Shown: positions 1 through 64,000 of the stretch, one piece after another
How positions within the stretch are numbered: position 1 is the first letter of the stretch
Layout: the number at the start of each line of letters is the position of its first letter
Source: Tubulanus polymorphus
Taxonomy: Eukaryota; Animalia; Nemertea
Reading direction: 5' to 3'
Assembly (NCBI RefSeq): GCF_964204645.1
Contig: NC_134033.1
Span: forward strand, 4,550,231 to 4,614,230
Length of the DNA stretch: 64,000 nt
Program-made: the position numbers and the translations under genes
The notes under the pieces: generated by a model
What the model saw: only the letters and a program-made list of their open reading frames with translations
The model's database searches: none
Told to the model about the DNA's origin: nothing

Positions 1-378
1 TCGACCATTCACAAGTTAAAAATGTACTTCCTTGTTTGTGAAGTAAGTTTATTCATACTGTTATTAAAAGCAGTTCCTTTTAAACATTCTATAATAGTAT
101 AATTATGTTCGTGGATATCAATACTTCGAAAAATCAACAGCGGTTTATTTATTTATTGTACCGGTACGCATTTTCTTAATTGAATTGAATTGGTCCGGTC
201 CACAGGAATTGGCTATTTCAGATGACTCAAAACCAGGTTCCTATTTTTCGTTTCGTCTGTATTGTTCGGATTTTATACCATCAACAAATGAACTTGAACT
301 TTAATTTGTATTGATCCATATAATATACAAATGGAGGAACTCATTGGATTCAAGTCCCACCTACCTCAGTGTACTCTG

Positions 379-516
379 GGGCCGGTTGCATAGTCATGGC
401 TTATACTTAAGACCAGTCTAAGACCAACTTAGTTCTATAGCCAATCTAACAAGTTAAGACCAGTCTTAAGATTTAAGACCACTTTTGGACTTAAGTCACG
501 ACTGTGCAACTGTCCC
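379..516. mobile_element. PIF/Harbinger-like MITE
   Basis: Imperfect ~25-bp TIRs (gggccggttgcatagtcatggctta / taagtcacgactgtgcaactgtccc), flanked by CTG at 376-378 and 517-519; internal taagacca repeats; non-coding. Confidence 0.65.
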
Positions 517-533
517 CTGGATTGATTTTTTAG

Positions 534-1199
534 GTCCGATTTTTAAAGGGCTTTCCCTGGAGGGAAGGGAGGCGACTTACAAATCCCAAAATTAAAAAAC
601 AAGCTACGTACACGAATACCGAAGGTGGACAGGGCAAAGATACAACTCCTTATATGGATATGGAAGCAGGAAAGGGCAAAGATACAACTCCTTATATGGA
701 TATGGGATCCGGGATCGAGGCAGATACCTACTTGAGTACTGAAGGCGTGATTGGCAAACATACAACTCCCAGCGCCGGAGGAGATACAGACACAGATCAA
801 TACATGAATCCTGAAGCCTTGAAGACAAAGTATCTTCAGTTAACGGGGGATACTGATGAACCTGTAGCAGATGATGTTTATTCTTACGCTTCTGTTGAAT
901 ATAAAGCTCCTTATATGGATATGGGACCCGGTATAGACAAGGATATATACACGAATACCGAAGGTGGACATGGCAAAGATACAACTCCTTATATGGATAT
1001 GGGACCCGGGATCGAGGCAGATACCTACATGAGTACTGAAGGCACGATTGGCATACACACAACTCCCAGCGCCGGGGAAGATACAGACACAGATCAATAC
1101 ATGAATCCTGAAGCTTTGAAGACCACGTATCTTCAGTTAACGGAGGACACCGATGAACCTATGGCAGATGATGTTTATTCTTACGCTACTGTTGAATAA
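534..1199 (+). CDS. Probable terminal exon of a receptor/adaptor with a Tyr-motif-rich acidic tail
   Basis: Splice acceptor ttttttag ends at 533; frame of ORF 654..1199 is open from 534; repeated YMDM, YMNP, YLQL and VYSYA motifs. Confidence 0.6.
   Translation, partial: VRFLKGFPWREGRRLTNPKIKKQATYTNTEGGQGKDTTPYMDMEAGKGKDTTPYMDMGSGIEADTYLSTEGVIGKHTTPSAGGDTDTDQYMNPEALKTKYLQLTGDTDEPVADDVYSYASVEYKAPYMDMGPGIDKDIYTNTEGGHGKDTTPYMDMGPGIEADTYMSTEGTIGIHTTPSAGEDTDTDQYMNPEALKTTYLQLTEDTDEPMADDVYSYATVE
606..1197 (+). repeat. 297-bp (99-codon) tandem duplication inside the exon
   Basis: cagatacctac at 721 and 1018; gttgaat ends at 900 and 1197. Confidence 0.9.
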
Positions 1200-1819
1200 A
1201 CGTGTGATTACATTCCGTTAGAGGGTGCCACTGGACAAACAACAACCGATAATACGTATACAAAACGTAATAACGTGTTAACATCATTATTGTAATGGTT
1301 TCGGCATTTGTGAAATGAAGAACATTTAATTTACTGCAACAATAATTCATTTCATCATAATCCACCGTTTCGTTAGTGTAGAGATGCAGCAGACGGATGT
1401 AGGTCACTACAACCCCGCGCCACTGACGCAGTGCGCTGTCTTCATTTACATTCCATCTTTGTGTAGAGACATCACAACAAAATCGGTAATTTTTAGCAAA
1501 TGTATACTTTGGTCGAAATGTATTCAAACTGTAAATAGAAATTCCAAAAATTAACCTTTAAAATCGTTAACTTTAATGAGTAAGCATGAATTCAAAATGA
1601 AAGTCATTTGTAGCTAAACTAGATTTTTTAGTAAGTTTTAAGATTATGGAGATTTCAGAATTCGCCGACGACTACGAAAAAATTCCACTAGTTCATCGCC
1701 GTTGAACTCACCGTTAAACTTAGTATCCATCAATGAATTAGGAATGATATCTTGAATATTAGTTTAATCAGTATACCCCGAGGCACGTTTTATGTATAAG
1801 GATCACGTCTATATACATC

Positions 1820-1901
1820 GTTGCTGCTGCTGTTGCTGCTGCCTCTGCTGTTGCTGCTGCTGGCTGCTGCTGCTGCTGTTGTTGTTGTTGTTGTTGTTGT
1901 T
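1820..1901. repeat. Compound (GCT)n/(GTT)n microsatellite
   Basis: Directly visible. Confidence 0.95.
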
Positions 1902-4552
1902 ATTATCATTATAACATGAACAGCTGCATCTTTCCTCTATTTCGTCAAGAAAATCACATCACAGAAGACATTGTTCCGTTCAAATTTCCGGGTAGTTGCG
2001 GTAGTTACCGGGTATTTAGGTAACACAAAACGTCTAACAGAAAAACGATTTTCACGAAACAAGCACTGCGTGATTTGTGTAAACATTAGAATAGAATCAC
2101 CGGATATTATTTTTTTTTAATACCACAGGTTAAAGGTTTAGAAGCCGAACTTTCACCTCCTTCGATTACTGTTTAAATACGGTTTATAATATAGGAACTC
2201 ACAAGAGCTGTGAGTGTGTTTCCAAAACCATACACAGATTTAAGTCGATGTAGAAGAATGTCGTCGAGAACAGTCGTAGTCACCAACGTTAATCCGTGTC
2301 GAAAACCGATCAACCGAATCGTATTTTCAGTGCTTTCTATAAATATCTCGTAATGTATACTATTTTGGGGAATTAAAGTCAAATCTATCGTACTCTACGT
2401 TGTCTGTTCTGTGGTGGTCGGTCGTCACCGTCGCCGCACAATTTGGAGTCGTTCCTATAGACAAATGTTATGATCAATCGTATCGTTAAGCGCACTGAAA
2501 GGGTTCATATATTACTTTGAAGATGATCAAGTAAAAAAGAGAGAAAGAGGGCTTATGGTGGTCAAGCAAAAAACATTTTGAGGTTTATTGCGAGTCAGTA
2601 ACTCATAAACTAGTTTCCTTAGTTAAAAGCGATTTTTCGGAGATTAATTCCGATTTTGTAACCCGGAATAGACAAAATCACATTTATTTGAGAAAACTAG
2701 TTTATTTGTTATTCCCAGTTACTTACTCTGAATTAAACCTCTAAAATTGCATTTAGAAACAAGACAAGAGTAGAAAAGTCAATGAAGATGATCAGGAGGT
2801 TGAGAATATAAGTGATTTAGGAACAGTTGTAAAAGTTAAAGGTTATCGCAGAGGATGGGAATTTGATTAGCTGAATTGCAAGGGTGTTGTTTATCCACAT
2901 AACTGAGGATGAACGTAATTACATCTCACACAATTTCACAACGACAAATTATGACAATTGAAAGTTATCACATGAGGTGTGACCTATTGCACTGTGATAT
3001 ACACCTATGTGTTAGATAATTGATGAAATAATAATGCATGAATTTGAAAGGTTCAATTAAAACCAAGACCCTTTGGAACGCCCTGATCTCCGTGAAAAAA
3101 TGCACAGATTCCCAGATCATTCTTTTCTCCAATTAGTATTTAGAAACGCCTTTGATACAAAATCCTTTACTCCTTCAGTAGAATAAACGCACTCAAACGC
3201 GCTGAACGAATAATAAGAACCCACTATCTACACGTTACAATTTTTTTTTTTTAATCGAGAATTTATCTAATCAAAAATTAAAAGAACACGACCTAGAATT
3301 CACCCTAGAGATCATCATGATCTCAAAGGCGAGATCAAAATGTGGCGTACTTTTGATTATTTTTCTAGAGGATTTTGTATTTAAAAGGACAGTGTACTTT
3401 TGCCTGTGAACGCAAACCGCATTGCAAGTATATATAATATTATCTCTAGAGCAATGGAGCATGAGCAATAAAATAACGAATTAACAACGGTTAGTTTAAA
3501 AAAATGGAAAAGCGAACAGAGTGAGTGCAGTGTATGTACCTGTCATTGACACTATCCCGGGAGAAGAAGAGTACCTTCAGTGTGGATGATTGGATTGAAT
3601 GGTAGGTCTATGTGACTTATTTGTTTTACAATACAGTTAACCCCCAATATACCACCCTCAAATATCCTGTATTTCAAGTAATCATCTAATACATATTCCT
3701 ATGCCTCACGTTGCACATCCAGGAAAAGTCGAATCTTTCTTTTTTATCTAACCGTGAAACCTTACAAATTTGTGAATGACCGTCGAATGTCTAATTTATG
3801 AAATATATTAAAATGCAGAATACCTGGACATGGGCTGCCGGGATATTTTGTGCCCACATGAAGTGGGGGCAGTCAAAGTTGTTTGGGTAATCGGAGATCC
3901 ACTAGATGACACTATTCAGAACTCGGGCTTATACAGAGCAAGTCGTCCAAAACACTTGTTCAATGCATCGAAATAAAATGCTGCCTTGCAAACAATGCTA
4001 CCAGACCATAGGTCACTGACGTACTGGTCGGAGTGGTGACTAGGCAATTACTCTGTTTTATCGTTATTTTAATACAAAGAAACATTTCTGTGGATATGCT
4101 TATAAAAGCGGCACTTTCGGTGGAGAGAGGCGTGGCTACGGAAGAGGCGTGACACTACTATCAATCAGATTGATGTGTGACACGCAGCTGGCGTATCTCC
4201 CATCGTAAATAAAATCACCAGAAGATTCTTACCGCCGCAATTTGGTCCATGACAAACACTTTTACTGACGATATCGGATTATTTATAACGGATCGAGAAC
4301 CAAAAACTTGCATTTTCGAAAGCTGACTATTTCTATAAGAACGGGAATTTACATTGTGTGCTCTTTGCAGCGCCGTCATCGTAGAGTTTCTAATTGATTT
4401 CAAAACGGTGTATAAAAACTTTTTACCCAAGATCCGTCGTGAAGGAGCCGTGTGTGGATCGTGAATCACGCGAACAAGAAGAAAATACCAATCAATTAGT
4501 TGAACTTTGATGAGATATATTCACGAGTTAAAACAAATACGTCGATAAAGAA

Positions 4553-5647
4553 ATGAACTCGACTTCAAATTACGCGAATGAAACTTATCCCCAAGAACGA
4601 CACCTCTATGGCGCGTCCTGCTACTTCTATTTTGTCTATCCAGTGGATTTGGTGAACACTATGAACCGGTCGATAAAGTGGGTACACATTGTTTGCACCT
4701 CGTTCTTTATTGTCTTCGGTCTGATGACGAATATCGTATCATTAATCGTTATGATGATGCCGAAAATGCGCAAGAGCTCGTTCGCGGTCTACCTGGCAGC
4801 TCTAGCCATAAGCGACGGCGGTAATTTGATACTGCACAGTATTTTCTGGATTAATTACATCAGCGCCCTTTCGGGTAGACCGTTGGTCATCGTGGTCTTT
4901 GGAGGGTTCGCAAAGAGCTTTATGAAATACATAAGTATGTATTTTGCCGCTTTGAGCAGTTGGTTAGTAACATTGATAAGTATTGAACGTTTTATCGTTG
5001 TCTGTTTTCCGATGTCAGCGTCGCGTTTGTGTCGCCGTAGATCGGCCCGTGGCGCCACCTGTTGCACGGTTCTTAGCGTCCTTTGCGTAGTGTTAATCGA
5101 CGGTTCCCTGCGTCCATGGATGAACTACGACACCAGTTGTAGGATACCCAATCGACGCCACGACTCACGCGCTTTAGGGACTCTAATGATGGGCTACCTG
5201 CCTTTTATCATTATAACGTTTTGTTGCGTGAGTATAGTTGCAGTTTTGAGACTCCGCAGTGCTAGAATGCCGATCGCCGCCGTCAAATTAACCAATAACA
5301 GAGTTACTCGTCTTATGCTTCTCGTAATGCTGGTTTTTCTCGTTCTGTTATTTCCTACTATAGTTTCTCTCACTCTAGTTACCGTGCTCCCACACTTACG
5401 AGAAGTTCTGCAATTGGTATCGAGTTCAATATCCGTCATTCTTTCAGAAATAAGCTATTCAGTCAATTTCCTCATTTACGCATTGGCCAGTCGAAAGGTG
5501 AGGGAAGCGTTTGCTGAAAAGTTTCTTATTTGGTCGACAGATGGCACTCGTAGCAACATCCGATTAAGGGATCGAATGAATAACAAAATTAAGTCCAAAG
5601 AGACAACGGACTCTCCTACACCCGCTATTAATGCTAGTGAACCTTAA
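4553..5647 (+). CDS. Single-exon rhodopsin-class GPCR (FMRFamide/peptide-receptor-like)
   Basis: Seven hydrophobic segments; LAALAISD (TM2), ISIERF (TM3), LLFP (TM6), VNFLIY (TM7). Confidence 0.9.
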   Translation: MNSTSNYANETYPQERHLYGASCYFYFVYPVDLVNTMNRSIKWVHIVCTSFFIVFGLMTNIVSLIVMMMPKMRKSSFAVYLAALAISDGGNLILHSIFWINYISALSGRPLVIVVFGGFAKSFMKYISMYFAALSSWLVTLISIERFIVVCFPMSASRLCRRRSARGATCCTVLSVLCVVLIDGSLRPWMNYDTSCRIPNRRHDSRALGTLMMGYLPFIIITFCCVSIVAVLRLRSARMPIAAVKLTNNRVTRLMLLVMLVFLVLLFPTIVSLTLVTVLPHLREVLQLVSSSISVILSEISYSVNFLIYALASRKVREAFAEKFLIWSTDGTRSNIRLRDRMNNKIKSKETTDSPTPAINASEP

Positions 5648-7084
5648 AGGCCATCGATATTGTGTTTGACGTGGAAGCAGATGAATGTACAACGTTTTAG
5701 CACGTCTCAATGAATATACACGAAATGTATATTTACTCGATGTAAAAGAAAATCAGAATCGTTGGAAATATGAATAAATGTTTGCAACGTTAATGTCACG
5801 AAATGATCTCTTATTGTCATATTCTTATTGTCATATTTTAACATTTGGCATTCAGAAGTTTTCGTCTGAAATAGGCAGAAATACAGGTATCCATCTCCAG
5901 CACCCCTGGAAATATTCACCATTGTAACGTCAGGTCATATCGACCAGGTTTTGAAAATGTGTTGATTTAAGATCTAATCTGGTACGTAATTGATTTTAGT
6001 TATGTATTACTCGTTACCGTAAAACGGGGTGAATAGGAACAGGCAGTGGGAAAAGTTTTTTCTCTCCTCATATAAACTTTAACGTTTGACAAATTAATTC
6101 TAAATTCTTTTCAAACTTTAGCCACAACGCTAGCTAAGAAAAAACAAAGTAAATTATGGAAGTCAATAGGAACAGGCACATCTCTATGAAAAAAATATAT
6201 GTTCCTTTTCAAATTTTGATAAGTTGAATTTACTACCTTGTACCACTTGGTCATATGGACATGATATTTTCTGTAATCCAATCAATATTGGGTTCTACGT
6301 TAGGTACACGTATAACATGTAAATGACTGCACCAGTGAATGTAATGTTTTAAAGTTAATGTTGATTGCTGATCATGAAACAATTAAACCGGTAGTGCCAG
6401 CAGGTACACAACGAATTTTCGACGTCGATCCTGCGTTGAAGACTGTGATGTCGAAATACTAACGTGGATTTACGTCGATGGTTTTTTTGTTGTAAGCTGG
6501 CGTCGCTTTACTAGTTAATTTCAATGTTTTATCGACGTGGGTTAAAAACAAAGTTCTTTTCGACTAAAATTATTCGATCGGCGTAATAACGTCGCGGACA
6601 TCATACCGAAACAAAAACATGGAAAATGGTCACGATCATACATAAAGAGAGATTAATCATAAATATAGGTTCTAGATTTGGTTGCCCTCACAACGCGTTG
6701 TTGGGGCATGCTGTATTCACTTCGTCGTCCGTCCATCTGTCCGCAGTGTTTTCCGTGCCCTAGCACCTAAACCCTTTGACAGACTTTCTTTAAATTCAAA
6801 GAGTTGTGTTGTCCTTGGTCAGTATCTGATTAGATTTTGGGTCCTGTAGGTCCAAGGTCAAGGTCGCAGAAATCCATTTTGTGAAATTCATTTCCGGGCT
6901 CTAACTCACAGATAGTTTAAAATAACTAAATGAAATTCCATACGGATAGGTTATTCTATTCTTAGTGGGTAAGGCCACTGCAAAAGAAAACCCTGTTTCT
7001 CGGGCACGAACGACCCGACTCGATATTTCGCCATTTCAAATAATCATTTCCAGAAAAAAATATAATTGCCTATGAACGTCGCCA

Positions 7085-7605
7085 CCGGGTATACCCAACC
7101 AAGGACCGGTTAGTCTAACTTGTTGTTTACAGCAACTGGGCCAGATTCAGACCGTATAACATTAGATTTATCTACTAACTGGTAGTAAAAATCTGAACCG
7201 ACTAATAACGCTTCATTGAAAGAATTTGAACCACTGTTCACGCTATGTGCTAATGTTATACCCTTGAACTCAGGAATTCTAGAATAGGATGTAACTTGAA
7301 CTGACATAGGTTTAGTAATAACAGGGACAACTAACGCATCAAGCTCAAAACGTTCCTCTTCGACAAAAATAACATTCAAAGTAATAATTATCAACTTCTT
7401 TGAATCCTGATGATCAAGCACCAAAACCAGAAAAATTCTCGTCTCTCGTCTTGAAATTGATCAACTTATAATGATTGGGTTATGAATGACCTCTGAGATC
7501 CGTCATCAAATAACATTCCTGTATTTTCTATAATTATCTGACAGGAGGCAGTTGTCACAGCAGCAACAGCAGTTTTTAATAAAACCGAACCGCACGACTG
7601 CCATT
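7085..7605 (-). mobile_element. BEL/Pao LTR-retrotransposon relic (aspartic protease region)
   Basis: Minus-strand translation gives GSVLLKTAVAAV, MLFDDGSQRSFIT, LLVGSDFYY and GPVAV; broken by stops and frameshifts. Confidence 0.75.
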
Positions 7606-9394
7606 GAATAGTAGTACAGTAAACTCTGCCTAAGTCGGATCTGGCCGAGTCGTATATAACCGCTCAACTCGGTGCAATATAAGAAAAAAATTCAGTTTCC
7701 TATATGAAATAATGCTTTCGTATTCTCGTAGCAATGTCTCAATCGTTATCGTTACTTACTGCGGCTAAGTCGTATATTCTGAACGACCATTGGTCTAACC
7801 AGTATTATTTAACCCCTAGTAAATTCAATGACAATTTGTGACCGGACCAATAATGCTCGTAGGGCCGGCGCTGACCGTTCGAAACAGTAAATGAATTCTG
7901 CGGGTGGGTTCGAATCCCGGATAAATGACACTGACAGCAGAACGATTGCTGGCATGCGAGGTGGCACCCGACATGTGAATGCTGACCAGGGGATTTCCCG
8001 GCTACAGAATTAGATAGGGTTAATCGATCGCGCATCAGACAGATGATACAAGCCACGAGCAACCAAAAACTGATGTTACTTATTTAAATAGTACACATTC
8101 GATTATTTATTTACGTTTATTTCTGCATATAACAGTTTTTACAGTGAGTAAACCTTATATTAGCAACCATATTCCTTAATGAATGAGTTCCAAAATATTA
8201 AAAAAATGGTCCTTCAGAGTCGGATTCGAACCATGTCGGACGAAACTTAGGCGAAGACTTAGTACTGGTTATAGCCTGATCTGAAAAATCGACGCTTAAA
8301 GATGCATGATTCTGGTTTCTTTAATTCCGACCCAACTGTTGACTGTGTGTAACTTAGACTCATTCGAATCGATTTTAACATGTAAGCCAACCGGGTTTTT
8401 GGACGGGTTTGCTCCACGTAAACTATTATGTTGTGAAACTGAACATGATTTATATTTTATTTTGGAAACAACATCTTATACAAATATATACAAACATAAT
8501 ACACGTAAATATAATACACGTGTAAATGTGACAATATAAGGTTATATTTGGGTTCATTAATTAATTGTTCTTCTACGAATAAGATTCAATAAAACGTTTC
8601 GATATTCCGAAAAATTTGATAATGTTATTTAAGGACAAAACGATTCGCGTGAGCAATGAAATCATCAAAATCATCATCTCAAATAATCTCAACTAATTTT
8701 TCAAAAACTACAAATACTCCGATTTTGAGAGTATTTTAATATTGTTCTGTGAGCTCTCTAGAAAGTAGAAACTAGTTTGGATAAACATTCTGTCTCATGA
8801 ACATATGTTGAACCAAAATAATCCAGGAGTAATTCAAGAATTCGTCAGTAGGCCGATCTCGAAGAGTTCGTTAACCTAAAGAATCGAGAATTCCAAACAC
8901 TTACAACTATATCAACATGATACATATCGTTATGAAACCACCACTGCTGCTACACTAACAGATGGTTTTTTTTTGTAGAACTAGGTTTATAAAATCAAAG
9001 GCTTTTTTACCGTTGAAGATATCAATGTAATAAATAATTTCACGTTTATACATTTCGTCTCTAAAAAGCTTGAATTCATCCATTGTGTAAAACTAAACTT
9101 GAGTCGTCTACACGTGTTACAGTTGTTCGATGACTTTTACGCGCGTTGCGATGAAGAAACTACTCGGTACCACCGAATCAATAACGAATAGCGAATAACG
9201 TATGACGATTAACCAATAGCGGATAACGTTTAGCGATTGACGAACAACGTGGCGGTCCAGAAATTCCGAACGGTTGAGGTTTTCAAAAGAGAGAGATCGT
9301 GAAAATATATACATACAAGCATTCATAGAATGTGCATATTACGTGACGCATTGGTAGGTGTTCCATTTCATAGATTACAGGTTTCTCTCTCACG

Positions 9395-10462
9395 ATGAAT
9401 TTCAGTTCGCAGACGACTTCACTACTCTCTACAACTACTAGAAATCCCTGCACACCTTACGTATTCCAAAACGTATTGTCAATCAGCGTAAAACTAGCTG
9501 GAGGTTTTCCTATCAGTATCGTCGGAATAATTTTGAATAATTTCAGCATTGTGATTTTACGTCGCCAAACTTCAAATCACATATCGCTGTACATTCTGCG
9601 ATGTCTGGCAGTGGCTGACATAATCTTTCTTACATTTCACATAATTCAAGAGCCTTTTCGTTTCATTGTCTCCAGTTTGACCCAGGGTAGTCATATGTTC
9701 CTGATTCCTACGAGTATGAGTTGGGGTGTTCGGCCATGGATCTATCGGGTAGCTTGGTTACCGAGAACCTCAGCGCAAGTGACAAGGAACTGGATAACTG
9801 TACTGGTAGTTTTAGAAAGGTCTTTTTCTATCGCTAGGCCATTCTTCGCTAGAACTCATTCCACAATACCAAGGGTAAGAATTGTAGTTTGTTGTCTCTA
9901 TATTATTTTTGGTATCTTAGGCTCTCCATTGATTATCGGTACTACAGTAGGTATCTGGTTTTATGACGAATGTAATAAAGTCGTCATAAAATCCATCCGC
10001 GGAGCAAGCGATCCCATACGAAGATACTTTCTCACTGAAATATTTACGTGGATTGATCACTTTGCTAGTCCTTTGTATAAAGAAATCCTACCTGCTTTAT
10101 TGCTAATAATTTTCAACAGCCATCTGATATGGACTCTGAGAAAGATAAGTTCTAGGAGAAAAGAAATGACACACGAAGGCGAACAAAGGCTAGACGTGAA
10201 AGCTATCAGGATAGCTGTAGCTATTGTTATTCTGTTTATCGTCTGTGAAATCCCTGCTTCGTTCCGATCTTATAACGATTTCATAGGTCGCTTCTTCAAA
10301 ATGCCACCTATTAAATACTCTACCACCATTTATATGCTTCAAGTACTGTTTACCGATCTTTTACCGACCTTGAACTCGTCTGTAAATTTCTTTATCTATT
10401 ACTTAGCGAACGATAATTTTAGAGAAACTGCAATAAAACTGTTGAGAAGGCGGCCAATTTAA
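9395..10462 (+). CDS. Single-exon rhodopsin-class GPCR (FMRFamide-receptor-like)
   Basis: CLAVAD, RNWITVLVVLERS, ILPALLLIIFN, CEIP and NSSVNFFIY motifs; 7 TM segments. Confidence 0.9.
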   Translation: MNFSSQTTSLLSTTTRNPCTPYVFQNVLSISVKLAGGFPISIVGIILNNFSIVILRRQTSNHISLYILRCLAVADIIFLTFHIIQEPFRFIVSSLTQGSHMFLIPTSMSWGVRPWIYRVAWLPRTSAQVTRNWITVLVVLERSFSIARPFFARTHSTIPRVRIVVCCLYIIFGILGSPLIIGTTVGIWFYDECNKVVIKSIRGASDPIRRYFLTEIFTWIDHFASPLYKEILPALLLIIFNSHLIWTLRKISSRRKEMTHEGEQRLDVKAIRIAVAIVILFIVCEIPASFRSYNDFIGRFFKMPPIKYSTTIYMLQVLFTDLLPTLNSSVNFFIYYLANDNFRETAIKLLRRRPI

Positions 10463-13400
10463 AATCCGTCGAGCGAAACAGATATATTTTGGATCCGTCC
10501 GGGTTTTTTTTTTATTTCAGAGCCCCATCCCCTACGCCACTTTTGACGAGAATTTAAAATGTGTGATTGCCGTTTGATCACTAAACTAGTTAATTACAAA
10601 GATGGAACTGAATTTGCAAAAATCACTCTCGATACTTAAAGTTGCTGGGAACATAAAGATAATGATTAATGCAACATGAGCCAGGTACTTTGAAATGGAT
10701 GTTGTCATTGCGAATTTATTAAAAGAACTGTTGAAGGTATCTTTAAAACTGCGTACATTAATTATTTTTTTAATTAATTAATTTTTTTTAGAACATCAAA
10801 TCTCTATATGGATCCAATTAACCCGATTGCCTTCGTTCTTGCACTTTATGTCACAGTATCACTATCTCCGACGGTCTTAGTTATTACATAATAAGCAAAT
10901 TGCGATACTTTGTGATATTTGCTCACAGTATGAATTCAAGCGTATATGCGTAATTGTGTGATATATAATAAGTATCGTAGCGAATTGACAACGAGAGGGT
11001 TGTGAAATTGGAGGAACTGACTCCGTGGGATAACAATAGACAGAGACCTACCTACCTAGAGTCACCGTGACAAAAATAAAACAGCGCGAAATGGCTTCAA
11101 AATGATGACTTAAAAAAAGTTCGTAGCCACTATAATCTACATATAGAATAATTGTAATAAATCGTTGAATCTAATTCTGTCTTCTGTAATGAATTTCTAT
11201 CTTTTGCAATAAAACACTGATGTTCACTGGTACGACAACAAACAGTCCCATTACGAGATTATACAAAATTGAGAGGAGACCTCAAAATAACAAGAAACGA
11301 GTGATTTGAATCATCAATTAAAAAGCCGCGTCTTCTAAAAATATACCCGAGAAATATCGACATCAAAACAAAATCGCGCGCCCAAAATCAGCTCAAATAC
11401 CAATAAAATAATTCACCCATATAAAACCAGAAATCTAGGTTCCACACGAATAGGGCCCGACCGAAACCGGCTGTCTGAACCCGAAACCAGTTGTATGTAA
11501 GTAAATGTCATTTGTATTTCATAAGGAGTAGAGTTCAACTGTTCAACTCTTCATCTTACTCAAATCACACTTAACTCACAAACTGTCAAACATTTTCAAT
11601 TCAGTTCAATTGTAAATAAATGCAACTTTTATTGTTAAAAAATTCCACTTAAACTTACAAATTCTGTATTTTATATCAACAGCTGAAATTATGTTTTAAT
11701 TCAAAGATCTATCAACTAAGTATTCTAACCTAACCTATATATTCGGCCTACCCATTCAGGCTAGGGTTTTGGGGTAGGGAGGAGGATACTGAAATTGAGA
11801 GACATGATATACACTAGGTCACACCGGAATTCTTCAGTCACTCTGTCATCATCATTCAACTTAAGGATCAATCTTCTGTGACTAGGGGGTCTTGTTCTTC
11901 TCACTTAAGTAGAACATACAGGCCGTACCTGAATCGGGCCACTCTGTTGTGTGCTGGGGGTGAAGACACGTACTCTGTGGCCCAGTCCTCTGGGGTCTTG
12001 TCTCAGCGATGACCCTGAAATTGTCATGTTTATTTCAAGTAAAATATTTACATAAAAGGCGTTGTCTTGAAAAATCGGAAATTCTGTAAAAAAAAAAAAA
12101 ACCTTAAAATAGAGAGAAACCCTGGAATAAAAGAAGCATGAAATACAGGAACATGAAATAAAGATATGAGGCATAAGTAATAAACAAACTGCTATTTCTA
12201 TCTGTAGACCCAGAGACCCACAGGACCCTGACGTAAATAGCACCCCATTTACTAATTAACGCATTTTATTTAAAATTGTTTTAATATTCATGCATTTCTA
12301 TAACTTACTAACTCACCGAGTAAGTTCCTAAACTAATTAAACCTATAAAACATAATTTCAGCTGTTAATGTTTTTCTAACACAGTTTATCCAATTCCGTG
12401 TGTTTTATGTCTAATTCCAATGATAATCCTTGAGTCAATTTGAATCCTTGTGTTTTTGATAACAGTTTTTTTAGCACTGTTTATATAAATCCGGTAATTA
12501 GTTTGATCGCGATCCCATTCCAACTAAATCCTGCACAAGAAGACTAATTCAAATTCCATTTAATTTCCAGTAACAGCTAAGTTTTTGAGAACAGTTTATC
12601 TTAAATTCGTTTCAGCGCGATTCCATACATGTTCACAAGAGGTGTCTACTTTTTTTACAGGAGACAGTTTGAGCATCTCTGTCCAGACTGGTAAACCATA
12701 TACCATCGGGACAAACTCTAGGTGTGAACATATAAAAGACACCCAAATGTAATAATCTGTGCGAACGACAAAAATGGTCGAACCCAATGAAGCTTCGTAT
12801 TTCATATTATCTAACTATTGGGGGCACTGGTCATAATCCATCTTCGCTCTATAAACTGCGCGGCTCAACAGAAATCAATCCATTCTGAACTGCATGAAGT
12901 ATGTATCCATATAGTATGAATCAGATACTAGAAATATCTAATAGCAATTAATGATTTGATTTAAAAATTTAAAAATCAAATTTGATGATGCCGCTAACAC
13001 CAGGCCGTGCTGACAAAACATTCTCATCTGTGATCGGACGCATAATTAGTTATACTCGTCGATGATTGGCTAATTGGTACGAAATATGCATAATGTGAAC
13101 TGGATGAAACCGGTTTCGATGCGACCCGCGCGTAACGTGTGCATTTGACACATTTCACGTGACTTTTCTCATTTTCTACTGAAGGTCATTGAATCTGTAT
13201 CGTAATCTGTTCATTTCAGATATACAGTAAACCCCGAATCCTGGCTACAACAAAAATCATTTTCTGATTTCCTGATATATTTTACGACCTTTATCTCGGA
13301 CTTCGCTTACCTCGGAGCGAAGGACTGATAATAGAAGAAATGAGAACATGCGCCATCGAAATATTATCAGTGTTGTTTATGGTTTCGTGAAATTGTTTTT

Positions 13401-13555
13401 TCTTTCAAATTCGTGATTTCGTTGCGCGACACGTTCATTGAGAGCTATGTTTATATGGACGGGTTAAAACTGGATGCGCAGCGGACAGACACATAGCTGA
13501 TTTCAGCACAAACGATCAGTTTAATTGTGTTATACAATGTAACTTTATTGAAACA

Positions 13556-14118
13556 ACCCATTTTCTAGAAGACTAATTATAAATCCGAAATACGTTATCG
13601 GTATTTGCTGCATTTGTTGGCTCGTTATAGTTTCTATTATAGCGCTGTCATCGTCGTCTTACTTAGGAGACATTTTTTACGGTACAACCGGCGTTTGTTT
13701 GCCTATGAATTTACTAACAATCGACGTCAATGGCTGGCACTATTCATTCGCTATTTTTGCCTTGATTAATGCGGCCATATTGGCTTCGAAAATGACGACG
13801 TATGCTCAGATGTATAGACTCGTATCTGAAAGTAGGTCGGGCTCGGGTAGAGCCGATCCTACCGAACTGGTTTTAGCTCGAAGGAGTTGAGTTATCAATC
13901 TATGTAATCTATTTTGCTGGCTACCGATAATAATCGTTCAGTTTTGTGCCGTATTTTCGGTCGAGATACCGAACCAGGTGGCCGCTTGGCTGGCCGTTCT
14001 ATTTTTTCCGATCAACTCGTCTCTGAATCCTCTTCTTTATACAATACTAAATATCGATATGAAATCTATTCGTGAACGCAATAAACGACGATTAGGATTG
14101 ATGACATCCGGTAAATAA
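13556..14118 (+). pseudogene. Inverted 3' fragment (TM4-TM7) of the GRL101-like receptor
   Basis: Close match to the reverse complement of 31216-31780 (YGTTGVCLPMNLLTIDV...INSSLNPLLY); in-frame TGA at 13888-13890; no upstream part. Confidence 0.9.
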
Positions 14119-15721
14119 ACCGCAGTTTACACGCGTCCCTGTAAACGGGAATTCCCCCGTACATAACATAATATTCAGATGGCACCACATGACCAGAACT
14201 TCTGCCAAAGTATGCAGCACCATTCTTCTGACTGATGTGACAGCACCACTTTTGCATCGCAAAACACGTCCTTCAGACAAGAGACTTTGCATTTTCGAGG
14301 TTTATCGTATAAATGTTGCTGTTGCTCGAACAATACTGAGCCCCGGGGCCGACTTCACAAACCGTAATTAACCCTTAATTATGATTAAATCACTAATCAT
14401 GTTTGAATTATCATGATTAAATCGAGTTAGGTGTTTCACAAAACGTAATTAACTTTAATTAAGTTAATTACAAAATTTACTTCTCCTGTAGAGTGTAATA
14501 AAACCATTTAATCATCATTAGTTTATTATTAAAAACGAAAAGCTGCAAATATTAATCATGGAATTTGGTGTTTATTAATTGACGAAGGCAATTCCTACAC
14601 TTTTTCAGTTTTTCAGATTGTTTGGCTGAATAATTTTGATTTTTTGCCTTTTGTAAAAAAAAAAAATGTCAATACTCTAAATTCTATTGATTTATTTATA
14701 AACATCCTTTGTTTTTGGCAGGACGACCACCACATACTTTTCTATTTAGTTCTATTTAAAAACTTCAGAGAAATCTTGCTAAGTTGTTCCACCTTTCGTT
14801 CAGACTAACAAACGTTCAAACTCCGCATCGCATCAAAAACTGGTAAAACTCATTCTTCATTATACTTTTCTGACCAATATGGTAGAAAACCCTATTGTTA
14901 TTCCCTCCGTTATTATTATGACTCATTTCTAGACCACTTGGGACTTTAGTCCCATCAGCGGACTATTGCGTTCACTTTTCATCCGTCGTCTATTTTGAAA
15001 AGGGGGAATTATCGTTTCCACAGAACTTCTAAAATAACCAAAGATCACGCCGAGATTCACCTAACGCTTTCTTTCTTTTAGAGCTCGCCAAAGGAGAACA
15101 AAAGAACCCCCACACAATCCGGGGTCAAACAAATACGGATTTGGACTCTGTAAAAGCTGAGTCCGGACTTTACTGGTCAAAATTTATCATGAAATGCTTA
15201 AAAATCCTAAACGCTTTAAAATTATCATGAAAGAAGTACAAATCACGCTCTCATGTGTAAATTTATGCTTGTCTACCTTGTATTCACATTTGCAATAGGC
15301 CTACATATTTTGGCCCCTAGCTTGCACTTTTATGAGTAATTATCGAACTGAAAAATACTGATTTTAATGAAACTTCATTGTACGCCATTTCTAAACCAGT
15401 GACGTAGAAAACCTGGTATCTCTATACACAATTGTCCAGGGACGAACATGTTACTGTATAATCCACTCTGCTCATCTGATAATTTCATATTTAAACATGT
15501 TTTAACAATTCCTAGGGATTAGTTTAGTAACTGTGCGCACGGTCAGGGCTTCTTCCACTGCACTCCATCGGCTTTTTGACTGATCTTCTAATCGATATCA
15601 AACAGTGTATCTCTATATATTATCGAGTCCTATCGAACTAAAAAAAATCAAGTTTTGAGAAATCCCCATTAAAATCATCATTTCATACCAGTATTAACGG
15701 GTTATCGTAAATAATGTCCTA

Positions 15722-15825
<104 letters not shown>

Positions 15826-15911
15826 TATTGATTGTAAATCGTGATTTTGATGTACTGGTAGCTTATCGATTACATGATTGCAAATGAAAGGTTTAATTTT
15901 TTCGTTCATTT

Positions 15912-16901
15912 TTATCGATATTTGCAAAATGTATTGCTAAAAATACGCCGAAACTTTGCACTTGATAGGCAATACAGAAAAAAATTTACGCACGAGTCAA
16001 CTTGTGATAAAACGGGTTTTAAAGGGCTCAGATACATGTTCCGGATGCCTACCATGATAAGAATGCGGTCAGCTATTGTTGGACTTTCACAGATAAGATA
16101 GATGATAACCGAGGACAGGGCTAACATTGTAGCCTGCATGTCACCAGTACCGACCGAGGATGACTGGGAAATCTTTTTACGTCGTGACGTTGCTTTGATT
16201 AGGATTCGGATTAATGCGATGTTAGTAATCGAGAGGAATATAAACGGCATCGCGACGATGAATGTGATGTTCATCAAACGACTGATCACCTGTCCATCGG
16301 AATGAACAGCCTGGCCGAGCATCATACGATTAAACAACGGGCAATCATTGTATACAGATTTTAGGATGATGAAATGCCAATGATACGCGTGCGTTATAAA
16401 ACAGAAACAAAACAAACCCACAACAGCGAACTTACATCTTTTTGGGGTAATTAAAGCCCTGGATTTAAGCGGGAACGACAGTTGTAACCAGCGCTCAATA
16501 CTGATCATAGCTATCAACCAGTTTCGATACATTTTACCCGTCAACTGCGCCACTGACGTGTAATACCTAGGATAAGGGGCGAGCAAAACGGGATCCAGGT
16601 AGTGATAATTTATGAAGCCGAATTTCCAAAGTCCATTCAAATCTGAAAGGTTGTAGTAACAAAAACTGAGAACGAGATAAATAGAATCAACAACAGCTAG
16701 AATACTGAGCAAGTAGTATGTAGCGACCACGCTCGAGTACATGCGTCTTAAAATGATAAAACTCAAATAGTTACAAATCAAACCAGTCGCACAGACAACT
16801 GTGCCACCGATGGCTCTGATATGTATTCGGTGTTCGGCATCATCCCAGAAACGTTGACTCAAACACTCGTGAGTTGTGGTAGATTGATTAGTTTCAGACA
16901 T
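15912..16901 (-). CDS. Single-exon rhodopsin-class GPCR (FMRFamide-receptor-like)
   Basis: [22 protein letters not shown] and DSCVNFFLY motifs; shares RNW..ER and CE.P with 9395..10462. Confidence 0.9.
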
Positions 16902-19900
16902 TGTAAAGCCGTCAATTTGGTCTCACTTATTTTCTGTAGAGTTGATCAGAGAGACTATTTACGCGTTCTACAGGTTCCATTGTTAAGTAGTTTGAAAAGG
17001 ATTGTATTCAATTAACTCCCATTGTTAAATATGCTTCTAACATGGACAATTATTTCATATCTCCCTGTCGCATTAGAGACGAACATAATAGGAAATTCGA
17101 TTTCTGTAACACATATATATGATTCAGAATAGAAAACGTATTCGAGAATATTTTAGAATTCCCTGAATGAATGAATTGGACTTGCACGGTATCGATATGC
17201 ACTAGACATAATGTGTACATATACATCGAGGGATTTTGACACAATGAAGTACCCCCTCCAGCAAAATATAGGATGGATGTGTACACAGTACTTTGAAGGT
17301 TTTTAGCCAGAATTAGGATCGTACAGAAGATTTCTCTCAATTAAGTCAGATCTTTTGGGACGTAAAAATATGTCTTGAGTGACATCCGAGTTGGATGTCA
17401 CAAACAATATTTCAAACAAACATCAAAGTTGAACGGTTATCCGACTCGGGCACTGTCGACTGTACAAGGAATGATTAATTGGGGCGTTCTGTCCAATCGG
17501 TAGGAAATGCTATTGTTATCTTCGTGATAACTTTTTTCACATTTTTTAAACTTAAAAATAATTTTCCTATAGAATTCGACTACTGATATGTCTCAAACGC
17601 ATTACCGAAACGGCGAAAATGTCAATTTGTCTGAACACGTAGCTCCACTTAATGAAATGTCCTTATTATGACTTCGCAAATTTGCAAAACACTGATGCAA
17701 ACAAAGCGCTTTTTATAAACGGTTCCGGGTACTGTTGTAGTAATCGTCCACCAAATCAATTTATTTTCCAAAATTCATCATGAACTTGTCATGGCTTTAG
17801 GTTGAAAAACTTGCTTTTCTTGTTGATTTACGTTTAGGTTTGAATTTCAATGTCTGTGTAATCTAATGAATATGTTATTTTATTGGGTATCTGTTAATAA
17901 TTGATAATCTAGTGATTCAGGTGATATTTATTTATATCGTAATGTCTACTGTGCCGCAGTATAATTTTCTTTTACAGTTAAATCTTTAATCACCGTAACA
18001 GCGCGTATTATTGAAGCGAGTTTACGTCATTGTTACGATATCATATGATTGAAAATGAATTGATACCGTATCTGGATTCAGATATTCTTACTAAATTACT
18101 AAATATTACCGTTTATTGTTTTAAACTAATTTACCCACAGGGAATGTTCCCTTTTAGATATGATCACAACTTTTGTTTTGATTAACATGAATGTATTATG
18201 TGGTAAAGCACGTGGTATGTTCTAAGGTTGTCGTGGTATATGTGTTGATAAGGGCAATAAGACTATACGAGTTTGAACATTTTTCATTTCCCTATCGAAG
18301 AAAATGAACAAACACTGTTGGAATGAGTAGGTATCGGCGTAAACTGCATCCTTGCTACTTCCCTGAATGTTTTAGGTGTAACGGTATGATGGACTGTTTA
18401 TGGCTAGCAGATTCACACTCTAAAATATTTCTATTTCGACGTTTCCTTTATGTTCAACGTAGAATTGTATTATTAATGAGAAAATCTGTTCGATATACCG
18501 GTATTTGAACACTTAACACAATCAACTATCCTGACAAATTACGAGTGAATTGGGTTGGGTTTGTGAGTATTGTCCATTGATTTATGTCAAGAATGATTTG
18601 TGACTTCAGATAGATATATGACGAATGACGAATAGAAATCACAAATAAATCTCTTTATTTTTCTATCAGTTTAGATTAGTTTTCCATATGTGAGGAAAGA
18701 TTTCGTCGAAACACAACACAGTTCATCATCATGGCGTTAATCGTGAATTCAACTGAGTTACATTGTCCTCGTGTCTGTGGCGAACAAGTCTGCAAGTTTC
18801 CGCACCCTTTCATTAGTTATTCTGCTTATCTTGTTCAAATATGAATAAAGTGTCGACAAGATGTTATAATATCTAGTGAAGGATAGCCCAATCGAAAGCA
18901 AGAATGCTTGTTTGGAGCATTGGGCTACCTTAAAAACACACACAATCACACATCATTCATTCCCCTCGCATACAGATTCATACAACAAATAACATTAGAT
19001 CAAAGGCGGATGGATGTAAAATGTAACAATTACAAGCAGATTACAATCAACAAATAAACTAGTTTTATGATTGACGCATCCGCATCATATTATTGAAAAT
19101 CAAGGGAATTTAGAATCCTGTTCAACGGCCAACACGGTTTTATAAAAAGAAGGTCTACAAACAGTCAATCTGGCCTACTTTATTTAAACCATGGGTGACT
19201 AGAACAGATGCTTTGACCCTGGAAAATCGACTGATAGGCCTATAGTATTTACGGATTACAGCATTTGAAATAGCATTTGATAAGTTACTACATCAGCGAT
19301 TACTAAACAAGCTATTAGGATAATCATCATTGTCTCGTGTGGGCAGACATATCAAATTTTGAGGGACATACTTCTTTTCAAGGTAGTCTAGTTCGTATTC
19401 ACAATTTGACTATATTCGAGTATATTGCGGCGTTGCCAATATACTTCGGGTTATAATTCCTGTCGGCGACGTCTAACTTTTTACGCACAAAGATACGATG
19501 TAGCTCACCACAGTTACATTTTCGGTCATCGGTTCATCTATCCATTAATTCTGGACGATGAACAATTTGATTTTTTTTTCTTAAATGGCTCATAGAATTT
19601 AGTCGAAACGTCTCTTAGTTTTTCTTCTTACTATGGGTGGGTTTATCAACTAACAGTTTGCTGAGTTAGCCTATAGATAGTATTGCTTTGGTCCGATCCT
19701 TTCAGGAAATGACAGAAATTGTTTTTTTCAGATGCTATTTAGAATCAAACAGATAGTTTATCAGTAAAATCTGTTTAACTGTTTTTCTAAAGGCACCGTT
19801 TGTCGCGCAGTAGACGAAAAAATTAGCGGAAGAGTCTAAAACGCTGAGCAGTATCCCTACTTTACGCATGACCAATAGTTCATCCTCAGATAGATCGTGA

Positions 19901-19973
19901 CGTAATCCGAAATGCGTTTCGAAGAAATATAGCAGACGGTCTAGCGATGCGGGAATTTCACAGATAAAGAATT

Positions 19974-22900
19974 CGGTAACGACTCGTGTAAAGTGTATTG
20001 TATTTGGAAGGTTGGAATATTATTCTTTACTTCAAAACGCAGAGTATTATCTATTAAAGTATAAAAAATAAGTCCACGAACCGCGTTATTTTCACATATT
20101 AAGGTTTCGTGTTGGGTCCTAATAATTTTGAACAGTTTTCCATTTTGGAAGAGGTTGTAGTCTATCAGCTGTATCAAAATGATCGGATCATTCTCACCCG
20201 CGTTGTTTGTTTCGCATGAAACTGATCCAATAAATTTGATAATAAATCTGTTATATTGAAATATATTTTGCTGTATCGGGTTTTTAAATTCATAGGAAAT
20301 ATATTTCGATGTACTTCCTGCCCGACCCGGGTAGTTCGGTGACTGCACGAGTCCACATTTATCTTTAGTAGTAACTGGAATAAATGAACTGTCAAATCCA
20401 AAACTATCCGCTTTTTTCACCCCTAGACATTCACGACGTAGTTTAACTATTAGTGGTCGCCGCCAGAAAACAAACCCACCTGTGAAATCTACAGTGTTTA
20501 ATACGAGACTGTTATTAAGAAACTGATTACTCAAACTCAGAGTCTGATCACATGACAATGACATCTTGAGAAAACATCGGTCAATTTGATATTCGTGTTC
20601 TGATGATATGTGAATATTTTTCAAGCGAAGGCGTCGATTTTCAGGTGTAATCACGAGACATTGTGACGTCATATTGATCTGACGTTCTTCTTCCTGTAGA
20701 ACATAACCATCACAATCAGTAGCAGCAAATTTAAGATATGATCTGGAAGGACGATCAACTGTTAACTGATTGTTATAGTAATAAGCGTATGCTACTACAG
20801 TAACCGGTCCACCTGATGTAATCAGGCTGACGACAGATCGACCGTAGTATGAACCAGGACAATACGGACCATAGCGTCTAGCTGTGAAATTACTACCATC
20901 AAATATATAAAAACCAGCTCGATCACCGTTTTCTCATAGCACTGTTAGTTTCAACTGTTCTTCATAGATGTTCACTTTCCAGTTAAGTTGTAATGTAGTT
21001 ACACGATACAATGTATTCTTTGATCTCGGGAACAATCGATTAGCTGATGTTGGGTTTGTGAGTGAATGCTGAAGTATAAGAAAATTGATTAAAAAATTGA
21101 ACGTTTACAATACGACAATTTCAAACTCTGTACGACCTCGATATTTTGATAATAGTTCAAAATGTTTCAATTAAATCTTAACTTAAATTCTTTCACAAAT
21201 CATCATAATTACTCTGCGTTGAGACGTGCGTCCAAAAATATTGAAATTTTGGTCACACATAACGTTGTTATTCCAAGTTTCTCGGAACAGTATCACTGGT
21301 AAATATCGCCATCAAAATCATAGACTTTTACAGTGATTCTATTACACAAACCTAATTTACAAATCACTCTAATAAACTTACCAATAACGTTGCCTTGTTG
21401 ATGTAGACGTCTGATATTGTGATTGATTTCACTTCAAACTCTATTTCCAAATTCGATCTTAAAAAATCCGATGTCGTTAAAACGCACAGAATCACGAGAA
21501 ATCCGTCTGATTTTACACTCTGAGATTTAAGATGGTTAAAACTGAGTAAAACATCAGTTCTCACAATACGTAACCCTTCCTGTTTATAAACACCAACGAC
21601 ACCTGGTGACGAGACGAGATCATGTGTCCAGTTGAAGACGACGAACTGCAGAACATCGACTGTGATAGACCAGCAGTATAAGTGTTTAGACTGAGTTACT
21701 ATATGTGGTATTCCATCAATTGTAGTGAGCAGTCCTGATTTATTATAGACTTGAATTAACGGGTTAGAGATGTTCCAATCTGATATTTTGTAAACTTGCA
21801 CGAGTAACTTCGACTTCCAACTTCTTTCAATTTCAATACGTGCTTTATTAGTTTTAGTATAAAACGATGAAGGTGGATGTCCGGTTTGTTCTCGTATAAG
21901 AGTTATAGGTTCACTGGTGCTGTTCCGTCCGTCGTAAATTTGAGGACGAGTTTTCATTGGATCCTCAACTGGTCTTAATCTGAAATCTATCTGTATAAAC
22001 GTTAAATTCATTGCAAACCCGTCTGGCATCCCGATCCATTCTAACAACAATTTACATCGAGAGGTAGAAATCATGAATTCATAACCTGTTTGAGTTGGTG
22101 ATTCTTTTACTGCACGTTTATGACATTTATGTACGATTTTCAAGCGACTCTGTTCTTCAAAACGATATATGATATAAACCCGACTACCTCGCGCTCCATC
22201 GACGTTACTCCTAAACAACAACGCAATCAAATCGTTACTGCGGATATCTAGTCTTTAATGCATATACTAAAGAGTTACCGGATTACGTTGTGCATGATGA
22301 AAATTTGATTAATATTCTAGCTATAAATGAGATATTCCATGAATCTGCTAATAGTCTAGCTGTAATGATAAATGGTGGTTTTTTAAGCAGAAAAAATAAG
22401 GACAAATACGTGAATAACTGGGGTTATCGATTATTAGAGCTGTGTAGAAATCATAATATATTTGTAGCAAATGGAAGATTAGGAAAAGATCAGGGCGTTG
22501 GAGAATTTACTTGTGTAAAGGGCGTAAATCATCATGTTGTGGATTATATTTTAATGTCAGCTGAACTTTTCACGAAATGCTCTGATTTTAATGTTATGGA
22601 CTTTGACCGTATACTGTCCGATGTTCATTGTGCTATTTATTGTACTCTAGCCTCAGATTGTAATATTGAAAGGAATGAGTTTCTACCACCCAGAGAGAAG
22701 GGCAAAATCCGGTGGTCAAAAGATAAAGAGGGTCTCTTTAGGAATGCTATTGACCAACAGAAATTAAGTCAGTTAAATCTTGATCTAAACGATAACAAAA
22801 TAAATTGTGAAACTGCGAATAATATTTTAACGGAGACATTGATTGGAGCTTCCGAACGTACAATGGGTAGAAAAAAGATTGTTTCAAAAAATAATCGTAA

Positions 22901-25682
22901 AAAGCCGTTTTTATCTGACCCTGAAGTTTTAAAACACCGAAAATGTTATAGGCGAGCAAGAAAGAGCTGTAAAAGACACCCAACACCACAACGAAGAACA
23001 CACATGAATTTGGCTTATAGGAAATACAATTTGGCTATTAAAAAAGTGAAACAAAAATACCTTTTGGATCAAAATAACCTTTTGAAAAAACTGTCGAAAA
23101 CCGATCCAAGAGCTTATTGGAAGTTTTTTTCTAAAGCCAAACAAAATGTTTGTAAAGCCTCCCTATCTGACCTTTTTCATCATTTTTCAAAACTAAATCA
23201 AATACCAACAGACGACGACGATGATAGTAATTATTTTGATGTAAATAACTTTATCGATGTTGACAATGACGACGCCCTCAATCGAGTCATTACGGAATCG
23301 GAAATTTCTAAATGTATAAAGAAACTTAAGAATAACAAGGCACCTGGATGTGACGAGATACTGAACGAATTCCTTAAAACCTCTGAAGATATAATAATGC
23401 CCACTTTAGTCAATCTCTTTAATAAGGTCCTGGAAACTGGGATTATCCCTGAGAACTGGACAATTGGTAAAGTTACACCTATTTTTAAGAACAAAGGCGA
23501 GCCACGTGATCCGGACAATTATCGGGGAATCACATTACTGAGTTGTATTAGTAAGTTATTCACAAGTATATTAAACGATCGTCTCCATGAATTCCTTGAA
23601 TCAAATGAACTCCTGAATAGAAATCAAGCCGGATTTCGAAAAAATCATAGCATTTTGGATCACATTTTCACCCTTCACTCAGTAATTGACACCCTTTTTA
23701 GTAAGAAGCGAAAGCTCTATTGTATTTTTATTGACTACCAAAAGGCATTTGATACAATATGGCGAAAGGCACTGTGCCACAAACTTATCTCAACAGGTAT
23801 CACCGGAAATATCCTAAACGTAATTCATAATATGTATAAACATATCAAATCCATGGTTCACGTGCAGGGTCAATCCTCAGGTTGTTTTCTTAGTAACATA
23901 GGATTGAGACAAGGGGAAAAATTTATCGCCAGTGCTTTTTTCTATATTTGTCAATGACCTTGAGGCTCCATTAATTGAAAGAGGTTGTCAAGGGATTTCA
24001 TCTCCCTTCGAAAACGAAGATCTATGGGTTCAGCTACTAGTTCTGCTGTACGCAGATGATACGATCTTATTGGCCGATAGTGCAAGTGCACTTCAGAAAA
24101 ACCTCGATATGTTGGTCGCTTATTGTAAAAGGTGGAAATTAGTAATCAATATTAGTAAAACTAAAGCCATTGTATTCAAAAAAGGAAGTCTATTAGACAA
24201 CCCGTATTTAATATCGATGGAGTATTAATCGAAACTGTATCTGAATTTAAATATTTAGGTGTGCTTTTTAATTATACAGGAAACTTTGCAAAATGTAAAA
24301 AGCTGATTTGTGAACACGCAAAGAAGGCGCTTATATTTGTTCTTAAGAAAGTTCAACATTTTTCTCTTGACTTTGATACTGCTTTCCAAGTCTTTGACGC
24401 AATGGTTGGATCGATTTTAACATTTGGTTGTGAGGTGTGGGGCTTTGGAAATTTTGATGTTATTGAAAAAATTCATTTAACATTTTGTAAATATCTGCTA
24501 AGCCTCAAGAGGTCAACACCAAATTTGATGATATACGGTGAGACAGGAAGGTTTCCATTTGAAATTCGTATCAAAGTTCGTATGGTAAAATTTTGGGGAC
24601 ACTTGATCCTGCATGAAGAGACATACTCTGGTAAAATGTACCGCATTCTTTATAATAGTCATTTAAATGGTTCGCAAAGTAAATGGATATCCTGTATCAA
24701 ATCAATCTTACAGAATTGTGGTCTTGGTAATATATGGTTGGAACAAACTTTTCCGAATATTCCCTACCTTGGGGAACTCGTAAAACTTAGATTAGAAGAT
24801 CAATTTAAACAGACACGGCATGGATCGATGGTACTATCCTCTAAATTAGATACGTATAGAATATTTAAAACTGATTGGGGACAAGAAAAATATCTTTCAT
24901 CACTACCACGAAGTTTAAGAATCTCACTATGTAGATTTAAATGTTCCAACCATAAATTACCAATAGAGACTGGTAGATATGAAAACAAACCACGGAACGA
25001 ACGAGTTTGTAATAAATGTAACGAGAATACTATTGGGGACGAATATCATTTCATACTGAAGTGCGAATTTTTCAACGCTTTTAGAATTTTGTATATACCT
25101 AACAGATATAGAATTGGCGCAAATCATTATAAATTCAAGCAATTGCTCAGTAATGAAAACCTGTATTACAGTCTATCTAAATACATTACGACTGCTACAC
25201 GGTTGTTATAGCTAGGGCTATTAATATGTATAAATTTGCCAGCTTTTATATTTATACTATTCATACTATTTTGTTATGCTCGGAAAAATTGTATATCTTT
25301 TTTGGAGCAATAAACTAAACTAAACTAAAACTAGTCGTTTTCTTCCGGTAGCGCAGAGTTTGTTGTCGGACTCACCGACGAGAAGGTAGTTTTCGTTACA
25401 GAATATCGACGGCTCGATGTCGTAGTAAACTTGAACGAGAAAACTTCCCGGTAAAGAGCTGTTGACGAACCAACGACATTCAACACCGCGCACTAACGAC
25501 GGATAGTTCGGTGAAACGATGTAACCAGACGTAGAATCGACGGAGTATTGAGTGTTGTTACAAGATGAACTGACTGTAACAGACGCGGCTTCCTCGACAG
25601 AGTTTGCGCGATCAGCCCGCGTTAATATACAGTCTCCGCAAGCGATCAGTAAAACTACGAACAACGCTTTCATTCGCTGCAT
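19974..25682 (-). pseudogene. Receptor copy A: 5' part only (signal peptide and CUB-like domains), LINE-interrupted and 3'-truncated
   Basis: ORFs 25320..25691, 21364..22230 and 19941..20672 align with copy B; TCA>TGA near 20935; homology to copy B ends near 19974. Confidence 0.9.
22254..25330 (+). mobile_element. 5'-truncated non-LTR retrotransposon (APE + RT, RTEX-like), frameshifted
   Basis: APE C-terminus (VVDY, SDVH); RT motifs QAGFR, DYQKAFD, YADD; C-terminal ETGR..C..C..DEYH..C; (TAAAC)n tail; TSD CTAGTC at 22248-22253 and 25331-25336; empty site matches copy B. Clade assignment is tentative. Confidence 0.93.
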
Positions 25683-26805
25683 ATTGAACACAATTCACGC
25701 TTCAAAACAAACACATTTCTAACTATTTCTAAGTTTTCGCGACATTTCTCAAACTCGAGTGGCTGCAAAGTAATGACGAATTCACAAATGACAGAAGTTG
25801 ACGAATTGATCGAGTCCAATTATTTTGTAAAAAAATCCGCCCATCAAACTGGCGCCAGTCTCGTGTTTGTGAAACTTTCATCTGTTCTCGGTTTCGCTGT
25901 AATTACCGCGGTTTCTAAATTTAAACGTGTTTCAATACATCGCGTTTATAATCGTGTGCAATTATTTCTCTAAAATCATTTACTGTCGCCCCCGAACTGC
26001 GTTCAGTTTGTGATAATATTCGATGACATTTTCTATCTATACCTCAAAATATTCTGCGTCTCTGTAAAACACTTCGTCAATATCTGTTTCGACAATTCAC
26101 ACTCTACAGTCAATATAATAACTGAGTTGAAGCTAAGTGAAGCGCATGGATATCTGATTGTGGTGAGTAATAGGTCTTGTTTGGTACAGATTGTTTTGAA
26201 GAAACAATAGCAACCAAGTAAGACGGGGATGACAGCGGTACAATCGAAACGGAAATGTTTGGAATCTTTAGTTAGGAAACAGTGACAATAACCCCGGCGA
26301 GAATCTGACTCGCGCACTCTGATTCGGTCCGTTCTAAATTCGTCCCCTTCCGGACACGGACCCGTTTAGGACGGTCAAATTGCCGATGATATCATCTTAA
26401 TTGATCTTTTATAATAATCAATTGCAAATAGTTCTAAGATTCGTGCTTGATTCCTGTGAAAATTCGAGTGACAATTCAATAATGGAAATGTGATTGATTG
26501 TTGCAAACTGATTTTTCTTTCAATTCGATTTTGAAAGGATTTAAATTACTGCATAGAACTATCATTTTAACGAGGACTGTTAGAGAATATCTGATATTAT
26601 ATCTACTTCATATATTAGTTAGGATATTGAAGTTGAAATATGTACGGGTTAGTCCGGTATTATATAGCCAGTGGTTCTCGTGTCCATTGAACCCCATAAT
26701 GACAAACTCAGTTCATATTGTGTCCTGTTATTGTCCTCGGTCTTTGAAATTGATGAATACGTTTCGATTTTAATTGAACCAATTCTGATGATTCATTCGT
26801 AACAT

Positions 26806-29682
26806 CCCAGTAAACATGTCAATGTTATTACAATGTTAATGAAATGTTAAATCCTGATATTGAATTAAAGTTGATTTTTGGGTGTATAAGTAAGTTGTGA
26901 CAACCAACATTACTACAACATTCATCAATTCGCACATCGATTCAATGTCGACATGGTAACCATCTCCTCATGATGTAGATTCAACATTCATACACCAACA
27001 TTAAACAAACGTTACTCCGACATCAATACAAAGTATTAAGATTCATATGAACTAAAATTAAAATTTATTGTTGAAAACCTGTAAAAATAAAATCATATAA
27101 AAGACATACTGTCTGATTACAATATTGACTGATCACAGAACTATGGGCCAACAATTCAGTGGCTTTCAGTGCTAATTCACTTCCATACCCCCTAATTCTA
27201 CAGTTATCAGTGCAAAATTAGTCTGAAACATAAGCCTTGTCTATAGCCTACTAGCGCGTAAACCTGTGTTTGAATGCGGGTTTCCTCGGACCGGGGTTCT
27301 GCTTATAATCCGTGTTTGAATGCTGTATCATCCACACCATCACTAGAAAGAGGTTCAGTTTCATCATTACCAGATAACACGACATTCTGATCTAACAAAT
27401 CAGGTTCATTAAACTCTATTTCATGATCAGAGTATTCCTCAGTATCAGAATCAATTGATGATAACTGTAACTCCCCCTCACTATGAGATAATAAGTTCTC
27501 AAGCTGTCTGTCAACAAATCGCCAGCGTCTTTGGCGTCCTGAGGCCATTGAATCAGGATTACTGTAAGAAAATTAAGAACAAGAAAGTAAATTCTTTACA
27601 TTGATTTGATATGATTGATAATCCTATAATAAGGACTGAAAGATCTAATCCCAACGAGAGGGATTATATCTTTCGAGCTTTATTGTATGATTGATTATCA
27701 TATCTAAGACACTGATAATTGCGTCTAATCAAGGACATATTGACTTCCAGACTGTCAATTTTGCAGAATGGTGTACTTCAGTGTGGCTGTAGACTTAAAT
27801 CGGGGAAGGTTGGTGTTAATTCACTTCCATACCCCCTAATTCTACAGTTATCAGTGCAAAATTAGTCTGAAACATAAGCCTTGTCTATAGCCTACTAGCG
27901 CGTAAACCTGTGTTTGAATGCGGGTTTCCTCGGACCGGGGTTCTGCTTATAATCCGTGTTTGAATGCTGTAGCGTCTACACACGAGATATCTTACACCTC
28001 CATTAGAGTGTATAATAATAGACATTGTTTATTTTGATAACGGCATCCCACATACAGTTCACACGCTTCACATGCAAAGCCGTGTTTGAACGCGGGTTCC
28101 ACCATCTACACACAATAAAATCGCAGAGCTCGGTTCGAACGCGGGTTCAAACCCTTCTTTAATTGCAAGGTTTTCAAAACCCGTCTTTTCGGTAAAATGG
28201 CGTGTTTGAAAATAACAAGATTTTATGAAAACTGGGGACGCTGCACGGGCCGCGATTCAAACACTTCAACAACCCTAACTATGTTGCAATGATACGCATA
28301 GACGAGAGCATGGTACAAATTATTGATTGTTGGAAATTACTCAACTGCACGAGTGTTTTCATATTCAAAAACATTTAATGCATAAAAAGAATTACAACAA
28401 GGATTTTAAATTGTGCAGATATAGTGAAAATTACCCATAAACCTGAAAGAAATCTGGGACTGAGTGACATGGGCAGATAAGGAGTCGCTCTGCATGGGAC
28501 GATGATGAAATACCGGTAGAACATTACGAAACCACAAAGTTTTAAAACCCAGAATAGGTAAACAAAAATATCGCCGGGATGTTTATGAAGGGGTAACCGG
28601 GACAACCAGTAAATGTCTGTGACAAATGAATCCGTCATTGTACCGGCGAATCCAGGACGGTTAGTGTTGGCGCAGCTTTGGACTTCAGGCTTCTAGTAAT
28701 TTTTTAAGTCAAAGCATGCCCAGAATGAATCATATAGCCTACTCATAACAAACTGAATTGAATAGTAGGCCTACGGTCACGTGCGGGTACACAGCGTGAC
28801 AATTGTCAATTATTAGGCCTATAATTTTCAGTAGGCCTATAATTTTTGATTCGCGTTTATAATTCAAATTCAATAAAATAGATTTTAATTGATATTGAAA
28901 AAATTATCAAAAATTTTGATTTACTTAAACCTTGATAGGCCTAAATCTTACGATGAAATAAAAAAATTCATGTGGGGTTACTAAACACCGGAAACCGCAT
29001 TACTAGCGCCGCCTTTTTAATTTTGGCGTGGCAAATATAAATAAATCCGCATGGGATGGCATGCACTGCTGAACGGCATAGGCCCTAGAGTTGAGGAAAC
29101 TCAAAATAGGCTCGAACGTTAATCTCCCAATCATTTATAAAAACTGTGTATTAATATTAATTCTTGAACGCCGGGATGGCGGTGGATTAACTTACTGTCC
29201 TTGATGAGCAAGAAACGTCGCTGTTAGACGCCATATTGGATGATCAGCTTATTGCAAGGTGTGGTATAATTCAGATCTCTCAGTTTCACCTCGAAGACGG
29301 CATGTTCTAGATGGGTTCGAATCCTGCTTAAGCTTTTCAAAAAAACTACCAGCATGCTATTTTCTAGCAAATATTATACACACAAAATACTCGCACGGTA
29401 AAGTAGACACGAAAATAAACAACATAAACTATTTATATGTAGAAAATAAACAAATTTTGAATTACATTGAATCGACATTTAAAAAGCAATGTTTAATCTA
29501 GGTTGAATTTTGATCAAAGTGGCAACGGTTGCAAATTGGGACATTGATTCATCATCGTTATCTCAAATATCATAATAAAATATGGAATAAACATTGAAAT
29601 AGAGCTGGTGTCATGGAATCAACGTTGATATCTCAACATGAACATTGAATCAACATTGATTTCAGGTCGCGTGTTTACTGGG
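26806..29682. mobile_element. Non-autonomous CMC/EnSpm-like DNA transposon
   Basis: TIRs cccagtaaaca / tgtttactggg; 2-bp TSD AT; subterminal caacattg/caatgtt repeats; empty site gaaacATacg in the paralogous unit near 40965; internal ~155-bp direct repeat (about 27173-27327 and 27817-27971). Confidence 0.8.
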
Positions 29683-31215
29683 ATACGATGAATTCACTAT
29701 ACACGCGCATATATGTCCAGTCCTTACGTGAGGTTAGTTAAGTAAAAAAAGGAGATCTGTAAAAGCTTTTTATCAATTATTAGGTCCACTAATTAAATGA
29801 CCAATTTTTGAGGTTGCTGAGGGATGCTTTCGATAGTTCACATCTCGTGTATAAATTAGTCTAGTTGACTCTCTGTCTCTGGAATCTCACTCGGGCATCC
29901 AACCTAAACTTAAACATTGATTCTTCCAGTCAGAACTGAAATATGAAATCGTTGTTTTTCAGATAAGCCATTCCTTTCTCAGGACCTGATTGCTGTCAAT
30001 ACCACAAGGCTGACTAAACCGACGCTGTGAACTCCAGACATTTTTGAGATAATCCATGATGCTTCACACATAAATTGGTGGTGAGTAGATTTGTAGGTTT
30101 TTAATACTGGCTATAACAGATTACAATGTACATGTTTCGAGGCGAATTAAAAATTATCATTGAGATCAATACTGTTTTTCAGATAAGCTCTACTTCTCTC
30201 CAGGATCTGATTGCTGTCAATGTTTGCTGACTAAACCGACAAGGCCGGACAGATATTAGTGCTGTAGCTTGAGTGTCACATCTCCCAAGGAAACGATAAC
30301 TAATCGAAATAATCCATGCAGTTCCACACATGAATTGGTGAGCAGACAATTTAACTTCAAATCTAAATATAAAACTTAACTTAGGTCGGATTCAAGCTGA
30401 TTCAAGTCTAATTAAACTTCGGTTGCTTTTTCAGAGACGATCTTCCTGTGCAGGATCTCATTGCTGCCAATGCGCGTTGACTAAACCGACAAATACAGTT
30501 TCCAGATTCCAGACCTTCCTCACTTCATCAGGACCTGATTGCATCAAGTGTGTGCCGACAAAAACAACCTGGTCTGATAGAGGACTCCTGTGAGCTGAAT
30601 GATAAATCTCTTCGAGGAAAAGATAATCGAAAACTGCTCACATAAATCGGTGAGTAGAAATTTTAAATTTTTTCTCTATAGGAATCTGAGGTTAGGTAAG
30701 GTTTAATTCTAATTTTAACAGGATATTTCGTGTTCACTCACGCGTGACGAGGGTGGATATGCAAACTACCATCGTCACGCATTGAATCATCCAGTAGATT
30801 TTCAAATATTGGTTTTTTAAATGATGCACTTTCGCCATTTCTCGGGATCAACCCAAATCGCGACCGGTAGACTCAAACTCTTCCGGCTACGGATCTCCAC
30901 ACGTCACATGAATCTAATGTCTAATCACCATGATTTCATTTCAATAAACTGCAGAGTTATATGATATTGAATAACAACTTATGTTTCAAAAATGAGCGCA
31001 AATTATCGCAACAATGGGAACCTCGAGGGACCGCCCCAAGATGGCGCCTAGAAACTGGAAACTTCTTTATTACGAATGACACAATGAATCATTGTATTCG
31101 TTAAACTTATCAGGTCGTGACCCCAAACGAACTCAACCAAGTTTTAGGATTTCGAGGTTCAAATCCAATTTATAGATAGGCAAATATTATAAAGGGACTC
31201 TTGTCAAACTGTTGT

Positions 31216-34200
31216 TTATTTACTAGATGTCGTCAATCCTAGTCGTCGTTTATTGCGTTCACGAATAGATTTCATATCGATATTTAGTATTGTATAAAGA
31301 AGCGGATTCAGAGACGAGTTGATCGGTAAAAATAGAACGGCCAGCCAAGCGGCCACCTGGTTCGGTATCTCGACCGTAAATACGGCGCAAAACTGAACGA
31401 TTATTATCGGTAGCCAGCAAAATAGATTACAAAGATTGATTACTAAACTCCTTCGTGCTAAAACCAGTTCGGTAGGATCAGCTCTACCCGAACCCGACCT
31501 ACTCCCAGATACGAGTCTATACATCTGAGCGTACGTCGTCATTATCGTAGCCAATATGGCCGCATTAAACAAAGCAAAAATAGCGAATGAATAGTGCCAG
31601 CCATCGACGTCGATCGTCAGTAAATTCATAGGCAAACAAACTCCGGTTGTACCGTAAAAATTGTCTCCGAAGTAAGACGACGATGACAGCGGTAGAATAG
31701 AAAATGTGATTATAACGAGCCAACACGTGCAGCAAATACCGATAACGTATTTCGGAGTTATAATCGGACTTCTAGAGAACGGGTTGACGATATTTGAATA
31801 TCTCTGACGCGTTAGAATTAAGAGAAAAGTCAAGGAACCTTCGCACGAAACGGTGACAAAAACCCCGGAGAGACGGCATAATGAGCTATCCGTCCAGGTT
31901 TCAGAATTCAGATAATAAACGCCTTTGAACGCGTAGTCAGCTCCCGCGATCAAAAACAAATAGACCGACATCAGAAAATCACAACCGGCAATATTTATGA
32001 TGAGGATGTCTGAAGATGTGTTACGTGTTCCGGAGGATCCCATCCGCAAAGCTTGAACGCGAAATAAGATAACGATACTGTTAGCGAGAAAACTGAAAGA
32101 TGCGATCATCCAGATGATGGCCCTCAGTACAGTGTTACCCATCAGGTCAGAACAGGTGGAAAATTGATCAGCTTCGGGGAGACATCGGTCAACATTCGGT
32201 GCCATGCAGCAAAATTTGTAAGAATCCGAAGAGAGGTATTTCAATGATGTAAGATCGCCAAGGACGTTTCTTTGTACGGATATTACTTCAAAATTGTTGA
32301 CAAGGTCTAGAATTTCAAGTCAAGCCAATCCCGAAAAAGCATAGCTAGAAATATAATGGATTCTGTTACTGCTGATATTTAATGTCTGTAATGCGGATAA
32401 ACCTTTAAATACATTTTCACCGAGAACCGATATAGAAAGTCCGTGAAGATCGAGAACAGTAAGTAACGTCAGACCTCGGAAACTACCGTCTTCTAAATGT
32501 TGCAGCGGATTTCCGATAAGAAATAGTTGTTTTAAAGCGATCAAACCTGCGAATGTATTAGCAGATAATGATGTTATGCGGTTGTGAGTCAGGTCTAATG
32601 TGCATAGATTATTTAGATTAGAAAACGCTTTTGGAACGATGTAAGATAAATTATTGCCTGAAATGTCGAGAAAACGAAGATAAATGAAAGAGTTTAACAT
32701 CGATTCGTTAAATACGACTCGGTTATTCGACAAAATCGAAGCCCGAGTTGATTCTATAAAACGACCAGTAATATCCGATAAAAGAGCATTTTCACAATCG
32801 ATGAAATGACCCCGGCAATTACAACGTTCAGGACACGTGACCTTACAGTATGATTCGTCATCAGAGTTATGTTTACAATTAACGACACCGTCGCAAACTT
32901 CAGATTGCGGAATACAACGATTTTCCTGACCACATTTAAACATTCCCGGACACGACCAAGTCTCGCAGTTTCGTTCATCTTCTGAATTAGGACAATCGGA
33001 TCGACCGTCACAAACGTGTCTGATCGGTATACAGTAAGATGCCGGACATTTTACAGTACCAGCCGCGCATTGGAAGTCATTACACGCGAGTATATGTTCA
33101 AGATTTCTACATACCGGGAAACCAATCGGCATCCTTTCTAAAATACACCTTTCGTGTCGGGAATAACAGCGAGGAGAATTGAACGAACATCTTTGTTCAT
33201 CCGATTCCTTACACAGATCTGTGAAACGAGTCGTACAGTGATTGTCATTATTACAGTAAACCTCGGGATTCACTGTCATATTAGAGACCGATTCGTCTTC
33301 TTCGAGACTTCCGCTACAATCCACGACACCATCCCGATACAACTGAGAACTAATACATTCACCGTCCGCGCACGAGAACCCCTGACAAAGTTCGGCAGTG
33401 CAGCCGATCTCATCGGAGCCGTCTTTACAGTCGGCTAGTCCGTCACATCGTTTATAACTATCGATACATTGGTGATTGGAACAGCGATATTGCGTAGATA
33501 AACACGGTGGATGATAGCACGAGTTCTCATCCGAGCCATCGACGCAATCTCTCATAAAGTCACAGAAACCGCTAATCGATATAACCTGTCCATCGTTACA
33601 GCGGAACTGACTGTGTAAATTGATATCCCTACAATCGAGTTCATCTTCACCGTGTTGACAGTCGTGTCTGTTATCACATACGCGATGGTCGCTAATACAT
33701 CTTTGATCGTTACATTCAAACTGCCACGATTTACAACCGCCTATAGAAGCTAACTCTTCAGCAGTTACATTATAGGTACATAAAATGGAATGCACTTTAT
33801 CTTTTGTATCATCGAACGGTTTCAATAACCATTTAACTGATTGAACATAAGAAATTTCATTTCTGGTCACCAGTGGTTTGATAACTTTAAACCCGTTGCG
33901 GCCCATTGTCAGTATAACGTCATATTGATGTTTATATTGAAATTTGCCGACCAAATTTTTCAGGTCATTTTCTGTATTTAAGGTGATTCTTTTTATTTCG
34001 GCGCGGATGCTGTGGCACATTTCTCTAGCGCTCCGAATATTCAAACCTCGATTGTTTTTCCAGTCGGTTAGTATTTGATAACATTGTCCGGAAATAGTTA
34101 CCCACCCTCTTGGACAGGTTGAATTGGTTAAAGTTATATCGGGAATCATTTGATCTATGGTTTTATTTAATTCTTTATTAGTTGAATTGTTCGCATCGTT

Positions 34201-37200
34201 TATCGTTGAATTGTGTTTGTTTTCGATGTCGATTCTCTCAGATTCACAAATGAATGTCGTGTGCGTCTCCTCGATTTGACACGGGAATCGAACCCAGTTC
34301 GCTGATCCTCGTGGATTATTCAGTATCATCGCCGTACACGGCATATTGACGTCATTTATCGGTTGTTTTCTTAGCGGAGATATCAATCCTCGAATAACTT
34401 CTGGTATCGTTTCATTAATAACAGGTTTATACCACTCTGTGTAGCTCAATGGTTTACCGTCAGTCCACGTGTAATAACCATCATTCTGTTTCGTGAAGAA
34501 ATGAAAATATATCACTTCTTTAAAAAACTTTCTATTCTAATTCATATTTGTATACATTAGTCTTACCTTCCATTTCAATCCAATCATCATTATGAGTGCC
34601 TTTAATGTGTACGCCATTCGGAGAAGTTTTCTAGCGAATAATCTTTTGATGGAAATCATTTCCTGCTCTGAGTTGATACTGAGTAGATGTCCCGCGTACT
34701 TCTGTCTACAGTATATTTCAGCGTTCTCCCAATTCAGACGTTCATCTCTGATGAATTCGATGCAGGAAATTCCGGAATCCAGAAATCCTTGTTTACAGTA
34801 GAAATCATCGAAATGTTTAATCGGTAACGACTCGCGTAAAGTGTATTGTATTTTAAAGGTTGGGATATTATTCATTACTTCATAACGCAGAGTATTATCT
34901 GTTAACTATGAAATATAAGTCCACGAACCGCGTTATTATCACATATTAAAGTTTCGTATTGGGTCCTAATAATTTTGAACAGTTTTCCATTTTGGAAGAG
35001 GTTGTACTTTACCAGCTGTATCAAAATGATCGGATCATTCGCTTCCGCGTTGTTTGTTTCACATGAAACTGATCCAATAAATTTGATAATAAATCTGTAA
35101 TATTGAAATATATTTTGTTGTATCGGGTTTTCAAATTTATATGAAATAGATTTTGATGTACGTCCTGCCCAACCCGGGTAGTTCGGTGACTGCACGAGTC
35201 CACATTTATCTTTAGTAGTAACTGGAAGACGGGAACCGGCAAATCCAAATTTATGCGCTTTTTTCACTCCTAGACATTCACGACGTAGTTTTAATATTAG
35301 TGGATACTGCCAGAACCCAAACTCATTAACTGTGAAATCTACAGTGTTTAATACGAGACTGTTCTTCAGAAACTGATTACTCAAACTCAGAAACTGATCA
35401 CATCGCCTTGACATCTTGAGAAAACATCGGTCAATTTGATATTCGTGTTCCGATAATATGTGAATATTTTTCAAGCGAAGGCGTCGATTTCCGGATGTAA
35501 TCACGAGACAGTGTGACGTCATATTGATCTGACGTTTTTCTTCCTGTAGAACATAACCGTCACAATCAGTAGGAGCAAATTGAAGATATGAGCTACCAAC
35601 AGTTAACCGATTGTTATAGTAATAAGCGTATGCTACTACAGTAACCGGTCCACCTGATGTAATCAGGCTGACGACAGATCGACCGTAGTATGAACCAGGA
35701 CAATACGGACCATAGCGTCTAGCTGTGAAATTACTACCATCAAATATATAAAAACCAGCTCGATCACAGTTTTCTGATAGCACTGTTAGTTTCAACTGTT
35801 CTTCATAGATGTTCACTTTCCAGTTTAGTTGTAATGTAGTTACACGATACAATGTATTCTTTGATCGCGGGAACATGTGAGCAATTGTTAATGGTTTTAC
35901 AGTCTTTATTGCCTAAAACACATAACGATATTGATAATAGTATTGAGTATTGCCTTTAAGTAAGAAAAACTGAATTTGCAAATCATTGTTATAAACTTAC
36001 CGATATCCTTTTCTTGTTGACGTAGACGTCTGATATTTTCATTGATATCACTTCAAATTCTAATTTCAAATTCGATCTTACAAAATCCGATGTCGTTAAA
36101 ACGCACAGAATCACGAGAAATCCGTCTGATTTTACACTCAGAGATTTAAGATGGTTAAAACTGAGTAAAATATCAGTTCTCACAATACGTAACCCTTCCT
36201 GTTTATATACACCAACGACACCTGGTGACGAGACGAGATCACGTGTCCAGTTGAAGACGACGTACTGCAGAACATCGACTGTGATAGACCAGCAGTATAA
36301 GTGTTTAGACTGAGTTACTATATGTGGTATTCCATCAATTGTAGTGAGCAGTCCTGATTTATTATAGACTTGAATTAACGGGTTAGAGATGTTCCAATCT
36401 GATATTTTGTAAACTTGCACGAGTAACTGCGACTTAAACGACACAATTGGAATGACACTTTCAAATTTCACAAACGCTTTATTAGTTTTGGTATAAAACG
36501 ATGAAGGTGGATGTCCGGTTTGTTCTCGTATAAGAGCTATAGGTTCACTGGTGCTGTTCCATCCGTCGTAAATTTGAGGACGAGTTTTCATCGGATCCTC
36601 ACCTGGATATAATCTGAAATCTATATGTATAAACGTTAAATTCATTGCAAACCCATCTGACATCCCGATCCATTCTAACAACAATTTACATCGCCAGACA
36701 GAAATCATAAATTCATAACCTGTTTGAGTTGGTAATTCTTTTACTGCACGTTTATGACATGTGTCTAAGATTTTCAAGCGACTCTGTTCTTCAAAACGAT
36801 ATATGATGTAAACCCGACTACCTCGCGCTCCATCGACGTTACTCCTAAACAACAACGAAATCAAATCGTTTCTGCGGATATGTAGTTGTTTTCTTCCGGT
36901 AGCGCAGAGTTTGTTGTCGGTCTCAGCGACGAGAAGGTAGTTTTCGTTACAGAATATCGACGGCTCGATGTCGTAGTAAACTTGAACGAGAAAACTTCCC
37001 GGTAAAGAGCTGTTGACGAACCAACGACATTCAACACCGCGCACTAACGACGGATAGTTCGGTGAAACGATGTAACCAGACGTAGAATCGACGGAGTATT
37101 GAGTGTTGTTACAAGATGAACTGACTGTAACAGACGCGGCTTCCTCGACAGAGTTTTCGCGATCAGCCCGCGTAAATATACAGTCTCCGCAAGCGATCAG

Positions 37201-37233
37201 TAAAACTACGAACAACGCTTTCATTCGCTGCAT
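31216..37233 (-). pseudogene. Receptor copy B: full-length CUB-CTL-LDLa-LRR-7TM GPCR (GRL101-like) with two lesions
   Basis: Predicted exons 37233-36001, 35912-34567 and 34485-31216 with phase-0 GT-AG introns; CUB (GYIVSPNYP), CTL (WENAEIYC, WTDG), about 8 LDLa repeats (DC.DGSDE), LRRs, FCCMAP hinge, 7TM (INSSLNPLLY). 1-bp deletion near 34905 versus copy A; CGA>TGA at 32320-32322 versus copy C. Confidence 0.9.
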
Positions 37234-37739
37234 ATTGAACACAATTCACGCTTCAAGACAAACACATTTCTAACTATTTCTAAGTTTGCGCGACATTTCT
37301 CTAAAGAGTGGCTGCAAAGTAATGACGAATTCGCAAATGTCAGAAGTTGACGAATTGATCGAGTCCAATTATTTTGTAAAAAAATCCGCCCATTAAACTG
37401 GCGCCAGACACGTATTTGTGAAACTTTCATCTGTTCTCGGTTTCGCTGTAATTACCGCGGTTTCTAAATTTAGACGTGTTTCAATATCGTGTTTATAATC
37501 GTGTGCAATTATTTCCCTAAAAATATTTACTGTCGCTCTCGAACTGCGTTCAGTTTGTGATAATATTCGATAATATTTTCTATCTATACCTCAAAATATT
37601 CTGCATCTCTTTAAAACAGTTCGTCAACATGTTTTTACGATTCACACTCTACAGTCAATATAATAACTGAGTTGAAGCGTGAAGTGAAGCGCGTGGATAT
37701 CTGATTGTGGCGGGTGAGGACTTGTTCGGTACTGACTCG

Positions 37740-37885
37740 GAGAACCAACACCAACCAAGTAAGACGAAGATGACAGCGGTAGAATAGAAACTGTGCTTAT
37801 AACGAACCAACAAATGCAGCAAATACCGATAACGTATTTTCGGAGTTATAATCGGACTTCTAGAAAACGGATTGACGATATTTAG
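37740..37885 (-). pseudogene. Short TM4-region fragment of the same receptor, upstream of copy B
   Basis: Encodes NIVNPFSRSPIITPK, matching about 31670-31800. Confidence 0.8.
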
Positions 37886-38510
37886 ATATATACGATATTT
37901 AGAATTGAGAGATATGTTAAAGCAGCCTCTATTTATCACTCTTGATGAGTAGAATTCATAAATACATATAACGTCATTGCTTACACCTGCTGCTGCTGCC
38001 GCTGCCGCCGCCACCGCCGCTGCTGCTAAGATAGTTCTAAGAAATTTCTTCGAAATCAGTGATAATTCGAGTTACAGACAATGGACATTTGATTAATTAA
38101 ATTTATTGCATATTTACTATGATGATATCGTCTTAATTTTATTTGTTTATGATAAGATTCGTTTTTAATTTCAGTGACGAGTAATTTCAATTCGAGTTAT
38201 AGACAATGAAAATGTTATTTATATTACAGACAATGAAGATTTGATTAATTGAATTTATTGCATATTTCCTATGATGATATCGTCTTAATTTATCTTATCA
38301 AATAATCAATTGCAAATAGTGCTAAGATTCGTGCTTGATTCCTGTGACAATTCGAGTGACAATTCAATAATGGAAATGTGATTGATAAATTGTGTTGCAA
38401 ACTGATTTTTCTTTCAATTCGATTTTGAAAGGATTCAAATTACTGCATAGAACTATCATTTTAACGAGGACTGTTAGAGAATATCTGATATTATATCTAC
38501 TTCATATATT

Positions 38511-40792
38511 CTACTTCGAAACTCGGAATTGCACTTGCGCGAAACGACGCAAAATCGTTCTGGCGTATTCTAAATTCCACCCAGGAAAAAAAACGAAAGA
38601 AAGGGTAATAAACCGACATTAAATGAATTCGAAACTTATTTTGCCGGCCTGGGCGAATCTGTGAACAATGCTACTATTGATCCCGACCTCCAACTTAATA
38701 ATCGAGACCAATTAAAGTCGCAGGAGCCACATGATTTAGATTTTCCTGTTACGATAGAGGAAGTGAAATTTGCAATAAAAAAACTGAAACGCAAAAAATC
38801 GCCTGGATTAGATAATATACTTCGTTTGTACTATGTTTGTAGCAGCAGTTGATACCTTGGCGCCTTCCCTGACTATATATTTTAATGCCATCTTAGAAAC
38901 CGGTTTGTACCCAAGCGACTGGTGTGAGGGTTGTATCACTCCGATCTATAAAAAGGGCTCCGTATCAGATCCCAATAACTATAGAGTGATAACTGATCTA
39001 AGCTGTTTCGGAAAGGTCTTTTCTATCATTATTAACACTCGTATAATTCAGTGGACAGAAACATATATCATATCATAAACGAATGTCAGGCTGGCTTTAG
39101 GCCAAACAACGGTACTACGCAACAATCGTTTGTGATATCATCCTTAATTAACCATTGTCTTCAGTCGAAAATGAAAGGTGTGTGGTTTGCGTTTATTGAT
39201 TTCTCTAAGGCCTTCGATGTTCTAAATCATGAGATATTATGGAAGAAATTAATCCAATCGGGAATTACAGGCAAAGTTTATAATATTTTGCGCTCAATGT
39301 ATGCTAGTAATAGATCCTGTGTAAAAAGTGACGGTTTCCTATCTCGGTTTTTTAACTCCGATACTGGAGTGAGATAGGCGGAATGCATTTCACAAGCTCT
39401 TTTTAATCTCTATATAAATGATATGGAAAATTTCTTTATTGAAAACGGTCACACTGGTGTAGATTTTGAATTCATTAGAATATACCTCTTGCTCTGTGCT
39501 GATGACACTGTCACCCACAGAGCTGCAGAGATCTCTAGATATACTTAACCAATATTGTACAAAAATGAAACTATTAGTTAACACTGAAAAAACCAAAGTC
39601 ATGAAAGTATGCTATCGTAGGTCTGCATTGCAACCACATAGGTGTGTCTACGATGGTAATCAGCTTGACGAGGTATCTATGTTTAAATATCTAGGATTAA
39701 TTATACAGGGTAATGGCTGTCTCAGACATTCAATAAAATCTTTAGCTGATCAAGGATTAAATGCTATGTTTGCAATGGAGAAGTATTTGCTAAGTGCAAG
39801 ACTCTTGACCCCAAAAGTAAAGGGGGATATTTTTGATAAACTTGTAAAATCAGTCTTAATGTATAGTTCTCCGGTATGGGCATTCCAGAACTTAGAGGCT
39901 ATTGAATCTGTACACCTTAAATTTTGTAAATATGTGCTAAGACTAAGACGTTCTACTCTTAATGTAATGGTCTATGGAGAACTAGGCAGGTATCCCATTA
40001 GCGTTGACGTTGCTATTTCTGTTTGTAAGTTTTGGGTAAAAATATTAGATTCACCTGCCTGGACAAGCTTGAGAAAAACTTACGATCTGTTACTAATGGA
40101 CTCGAATAATGTTCCAAATGCAAAAAACTGGGCAACAGATATGCGACATTTGTTGAACCGCCTAGGTTTAGGTAATTTTTGGCTAGACTAGGCTATATAC
40201 AATAAAACTCTGTAGTTCTTAAAATTAGTGGAACAGAAAGTTAAAGATATGTTTATCCAGAACTGGTACGGCTCAATGGAGAATAGCTCCAAATGTATCT
40301 ATTATAAAAATTTCAAAACTATGTTCAAATATGAGGGATATTTAGATATCAGCGATCATCATTTGGTTAACATTTTAAGTAAATTTAGGTGTAGTAATCA
40401 TAACCTGCATGTTGAAACTGGAAGATGGGCCCGACCCATCACACCCAGAGAACAGCGTATATGTAGCCTTTGTAACACTGACCAAGTAGAAGATGAGTAC
40501 CACGTATTGCAATGCTTACAGTGCCCTGAGAAGCAATCTTCTTTCGAACTATTATGTTCACCATCCATCTGTCTTCAAATTTATTAACTTATTATCTTCC
40601 AACTCTCCTGCCACCATTATAAAACTAGGCAAGTGTTTATATCAATTATTGAAAAGAAGAAAATTGCTACTCAGGGACGATAATCTCTAAATCGCATAAA
40701 CCGTCATATGTATCATTATCTTTTATTTATTGTCATTACAAGTTTGTAAACAACTTTGACAGAAATAAATACTATACTATACTATACTATAC
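38511..40792 (+). mobile_element. Second, more degenerate 5'-truncated LINE (RTEX-like)
   Basis: KSPGLD, QAGFR, DFSKAFD, VYGELGR and ETGRW..CSLC..EDEYH motifs; multiple stops; (TATAC)n tail; TSD TATATT at 38505-38510 and 40793-40798; empty site near 26610. Confidence 0.92.
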
Positions 40793-42515
40793 TATATTAG
40801 TTAGGGAATTGAAGTTGACATATTAAACATATTAACACGGTCAGTCCGGTATTATTTAGCCAGTGGTTCTCTTGTCCGTTGAACCGCATATTATGCCAAA
40901 CTTAGTTTATATTGTGTCCAGTTATTGTCCTCGGTTTTTGAAATAATTGAATACTTATTCGAAACATACGTTGAATTCACTATACACGCGCATATATGTC
41001 CAGTCCTTATACGTGAGGTTAGGTTAGTAAAAAGGGAGATCTATAAGCTTTTTATCAATTATTAGGTCCACTAATTAAATGACTGATTTGCGAAGTTGCT
41101 GAGGGATGCTTTCGATAGTTCACATCTCGTGGATAAATTAGTCTAGTTGACTCTCTGTCTCTGGAATCTCACTCGGGAATCCAACCTAAACTTAAACATT
41201 GATTCTACCAGTCAGAACTGAAATAAGAAATTGTTGTTTTTCAGATCAGCCATTCCTCACTCAGGATATGATCTATCAATAACGCTGGGCTGACTAAACC
41301 GACGCTGTGGACTCCAGGCCTTTCTAGTTAATCCATGATGCTCCGCACAGAAATAGGTGGTGGGTAGATTTGTGGTTGTTTATTACTGTATATAACAGAT
41401 TACAATGTACATGTATCGAGTCGAATTAAAAATTATCATTGAGATCAATATTCTTTTTTAGGTAAGCTCATCTTCTCTCGGGACCTGATTGCTATCAATG
41501 CTTGCTGACTAAACCAACAAGGCCGGGCAGATATTAGTGCTGTAGCTCGGGTGTCACATCTCCCAAGGAAACGATAACAGATTGAAATCCATGCAGTTCC
41601 ACACATGAATCGGTGAGCGGACATTTTAATTTCAATTCTAAATGTCAAACTTAAGTTAGGTCGGATTCAAGCTGATTCAAGTCTCATTAAACACTTTAAG
41701 TTGCTTTTTCAGAGAAGACCTTCCTGTGCAGGATCTGATCGCTGCCAATGCGTGTTGACTAAACCGACAAATACAGTTTCCAGATTCCAGACCTTGCTCA
41801 CTTCATCAGGACCTGATTGCATCAAGTGTGTGCTGACTAAAACAACCTGGTCTGATAGAGGACGCCTGTGAGCTGAATGGTAATCTAAAAACTGCTCACA
41901 TAAATCGGTGAGTAGAAATTATAAATTATTTCTCTCTAGGAAACTGAGGTTAGGTTTAATCTTAGGGTATTTCGTGTTCACTCACGCGTGACGAGGGTTG
42001 ATATACAAACTATCATCGTCACTCATTTAATCATCCGAGAGAACTTCAAATATTGGTTTTTTTAAATGATGCCCTTTCGCCATTTTCTCGGGACATGTTT
42101 GCTACCGTTTCGATTAAACCAACCCAAATCGCGACAGGAAGACTCAAACTCTTCCGGAATAAACTAAGGAGCTCGACACGTCACATGGATCATGGCGAGT
42201 AGACATTTTGTGGAGTCGAATTATCTAATCACCATGATTTAATTTCAATACACTGCAGAGCTGTATGATATTGTATAAAAACTTATGTTTCAAAAAATGA
42301 GCGCAAATTTATCGCAACAATGAGGATCTCGACGGACCGCCACGAAATGGCGCCTAGAAACTGGAAACTTATTTATTGTGAATGACACAATAAAAAAATT
42401 AAACTAATTCGGTCATGCGATTTCAAACGAACTCAATTAAGTTTTAGGATTTCGAGTTTCAACCCCGATTTATAGATAGGCAAACATTATACAGGGACTC
42501 CTGTCAAACTGTTGT

Positions 42516-45109
42516 TTATTTACTGGATGTCGTCAATCCTAGTCGTCGTTTATTGCGTTCACGAATAGATTTCATATCGATAGATAGTATTGTATAAAGA
42601 AGCGGATTCAGAGACGAATTGATCGGTAAAAATAGAACGGCCAGCCAAGCGGCCACCTGGTTCGGTATCTCGACCGAAAATACGGCGCAAAACTGAACGA
42701 TTATTATCGGTAGCCAGCAAAATAAATTACAAAGATTGATTACTAAACTCCTTCGTGCTAAAACCAGTTCGGTAGGATCGGCTCTACCCGAGCCCGACCT
42801 ACTTCCAGATACGAGTCTATACATCTGAGCGTACGTCGTCATTATCGTAGCCAATATGGCCGCATTAAACAAGGCAAAAATAGCGAATGAATAGTGCCAG
42901 CCATTGACGTCGATCGTCAGTAAATTCATAAACAAACTCCGGTTGTACCGTAAAAATTGTCTCCGAAGTACGACGACGATGGCAGCGGTAGAATAGAAAC
43001 TGTGCTTATAACGAGCCAACAGATGCTGCAAATACCGATAACGTATTTCGGAGTTATAATCGGACTTCTAGAAAACGGGTTGACGATATTTGAATATCTC
43101 TGACGCGTAAGAATTAAGAGAAAAGTCAGGGAACCTTCGCACGAAACGGTGACAATAACCCCGGCGAGACGACATAATGAGCTATCCGTCCAGGTTTCAG
43201 AATTCAGATAATAAACGCCTTTGAACGCGTGGTCAGCTCCTGCGATCAAAAACAAATAGACCGACATCAGAAAATCACAACCGGCAATATTTATAATGAG
43301 GATGTCTGAAGATGTGTTACGTGTTCCGGAGGATTCCATCCGCAAAGCTTGAACGCGGAATAAAATAACGATACTGTTAGCGAGAAAACTGAAAGTTGCG
43401 ATCATCCAGATGATGGCTCTCAGTACAGCGTTACCCATCAGGTCAGAACAGGTCGAAAATTGATCAGCTTCGGGAAGACATAGGTCAACATTCGGTGCCA
43501 TGCAGCAAAATTTGTAAGCATCCGAAGCGAGGTATTTCAATGATGTAAGATCGCCAAGAACGTTTCTTTGTACGGATATTACTTCAAAATTGTTGACAAG
43601 GTTTAAAATTTCAAGTCGAACCAATCCAGAAAATGCATAGCTGGAAATATAATGGATTCTGTTACTGCTGATATTTAACGACTGTAATGCGGATAAACCT
43701 TTAAATACATTTTCACCGAGAACCTATATAGAAAGACCGTGAAGATCGAGAACAGTAAGTGACGTCAGACCTCGGAAACTACCATCTTCTAAATGTTGCA
43801 GCGGATTTCCGATAAGAAATAGTTGTTTTAAACCGATCAAACCTGCGAATGTATTAGCAGATAATGATGTTATGCGGTTGTGAGTAAGGTCTAATGTGTA
43901 TAGATTGCTTAGATTATAAAACGCGTTTGGAACGATGTAAGACAAATTATTGTCCGAAATATCGAGAAAACGAAGATAAATGAAAGAGTTGAAGGTCGAC
44001 TCGTTAAATACGACTCGGTTATTCGACAAAATCAAAACCCGAGTTGATTCTATAAAACGACCAGTAATATCTGATAAAAGAGCATTTTCACAATCGATGA
44101 AATGACCCCGGCAATTACAACGTTCAGGACACGTGACCTTACAGTATGACTCGTCATCTGAGTAATGTTTACAATTTACGACGCCGTCGCAAACTTCAGA
44201 TTGCGGAATACATCGATTTTCCTGACCACATTTAAACATTCCCGGACACGACCAAGTCTCGCAGTTTCGTTCATCTTCTGAATTAGGACAATCGGATCGA
44301 CCGTCACAAACGTGTCTGATCGGTATACAGTAAGATGCCGGACATTTTACAGTACCAGCCGCGCATTCGAAGTCATTACACGCGAGTATATGTTCAAGAT
44401 TTCTACATACCGGGAAATCAATCGGCATCCTTTCTAAAATACACCTTTCGTGTCGGGAATAACAGCGAGGAGAATTGAACGAACATCTTTGTTCATCCGA
44501 TTCCTTACACAGATCTGTGAAACGAGTCGTACAGTTATTGTCATTATTACAGTAAACCTCGGGATTCACTGTCATATTAGTGACCAATTCGTCTTCTTCG
44601 AGACTTCCGCTACAATCCACGACACCATCCCGATACAACTGAGAACTAATACATTCACCGTCCGCGCATGAGAACCCCAGACAAATTTCGGAATTGCATC
44701 CGATCTCATCGGAACCGTCTTTACAGTTGGCTAGTCCGTCACATCGTTTATAACTATCGATACATTGGTGATTGGAACAGCGATATCGCGTAGATAAACA
44801 CGGTGGATGATAGCACGAGTTCTCATCCGAGCCATCGACGCAATCTCTCATAAAGTCACAGAAACCGCTTATCGATATAACCTGTCCATCGTTACAGCGG
44901 AACTGACTGTGTAAATTGATATCCGTACAATCGAGTTCATCTTCACCGTGTTGACAGTCGTGTCTGGTATCACATACGCGATGGTCGCTGATACATCTTT
45001 GATCGCTACATTCAAACTGCCATGATTTACAACCGCTTATAGAAGCTGATTCTTCACCAGTTACATTATAGGTACACAACACGGAATGCACTTTATCTGT
45101 TATATTATC
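42516..45109 (-). pseudogene. Receptor copy C, 3' part (LDLa-LRR-7TM)
   Basis: Highly similar to copy B; TCG>TAG at 43724-43726; 4-bp deletion near 42928; cut by the Polinton. Confidence 0.92.
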
Positions 45110-45296
45110 AGTAATAGGGATAATAGGCTTTCAGGCCAAAGGTCGAACGGTCGAGCTCGTAAAAAATGAAAATAATAATAATTTACAGTTGAATTAGTCG
45201 CGCACACTCCTAATTCAACTGTAAATTATTATTATTTTCATTTTTACTCACCCGCCCGTTCAACCTTTGACCAGAAAGCCTATTATCCCTATTACT
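45110..45296. repeat. Left terminal fold-back palindrome (187 bp)
   Basis: agtaatagggataataggctttc...ttacagttgaattag [tcgcgcacactc] ctaattcaactgtaa...gaaagcctattatccctattact. Confidence 0.95.
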
Positions 45297-45465
45297 CTTA
45301 AAATATTCACATATATGAATAATATTTAAATCATTGAACTTCTAAAATCAATTTTAATAAAAAATATAGTATTAAAATGGAAGCAAATAAATACTACTGC
45401 CCAACATGTAATATCGATATAGACAAGTCTCAAAAAGCAAGACACAATAAAACTATAACACATTT
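45297..45465 (+). repeat. Left subterminal inverted repeat (partner of 62581-62752)
   Basis: Near-identical reverse complement; contains the upstream region and first ~29 codons of the pPolB gene. Confidence 0.95.
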
Positions 45466-45937
45466 AGAGAATAAATTGAAACTAGAATATAAGGATGATA
45501 TATTAGAAACTAAATTAGAAGAATTAAAGAATGAAAAAGAAACATATAAATGTGATACATGTAATCAATCATTCAGTGATAAAAGATATTATAAAGAACA
45601 TTTAAAATCTATAAGTCATATTAGAAATAAGAATAATGATATTTTAGGTGAAGATTATTTTGATAATGATAACGATAAGAAACAGAAGACAATTTAAAGA
45701 ATAAAAAATAAATTAAACAATAAAAGACCATACATGGAAGATGTAAGAAATTATATTAATTCATTAGATAATAAAAAAGATATAGAGATAACCGAAGCAT
45801 TTAAAAGTGATATTGGTCCAGCAGCTATCGAGTTTAAATTTCATAAAGGTAAAACATTAGAAGAAAATAAAAAACATTTAGAAAATATGAAAGAAATAAT
45901 AAAAATAATTACAGATGTTGAAACATCCCAAAAATAG
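45377..45937 (+). pseudogene. Disrupted N-terminal zinc-finger region of the pPolB gene
   Basis: Two C2H2-like fingers (CPTC..H..H, CDTC..H..H); ORFs 45377..45697 and 45734..45937 share a frame separated by one TAA; frame change near 45922. Confidence 0.7.
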
Positions 45938-48906
45938 AAAGAGATAATAATATAAAGATAAATGTATTTGATTTAATCAAATTACCAAATACAAAAGGAA
46001 ATAATATTAAACATTATACATTAGAACCTTTATACCTATCAAAAGATTATGATTCAAACGATGTTATAGATATACTATATTATGAGAATCATTATATGTG
46101 GATTAAACAAATAGATTTATTTTTCAAATCAGAAAATGATCACCATAAAATATATCTATGTAGAAAATGTTTACATAAATTTAGTAATGAAAGTACATTA
46201 TTAAATCATAAACAACTATGTGATAATCATGATTATTGTAAATTAGTTTTACCAAATGAAAAAGATAAAATATTAGAATTCAAAAAATATGATTACAAAA
46301 ATAAAGTACCATTTATAATATATGGAGATTTTGAATCATTAAATAAAGAATTAACTGATCAAGATAGAAAAGATATATATTATAAAAGAAAGAAATTAAA
46401 TTCTAATGAAAGTGATTATTCAGAAGAACCACCAAAAACAAATACTATTAAAAAGATTCATCAATCAGCTGCAGCTTTCGGGTTATATATAAAATCTAAT
46501 TATCCAGAACTAATCGAAAGTGAATATTATAATTATAGAAATGAAAATGTTATCAATCATTTTTGTGACTTATTAATTGAATATGAAATAAGATTTAGTA
46601 AATTATTGAATACAAATAAAGAAATAATTATGACAGAAGAAGATAAAGAAGAATTTGCGTTTGCAGATAAATGTTATTATTGTGAAAAGATATTTAATTA
46701 TAAAGATAAAAAAGTAAGAGACCATGATCATTTGAATGGAAAGTTTAGAGGCGCTGCACATGAGAATTGTAACTTACAAGCTAAGAAAATTAATTTTGTA
46801 CCAGTTATATTTCATAATCTATCAGGATATGATGCACATTTATTTATCAAACAGTTATGTTATAAAATAGAAGAAATCAATAATGAAATAGAAATATTAA
46901 ATTCAAATAGATCAAAAGATAAAATACCAACTTATAAATTTAAAATGTTAGCTAAAACATCTGAGAATTATATATCATTCCAATTTGGTTGTTTAAGATT
47001 TATAGATTCATATAGATTTTTAAATAGTTCATTAGATAACTTATCTAAATCATTAGTTGATGATGAATTAAAGATATTAAAAGAATATTACCCAAATTAT
47101 GATGATTTTAAATTAATGAGATATAAAGGAGCAATTCCATATTCTTTCTATAAAAATCATAATGATTTTAAAATAACTGAATTATTGAAAGAACAATTCT
47201 ATGATGAATTAAAAAATGAATATGTTAAAGATGAAGTTTATAATAGAACATTGAATATTTGGAATCATTTCAAAATAGAAAATCATGGACAATTAGTAGA
47301 TTTATATTTAAAATCAGATGTATTATTATTAACCGATATATTCGAAAGGTTTAGAGATGTAAACCTAAAATATTTTAACATTGATCCATGTCATTGTTAT
47401 TCATCACCAGGATTAACATGGGATTGTGGTTTAAAATTTACAGATATAAAAATGGATTTGTTAACAAATATAGATCAATTACTATTATTTGAAAAATCTA
47501 TAAGAGGAGGTGTTTCAGGTGTATTGGGTGATAGATATTTCAATGTAAATGATAATCCTGGATATAAATTATTATACATAGATGCAAATAATCTTTATGG
47601 TTGGGCAATGATGGAACCACAACCTTATGGGATGTTTGAAATAACTGAAGTTTTACAAATTGATAAATTTGATTGGAAGAAAAGAATCCTAGATATTGCA
47701 GATGATTCAGATATTGGTTACTTCTTTGTTGTAGATTCAGAATACCCTGAAAATATTAAATTCAAATCTAGAAATCTAGCATATTGTCCCGAACATAAAA
47801 CTGTTAAACATGAAGAATTATCAAATTATCAAAAAAGAATTAAACCCGATAATCATATTCATACTGAAAAGTTAATGGTAACTCAAGAAGATAAATATAA
47901 TTACGTTGTGCATTATAGAATGTTAAAATTCTATTTGAATCAAGGAATGATATTAAAAAAAGTACATAGATATATTTCATTTAATCAATCTAAGTGGTTA
48001 GAAAAATATATAGATTTTAATACTACACAGAGAACTAAATCTAAAACTGATTTTGAAAAAGATTACTTTAAACTAATGAATAATGCGTTCTATGGAAAAA
48101 CATGTGAAAACATAAGAAATAGAAGTGATATTGAGTTAGTTAGTAATGGTAAAAGGATAAGGCATTTACAATCGTATCCGAAATTCATAGGTAACAGAAT
48201 ATTTGATGAAAATTTAGCAGCAGTTAAAATGAGAAGAACAAGTATGAAATTTAATAAACCAATTTATGTTGGTGCATCGGTTTTAGAGTTATCAAAGCTA
48301 TTGATGTATAAATTTTATTATAACATATTACAACCCCATTTTGGAGAAAAAAATATAGAAATTCTATACTTTGATACAGATTCTTACATATTAAAGATAA
48401 AAAGTGATAATATAAAAGATGATTTAAAAATATTAAATCATCATTTCGATTTTAGTAACTATCCAAAAAATCATGAATTGTTTAGCAATGATAATAAAAA
48501 AGTTCCAGGGAAGTTTAAGGATGAATTAGGTGGTGAAGAAATGATAGAGTTCATTGGTATTAGATCTAAAATGTATTCATATAAAACTAAAGAACATGAA
48601 GCTAAAAAGTTAAAAGGAATAACCAAAAATGTAGTAGAAAAGAATATTCATTTCAAAGATTACATCAATTGTATATTTAATGAAGAAGTTAGAAAACATA
48701 AAATGAAATGTTTAAGATCTGAAGATCATGAAATGTATATTGAAGAGATAGAGAAGATAAGTCTAAACCCATTTGATGATAAAAGATATATTTTAGATGA
48801 TGGAATCCACACAGTCGCCTATGGTTGCAATTTAGATGAATATATAAAATTCAAAAGAGAAGAAACAAAAGAAAATGAAATTATGAAAAGGATTCTAACG
48901 TGTTAA
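45922..48906 (+). CDS. polB: Protein-primed-type family B DNA polymerase with inserted HNH/EndoVII domain
   Basis: ExoI YGDFES, ExoII FHNLSGYD, ExoIII YLKSD; Pol motifs YIDANNLYG, KLMNNAFYGK, YFDTDS; insert CYYC..VRDHDH..FRGAAHENCN. Frame is open from 45922 (IPKIERDNNIKINVF...HYMWIK), first ATG at 46096. Confidence 0.95.
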   Translation, partial: NIPKIERDNNIKINVFDLIKLPNTKGNNIKHYTLEPLYLSKDYDSNDVIDILYYENHYMWIKQIDLFFKSENDHHKIYLCRKCLHKFSNESTLLNHKQLCDNHDYCKLVLPNEKDKILEFKKYDYKNKVPFIIYGDFESLNKELTDQDRKDIYYKRKKLNSNESDYSEEPPKTNTIKKIHQSAAAFGLYIKSNYPELIESEYYNYRNENVINHFCDLLIEYEIRFSKLLNTNKEIIMTEEDKEEFAFADKCYYCEKIFNYKDKKVRDHDHLNGKFRGAAHENCNLQAKKINFVPVIFHNLSGYDAHLFIKQLCYKIEEINNEIEILNSNRSKDKIPTYKFKMLAKTSENYISFQFGCLRFIDSYRFLNSSLDNLSKSLVDDELKILKEYYPNYDDFKLMRYKGAIPYSFYKNHNDFKITELLKEQFYDELKNEYVKDEVYNRTLNIWNHFKIENHGQLVDLYLKSDVLLLTDIFERFRDVNLKYFNIDPCHCYSSPGLTWDCGLKFTDIKMDLLTNIDQLLLFEKSIRGGVSGVLGDRYFNVNDNPGYKLLYIDANNLYGWAMMEPQPYGMFEITEVLQIDKFDWKKRILDIADDSDIGYFFVVDSEYPENIKFKSRNLAYCPEHKTVKHEELSNYQKRIKPDNHIHTEKLMVTQEDKYNYVVHYRMLKFYLNQGMILKKVHRYISFNQSKWLEKYIDFNTTQRTKSKTDFEKDYFKLMNNAFYGKTCENIRNRSDIELVSNGKRIRHLQSYPKFIGNRIFDENLAAVKMRRTSMKFNKPIYVGASVLELSKLLMYKFYYNILQPHFGEKNIEILYFDTDSYILKIKSDNIKDDLKILNHHFDFSNYPKNHELFSNDNKKVPGKFKDELGGEEMIEFIGIRSKMYSYKTKEHEAKKLKGITKNVVEKNIHFKDYINCIFNEEVRKHKMKCLRSEDHEMYIEEIEKISLNPFDDKRYILDDGIHTVAYGCNLDEYIKFKREETKENEIMKRILTC

Positions 48907-48934
48907 TAAATTTCAATAAAAATTTGTATAATAA

Positions 48935-49276
48935 ATGGAGAGTAAACAAGTACACAATGAATTCTTAGATAGAATTAAAGATACCACAAATGTAAAATCT
49001 GTAGATTATAAATTCAAAAAGTTAACAGAATTAACAATTCACAAGAAATATTTAATTACAAATATTGTTACAGTTACTAACAAATATGGAGATAAATTAG
49101 TAATTCATTTAGAATATGAAGGATTAAAAGGAAATAAATATAAATTCAGAACTTATTTACCAGATAGATTTCATAGATTATCAAGTGAAGATCTAGAAGA
49201 ATTATGTTCTGGAGATTTCTATTTCGTATACAAAGGTAAGAATGAAAAAGGGCACCATGAAATAGATTTCGAATAA
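48935..49276 (+). CDS. Small beta-rich protein, possible OB-fold ssDNA-binding protein
   Basis: FKKLTEL..KY.I....NKYG....YLPDRF...FVYKG pattern; immediately downstream of pPolB. Function inferred. Confidence 0.55.
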   Translation: MESKQVHNEFLDRIKDTTNVKSVDYKFKKLTELTIHKKYLITNIVTVTNKYGDKLVIHLEYEGLKGNKYKFRTYLPDRFHRLSSEDLEELCSGDFYFVYKGKNEKGHHEIDFE

Positions 49277-49293
49277 GAAAATATGTAAAATAA

Positions 49294-50052
49294 ATGGCGG
49301 AATTAAAAGAATACAGAATATTTATAGATTCTAGAAGGCTTACAAATTATAAATCACATAATTTACTAGTACAATTAGACAGAGAATTTAAGAATTGTGT
49401 AGATTTAAAATTAGTAAATATAAGTTTATGTAATTCTTTTTACAATGTATCGGATAAGTCTATTGAACATAGAGTCTTTTTAATTCATGATAGAAATAAA
49501 AGTAAATGGTTTCATCTTTATCTTAAACCAGGATTATATAATTTAGAAACATTAGCTCGAGAAATTAATAGAAGAGCTCGGTTGAAAATGGGTGCACCTG
49601 CTGGATTTGGATTAAGACTGATTAAAAGTGATAGTTCTGATAAAATAAGAATAAAATTAGGTAATGAAGATCAACATCAATTTCTAGTTAAAAAACCCTT
49701 AGCTAAAATTTTAGGAATAACCCCAGATGTAAGGATACGCAATGCTGATGCTACACCAAATATAATGCCTTTTACACATTTTTATATTTATTGCAATTTA
49801 ATCGATCCTACAAAAACATTCGAAGCAACTAAAGATATAACTTGTAATTCTGGTTTACTAAACATTTTACCATTGAAGAATGTTAAAGAATTTGGAACGC
49901 AAATAAATTATAATTTAACAGAATGTGATTTCAAACCATGCATTCCTCGTTTTAATAATTTTAGATTAGAAATTAGAAATCATAATGGATACTTAATTGA
50001 TTTAAATAACTTTCCTGTAATTTATGAATTAGTTATAAGATGTAAAGAGTAA
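49294..50052 (+). CDS. Probable minor capsid (penton, single jelly-roll) protein
   Basis: IFIDS, NSFYNV, PGLYN, YIYCNLI and FRLEIRNHNG.LIDLN pattern typical of Polinton/PLV pentons. Confidence 0.75.
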   Translation: MAELKEYRIFIDSRRLTNYKSHNLLVQLDREFKNCVDLKLVNISLCNSFYNVSDKSIEHRVFLIHDRNKSKWFHLYLKPGLYNLETLAREINRRARLKMGAPAGFGLRLIKSDSSDKIRIKLGNEDQHQFLVKKPLAKILGITPDVRIRNADATPNIMPFTHFYIYCNLIDPTKTFEATKDITCNSGLLNILPLKNVKEFGTQINYNLTECDFKPCIPRFNNFRLEIRNHNGYLIDLNNFPVIYELVIRCKE

Positions 50053-50068
50053 TTTTTTCACTATATAA

Positions 50069-50410
50069 ATGAATATAACTGTTGGACCGAGTATATGTTT
50101 TGGGTTTGATTTTAAACATGGTAAAGAAATGAGAATTAAACTAAATGATGTAATTACTGATATAAAAAGTAAATCATTTAACAATGCATCAATGATTGAT
50201 AAAGAAAATTATAATATAGAAAAAGTAATTGATTTAATTAAATCACCTTTAGAATATTATGAATTAAATGAAGATGGAATTATTGATGATATTAAAAACA
50301 TATTATCCAAAATATATGATAATCATAAAACTAGTAATGAAATAAATGTTGAAATAATCATAAATAAGTTAACTAAATATTTTGATGATAGTAATTTTTT
50401 TGATAAATAA
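50069..50410 (+). CDS. Hypothetical viral protein
   Basis: Intact, tightly packed ORF with TAAATG start. Confidence 0.7.
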   Translation: MNITVGPSICFGFDFKHGKEMRIKLNDVITDIKSKSFNNASMIDKENYNIEKVIDLIKSPLEYYELNEDGIIDDIKNILSKIYDNHKTSNEINVEIIINKLTKYFDDSNFFDK

Positions 50411-50632
50411 ATGAGTGATAATAAGTGGATAATAACTGGATTATATAATGGCGCATTACTATCAGTTGGAACTGTTGGTTATTCAATGGTATTAAAAAAA
50501 GTATTCAAAATGGGAAGTGTTAATGTTGATAGATTTGATATAAATGATATTTTAAAGTTAACATTAGCAGTTACTTTATCTAATTTAACTATTGATTATT
50601 TGGAAAAACAAAAATATATTCCTCCCATATAA
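50411..50632 (+). CDS. Small hydrophobic protein
   Basis: Two hydrophobic stretches; TAAATG start. Confidence 0.7.
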   Translation: MSDNKWIITGLYNGALLSVGTVGYSMVLKKVFKMGSVNVDRFDINDILKLTLAVTLSNLTIDYLEKQKYIPPI

Positions 50633-50656
50633 ATGCATAATTTTTTTGTTAAATAA

Positions 50657-51079
50657 ATGGCTTCTGCAATTATAACTATTATAGGATCGGCAATTGTTAA
50701 CGCTTTAGCATTTACTGGTGGTGGATATTTATTTAAACATATTGATAAAAATAGTTCATTAGGAGAACAAAGAAGACATAACTTAGCGTTAGAGAAATAC
50801 AATAAAGCTGCAGAAGAATATAGAGAAAAAAGACAAAACTATATGGATTACATCAATAAAGAATTATATGATCAGAAGATTTCACATAGAGATTTTCAAT
50901 CAGTTGATGATGCAATGAGTTTATATAACGCAGTAACAAATAAAGAAAAATTACATCTATACAAACCTAAATTATCAGATTATTATACCCCGAGTAAAGA
51001 ACAACAGAAATATGAAATAATTTGGATTTTAGGTGGAACAGTTATTGTTATATTTGTTGCTTATAAGTTTACTAATTAG
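50657..51079 (+). CDS. Membrane protein (hydrophobic N- and C-termini, helical middle)
   Basis: N-terminal IIGSAIVNALAFTGG; C-terminal IIWILGGTVIVIFVAY; TAAATG start. Confidence 0.75.
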   Translation: MASAIITIIGSAIVNALAFTGGGYLFKHIDKNSSLGEQRRHNLALEKYNKAAEEYREKRQNYMDYINKELYDQKISHRDFQSVDDAMSLYNAVTNKEKLHLYKPKLSDYYTPSKEQQKYEIIWILGGTVIVIFVAYKFTN

Positions 51080-51098
51080 TAATTTTTATTCTAAATAA

Positions 51099-51533
51099 AT
51101 GGAAGATAAAGTTGATAGTATTGATATTATTCCTCATGATATAAATAAAACTAAATTAAAAACATATTTAGAAAAACAAATATTAGAATTTGAAAGTGAC
51201 TTAAAGATAAAAAAGAAAAAATATTTAAAAAGTAAAATTATATATTATTTGATTATAAGTGGTTCGGTTACAATTAGTTCTGTAATAACATTTCTAGCAA
51301 TATTTAGTCCATTAACACCTTTAGCTATATCAATTGGTGTATTAGGATTAAGTTCAAGTGTTTTAACTGGTATAAGTTCAAAATTAAATATAAAAAGTAA
51401 TAAAGAAAAAATCAAAACTAATATAAAAGAAATTAATAAATTAAAGAACACACTAGATTATATAATAAGTTTAAATGGTCATATAACAGTTGAAGAACAA
51501 GATAAATTATTAAAAGAATTAATAAATTATTAA
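51099..51533 (+). CDS. Two-TM membrane protein
   Basis: Central paired hydrophobic helices flanked by Lys-rich helices; TAAATG start. Confidence 0.75.
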   Translation: MEDKVDSIDIIPHDINKTKLKTYLEKQILEFESDLKIKKKKYLKSKIIYYLIISGSVTISSVITFLAIFSPLTPLAISIGVLGLSSSVLTGISSKLNIKSNKEKIKTNIKEINKLKNTLDYIISLNGHITVEEQDKLLKELINY

Positions 51534-51549
51534 TTTTTTAATTATATAA

Positions 51550-52851
51550 ATGGGGTTTCCAAAAGCTTTCCAATATAATAAATCAATTAAATATAATGTT
51601 CCGGCAATAGATTTTAAGAAAAATATTACATATAAAAATATAGTTTTAAATTCATTAACTAATTTAGAAATTTATGTTAATGAATCACAGTTTTTTATTT
51701 CTAAAATGGAAAATATATTTAATACATATGAAGTTACTTTTACTCGAGATGAATATCATATATATAAAGTAAAATCTAATATGAAATATTGGCAGAATCA
51801 ATTAAATTTTGCTGTTTATTGTGCAACAACAGGATGTGGAATAAGTTGGAATGATCATTTAAATAACTTAGATAAAAATTTGAAGTATTCTGATTTAAAA
51901 TTAATTCACACAATATTTAGATTTCACACATATTTTCAAATCAGAATAATATTAAATGAATTAGAATGTCCTTTACCCGGGTCTAAATATTTTAAAGAAT
52001 TGGATAATAATATTAATATATCCAAGTTTTATAAAATATGTAATGAATTTAATATAAATATTAATTCCGATTTTAGAGCGCATGGTAAATTGCAAGGTGT
52101 TGGTGAAGAGTTTGAAATAAAAAGAATTGATTATATGCATAGAATTGGAGCTTATCATAATTATAAAATTGATAATAATAATGGTTGGGTTAATTTCATT
52201 TTAGAAAATGGTGAAGGTTTTACAAAATCAGGTATACAAAGAATAAATCAATCTATTAGAATTTATTTGATATGTATTTTAGGCGCTCAAGTTGAAACAA
52301 GATCCCAAATAATTGGAAATGATAACACTTCATTCGATGCGCAGAAACAGTTTAAAGTTTTATTTGAAGATTCCATACATGATGATAAAAATAGATCGAT
52401 TCCAGAAAACATTATAAGATATCAAAATTATTTAGATAAATCTCATGTAAGACTTAATTATTGTATAGGCCCTAATCTATTAATTATTTCTAATGATTTA
52501 GTATTGAAGATGGGAAACATAATTGGTTATAATAATATAATTAAAACTGCAACAATAAATAATTCATTTGGATTGAATGATATAAATAAAAAGATTATTA
52601 CTGCTCCAAAATTAATGGAAGGTGAAAAAAATAAAAAACACATTCAATCAACAGAAACTAAAACTAAGAATATTAAATTAAATAATGATTCTAAAATAAA
52701 AGATTACAATACATCAGAAAATATTAGAACTGATAAAATTCAACATGATATAATTAAACTAAATGATGATAATAAATCACATGAAAATACTAAATTAGCT
52801 ATAACTTGTATAGGAATTGTAATCGGAGGAATATTATATTTTAAATTTTAA
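51550..52851 (+). CDS. Hypothetical protein with C-terminal TM anchor
   Basis: 433-aa intact ORF; WQNQLNFAVYCATTGCG block; C-terminal LAITCIGIVIGGILYF. Confidence 0.8.
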   Translation: MGFPKAFQYNKSIKYNVPAIDFKKNITYKNIVLNSLTNLEIYVNESQFFISKMENIFNTYEVTFTRDEYHIYKVKSNMKYWQNQLNFAVYCATTGCGISWNDHLNNLDKNLKYSDLKLIHTIFRFHTYFQIRIILNELECPLPGSKYFKELDNNINISKFYKICNEFNININSDFRAHGKLQGVGEEFEIKRIDYMHRIGAYHNYKIDNNNGWVNFILENGEGFTKSGIQRINQSIRIYLICILGAQVETRSQIIGNDNTSFDAQKQFKVLFEDSIHDDKNRSIPENIIRYQNYLDKSHVRLNYCIGPNLLIISNDLVLKMGNIIGYNNIIKTATINNSFGLNDINKKIITAPKLMEGEKNKKHIQSTETKTKNIKLNNDSKIKDYNTSENIRTDKIQHDIIKLNDDNKSHENTKLAITCIGIVIGGILYFKF

Positions 52852-52867
52852 TTTTTTTATTATGTAA

Positions 52868-54329
52868 ATGGATGTAGAAGGTGGAGAAGATTATGAAATG
52901 GGAGAAATGGGAAATGATAATGAAGGATATATTGATGATGATTATAATGATGCAGAAACTAATATTGATAATGATGATGAATCAGCATATAATTCTAATT
53001 TAGCAGATAGTGGTTCTAAAGGTCAATCAACAGATGAATTTGATAGAAGAACTAGATCGAGAATAAATCCTGAAAATGAAAATCCAGATTTAGTAAAACA
53101 AAATTTAGAATATAATGAATATATTTATAATTTCAAACCTATATTTGAAAAATCTGGATATGATATATATGCTAGAGGCGCCAGACTTTTAGTACAAGAA
53201 TTAAAATCTTTAGATGGTGAATATTATTATCGTTTGAAAGATGATTATTATATTGATATCTCTTATAAAAAACAAAACAAAATATTAGCAGAATCAACTT
53301 TGCTTAAGTCTGACTCATTACTATCTAGAATTAAAAGAATAAGAAATAGTAATGATATAGAAGATGTAACACAAGAAGAAATTATTAAAAATGAAAGAGT
53401 ATTTAAACAAAGAATTAATGAATTATTTGAAACAATCAATAATAATTTAGAACCAGAAACAACTTCTGAACAGAATATAACTTCCAAAACTAGTAAACTT
53501 AAATCAAACACTGAAGTTCAAACTGAAAAACTTTTACCGAATGGATTACTTGATGCAACAGATCAAGAAATAGAAGCTTTAAGAATGTTTTCTAAAAAAA
53601 CAATTAGAGAAATAATAAGTATACGAAATGATGCCGATAAAATTGCTCGCGAAAAACATATTAGATATAATAAAATTAAACCTTTAGAAAATAAATTATT
53701 TGACACCAGAAAAGAATTAGAACAATTAAAATTAGATAGAGAATTTAAAGTTATTGAAGAAATTGAATTTAAAAAAAAGAAATGCATATTTAGAAAAAGA
53801 AATTGATGATTTAGAATATAACATAGAATTTCAGAAAGAAAAAATGAAATTATTATTAAAATCATACGATTATTGTATCAATAGATTAAAAGTTGTTGTT
53901 AAAGAGTTAATACTAAAACCAAATTCTGACATATCATTGAAAGATAGAATAAAATTATTATTTAAGTTTGAAGGAATAACAGTTCTTTCAATTCTAACAG
54001 CTGTAACTATGTTATTTACAACAATTGGTTTAGCAATATCAAATGCTTTGAAATCTACTCCTACTCCAAATAAACCAGATAAACCTCCAGGTAATAATTC
54101 TATACAAGATAAAGTTAAAGATGGTTTAAAGAAATTAGCAAAATATTTATGGGAACTATCAAAGAAATCTGCTGCAGCACTACCAGGAGTTATTGCTTCA
54201 ATTGTTGGTTTTATATTGAAATCTGCAGGTAATATTCTTAACTTTGCTGCTGAACATATTATTTTATTTTTAATCACAGTTGTAAGTGCTATTATTTTTG
54301 GGTTAGTAAACATGATAAAAAATAAATAA
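52868..54329 (+). CDS. Coiled-coil protein with hydrophobic C-terminal helices, split by one extra A
   Basis: ORFs 52868..53806 and 53754..54329 fuse (EFKKRNAYLEK) if one A is removed from the A8 run at 53771-53778; the second ORF lacks its own ATG/TAAATG. Confidence 0.7.
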
Positions 54330-54349
54330 TTAATTTTTTTGTTAAATAA

Positions 54350-55597
54350 ATGAGTGGGAGTTATATAAATCCTTCTAAGATTTCTAGAATATCTAATGCT
54401 ATTAAAGCAGAAAGATCACATCATATAATTACTCATAACCCTTCAAATATTAATCCCGATGAAACTTTATACGTTAGAATTCCGAGATTAACACAAAATA
54501 CTTTTTATGTTCCAAACAGTATTTATTTATCAGCTGATATAAAAGTATCTCGTAATAATAATAATTATGTCGTTGATAATGTTGGAAGATATTTGATTAA
54601 AAAGTTAACAATAAAGATTGGTCCGGAAACAGTTTTCTCATTAGATGATTATAATTTATTTATGCATTATAAAGATTTATGGTTAACAAAAGAAAATAGA
54701 AATAATATGATATTTCAAGGCATCCAATCAGAAAACCAAAATAAATTAAGATCAGAAGCTAATAGCGCAATATTAACTAATGATGTAGATAAATTGATAA
54801 AAAGTATATATGGAAGCAAATATAAAATTCCATTAGACTTTGAATTGATAAATAATAATGCACCTTTATATAAATACGCAATTCAAGAAGATATTATATT
54901 TGAGATAACATTTGCTCCTGTAAATGAAATTGTAATATCTAGCGTTAATAAAGATATGAGTTATAAATTATCGAATATATGTTTAGAATATAACACAGTA
55001 ACTAATGAAAATATTGCTAGCACAATTCAAACTCAATACAATCAAGGATTTTCATTATTATATGATTATATTGATAAATTTAAAACTGTAACTATTAATG
55101 CAAATGATGAAATAATAAATGAGAATATTAACTTTCCTAGAAGATCTATTAAAGGTATATTAATATTTTTTACTATTGGAACATATACTAATGGTGCAAT
55201 AAATGTTGACAATTATTATAATCCTGAAATAACAAAAGTAGAAATAACTATTGAAGGAATAGCGAATAAAATATTTTGTCAAGGAATGAGAATGATAGAT
55301 CAATGGGTAGAAATTAAAAAACATTTTATGAATGAAAAAGTAAAATCATTTGAAAATTGTAACATTAATCAAATTGACTATTATACCGGTAATAAATTTG
55401 CATTATGGTTAGATTTTAGAACAACTGAAGATAATTCATTACATGGTTCTGGAAAAAAACTACAAAACACTAAAGATGGAATACAATTATTCATGACAAA
55501 GAAAAAGGGAATCAAAAATTTTAAAATGCACATTTATATTATATCTGACGCGCAATTAAATATTATAAATTCACAATTAGATAGTGTTATGTATTAA
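54350..55597 (+). CDS. Probable major capsid protein (double jelly-roll)
   Basis: 415 aa, beta-rich; IPLDF, YKLSNICLEY, INENINFPRRSIKGILIFF, FALWLDFR, YIISDA; size and position fit a Polinton MCP. Confidence 0.8.
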   Translation: MSGSYINPSKISRISNAIKAERSHHIITHNPSNINPDETLYVRIPRLTQNTFYVPNSIYLSADIKVSRNNNNYVVDNVGRYLIKKLTIKIGPETVFSLDDYNLFMHYKDLWLTKENRNNMIFQGIQSENQNKLRSEANSAILTNDVDKLIKSIYGSKYKIPLDFELINNNAPLYKYAIQEDIIFEITFAPVNEIVISSVNKDMSYKLSNICLEYNTVTNENIASTIQTQYNQGFSLLYDYIDKFKTVTINANDEIINENINFPRRSIKGILIFFTIGTYTNGAINVDNYYNPEITKVEITIEGIANKIFCQGMRMIDQWVEIKKHFMNEKVKSFENCNINQIDYYTGNKFALWLDFRTTEDNSLHGSGKKLQNTKDGIQLFMTKKKGIKNFKMHIYIISDAQLNIINSQLDSVMY

Positions 55598-55629
55598 AAT
55601 TTTAACTTTAATAAAAATGTATATAATAA

Positions 55630-56571
55630 ATGGAAGGAGGTAAAGTATATAAACATATTCCATACATCGATACACATGAAAATAATGATGGTTTATATTA
55701 TGTAATACCTTGTAATATAGCTTTGATATTTGATCCTATTTTTAAAAATTATAAAACTAAACTGATAGAAATCAATAATAATAAAAGTGGTGTTGTTAAT
55801 GATAGTGTAATTGATAATAATGTAATACCTACTACACCTGTAATACCTACTACTACATCTGTAATACCTACTACTACATCTGTAATACCTACTACTACAT
55901 CTAATAACGTAATACCTACTACATCTGTAATACCTACTACATCTAATAACGTAATACCTTCTACATCTAATAATAAAATAATATTAGATGTTAGTGAAAA
56001 TAGAAATTATTGTGGTTATTGTAATGGTGAATTTTCAAACGCTCCATCAAATTGGAATAAACATATGAATACAAATTCACATATTACTAATGTTATAGAA
56101 CGTGTTGGTTTAAGAGAATTTATAGAACACCCATTTAGATATGTTACAAAGTTTGTTTCAAATAAAAAAGTAAATGGTGAAAAAATATATGAAGATTTAT
56201 TATTAGCAACACCTAATAAAGATGAATTAGATTTAACTGATGCTAATGAAATATTAGGATCAAACACTGTAAATGAAATATTAGGATCAAACACTAATAA
56301 AGATGATAATGAAAATGATGCCATACACCCACATGATGATATAGTTACAGTTAAACATATTTATATTAAAGATTCTATGAAACATAAAGAAGAAACTATT
56401 GATGATATGATAAAAAGGATCAATAAGCGTAACAATGAAACAACTATTGGTGGTGTGGTAAAAAAGGCGAAAAAGGTGAAAAAAAATTATAAAGATGTTG
56501 AAGAAGATACGGTAGAGTATTTGAATATGTTGTTAGCGTCTGATAGTGAAAGTGATTCAGAAATTGAATAA
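55630..56571 (+). CDS. Hypothetical protein with VIPTTTS repeats and a C2H2-like finger
   Basis: gtaatacctactac repeats at about 55820-55970; CGYC...WNKHMNTNSH. Confidence 0.7.
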   Translation: MEGGKVYKHIPYIDTHENNDGLYYVIPCNIALIFDPIFKNYKTKLIEINNNKSGVVNDSVIDNNVIPTTPVIPTTTSVIPTTTSVIPTTTSNNVIPTTSVIPTTSNNVIPSTSNNKIILDVSENRNYCGYCNGEFSNAPSNWNKHMNTNSHITNVIERVGLREFIEHPFRYVTKFVSNKKVNGEKIYEDLLLATPNKDELDLTDANEILGSNTVNEILGSNTNKDDNENDAIHPHDDIVTVKHIYIKDSMKHKEETIDDMIKRINKRNNETTIGGVVKKAKKVKKNYKDVEEDTVEYLNMLLASDSESDSEIE

Positions 56572-56640
56572 TAAAGGTTGAAAATTGTATAAAATAATAG
56601 TAAATAAAAAAAGGGTTTTAATTATTTAAGGTATCTAATA

Positions 56641-56710
56641 GGGTATCAGGTATTAGGGTATCAGGTATTAGGGTATCAGGTATTAGGGTATATAATAGGG
56701 TATCTAATAC
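56641..56710 (+). repeat. 15-bp tandem repeat (GGGTATCAGGTATTA)x3 plus two variants
   Basis: Directly visible, at the junction of the convergent gene blocks. Confidence 0.9.
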
Positions 56711-56726
56711 ATAGGTATACAAATAG

Positions 56727-57338
56727 TTATTTTATAAATTTATATTCATAAGGAAATTGTAATCTCAGTAATAATTTTGAACCTTTATTATTTTTTAATT
56801 TATTCATATATTCATCATGTAATTCAGGAGGTATAATTTGATTTTCTTCCAATGATTGTTGCATAGATTTTCTATCTTTGTTGTAGAATAAAACTAGAAA
56901 TCTTATATTCTCTCTAAAATCTTTAACAATTGAATTATATTTCTGATTTAAAACCCATGTTGTTATCCCAAAATGTCTACCAGAGAAAGCTAAATAACAT
57001 AACTCACTTTCTCTAATTTTAGAATCATGTAAATTTGCGCAATCATCGATAATAAATAATGTATTAGATCCTTTATAAATATCTAATACAATTTTTATAC
57101 AATTATCTAAATTTTCTTTTACTGTTTTAGGGTCTAATATAATAAACTTTTTTATCTTAACTATATCTCTATTATATGTTTTATTCGTTTCATATGTAGG
57201 ACAGAATAATATTATATTATCAAAATGATTTTTATAAATAGTTTCTAACAAATCTAATATGAAATGTGTTTTACCACAATTTGTAACTCCAATAACTAAC
57301 ATATTATGTGGTTCAAATATAAATAAATCTTTATTCAT
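56727..57338 (-). CDS. A32/FtsK-like genome packaging ATPase
   Basis: Walker A GVTNCGKT, Walker B LFIIDD, GRH arginine motif, downstream Q..IVKDFREN. Confidence 0.92.
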   Translation of the reverse strand: MNKDLFIFEPHNMLVIGVTNCGKTHFILDLLETIYKNHFDNIILFCPTYETNKTYNRDIVKIKKFIILDPKTVKENLDNCIKIVLDIYKGSNTLFIIDDCANLHDSKIRESELCYLAFSGRHFGITTWVLNQKYNSIVKDFRENIRFLVLFYNKDRKSMQQSLEENQIIPPELHDEYMNKLKNNKGSKLLLRLQFPYEYKFIK

Positions 57339-58419
57339 TTATTCTTTTAATTTTACTAGATAAAATCCATTCATTAAATTTATCATCATATCCTTTATAT
57401 TTCACCAAAGAATACTTTTTTCCTTTAAGAGTTTTTGTTTTCAATACCTTTTCTATTTTGTATTCTATTTCATCTGGATTTGGTACTAATGATAATTCTT
57501 GTTCATAAAAATAACCTAATATTTCTTCATCTTTTAAATCAAACAATTTATAAACAAATGGTTTAGTTAATATTATCTTTTTAATTTTGAATATTTCTTC
57601 TGTAAAATTAGGGGTATAACCTTTATAAAATGTTTTTCGATATTTAGAAATTCTAACGTGTTGTCCTATTTTAAATTTAGGTTCTCCAAAATCATGTGTA
57701 ACAAATGCTCCATATAAATTATTCCAAACTATTTCTGAATTTTCTTCTTTTCTAGCTTGTATAGGTTTCATATTTATAGAACTATGTTTAGAATTATTAT
57801 AACCTTTAACTAAATCATCTAACACATCGATATATTTATATGTTTCATTAGCAGTAAAATATTTCCACATTCTAGTTTTCAATGTTTTATTAAATCTTTC
57901 TATAACAGATGCTTTTTTATCTGAATGTGTTGAAAAATATTCTACTTCGTTATCAGATAATAGTTTTTTAAAATGTTTGTTATAAAATTCTTTACCTTCA
58001 TCAAATTGTATTTTATCTGGAATAGCTTCTTTAAATATGGATTTAAAAGCATTTGTAACTTCTATTCCAGTTTTATTTTTAATCGGGATACTCCATGCGT
58101 ATCTACTGAATATGTCTATAACATTTAGTATCCAAAAATATCCTTTGTTATATTCTTCTAAGTTTTTCATGTCAATTAAATCTGCTTGCCATTGTTGATC
58201 GATATATGAAACCATTACTTTTCTTGTTAAATATTTTTTATCCATCTTTTTATGAATTTGATATGTGGGTTGATTTTGTAACCATGATTTTAATTCACTA
58301 TATTTTATATTGCTATTATCGGATTTAATTTTATTCCATAATTCTGAAACGTTAGAATATGAAACTTCACTTTCTGGGTTATAATATAAATCTCTTAAAT
58401 ATTGTTCTTTTTTCATCAT
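57331..58419 (-). CDS. int: Retroviral-like (rve) integrase with C-terminal chromodomain
   Basis: WQADLID, VIDIFSRY, IQFDEGKEF and VIERFNKTLK (DDE); IEKVLK...LVKYKGY...NEWI chromodomain. Confidence 0.96.
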   Translation of the reverse strand: MMKKEQYLRDLYYNPESEVSYSNVSELWNKIKSDNSNIKYSELKSWLQNQPTYQIHKKMDKKYLTRKVMVSYIDQQWQADLIDMKNLEEYNKGYFWILNVIDIFSRYAWSIPIKNKTGIEVTNAFKSIFKEAIPDKIQFDEGKEFYNKHFKKLLSDNEVEYFSTHSDKKASVIERFNKTLKTRMWKYFTANETYKYIDVLDDLVKGYNNSKHSSINMKPIQARKEENSEIVWNNLYGAFVTHDFGEPKFKIGQHVRISKYRKTFYKGYTPNFTEEIFKIKKIILTKPFVYKLFDLKDEEILGYFYEQELSLVPNPDEIEYKIEKVLKTKTLKGKKYSLVKYKGYDDKFNEWILSSKIKRINE

Positions 58420-58422
58420 ATT

Positions 58423-58797
58423 TTAATCCATTAATAATATTTTAGATTTATTTTCATTTGATTTATTTTCTGGTATAATAGGTTTATTGTCTGTACATGG
58501 ATAACTAAGTTTCCGATCATCTTTATCGTCAGATTTGAATTTTGATTTATATATTACACCGGATAATATAATAATTGTGATTAACCCAATTGTAATATAT
58601 AAGTAATTATTTCTTCCACTATTAGAAGAATTAGATGGATTATTATTTGAATCAATATCAGATAATTTCTGTGATTCATTTATATCAGTTAATTTCTTTT
58701 TCTTAGCTTTTTTTAATTCTGATGATCTTTTACCTAATTCTCTTGCCCATTTAATTTGTTTCTCGGATCTAGCCTTTTTCTTAACTCCATCACTCAT
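58423..58797 (-). CDS. Basic single-pass membrane protein
   Basis: Lys-rich N-terminus and one TM segment; TAAATG start. Confidence 0.7.
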   Translation of the reverse strand: MSDGVKKKARSEKQIKWARELGKRSSELKKAKKKKLTDINESQKLSDIDSNNNPSNSSNSGRNNYLYITIGLITIIILSGVIYKSKFKSDDKDDRKLSYPCTDNKPIIPENKSNENKSKILLMD

Positions 58798-59395
58798 TTA
58801 TTTTAGTTAATTTTTGTTCTGATTCATCTTCTGTTTCGTGGTTTGGTTGTAGTACATCTGTTTCGTTCTTACCTGATTTATATTCCATAGGTTTGATGTT
58901 CGAAAATGTTATAACTCCAGTAGAAATCAATGTCATAACCGATCCTAATTGAAATGAAGCATATCCAACCCATTTTTGTAATTCAGTCATAACTAAATAG
59001 TCATTTTTCAAATCATTATATAATTTATTTTCATCATCAATTGGTATTAGCCGGTTACATAATTTTGAATAACATTTGATAATACCATCACTTATAGAGT
59101 CGTTTATTCTAGCTAATCTTGACTCTTCATAAATCTTAAAATATTTGATTACTTTTTCTTTATTCATATTATCTAATTCTTGAAAAGTTATTGTTTTACC
59201 AATAAACTCTTTAGTTTTTCCACTCGCAATCAATAGTTCTAGATGATGTTTACAATATAAATAGTATTCATAATCAATATTACTATCAATTTTATTATCA
59301 CATTTAGTTGCCACATTATCATTATCATCTGTTAAACCTAAATCTTCCAAAGTTTTTTCAACCTTAATATTATTCTTATTCGATTTCTTAGACAT
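58790..59395 (-). CDS. Hypothetical viral protein
   Basis: Intact 201-aa ORF with TAAATG start; overlaps the next gene by 8 bp. Confidence 0.7.
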   Translation of the reverse strand: MSKKSNKNNIKVEKTLEDLGLTDDNDNVATKCDNKIDSNIDYEYYLYCKHHLELLIASGKTKEFIGKTITFQELDNMNKEKVIKYFKIYEESRLARINDSISDGIIKCYSKLCNRLIPIDDENKLYNDLKNDYLVMTELQKWVGYASFQLGSVMTLISTGVITFSNIKPMEYKSGKNETDVLQPNHETEDESEQKLTKINE

Positions 59396-59619
59396 TTATA
59401 TTAGAGAAATTTAATAAGAATAGTATTATAAGTATTCTTCAAATGATACTAGCTAGTTAAAGTTAAAGAATTCTAGTATTAGTTATTTTTTTTTAGTATT
59501 TTTTATTTGTGATATAAAGTATTCTTTTTTGAAAAGAAAATATTAAAAATTAAAATAGAAATAATGTCTAGTTGAAGGTATGTAATTTTTATTATATTTT
59601 ATTTGAGATATATTATTCT

Positions 59620-60288
59620 TTAACCACTCATTAAAGACTCAACGTATTGTTCATTATTTGGATTATTATTCCATAATTCAATAAATTTCTTTGCTTTTGT
59701 TAACCGTTCTAAATATAATTGTAAATCTAGTTTATTAGATTTGATTTGATTTTCTTTCTTTTCTAAAGGCCTTAGATTCTTCCAATTCCAAATAAGTTTT
59801 TTATTATATTCATCATTCATGTTAAATTTAGATATTGGTAACACGTGATCAATGTGGTAATAATCCCCATAATTATCTATATTCATTTTATCATCGAATT
59901 GAAATATTATCCATGATTTGAGAAATTCATCTGAACAACCCAACAAATTAGATAGTGTTTCTGAATGTGTTTCTTTGTTGAATAATTGTGTTAATCTAGT
60001 CCTTAAGCATTGTTTCAATCTAAAATTAAGATCTGTTTGATATCTTTCTCTCATATATTTTGTCATATAATAATTATAATGTTCTATATTATCTTCTCGA
60101 TATTGTTTGGTGTATAGTTTAGCACAAGTTTTACAACAATTTTGAAAACCATCTTTGCTAATCTTACGCTTACTAAATTCTGTTATAGCTAATTTATTTA
60201 ATTCACATTTAGAACACTTCTTGTAATATATGTTTATAACGCCAGTGTTATTTGTAATATTGATAATTTGTGGTTGTTCTGGTTCCAT
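59620..60288 (-). CDS. Zn-ribbon plus HNH endonuclease of the type common in large DNA viruses
   Basis: CSKC...CKTC; LGCS; NYG.YYHIDHVLP...NLRPL...N..KSNK. Confidence 0.85.
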   Translation of the reverse strand: MEPEQPQIINITNNTGVINIYYKKCSKCELNKLAITEFSKRKISKDGFQNCCKTCAKLYTKQYREDNIEHYNYYMTKYMRERYQTDLNFRLKQCLRTRLTQLFNKETHSETLSNLLGCSDEFLKSWIIFQFDDKMNIDNYGDYYHIDHVLPISKFNMNDEYNKKLIWNWKNLRPLEKKENQIKSNKLDLQLYLERLTKAKKFIELWNNNPNNEQYVESLMSG

Positions 60289-60429
60289 TTATTATACGTA
60301 TTTTTTTACTAAATTGGTTAATAATTTTAGAATCCTCTTCCATTTCTCCGACTAACGTAATCCTTTTTCATTCCTCGCTGTTTTTGATAAGTCAGTTTCG
60401 ATTCCTTGATATCTAAATAATACCACTGG

Positions 60430-60900
60430 GCAAAACCGCTCTTATAGGAGCGCTTTTGCTTAATGCGCATGCGTTAATCATAATTATATATTCATTCTGT
60501 AAATTCTGTAAAATAGAAACGACTGACATAAAATATCAAAACGTGTTCGCACTAAGCAAAACCGCTCTTATAGGAGCGTTTTTGATCAATGCGCATGCGC
60601 TAATCATAATTATATATTCATTCTGTGAAATAGAAACAACTGAACATAGAAAATTCAAACACATATGCACTAAGCAAAACCGCTCTTATAGGAGCGTTTT
60701 TGATCAATGCGCATGCGCTAATCATAATTATATTTACATAATGAATATATAATTATGTAAATAGAAACGACCGACATAAAATATCAAAACGTGTTCGCAT
60801 TAGGCAAAACCGCTCTTATAGGAGCGCTTTTGCTTAATGCGCATGCGTTAATCATAATTATATATTCATTCTGAATAGAAACGACGGAACATAAAAATTC
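60430..60900. repeat. Four ~120-130-bp tandem repeats with palindromic cores
   Basis: Units start at 60430, 60556, 60674 and 60804; core gcaaaaccgctcttataggagcg(c/t)ttttg followed by tgcgcatgcg. Confidence 0.95.
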
Positions 60901-60987
60901 ATCAATCAGATTTACACAATACATTATACAAGTTGTTCGGTCGTTGTATTGACAAAATTTATATTTTCAACTAATACATTATTTTAT

Positions 60988-61764
60988 TTATAATTCCAAC
61001 CAGAACTTTTCAATTTCTGGATCATTGTCAAACATTTTTTCAATATCGTTTAAATATTTTACTATATCAGAAAATGACAAACTTAAAAATTGGAATCTTT
61101 TATATGTAATTAATCTCCCTACACTTCTTAATTTTCTTTCATACTCAGCACTAATACCTATATATTTTTTAACCCAAGAAGTCCAAGAAATCCCCGCAGT
61201 TTGTTTATTAAACATTAAAAATCCCCTATTTAAACAATCCCCGAAAATGATATAATCCCATAAATGCTTTGCCTTTTTGAATAACAAGGTCCTATAATTT
61301 TTTTTCAATAAAACAGTTATTTCATTAAATGATGTTATACCTTCTATTTCTTTAAAACTTACATCTTTTTCAATTGATAATTTTGATTTTAAAAACTTAT
61401 TTAACTCATTTCCGCTCATTTTCTTTTTAGTTTTTGTTCCTTTTCCTTTTAGTCTTAACAATATTTCTACATTGGTTGTTGGTCTTTTCGGTAATGATGT
61501 TACACTTGATTGCTGGTTTTCTATAATTTTTTCTAAAATTAATGTCATTTCTTGATGGTAATATAAATGTTTTTTAACTTCTTCTAACGTTTCATCTTCT
61601 ATATCGAAAGATTCTTTTACTTCAACACCCATTTCGATTGGTTCATATTCCATTTCGGTTGGTTCATATTCCATTTCGGTTGGTTCATCTTCCATTTCGG
61701 TTGGTTCATCTTCTATTTCGGTTGTGCTCTGAGAATCAAGAGTACTTCTTGATACACACGACAT
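60988..61764 (-). CDS. Hypothetical protein with 7-aa acidic repeats
   Basis: E(D/Y)EP(T/I)EM repeats encoded by 21-bp units; first ATG at 61764 in TAAAATG context. Confidence 0.7.
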   Translation of the reverse strand: MSCVSRSTLDSQSTTEIEDEPTEMEDEPTEMEYEPTEMEYEPIEMGVEVKESFDIEDETLEEVKKHLYYHQEMTLILEKIIENQQSSVTSLPKRPTTNVEILLRLKGKGTKTKKKMSGNELNKFLKSKLSIEKDVSFKEIEGITSFNEITVLLKKNYRTLLFKKAKHLWDYIIFGDCLNRGFLMFNKQTAGISWTSWVKKYIGISAEYERKLRSVGRLITYKRFQFLSLSFSDIVKYLNDIEKMFDNDPEIEKFWLEL

Positions 61765-62580
61765 TTTATTCAACTAAAAGATATCAGCGGTAGAACAGGA
61801 ACCGCGATATTATATGATATAAATATTTTCAAGTCTATCGTTTCTAATTATTATAACTTATTATAGTTCAAGTTATTATCTATCTAACGTAAAATAGAAT
61901 TAACTGTATGAAGTTGTAGTTGTCAAAAGCACTTAAAGGTTTCATATTTAATAGCCTTAATAACTACAACAAACAGTACTTACATTTAGATTTATAATTG
62001 TAAACTATAAACTCCTAATTTCGTTTCGAAAGATAGAATATCCTGAGCACAATATTACAGCGTATATCCATTTCCGGGGCGATTTCTAGAATGACACGTC
62101 GTTAATTATGCTACGTCATCTAGTTCCGGTTCTAGAGTGTTCTCTCTCTGCACCTGATTATGACGTGTAATAATGTCTCGTCGTTATAGTAACAACTGTA
62201 ACAGCTGTGAATTTATAGATTTATTCTATGGCTCTGTACATTGAATGTATATAGGCTCAAATAGAATCATGTTCTAGTATAAACATCTAGAACAAGCGTG
62301 TTGAGACTTGTAAATTATGAGATTTGTGATTCGCTACGTTCGCTGTATACACAACGTGTTGAAGTTGAAAAAAAAAATAATAAAAGCATTTAGATTAATG
62401 AAATTAATTAACTCTTTACAATTGAAATATAAGCTGGTAACATATGTTTACTAGAGCTAATACAACCAACTATATAGCTGAGTATTATCGGGTGTTTATA
62501 ACGATTCAACATATTTTTCGCCATGTGTTGAGTTCCTTAATTCGATAAATGTCTTTGCTTTAAACAACTGGACTAAAAAC

Positions 62581-62752
62581 AAATGTGTTATAGTTTTATT
62601 GTGTCTTGCTTTTTGAGACTTGTCTATATCGATATTACATGTTGGGCAGTAGTATTTATTTGCTTCCATTTTAATACTATTTTTTTTATTAAAATTGATT
62701 TTAGAAGTTCAATGATTTAAATATTATTCATATATATGTGAATATTTTTAAG
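62581..62752 (-). repeat. Right subterminal inverted repeat
   Basis: Reverse complement of 45297-45465. Confidence 0.95.
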
Positions 62753-63158
62753 AGTAATAGGGATAATGGGCTTTCGGGTTAAAGGTTTAATGATTGAGTT
62801 CATTAATAACATATATTAAAAGTAATTAAAAAACTATAATATATTTTCATAACCGCGTGTATTTCGGTTGAATAATAGAATAATTATTATCATTTGAATA
62901 TATTTGATTATTTGAATTTGTGTATTGTAATTAAATCAATTGGTCGCGGAGCGGAGCGGTGGCGAAGCGGAGCGACCAATTGATTTAATACAATATGCAT
63001 TTAAAATTATTGATATCTTAGAATAAATATTTAGTTTTGATATAAAATGCATGCGGTTATGAAAATATATTATAGTTTTTTAATTACTTTTAATATTTTG
63101 TTTTTTAATGAGCTCGACCTTTCGACCTTTGATCTGAAAGCCCATTATCCCTATTACT
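62753..63158. repeat. Right terminal fold-back palindrome (406 bp)
   Basis: agtaatagggataatgggctttc...attaaatcaattggtcgc [loop 62948-62971] gcgaccaattgatttaat...gaaagcccattatccctattact. Confidence 0.95.
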
Positions 63159-64000
63159 ATTATCGAAAGGTTTCAATAACCATTTAAGCGATTGAATATA
63201 AGTAATTTCATTTCTGGTCACCAGTGGTTTGATAACTTTAAATGCGTCGTGGTCCATTGTCAGTATAGCGCCATATTGATGACGATATTGAAATTTGTTG
63301 ATCAGATTTTTCATATCACTTTCTATATTGAAGTTGATTCTTACTATTTCGGCGCGGATGCTGTGACACATTTCTCTAGCACTCCGAATATTCAAACCTC
63401 GATTGTTTTTCCAGTCTGTTAGTATTTGATAACATTGTCCGGTAATAGTTACCAAACCTCTTGGACAGGTTGAATTAATTAAAGTAACATCGGGAATCAT
63501 TTGATCTATTGTTTTATTCAAGCTTGTATTTGTTGAATTGTTCGCATCGTTTATCTTTAAATCGTTTTTGAAGTCGATTCTCTCAGATTCACAAATGAAT
63601 GTCGTGTGCGTCTCTTCGATTTGACACGGGAATCGAACCCAGTTCGCTGATCCTCGTGGGTTATTCAGTATCATCGCCGTACACGGCATATTGACGTCAT
63701 TTATCGGTTGTTTTCTTAACGGAGATATCAATCCTCGAATAACTTCTGGTATCGTTTCATTAATAACAGGTTTATACCACTCTGTGTAGCTCAATGGTTT
63801 ACCGTCAGTCCACGTGTAATAACCATCATTCTGTTTCGTGAAGAAAATTAAATATATCACTTCTTTAAAAATCTTTCGATTATAATTCATATTGGAATAC
63901 ATTAGTCTTACCTTCCATTTTAATCCAATCATCATTATGAGCGCTTTTAATGAGTACGCCATTCGGAGAAGTTCTGTAGCGAATAATCTTTTGATGGAAA
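63159..64000 (-). pseudogene. Receptor copy C, upstream part (C-type lectin region); continues beyond the window
   Basis: Aligns with about 33810-34660 of copy B. Confidence 0.93.

Follow-up and report, generated by a model that had tools for sequence, protein, structure and literature searches.

An integrated Polinton of 18,049 bp, which lies at positions 45110-63158 of a 64,000-nucleotide stretch of Tubulanus polymorphus DNA (GCF_964204645.1 NC_134033.1:4550231-4614230; called the window below), terminates in two long fold-back hairpins that differ from each other and are polarized toward the strand whose 3' end lies at the respective terminus. The element is multi-copy in this animal genome, and its boundaries are exact. 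We tentatively favor the view, held with somewhat less than even confidence, that the long and different fold-backs serve as end signals when folded as single strands, in a replication cycle for which protein priming is still predicted. What is new is the combination of two long, different, and strand-polarized fold-backs on a multi-copy animal Polinton of a family that keeps the terminal protein. The priming of Polinton ends and the removal of the terminal protein for integration have been regarded as an open question (PMC11161782), the surveyed literature contains no characterization of a free form of any animal Polinton, and the present ends represent short defined substrates for a direct comparison of protein and hairpin priming.

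Table 1. Features of the Polinton and its insertion site (positions in the window)
Feature	Position	Strand	Basis or remark
Left target-site duplication ATTATC	45104..45109	+	6 bp
Left fold-back A-x-A', 187 bp	45110..45296	-	Best fold on the minus strand, the 3' end of which lies here
Left hairpin tip, tandem G·A pair on the minus strand	45198..45209	-	Fold and pairing inspection
Inner inverted repeat B	45297..45465	+	99% to the right copy; holds the first ~30 codons of the polymerase gene
Protein-primed DNA polymerase (pPolB) gene, broken in its 5' part	45377..48906	+	PF03175; 4,577 homologs
Minor capsid protein (penton), probable	49294..50052	+	No Pfam or PHROG family match
Major capsid protein, double jelly-roll	54350..55597	+	921 homologs; model pLDDT 84.4
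A32/FtsK-type packaging ATPase	56727..57338	-	PF04665, E 1.2e-11
Retroviral-type (rve) integrase with chromodomain	57331..58419	-	PF00665, E 2.4e-9; PF00385
Stand-alone endonuclease VII-like ORF	59620..60288	-	phrog_1035, E 6.1e-15
Four internal repeats of ~120 bp, each containing an imperfect palindrome	60424..60901	.	Non-coding stretch
Inner inverted repeat B'	62581..62752	-	Sequence comparison
Right fold-back A-y-A', 406 bp	62753..63158	+	Best fold on the plus strand, the 3' end of which lies here
Right hairpin tip with four GCGNAGC motifs	62946..62973	+	Motif scan, both strands of the element
Right target-site duplication ATTATC	63159..63164	+	6 bp

The element forms an AT-rich island, with a GC content of 20-30% across its length versus 32-43% elsewhere in the window. 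Its tips read AGT...ACT (AG...CT termini), the 6-bp ATTATC duplication lies outside both of them, and it splits an intronless host gene with C-type lectin, LDLa, LRR, and 7TM domains, a paralog of which at 33404-34255 carries no insertion and thus provides an empty site within the window. The single duplication around the whole element and the empty paralog agree with the single integrase-type insertion that had been proposed for this DNA.

Regarding the architecture of the ends, the layout [A-x-A'][B]...[B'][A-y-A'] described in the original prediction was correct, with self-pairing that extends to the very last base of the 187-bp and the 406-bp end. The hairpin interiors have no resemblance to each other or to the rest of the element, and the outer arms have 49 bp in common with 4 mismatches, the weaker likeness extending to 69 bp at 87%. 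Inverted repetition is found at three levels, namely, the outer arms (69 bp, 87%), the inner arms (45 bp, 91%), and B/B' (158 bp at 99%, ~170 bp overall); terminal inverted repeats are accordingly present, but are interrupted by the unrelated hairpin interiors. The two hairpins contain perfect stems of 36 and 52 bp, and at position 16 both left arms have A:T and both right arms G:C, which indicates that pairing is maintained within each end. The terminal 15-mer occurs exactly four times in the window at no more than 2 mismatches, with 0.31 occurrences expected. Since B' includes the polymerase start codon, a 57-codon ORF (62496-62669, minus strand) reads from the right end, and its first 30 residues are those of the polymerase zinc-finger part.

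The folding of both strands of each end with DNA and RNA parameters showed a preference for the same strands, minus at the left and plus at the right. With DNA parameters, the left end gave -78.4 kcal/mol on the minus strand versus -67.6 kcal/mol on the plus strand (z = -19.8 on minus, 0/200 shuffles), and the right end -109.6 kcal/mol on plus versus -98.2 kcal/mol on minus (z = -20.2 on plus, 0/100 shuffles). The terminal base is predicted to pair flush with the inner arm such that B would be the template copied next, and the fold-back would place the 3'-OH at a primer-template junction, as in a parvoviral rolling-hairpin replicon.

The non-standard pairs in the arms were also polarized. All 4 transitions in the left arms give G·T on the minus strand, and 8 of the 9 in the well-aligned first 110 bp of the right arms give G·T on the plus strand (14/16 over the whole right hairpin, the middle of which varies with the aligner); at both ends combined, G·T falls on the 3'-ended strand in 12 of 13 well-aligned transitions (two-sided p = 0.003). 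The wobble polarity claimed for both ends therefore holds for this copy, and part of it is private to this copy. In public raw DNA reads (run X6), at least 4 of the 9 scored right-end G·T pairs (offsets 24-114) and the sole A·C pair are Watson-Crick in 77-98% of reads, a range to be read with the caveat that reads of other arms may map onto the shared arms. Among the five scored right-end pair positions that differ from most reads, four yield G·T on the 3'-ended strand, and mutation on single strands may thus account for part of the polarity without selection. C-to-T and A-to-G changes are the pattern expected of deamination on single-stranded DNA.

Other mismatches show the same preference. 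Of the 6 left-end mismatches that are not transitions, 5 give G·A on the minus strand; four of these form two tandem pairs, one at the hairpin tip and one at 45157-45158/45248-45249, and C is found at none of the 20 mismatched bases. Within the 18-kb element, GCGNAGC occurs four times on the plus strand, in each case within the same 28 bp at the right tip, and not at all on the minus strand; these four motifs overlap and, hence, are not independent. The loop at the right tip is of the GNNA type in 88% of X6 reads. Mini-hairpins of the GCGNAGC type contain a sheared G-A pair, are more stable as DNA (Tm 76.5 C) than as comparable RNA (39 C), and are found at single-stranded DNA origins (PMC13037366). 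Collectively, G·T, tandem G·A, and GCGNAGC all favor the 3'-ended strand, which points to folded single-stranded DNA; selection and mutation bias alike imply that the 3'-ended strand spends time folded and single. A single-strand-specific structure on one strand of the ends represents sequence evidence for a folded single-stranded intermediate.

Run X6, approximately 12% of which was read and in which depth is not equivalent to copy number, allowed the ends to be examined in other copies. The reads are mostly 90-95% alike to the window, which indicates a diverged population of copies. A total of 2,427 reads (1,893 and 534) exit the element at 63158/63159 into flanks of low agreement (0.34-0.36), and many insertion sites consequently share this terminus. 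The depth is ~1,000-1,700 in the right hairpin interior, and the complete right hairpin, including the point where it meets B', is covered by raw reads at a depth of ~1,000 or more. Reads switch from the shared arms into the left-type interior (457 and 566 reads) and from B into the polymerase gene (912 reads), and left-type arms join B in hundreds of reads. Both end types are thus common in reads, by which an assembly artefact is excluded. No host-flank cluster was found at the right inner boundary among the best six X6 clusters, the smallest of which held 457 reads (2,427 at the outer boundary). B and B' are 99% alike, yet both differ from most X6 reads at several sites; this near identity suggests that the ends also undergo mutual correction, as would follow from the classical panhandle model. 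Flip-type strand-switch joints at the right end were represented by 11 and 9 reads among the joints listed (15 of 51). The check for flip and flop forms that had been called for therefore gave a ratio far from 1:1, with a few reads of the flip type, and the orientation of the right end looks fixed, the evidence speaking against 1:1 flip/flop, not against a minority form. Just inside the right inner repeat, X6 depth falls approximately tenfold (~95-135 at 62332-62493 versus 1,000-1,500 at 62818-63087), and most copies therefore differ or are deleted there.

The gene content is that of a Polinton, in which the polymerase gene is broken in this copy. Its zinc-finger part (45377-45697) is terminated by a stop codon at 45695-45697, and its exonuclease/polymerase part, which carries an endonuclease VII domain, is open from 45925. 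The polymerase of relatives is one protein of 1,320-1,365 aa, of which the window matches residues 1-186 and, in another frame, 354-1362; ~167 codons of relatives are absent at 45922/45925, where the frame changes, and these correspond to the rest of the terminal-protein domain, including the linking Ser, and to the vOTU catalytic Cys. Because of the stop and the frame change, this loss looks like decay, and since its polymerase gene is broken, the copy is likely a non-autonomous member. The closest polymerase relatives are 78-80% identical, and the terminal protein absent from this copy is seen only in relatives. Among 120 homologs listed, 85 were of at least 1,150 aa and were counted as full-length, the 35 shorter ones being left out; the predicted linking Ser is kept in 83/85 of these and the predicted vOTU Cys likewise in 83/85. 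The predicted structure of one relative (P0151) shows a sheet-and-two-helix topology with the Ser in a Gly-flanked loop before the last strand, in the strand-helix order described for PRD1-like terminal proteins (PMC11161782). The family is therefore predicted to keep protein priming, and it is possible that the copies in this host belong to a lineage that has dropped its terminal protein.

The structural model of the major capsid protein matches the capsids of PBCV-1, SGIV, and mavirus (E 1e-17), which suggests a capsid of the dsDNA-virus type, and the product of the ORF at 49294-50052 is presumably the penton, a label based on resemblance and position. The ORFs at 52868-53806 and 53844-54329 lie next to each other, possibly as parts of a single broken gene. 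The stand-alone endonuclease VII-like ORF is a candidate junction or hairpin nuclease, or alternatively a homing endonuclease; its look-alikes are common unnamed viral protein clusters. Among the ORFs scanned, there was no Pfam or PHROG match to an adenain-type protease; most of these ORFs match nothing, and a divergent protease is possible. No match to a Rep/HUH nickase or an SF3 helicase was found among the ORFs of the element, in which no unexplained long ORF remains. The four internal repeats are reminiscent of baculovirus hr origins/enhancers. Short tandem repeats are found at 55797-55940, 56636-56718, and 61612-61724 (units of 21, 15, and 21 bp), two of them inside ORFs and one between converging gene blocks, and a promoter scan gave chance level.

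Going beyond the sequence anatomy, we infer a cycle in which the terminal protein would start synthesis at a free duplex end and the polymerase would displace one strand. The 3' end of the displaced strand would then snap back on its own inner arm, stabilized by G·T, sheared G·A, and GNA mini-hairpins, and, with this folded end as the starting point, the terminal-protein/polymerase complex would initiate the second strand and read across the hairpin, such that the outer arm would stay outside and no nick would be required. B and B' could still pair end to end, and the integrase would use the outer AGT...ACT tips. Findings on phi29 bear on this cycle: protein priming was markedly poorer at origins bearing a 5' single-stranded extension, and a recessed 3' end was considered by the authors to be a good ordinary primer (PMC4150772). 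By analogy, the folded end would have exactly this recessed-3' and 5'-extension shape, which counts against protein priming there.

A cycle closer to that of parvoviruses is the main rival, and appears rather unlikely to us: the folded 3'-OH would prime the second strand into B and give hairpin-closed duplexes, which the integrase or the endonuclease VII-like protein would nick open again, whether or not protein-primed patching also took place. The flush terminal base with B next as the template, a layout equal to A-A' plus D of the AAV terminus (PMC1131931), and the quality of a recessed 3' end as a primer for a pPolB (PMC4150772) fit such a cycle, an identical model has been proposed for protist elements (10.64898/2026.07.28.741278), and this copy lacks the priming Ser and has a stand-alone endonuclease VII-like ORF, which was found at none of 35 distant loci. 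The loss of Ser, however, accompanies a stop and a frame change and looks like decay, endonuclease VII domains are common in such polymerases generally, and the terminal protein and vOTU are conserved in the family in the proportions given above; moreover, neither a Rep/HUH nor an SF3 helicase match was obtained among the ORFs, 1:1 flip/flop was not seen at the right end, and the palindromes in the preprint go preferentially with non-pPolB elements (10.64898/2026.07.28.741278). Some bocavirus ends exist in a single form yet are thought to be hairpin-primed (PMC8242256), which makes a fixed orientation compatible with self-priming. The inference of hairpin ends in the original prediction is thus borne out in the dissimilar fold-backs, the folding of the 3'-ended DNA strand, the predicted placement of the 3'-OH, and the match to A-A'/D of AAV, and not in self-priming; the replacement of protein priming by hairpin priming is unsupported so far, given the terminal-protein fold and Ser kept in the family. 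Hairpin priming, if true, would link Polinton and parvovirus-style replication in one element. A hybrid of the adenovirus and parvovirus schemes is improbable in our estimation: the terminal protein would open each round, displaced strands would prime their own synthesis at the 3' hairpin, and the 5' hairpin with its bound protein would be removed by host enzymes or the endonuclease VII-like protein to leave a protein-free two-hairpin molecule of fixed polarity, which the integrase would insert after nicking the ACT/B junctions. This scheme would yield exactly [A-x-A']B...B'[A-y-A'] without flip/flop, and would account for the removal of the terminal protein from a pPolB element ahead of integration, a step called unclear in PMC11161782.

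It is also unlikely that the fold-backs are functionless by-products, in which fold-back copying errors duplicated the ends, the integrase accepts the intact outer 49 bp, and C-to-T and A-to-G changes on single-stranded DNA produce the G·T polarity. The private right-end differences described above (four of five giving G·T on the 3'-ended strand) are in line with this account, as is the absence of a long terminal fold-back from the 47 contig ends of 33 distant relatives; the copies of one host may all stem from a few ancestors, and accidental annealing has been named as an alternative for the protist elements (10.64898/2026.07.28.741278). On the other hand, both hairpins retain long perfect stems although their interiors are unrelated, the two arms of each end have changed in concert at position 16, and reads of either end type are frequent; deamination cannot make tandem G·A pairs or four GCGNAGC motifs, and a GNNA-type right-tip loop is shared by most reads. 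We regard a function at the RNA level, raised originally as an alternative, as highly unlikely. Outward transcripts would fold to G·U-rich double-stranded RNA and serve as decoys or small-RNA sources; folding with RNA parameters prefers the same strands (-125.8 versus -103.8 and -194.7 versus -152.7 kcal/mol), and G·U and tandem G·A stabilize RNA too. The arms, however, stop exactly at the integrase tip, no Rfam match was obtained at the gathering score, and GCGNAGC-type hairpins are far less stable as RNA than as DNA (PMC13037366), which makes this reading the weaker one. An origin of the palindromes as separate MITE insertions or through an assembly artefact is largely refuted and hardly credible. 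Each A-x-A' unit does resemble a small element with inverted ends, and outer-arm depth in X6 is ~2x that of B (3,413 versus 1,715), a ratio that is not fully explained and for which other elements sharing only the tips may be responsible. Nevertheless, the element as a whole lies within a single target duplication and each hairpin lacks one, its flanking 6 bases being different on the two sides; the paralog provides an empty site, the arms are not identical to each other, in contrast to chimeric fold-back reads, and raw reads cover both kinds of end, the same terminus recurring at many insertion sites.

Among known systems, the closest overall are the Polintons/Mavericks (polintoviruses, 'adintoviruses'; PMC8097293, PMC8502044), with which the present element shares pPolB, the rve integrase, the A32 ATPase, a double-jelly-roll capsid, the 6-bp duplication, AGT...ACT tips, a length of 18 kb, and an animal host; it differs from them in that one plain inverted-repeat pair is replaced by a separate long fold-back at each end, the two having different interiors, and in the lack of an adenain protease match. 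Vertebrate Mavericks have terminal inverted repeats of 46-1,447 bp and AGT-type tips (PMC8097293), and the terms 'hairpin' and 'palindrom' are absent from PMC8097293 and PMC10748475. No description of long, dissimilar fold-back ends of an animal Polinton was found in the literature searched, and such ends are not described in the passages searched of PMC8502044, PMC10748475, PMC11296320, 10.1101/2022.07.28.501842, and 10.64898/2026.10.13.758929. The idea of hairpin priming itself is not new, having been proposed in 2026 for the terminal palindromes of protist virophages and PLVs (10.64898/2026.07.28.741278): endogenous virophages of Halocafeteria seosinensis and PLV subtype 4 have palindromes at their tips beside the target duplication, for which hairpin priming was put forward as a proposal. 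The example given for these protist elements is 52 nt long and lies within the terminal inverted repeats, and the palindromes occur preferentially in non-pPolB elements (10.64898/2026.07.28.741278), whereas those of the present animal Polinton are 187 and 406 bp, dissimilar, strand-polarized, and found in a terminal-protein pPolB family.

Parvovirus termini (AAV ITR and the heterotelomeric bocavirus/MVM; PMC1131931, PMC8242256) resemble the present ends in the fold-back plus an inner unpaired repeat (D corresponding to B), in two different hairpins, and in mismatched bubbles; in contrast, the element has no Rep nickase or parvoviral capsid, has its own polymerase, an integrase, and a putative dsDNA-virus capsid, and shows no 1:1 flip/flop. 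The telomeres of Streptomyces linear replicons (Tpg/Tap) are also similar, with a folded 3'-ended strand, a terminus complementary to an inner palindrome, sheared G:A hairpins, and a protein primer: synthesis is protein-primed on a folded 3' overhang, the first 13 nt of which are complementary to the inner palindrome, with the G:A sheared hairpins between them (PMC4513846). The proteins are unrelated, and these replicons are bacterial, with an internal origin and several short palindromes versus one long stem, such that the precedent they offer for the cycle favored here is an analogy of mechanism only (PMC4513846). Bidnaviridae have a Polinton-derived pPolB with a terminal protein and single-stranded genomes; however, their terminal repeats are stated not to form hairpins, and they have no integrase and a parvovirus-type capsid (PMC4061559).

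Searches for relatives of the ends returned no match to the terminal motif in viral contigs, and three metagenome matches to the motif were treated as chance, since none of them had a second arm or resembled the window more widely. Neither single proteins nor the capsid alignment retrieved close relatives from viral contigs, two short contigs with a capsid gene in prokaryote bins carried no ends, and GenBank phages gave no match. The 33 distant relatives (27-39% polymerase identity), in which none of the 47 contig ends has a long terminal fold-back, include few true termini, and short-read assemblies break at palindromes, which makes this negative a weak one. Among these contigs, L030 and L033 have matching ends, and L020 and L028 begin with AGT-like motifs. 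L033 (1-6543), a viral contig of 6.5 kb, has a distant pPolB and inverted ends of 272 bp that start with GTGTGTGT; it is bidnavirus-like.

Regarding the surroundings of the insertion, tandem paralogs of the large intronless receptor-like gene are present as several ORF pieces at 31216-37233, 42926-45109, 63159-64000, and 19941-22074, and its flanks have a read depth of ~400-500, which suggests an expanded family. The ORFs at 22365-25211 and 39502-40191 resemble LINE reverse-transcriptase fragments, as judged by eye.

Follow-up and report, generated by a model that had tools for sequence, protein, structure and literature searches.

Animal Mavericks could be nuclear viruses able to fend for themselves, transposons, or parasites that exploit larger viruses, and the experimental virophage systems come from protists. 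The element described here lies in a 64,000-nucleotide stretch of the nemertean Tubulanus polymorphus (NC_134033.1, positions 4,550,231 to 4,614,230), hereafter the window. It shares with animal Mavericks and adintoviruses (Starrett et al. 2021, PMC8502044; Jeong et al., 10.1101/2023.08.22.554363) a PF03175-type protein-primed DNA polymerase (pPolB) with an endonuclease insert, an rve integrase, a packaging ATPase, a double jelly-roll capsid, inverted repeats, a 6-bp target duplication and a length of 18 kb. It differs from them in bearing a promoter-like TAAATG signal on nearly all of its genes, in its large terminal fold-back palindromes, and in that a protease was not detected. The word 'promoter' is absent from the main texts of both of those reports.

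Mavirus and the EMALEs of Cafeteria, as described in PMC10945749, likewise integrate, encode rve and pPolB, carry a giant-virus-type start motif and occur in multiple copies per genome. The window element differs in that its capsid falls outside the Sputnik family and its host is an animal. Polinton-like viruses that occur in entomopoxvirus occlusion bodies (Barth et al. 2024, PMC11296320) are also animal polinton relatives, proposed to be hyperparasites of a TAAATG-using family. However, they are ∼12 kb long and have a protease and either a tyrosine recombinase or no detected integrase; promoter, motif and TAAAT are all absent from the main text of that report. Finally, intermediate and late promoters of poxviruses, as described in PMC11980589 and PMC5294985, resemble the window signal in having TAAATG on the start codon, an A- or T-rich core and a T ∼10 bases upstream.

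An integrated Maverick with split genes

The Maverick/Polinton insertion spans 45110-63158 (18,049 bp), as delimited by its termini (AGT...ACT), its flanks and its GC content (0.244 versus 0.375 for the host). Both flanks align to a paralogous host receptor gene, on stretches that lie next to each other and overlap by 6 bp, and the target-site duplication ATTATC is found on the left (45104..45109) and on the right (63159..63164). An earlier note on this DNA had proposed a candidate virophage-like element at 48900..60310, coordinates that prove too short at both ends. Each terminus folds back on itself. The left palindrome (45110..45296, 187 bp) has the terminal word in both orientations at its bounds and a DNA fold of −69 kcal/mol (z −19), and the right one (62753..63158, 406 bp) is branched, with a fold of −98 kcal/mol (z −17). 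An inner terminal inverted repeat (45259..45465, plus strand; 210 columns, 96% to 62581-62790) also covers the start of the ORF at 45377. As criteria for a Maverick/Polinton we used terminal inverted repeats, a 5-8-bp target duplication and a length of 13-25 kb; inverted repeats, a 6-bp duplication and 18,049 bp were found, together with genes for pPolB, rve integrase, double jelly-roll capsid and packaging ATPase. The window element is thus an integrated Maverick/Polinton of one lineage.

On the plus strand, the polymerase (45377..48906, start TAAAATG) is likely one gene in three pieces (45377-45697, 45734-45937 and 46096-48906). It matches PF03175 (E 2e-14), contains an endonuclease VII-like insert (PF02945, E 3e-5) and zinc fingers (ORF at 45377), and is 38% identical to the 1176-aa pPolB of the related locus L032, from L032 residue 226 onward. 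The two short ORFs have no match to that protein and are likely parts of the polymerase gene, judging from their position. Next come a 113-aa ORF with an A-rich core (48932..49276) and a 252-aa ORF (49291..50052; coding 49294-50052), both with TAAATG starts. The latter has no family match in Pfam or NCBIfam, and by its size it is a candidate minor capsid (penton). Four small ORFs of 113, 73, 140 and 144 aa (50066..51533) each have a TAAATG start and a T-rich core. A 433-aa protein (51547..52851, TAAATG start) is conserved across the family; a fold search matched it to nothing, the highest Z being 5.3 over 64 residues. The conserved gene at 52865..54329 (TAAATG start) is in two pieces, with a break near 53.8 kb, and corresponds to a single 485-aa ORF in the relative L003. 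With two genes split, the window copy is probably either inert or reliant on sister copies.

The major capsid protein (54347..55597, plus strand; TAAATG start, T-rich core) is predicted to be a double jelly-roll. Its AlphaFold model (pLDDT 86) matches capsids of PBCV-1 and iridoviruses (Foldseek E 3e-16), and the predicted fold is nearer to these than to mavirus; the sequence has no relative in IMG/VR and no match in PDB or Pfam. The last plus-strand gene is a 313-aa ORF (55627..56571; TAAATG start, A-rich core) seen in close relatives only.

The minus strand encodes an A32-like packaging ATPase (56727..57341; PF04665, E 1e-11), whose TAAATG is contained in the final codons of the integrase coding sequence. 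The integrase itself (57331..58419) combines rve (PF00665, E 2e-9) and chromodomain (PF00385, E 8e-5) matches; its start lacks an exact TAAATG, which the orthologue in L001 has. Two ORFs of 124 and 201 aa (58423..59398, TAAATG starts) are kept in relatives. A 222-aa ORF (59620..60291, TAAATG start) is likely an HNH-type endonuclease, based on a weak HNH match in its L001 homologue, and is 39% identical to a gene adjoining a nucleocytovirus capsid gene in L101. The outermost minus-strand gene, a 258-aa ORF (60988..61764, start TAAAATG), belongs to an unnamed family with 189 relatives; read depth drops over this segment. No Pfam or NCBIfam match to an adenovirus-like maturation protease was seen, and several ORFs are without assignment.

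A start-codon signal that marks one Maverick lineage

All 14 TAAATG starts listed in the earlier note lie where it had placed them, and they make up 14 of 17 gene starts when the split-gene pieces at 45734, 46096 and 53844 are omitted (14 of 20 with them). The starts at 45377 and 61764 are TAAAATG, and the integrase is preceded by TAAAATATG. The note's accompanying observations also stand: same-strand gaps are short (−8 to 37 nt, except 224 and 699 nt), and no RNA polymerase gene was found by family match in Pfam (20/20 element ORFs) or NCBIfam (16/20).

To assess enrichment, we used the comparisons that the earlier note had proposed, along with others. TAAATG occurs at the first ATG after a stop in 567/8514 cases (6.7%) in the shuffled element and at 0/17 host ORF starts. 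Out-of-frame ATGs carry it at 23/299 positions (7.7%), and TAA in upstream windows scores 72/900 (8%). The shuffled, out-of-frame and upstream nulls give P = 2e-14 to 2e-13 for 14/17, and ≤1e-11 for 14/20. The hexamer itself is in mild excess across the window (115 versus 89 ± 9 expected), so the signal is positional.

The same pattern extends to relatives. TAAATG marks 54/64 starts in 16 related loci of the same capsid branch, compared to 4/339 in 68 other loci and 1/30 in the 8 AT-rich others. Clade loci at 40-44% GC still carry it at 5/7 starts. In a quick capsid tree, all 16 TAAATG rows fall on one branch (SH-aLRT 98). The signal is therefore conserved across, and marks, one Maverick lineage.

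Throughout this lineage the signal is bipartite: an A/T core covers −18 to −12 and, after a short spacer, TAAATG sits on the start codon. T is present at −12 in 68/73 motif starts versus 42/129 non-start TAAATG hexamers. Of nine divergent gene pairs, seven carry the motif at each of the two starts, 19-72 nt apart, and six gene overlaps encode TAAATG within the last codons of the upstream gene. Core type is T in 10/14 capsid orthologues, A in three and mixed in one. Since orthologues keep their core type only in part, we do not propose a fixed temporal division into an intermediate class with A cores and a late class with T cores. A trans-splice acceptor was likewise rejected, because AG is missing ahead of the ATG at the 14 starts.

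These data bear on two simple explanations. One is that TAAATG reflects stop-start coupling (TAA-ATG) on a polycistronic mRNA, or is a by-product of AT content, the latter being an outcome that the earlier note said would overturn its proposal. The element is 76% AT, and at 50410/50411 the TAA is indeed the stop of the upstream gene. However, this holds for 1/14 starts, divergent genes carry the motif, AT-rich relatives lack it, GC-richer clade members retain it, and chance supplies only 7-8% per start (P ∼1e-13). We reject both versions, whose probability we regard as negligible, because the signal is lineage-limited, persists at 40-44% GC, includes T at −12 and serves divergent genes; an AT artefact is ruled out.

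The other explanation is that TAAATG provides a context for translation initiation and has no promoter role. The motif is tied to the ATG, and G is found at +4 in 46/66 clade starts, as this idea would have it. Yet T at −3 is a disfavoured base in animal start contexts, host starts lack the motif, and promoters are the more usual place for a further fixed element such as that at −18 to −12. We consider a purely translational role quite improbable.

Poxviruses, other giant viruses and virophages compared

A review of vaccinia (PMC11980589) describes late promoters as TAAAT(G) on the start codon plus a T conserved ten bases further upstream; the intermediate promoters are A-rich. The distance of the upstream core in the window clade agrees with this description within one base, depending on counting. 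The earlier note had called the signal poxvirus-late-like. As to construction this is borne out: core and spacer are followed by a TAAATG that overlaps the start codon, the layout of post-replicative promoters in poxviruses. A specifically poxviral helper is not supported. TAAATG is found at 9-15 of 18-31 starts in each of 27 poxvirus loci, and is also frequent in an iridovirus-related bin (7/22 starts, in a stretch chosen independently of the motif) and in a Sputnik-type virophage (9/13, in a locus picked by the motif). T at −12 failed as a poxvirus-specific mark, being present in 57% (152/269) of poxvirus starts and 56% (37/66) of starts in other giants; at 92%, the window clade is sharper and more uniform than the poxviruses. 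A profile separating poxviruses from other giants (119/145 and 59/65 correct in cross-validation) called 28/66 clade starts and 2/14 window starts pox-like and did not place the clade with chordopoxviruses; the giants behind it were partly picked with window-derived patterns, and the poxvirus set was without entomopoxviruses. Thus the TAAATG core is common to poxviruses and iridovirus-related giants, and no sampled virus fits the full profile.

By the capsid criterion, the element does not belong to the virophages proper (Sputnik/mavirus family): its capsid has no virophage-family match in Pfam, whereas that of L138 matches PF21915 and PF22031. Gene sharing did not point to a helper, as the HNH-like gene gave just two weak viral matches; the deoxynucleoside kinase of L003 had no virus-named relative among 38 matches. 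Tolerance of poly(A) signals was examined as a possible mark of transcription in the cytoplasm: AATAAA occurs 62 times in 13.4 kb of coding sequence versus 60 expected, but depletion of this poly(A) signal is absent from host ORFs too and present in poxvirus loci, and the test did not discriminate. T5NT is reduced in the element (19 versus 48), but runs of A and of T are depleted generally, and this is one instance of it. Text matches to TAAATG in PMC4722103 and PMC6510173 are primers.

Proposed helper transcription and its alternatives

Nearly every gene of the element and of its closest relatives starts with a giant-virus-type late signal, which argues that the transcription machinery of a helper virus is likely borrowed. 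If the signal works, as seems likely, as a nucleocytovirus-type late promoter, then the element is likely a virophage-like parasite. On balance, and with moderate confidence, we favor an integrated, helper-dependent, virophage-like Maverick whose genes are read by the late transcription system of a large nucleocytovirus of the animal, the leading candidates being a pox-like or an iridovirus-related virus. Promoter motifs common to virophage and helper have precedent (PMC10945749). By analogy with poxviruses, the helper RNA polymerase would initiate in the AAA of TAAATG and, through slippage, add a 5′ poly(A) leader, which would thereby replace the unfavourable T at −3. Every gene would have its own promoter within a 16-30-nt gap. 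Element-encoded proteins would serve both replication (the polymerase) and packaging (the capsid and ATPase); without a helper, the element would integrate and remain mostly silent. Against helper dependence, the upstream profile fits neither poxviruses nor other giants sharply. Integration, for its part, requires access to the nucleus.

Sister lineages off the branch have start-proximal words of their own: TATA(G/A) lies 5-14 nt ahead of the ATG, with TATAG near 11/33 starts (1.0 expected). The window signal could thus be a drifted, family-internal core promoter that host RNA polymerase II recognizes inside the nucleus, perhaps aided by an element-coded factor, its poxvirus likeness being convergence. 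That the element integrates is consistent with this. So are four ∼120-bp repeats (60385..60873) upstream of the minus-strand genes, in each of which a 16-bp palindrome accompanies a GCGCATGCG word; their GCGCATGCG and TATAAGAG words point towards these genes and resemble host Pol II signals. However, the GCGCATGCG word is not conserved, recurring among 84 loci only in L005 (within a coding region) and L050. Moreover, a motif on the start codon leaves no templated 5′ UTR, divergent genes share gaps of 16-30 nt, and the scanned ORFs show no match to TBP or transcription-factor families, except the zinc fingers of ORF 45377. We judge such a nuclear promoter unlikely, though it is the strongest rival.

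A helper of another kind would be a cytoplasmic linear plasmid encoding RNA polymerase, like the yeast pGKL elements, whose promoters have TAAAAT-type initiators at which the polymerase slips, giving transcripts a poly(A) leader at the 5′ end (PMC6831550). This seems very improbable given that the window element integrates and encodes a capsid. We know of no RNA-polymerase linear plasmid in animals, which also counts against it.

A helper virus remains our preferred source of transcription. More tentatively, whole animal Maverick lineages may be integrated virophages that bear their helper's late-promoter signature; the window branch would have switched to the TAAATG of a virus that infects aquatic invertebrates and is either pox-like or related to iridoviruses, and its sisters would use asfarvirus-like TATA-type initiators. 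A lineage-wide, strictly positioned signal of giant-virus type argues, at the level of sequence, that animals too harbour helper-dependent elements. It predicts that transcripts begin in the AAA and bear poly(A) leaders, in infected samples only, and it makes the start motif a search key for the helper. If Maverick lineages are indeed virophages, their start-codon motifs would lead to giant viruses of animals yet to be discovered, and would also hint at a mavirus-like inducible defence in animals.

The element and its surroundings

GC content is ~37% around, and 24% within, the stretch from 45.1 to 63.2 kb of the window, and the element that lies there has AGT at 45110 and ACT at 63158 as its ends, with ATTATC flanking each side. 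The flanks match adjoining segments of a paralogous host receptor gene (33205–33813 and 33808–34655), and the 6-bp overlap of these matches confirms the target duplication. Encoded within the element are a protein-primed polymerase (PF03175) that carries an insert resembling endonuclease VII, an integrase (rve, with a chromodomain), an A32-type packaging ATPase and a 415-aa protein whose predicted fold is that of a capsid protein with a double jelly-roll (pLDDT 86; Foldseek E 3e-16). The element is a Maverick/Polinton; the present copy has its polymerase region split into three pieces and the gene at 52868–54329 into two.

Long fold-back palindromes form both ends (45110–45296 and 62753–63158, the right one branched), each bordered by the terminal word in both orientations; each could be a nested mini-element, an origin, or an intermediate in the replication of hairpin ends. 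Four ~120-bp repeats at 60385–60873 each carry a 16-bp palindrome and the word GCGCATGCG, which we take to resemble an NRF1 site, and are possibly an enhancer, an origin or a nuclear promoter. A short tandem repeat (56640–56720) separates the ATPase gene from the convergent gene at 55630. The CpG observed/expected ratio is 0.56 in the element (45300–60300), compared to 1.21 in the host stretch.

The host stretch is animal DNA rich in GPCR genes, and its nearest Atlas clusters belong to molluscs and chordates. A large, apparently intron-poor receptor gene (CUB, C-type lectin, LDLa, LRR and 7TM domains) is present in tandem copies at 19.9–44.9 kb and 63.1–64 kb; several copies are in pieces and have high read depth, and one copy holds the element. 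Pieces of reverse-transcriptase ORFs at 22365–25211 and 39502–40587 (PF00078 at 22365 and 39502) are likely LINE remnants.

In the DNA run X6, depth was ~27–74 over host bins 668–6670 and 131–1017 over the element, and each terminus showed mixed loose ends (968 and 887 reads). Taken together, depth and loose ends suggest, as a rough estimate, about ten related copies. An empty site appeared in 189 reads, possibly derived from the paralogues that this multi-copy host gene has. Joints at 45488/59726, 49276/62703 and 62287/59638, seen in read runs X6, X1 and X2, reflect other copies with deletions or different right ends. In X1, summed contig depth was ~40,000–210,000 across 45151–60123 versus 10,000–17,000 on the flanks, while element and flank were similar in X2 and X6; amplification in the X1 sample is a lead, contig depth not being copy number.

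TAAATG at start codons in the window and its lineage

All 14 starts at which the earlier note had placed TAAATG over the ATG were found where it put them. Their frequency exceeds chance: three nulls gave 6.7–8% (P ~1e-13 for 14 of 17 starts), and the motif occurs at 0 of 17 host ORF starts.

Capsid alignment yielded 84 related loci, and starts of ORFs of at least 100 aa were counted. TAAATG is present at 54/64 starts in the 16 loci with capsid identity of at least 50%, a grouping set after the pattern was seen and containing near-copies (L001/L002 and L012/L013) that make the counts not fully independent, versus 4/339 in the other 68. The eight of these 68 with GC up to 36% have the motif at 1 of 30 starts, and two clade loci at 40–44% GC keep it at 5 of 7. 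In a quick maximum-likelihood capsid tree, the window, together with the 15 clade loci that were entered, falls on one branch (SH-aLRT 98) of 22 rows, the other six being proteins without DNA context. These sequence comparisons fit a single origin. In L003, a clade member, a gene for a deoxynucleoside kinase (10340–10981) begins with TAAATG and has three unnamed relatives at 60–67%. Capsids of the branch are also filed under several Bartonella assemblies (cluster P0046), likely as contaminants that originate in a vector or an animal host.

The signal has two parts. Among 73 motif starts, A occupies –18 in 55 and T occupies –12 in 68, compared to T at –12 in 42 of 129 TAAATG outside starts; the core between these positions is rich in either A or T. 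Of nine divergent pairs, seven carry the motif at both genes, with ATGs 19–72 nt apart, and in six overlaps it forms part of the upstream gene's final codons. TAA is the upstream gene's stop at only 1 of the 14 window starts. Together, these observations rule out base composition and stop–start coupling. The arrangement fits one promoter per gene.

Poxviruses and other giant viruses

According to a vaccinia review, the word TAAAT of late promoters overlaps the start codon and is in most cases completed by G; a T ten bases upstream is conserved, and promoters of the intermediate class are more A-rich (PMC11980589; PMC5294985). The most divergent fish poxvirus is described as retaining TAAATG (PMC4542343).

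Two promoter-pattern scans of IMG/VR returned 81 loci, in each of which one start is present by selection. The richest in TAAATG were L138, a Sputnik-type virophage (9/13 starts), and several giant-virus contigs (43–58%); a true poxvirus had 6/20. L138 is possibly, judging from its starts, a parasite of a TAAATG-using giant virus. Among these giants is the bin G001, whose capsid is iridovirus-like (E 5e-123 to chain 6ojn_A, a Singapore grouper iridovirus model) and which has 7/22 TAAATG starts in a stretch not chosen by motif. Giant-virus contigs L094, L159, L176 (G001, iridovirus-related), L136, L113 and L152 show 32–58% TAAATG starts. No description of the motif outside poxviruses was found in the literature searched.

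An RNA-polymerase-based scan, which read 15 of the collection's 64 parts, gave 70 non-pox loci with TAAATG at 128/1017 starts (12.6%); only four, among loci of at least 5 ORFs, reached 30%. Across 27 loci of chordopoxviruses, which all derive from the same central region, 9–15 of 18–31 starts each have it. These frequencies indicate that the motif is more a pointer to poxviruses and certain iridovirus-related giants than to nucleocytoviruses in general. T at –12 is found in 57% of poxvirus, 56% of other giant-virus and 92% of clade cases. A profile classifier that separates poxviruses from other giants in cross-validation called 28/66 clade and 2/14 window starts pox-like, with a bias towards giants because that set was partly chosen with window-derived patterns, and with chordopoxviruses as its poxvirus set, entomopoxvirus loci having been sought and not retrieved. 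Given this result, and the TAAATG-rich iridovirus-related giants and virophage, a specifically poxviral helper is not supported.

Probable helper transcription and sister lineages

None of the element's ORFs that were scanned matched an RNA polymerase family, in line with the earlier note, and no TBP-like match was found. In 13.4 kb of coding sequence AATAAA occurs 62 times against 60 expected; host ORFs likewise lack a depletion, which poxvirus loci do show, and the count does not discriminate between the readings. We lean towards transcription of the element genes by a helper virus. By analogy, helper late transcription would start in the AAA and add a poly(A) leader; inside a cell infected by the helper, the element would use proteins of its own to replicate and package. 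Polinton-like hyperparasites of entomopoxviruses have been published in a paper whose main text offers no analysis of promoters (PMC11296320), and helper-activated polinton-like viruses are reported from algae (10.1101/2025.10.09.676808). In a literature mostly outside subscription journals, and in main texts, no paper was found to describe either TAAATG or a promoter of giant-virus type for Mavericks of animals.

The principal rival, a nuclear promoter belonging to the family itself, seems to us rather unlikely, and all other readings jointly are less likely again. Sister lineages bear on both helper and family promoter. Just outside the branch, TATAG lies within 30 nt of the ATG at 11/33 starts versus 1.0 expected, and AT-rich loci further out have TATAAA at 13/41 versus 1.2 expected, both expectations being uncorrected for AT-rich gaps. 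TATATA is the asfarvirus-type late motif (PMC11788076), and motifs vary among the EMALE types of Cafeteria (PMC10945749). The TAAATG signal is real and lineage-wide, in a known kind of element; the sister words can be read either way, in that the family may switch helpers or may have a promoter of its own that drifts.

What the first reader, a model, noticed from the sequence alone, without database searches (positions are those of the whole stretch)
62941..62978. Right hairpin tip is built from GCGNAGC mini-hairpins (Y-shaped ears)
Seen: in very AT-rich surroundings the tip reads tggtcgc-GGAGCGGAGCGGTGGCGAAGCGGA-gcgacca. It contains GCGGAGC at 62946, 62951 and 62967 and GCGAAGC at 62962. The copies at 62951 and 62962 lie wholly within the loop and could form two ears. 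Established: d(GCGNAGC) GNA-triloop hairpins are exceptionally stable in DNA and strand-specific, and parvovirus termini have Y/T-shaped ears. They lie on the plus strand, the same strand favoured by the wobble bias. Inference: independent support that the structure acts as ssDNA, e.g. an origin, nicking or packaging signal. The left loop has no such motif.
Basis: partly seen in the sequence, partly recalled or inferred. Interest (0 to 1): 0.8.

Follow-up and report, generated by a model that had tools for sequence, protein, structure and literature searches.

The report
Polinton ends fold into G·A hairpins
The motif cluster is the tip of a long hairpin at the very end of a virus-like transposon (a Polinton); distant Polintons have such hairpins too, with their unusual G·A and G·T pairs always on the same strand, which likely means that the 3' end of that strand folds back on itself as single-stranded DNA during copying or insertion.

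Summary
The four GCGNAGC heptamers are where stated and far beyond chance. They cap a 406-nt fold-back hairpin at the right end of an 18-kb Polinton (45110-63158, 6-bp target duplication); the left end is a 187-nt hairpin. Both fold best on the strand whose 3' end is terminal (plus at right, minus at left). Six other hairpin types from distant Polintons, two of them at both ends of complete elements, show the same polarity (all 8 types: G·T 26 vs A·C 2, G·A 33 vs C·T 6). Two ears are not conserved. Relatives end in unbranched rods with tandem G·A pairs or GAA caps; only one of six carries GCGAAGC. In 87% of reads the centre reads GCGGTAGC, which overlaps both ears. So single-stranded structure is supported, Y ears are the lesser reading, and the HNH link is unsupported. 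Likely role: a local duplex end on the displaced strand in protein-primed replication (untested). Terminal palindromes are reported for protist virophages/PLVs; I found none for pPolB Polintons. Earlier scan notes seen (8 of 49) covered whole-element palindromes and internal RNA hairpins, not this.

The parts
45110..63158 (.). Polinton/Maverick element, 18,049 nt, starting AGTAATAGGG and ending CCCTATTACT
   Evidence: 2049 reads leave the reference behind 63158 with agreement 0.34, i.e. many insertion sites
45104..45109 (+). left copy of the 6-bp target-site duplication ATTATC
63159..63164 (+). right copy of the target-site duplication ATTATC
62753..63158 (+). right terminal fold-back hairpin, 406 nt (inner arm 62753-62947, outer arm 62972-63158); 23 perfect pairs up to the element's last base; G·T-rich on +
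62948..62971 (+). purine-rich tip, mirror-symmetric about 62958-62961; likely a rod with GGA/GGA and GGA/GAA internal loops, alternatively a Y with two ears
62951..62957 (+). GCGGAGC (proposed ear 1)
62962..62968 (+). GCGAAGC (proposed ear 2)
62946..62952 (+). GCGGAGC overlapping the stem
62967..62973 (+). GCGGAGC overlapping the stem
62956..62963 (+). central cap; 62961 is A in 1183 of 1364 reads, giving GCGGTAGC (GCGNNAGC class), which overlaps both ears
45110..45296 (-). left terminal fold-back hairpin, 187 nt, folding best on the minus strand; 23 perfect terminal pairs; G·T 5, G·A 5, A·C 0, C·T 0
45198..45209 (-). left tip: tandem GA/GA next to the stem, two further pairs and a 4-nt loop; no heptamer
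62581..62738 (-). inner part of the terminal inverted repeat, 99% complementary to 45308-45465
   Evidence: 919 reads leave the reference before 62581
46096..48906 (+). protein-primed PolB ORF with Endonuclease VII insert. The 5' part of the gene (from 45377) is broken in this copy: a stop at 45695-45697 and no counterpart of residues about 187-353 of the closest relatives
57331..58419 (-). retroviral-like integrase (rve) with chromodomain
56727..57338 (-). A32-like packaging ATPase
54350..55597 (+). putative major capsid protein (label inferred from size and context; no Pfam hit)
59620..60288 (-). standalone HNH-like ORF (motif seen by eye; no Pfam hit)

Best explanation
The GCGNAGC cluster is the apex of a long hairpin at the end of a Polinton, likely formed by the 3' end of one DNA strand when it is single-stranded, and the apex more likely folds as an unbranched rod of sheared G·A pairs with a GNNA cap than as a Y. 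Shown: each end of the element is an imperfect palindrome paired up to its last base, and its non-canonical pairs suit only the 3'-terminal strand, here and in distant Polintons. Inferred: protein-primed strand-displacement copying (as in adenovirus; recalled) frees one whole strand. Its 3' end would snap back to rebuild a short duplex copy of the element's end, which would shield it from exonucleases and give the polymerase/terminal protein, and perhaps the integrase, a duplex end without the two ends, 18 kb apart, having to pair. The outer arm would be the sequence-read part and the inner arm its wobble-tolerant partner. G·T and G·A pairs would let that strand fold while keeping the palindrome imperfect in the host's double-stranded DNA. 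My odds: functional 3'-strand DNA fold-back about 0.75; rod rather than Y about 2:1; the specific 'local duplex end for protein priming' role about 0.4.
For: Both window ends fold with z of -17 to -21 and better on the 3'-terminal strand (-111 vs -99; -81 vs -69 kcal/mol). Two complete distant elements (G001:C67 3805-23212; G001:C9 291-15427 with TAGGAA on both sides) have a hairpin at both ends; single ends occur at G001:C9 169-282, G001:C50, L133, L084, L080 and L082. A mismatch-neutral tally over 8 hairpin types gives G·T 26 vs A·C 2 and G·A 33 vs C·T 6; without the window, G·T 8 vs 0 and G·A 19 vs 3. Perfect pairing runs 11-28 bp up to the last base in all 10 ends measured. Four relatives keep a tandem GA/GA under different caps (AAG, GAA, TTT, GAG) with a compensatory GC/GC to GT/AC change. 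L084 versus L080/L082 keep a GAA apex while its closing pair changes, and 6 of 41 stem pairs change on both sides. GGA facing GGA is the known guanine zipper (PMC11014236). The GGTA cap is GNNA, not RNA's GNRA, and RNA versions are far less stable (PMC13037366). The two outer arms are more alike (46/51) than either is to its own inner arm (42-43/51), while each end's arms share end-specific stems. The closest polymerases (78-80%) are 1319-1365 aa with the N-terminal region this copy lacks; by eye it holds the terminal-protein and vOTU motifs described in PMC11161782.
Against: No experiment shows folding or a single-stranded stage. The hairpin is not universal: three TIR-bounded elements in G004 and the one intact end of L027 lack it, and only 3 of 109 pPolB loci showed a hairpin with a Polinton-type start upstream of the gene (many lack upstream DNA). 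The 8 types fall in about 4 lineages and 4 of them come from one genome bin; a sign test on 4 lineages gives only p = 0.125. Computed strand differences are under 1 kcal/mol for three types. G·T excess alone could come from deamination of an exposed strand rather than selection. The rod-over-Y energy (-8.5 vs -5.3) ignores mini-hairpin stability, and GGTA is not among the measured loops I saw. Only 40 of 304 variant rows of the read table were visible.
Confidence: 0.62

Rival explanations
1. Same single-stranded hairpin, but the apex is the first reader's Y: two mini-hairpin ears on a three-way junction, acting like parvovirus ears as a protein-binding or packaging signal; it may also switch between Y and rod.
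For: Two disjoint heptamers lie inside the loop (7e-5 in shuffles). Isolated GCGAAGC and GCGGAGC melt at 76 and 73 C (PMC13037366). No change inside either ear appears among the 40 variant rows shown. G001:C9 carries GCGAAGC on the 3'-terminal strand at both tips. Phage G4 hairpin I is proposed to switch to a mini-hairpin.
Against: None of the six non-window types has two ears, nor has the left end. The Y leaves three GNA/GNNA linkers unexplained that the rod pairs. The majority 62961 variant favours the central cap.
Confidence: 0.25
2. The fold-back 3'-OH primes second-strand synthesis directly (parvovirus-like self-priming), and a nuclease such as the pPolB Endonuclease VII insert or the standalone HNH then resolves the hairpin.
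For: The geometry is a primer-template junction: the last base is paired and the partner strand runs on into the genome. The same model is proposed for terminal palindromes of protist virophages/PLVs (bioRxiv 10.64898/2026.07.28.741278). Some parvovirus ends occur in one orientation only (PMC8242256).
Against: AAV-type resolution would flip the hairpin, yet 12 of 12 ends have one polarity. No HUH/Rep hit among the 18 element ORFs scanned. Endonuclease VII does not track the hairpin. The N-terminal priming region is kept in relatives (motifs by eye).
Confidence: 0.22
3. The hairpins act as RNA, for example outward transcripts or small-RNA precursors from the ends.
For: G·U wobbles and tandem G·A pairs are also RNA features. 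Earlier scan notes report Pol III-type hairpins inside other Polinton ends (not checked).
Against: No A-box/B-box pair on either strand of 8 ends. Rfam gives only three sub-threshold hairpin hits. The caps are GGTA, GAA and TTT rather than GNRA. The folding strand is antisense to the flanking genes and pairing stops at the element's last base. No RNA run was on record among the holders (that search asked for DNA).
Confidence: 0.08
4. By-product: the ends became palindromic through occasional snap-back repair, the tip is a short GCGGA slippage repeat, and none of it has a function.
For: The tip scores as a 5-nt repeat. Hairpin lengths vary from 114 to 406 nt, and several related elements have none.
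Against: Depth across the tip equals that of the arms (1416 vs 1338 and 1437), so most copies keep it. Tandem G·A pairs persist while caps and stems turn over. Polarity is fixed in 12 of 12 ends.
Confidence: 0.1

Closest known systems
Polinton/Maverick elements with a nuclease-bearing pPolB (pPolB2 type of bioRxiv 10.1101/2023.08.22.554363; passages)
   Same: pPolB with an HNH/Endonuclease VII insert, rve integrase, A32 ATPase, terminal inverted repeats, 6-bp target duplication.
   Different: Each terminal repeat is itself a 114-406-nt hairpin with strand-specific G·A/G·T pairs; 'palindrom' occurs 0 times in that paper.
Terminal palindromes of Halocafeteria virophages and PLVs (bioRxiv 10.64898/2026.07.28.741278; passages)
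   Same: Palindrome inside the TIR, next to the target duplication; hairpin priming proposed.
   Different: There the example is 52 nt and the palindromes go mostly with non-pPolB replication genes; the passages read do not mention strand polarity or G·A tips. Here they are longer, imperfect, polarised and sit in pPolB Polintons. Its supplements were closed and may list pPolB subtypes with palindromes.
Parvovirus left-end hairpins (HBoV1, MVM; PMC8242256 passages)
   Same: 3'-terminal imperfect hairpin with mismatches; some ends occur in a single orientation.
   Different: No NS1/Rep nickase found; two ears are not conserved; the element is an integrase-bearing 18-kb Polinton with hairpins at both ends.
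d(GCGNAGC)/d(GCGNNAGC) mini-hairpins at phage G4 and St-1 origins and N4 promoters (PMC13037366 passages)
   Same: Same heptamer/octamer, strand-specific, competing with a longer hairpin.
   Different: Here at the apex of a long terminal stem in an animal mobile element; no binding protein is known.
(GGA)2 guanine zipper of human satellite III hairpins (PMC11014236 passages)
   Same: GGA facing GGA: two sheared G·A pairs around intercalated G's, on the purine strand only.
   Different: Spacers are GC/GC pairs, and there are only two zippers.

Membership tests
Polinton/Maverick | protein-primed PolB | tested here: met
   PF03175 E 1.7e-14; the 5' part is broken in this copy
Polinton/Maverick | retroviral-like integrase | tested here: met
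   rve E 2.4e-9
Polinton/Maverick | packaging ATPase | tested here: met
   Pox_A32 E 1.2e-11
Polinton/Maverick | terminal inverted repeats and 5-8-bp target duplication | tested here: met
Polinton/Maverick | double jelly-roll capsid protein and maturation protease | tested here: inconclusive
   No Pfam hit for either among 18 element ORFs; the 415-aa ORF has 921 homologs but was not folded
GCGNAGC mini-hairpin | GC-GNA-GC sequence on one strand | tested here: met
GCGNAGC mini-hairpin | folds as a triloop with a sheared G·A in its own context | not testable with these tools
   ViennaRNA prefers the rod but lacks the mini-hairpin bonus
Parvovirus Y/T-shaped hairpin telomere | imperfect palindrome that folds at the 3' terminus | tested here: met
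Parvovirus Y/T-shaped hairpin telomere | two conserved ears | tested here: not met
   0 of 6 non-window types, and not the left end, have two ears
Parvovirus Y/T-shaped hairpin telomere | HUH nickase (NS1/Rep) encoded | tested here: not met
   no such Pfam hit among 18 element ORFs; the other element ORFs were not scanned
Parvovirus Y/T-shaped hairpin telomere | flip and flop forms (AAV type; not required for MVM-type left ends) | tested here: not met
   12 of 12 assembled ends share one polarity; the reads cannot decide it
Parvovirus Y/T-shaped hairpin telomere | packaged single-stranded genome | not testable with these tools
   no virion data
Virophage/PLV terminal palindromes (Halocafeteria) | palindrome in the TIR next to the target duplication | tested here: met
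Virophage/PLV terminal palindromes (Halocafeteria) | preferential link with non-pPolB replication genes | tested here: not met
   all three complete hairpin-ended elements encode pPolB

The most novel reading that the evidence does not exclude
A widespread set of Polintons are hybrids of adenovirus-like and parvovirus-like replicons. Their 3' ends fold back into one-strand-only hairpins capped by sheared G·A zippers that can switch to mini-hairpin ears, and these ends either self-prime the second strand or hand the integrase a duplex end free of the 5' terminal protein, which would answer how such elements integrate despite that protein.
Probability: 0.25. Interest if true: 0.88.

Novelty: new variant of a known kind. 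Interest (0 to 1): 0.7.

Why it matters
Polinton replication has never been watched; the single-stranded intermediate is a model (recalled), and how the terminal protein is cleared before integration is stated as unclear (PMC11161782). Strand-polarised non-canonical pairs at the ends are a sequence record of such an intermediate. They define short oligos (38-190 nt) on which priming, end protection and integrase recognition can be tested directly. They would also be natural examples of tandem G·A and guanine-zipper DNA kept across distant lineages, and they link Polinton ends to the hairpin telomeres of parvoviruses and poxviruses.

Tried and rejected
No host genome is held, so sister copies were seen only through one read-laying run; per-base variation of the tip beyond the 40 rows shown stays open. 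Viral-contig scans with the window pPolB (19), the terminal 19-mer and two capsid alignments found nothing. The 24 metagenome loci with close capsid relatives hold no termini. Pattern scans for end motifs 100-130 nt apart gave 20 + 38 loci; 1 of 58 folded below -30 kcal/mol, and the three best had no pPolB match; rejected as chance or unrelated. Hairpins left out of the tally because they could not be placed at a Polinton end: L041:4657-4840 (between integrase and polymerase, motif reversed, G·T 3 vs A·C 3), L068:8046-8213, L031, L065, L120, L124, L132 and G001:C19 134867-135365. The second ends of the two complete relatives were dropped as duplicates; L080/L082 were found later and are not in the tally (their outer arms are cut by contig starts). 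A pPolB tree (quick method, careful search unfinished) puts the three distinct hairpin-ended polymerases it held in separate places, so no hairpin clade is shown. Pol III boxes and Rfam (88) gave no support for RNA. Papers 10.1101/2022.05.25.493380 and PMC11296320 (passages) did not bear on Polinton end hairpins. The original Polinton paper is not held.

Full report
What was checked. The four heptamers are at the stated places on the plus strand and are the only GCGNAGC on either strand of the 18,049-nt, 24% GC element. Shuffling the 24-nt loop in its stem gives two disjoint ears in 7e-5 and four heptamers in 0 of 200,000 trials. The four overlap and belong to one degenerate GCGGA run, so they count as one feature.

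What it sits in. 45110-63158 is a Polinton: pPolB with an Endonuclease VII insert, rve integrase and A32 ATPase, ATTATC on both sides and a 158-nt, 99% inverted repeat. The terminal 10-mer occurs four times (45110+, 45296-, 62753+, 63158-), so each end is itself a hairpin: 406 nt at right, 187 nt at left. Each folds better on the strand whose 3' end is terminal: right -111 vs -99, left -81 vs -69 kcal/mol. In raw reads of run X5, 2049 reads leave the reference behind 63158 with agreement 0.34, so this is the true end of a multi-copy family, and mean depth over the tip (1416) equals that of the flanking bins (1338, 1437). This copy's polymerase gene is broken at its 5' end. Its closest relatives (78-80%) are 1319-1365 aa and carry about 167 residues that it lacks; by eye these hold the terminal-protein and vOTU motifs of PMC11161782 (parts 2-3 of 6 read). 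The host looks like an invertebrate animal, judged from neighbouring LDLa/LRR and lectin ORFs (inference).

Rod or Y. The loop is mirror-symmetric: GC GGA GC GGA GC, a 4-nt centre, then GC GAA GC GGA GC. ViennaRNA's best fold is an unbranched rod with two 3x3 loops, at -8.5 against -5.3 kcal/mol for the Y. That comparison is weak, because isolated GCGAAGC and GCGGAGC melt at 76 and 73 C, beyond nearest-neighbour models (PMC13037366, passages). GGA facing GGA is, however, also a known purine-strand-only motif, the guanine zipper (PMC11014236, passages). Position 62961 is A in 1183 of 1364 reads (87%), the only tip position among the 40 of 304 variant rows shown. This makes the centre GCGGTAGC, of the GCGNNAGC class named in the review's abstract (GGTA itself was not in the table I saw). 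It overlaps both ears and cannot form together with them.

Relatives. A pPolB alignment retrieved 32 viral and 77 genome-bin loci (eukaryotic contigs inside prokaryotic bins, by inference). Eight of these 109 have a stem of 16 bp or more upstream of pPolB and three begin with a Polinton-type end motif; many loci have no upstream DNA. Following them up gave two complete elements with a hairpin at both ends, G001:C67 3805-23212 and G001:C9 291-15427 (TAGGAA on both sides), and single ends at G001:C9 169-282, G001:C50, L133, L084, L080 and L082. I assigned the 3'-terminal strand from position (partner repeat, inner-repeat homology, or polymerase direction), not from the mismatches; for L133, L084, L080 and L082 the terminal position itself is inferred. 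With all mismatches scored alike, 8 hairpin types give G·T 26 vs A·C 2 and G·A 33 vs C·T 6 on that strand; without the window, 8 vs 0 and 19 vs 3. All 12 ends share this polarity, but they form about 4 lineages (p = 0.125 by sign test on lineages). Their tips are unbranched. Four keep a tandem GA/GA under different caps, with a compensatory pair change; L133 stacks three G·A loops; L084, L080 and L082 keep a GAA apex with 6 of 41 pairs changed on both sides. One of six non-window types has GCGAAGC, once at each end, and it reads equally well as part of a GA/GA rod. Three TIR-bounded elements in G004 and the intact end of L027 have no end hairpin, so the feature is not universal, and a quick tree does not group the hairpin-ended polymerases.

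How it likely works. Shown: pairing is perfect for 11-28 bp up to the last base; the outer arms of the two window ends resemble each other more than their own partners, while the upper stems are end-specific. Inferred: strand-displacement copying from a protein primer (recalled from adenovirus) frees a strand whose 3' end snaps back locally. That would rebuild a duplex end without end-to-end pairing, protect it, and present it to polymerase/terminal protein or integrase. One-strand-only pairs would also keep the palindrome imperfect in the chromosome. Self-priming is geometrically possible, but AAV-type resolution should flip the hairpin, no HUH gene was found, and Endonuclease VII is missing from one hairpin-ended element and present in one without a hairpin. 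The standalone HNH-like ORF was not detected in the hairpin-ended loci searched. RNA is disfavoured (caps are not GNRA). Deamination of an exposed strand could explain the G·T excess but not the retained G·A tandems, and it would itself imply a single-stranded stage.

What is known. Ten literature searches (open-access library only) found terminal palindromes for Halocafeteria virophages and PLVs, mostly non-pPolB, with hairpin priming proposed (bioRxiv 10.64898/2026.07.28.741278, passages; supplements closed). They found no report of polarised end hairpins in pPolB Polintons (10.1101/2023.08.22.554363, passages; PMC11161782). Parvovirus Y-shaped left ends with bubbles are the nearest structural analogue (PMC8242256, passages). 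Earlier scan notes: 8 of 49 were shown and concern whole-element palindromes and internal RNA-like hairpins; four narrower word searches were empty, as was the search by place (37), and the search by sequence gave unrelated notes (36).

Verdict. This is a new variant of Polinton ends: strand-polarised fold-back hairpins with sheared-G·A tips. Interest 0.70.

Noticed in passing
window 45377-46095: The 5' part of the polymerase gene is broken in this copy (stop at 45695-45697; no counterpart of about 167 residues of the closest relatives), while the other core ORFs are open: likely a non-autonomous copy.
   Followed up: yes
L133:8424-9696 (G002:C67): A Polinton-type end hairpin and a pPolB-like ORF directly adjoin a bacterial carbamoyl-phosphate synthase operon: a chimeric contig or, less likely, an insertion into a bacterial chromosome.
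   Followed up: partly
G001:C9 169-290: A complete hairpin-ended Polinton begins 8 nt outside the hairpin end of another Polinton family, which hints at insertion next to existing ends.
   Followed up: no
G001:C9 element (L225:5485-9321, minus): Its pPolB has no Endonuclease VII hit and shows a VSR-like stretch by eye, so end hairpins may occur with both nuclease types.
   Followed up: partly
G001:C19 134867-135365: A 499-nt unit with Polinton-type ends and 73-nt inverted arms, perhaps a miniature non-autonomous element.
   Followed up: partly
L041:4657-4840: A strong hairpin between integrase and polymerase genes with the Polinton end motif in reverse order and no strand bias; unexplained.
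   Followed up: partly
L145 (G001:C67): The element carries an internal tandem duplication of about 4.7 kb that includes integrase and part of the polymerase.
   Followed up: no
window 60430-60901: A 118/248-nt repeat array, richer in GC than its surroundings and with short palindromes, in the intergenic region near the right end.
   Followed up: no
window 13554-14128, 31206-31786, 42506-43082 and 43724-44851: Repeated host segments (89-94% alike); the one beside the element's left end belongs to LDLa/LRR receptor-like coding sequence.
   Followed up: no
window 62909-62993: A few reads skip the tip (joints 62936 to 62991, 14 reads; 62909 to 62993, 6 reads): deleted copies or polymerase skipping over the hairpin.
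   Followed up: no
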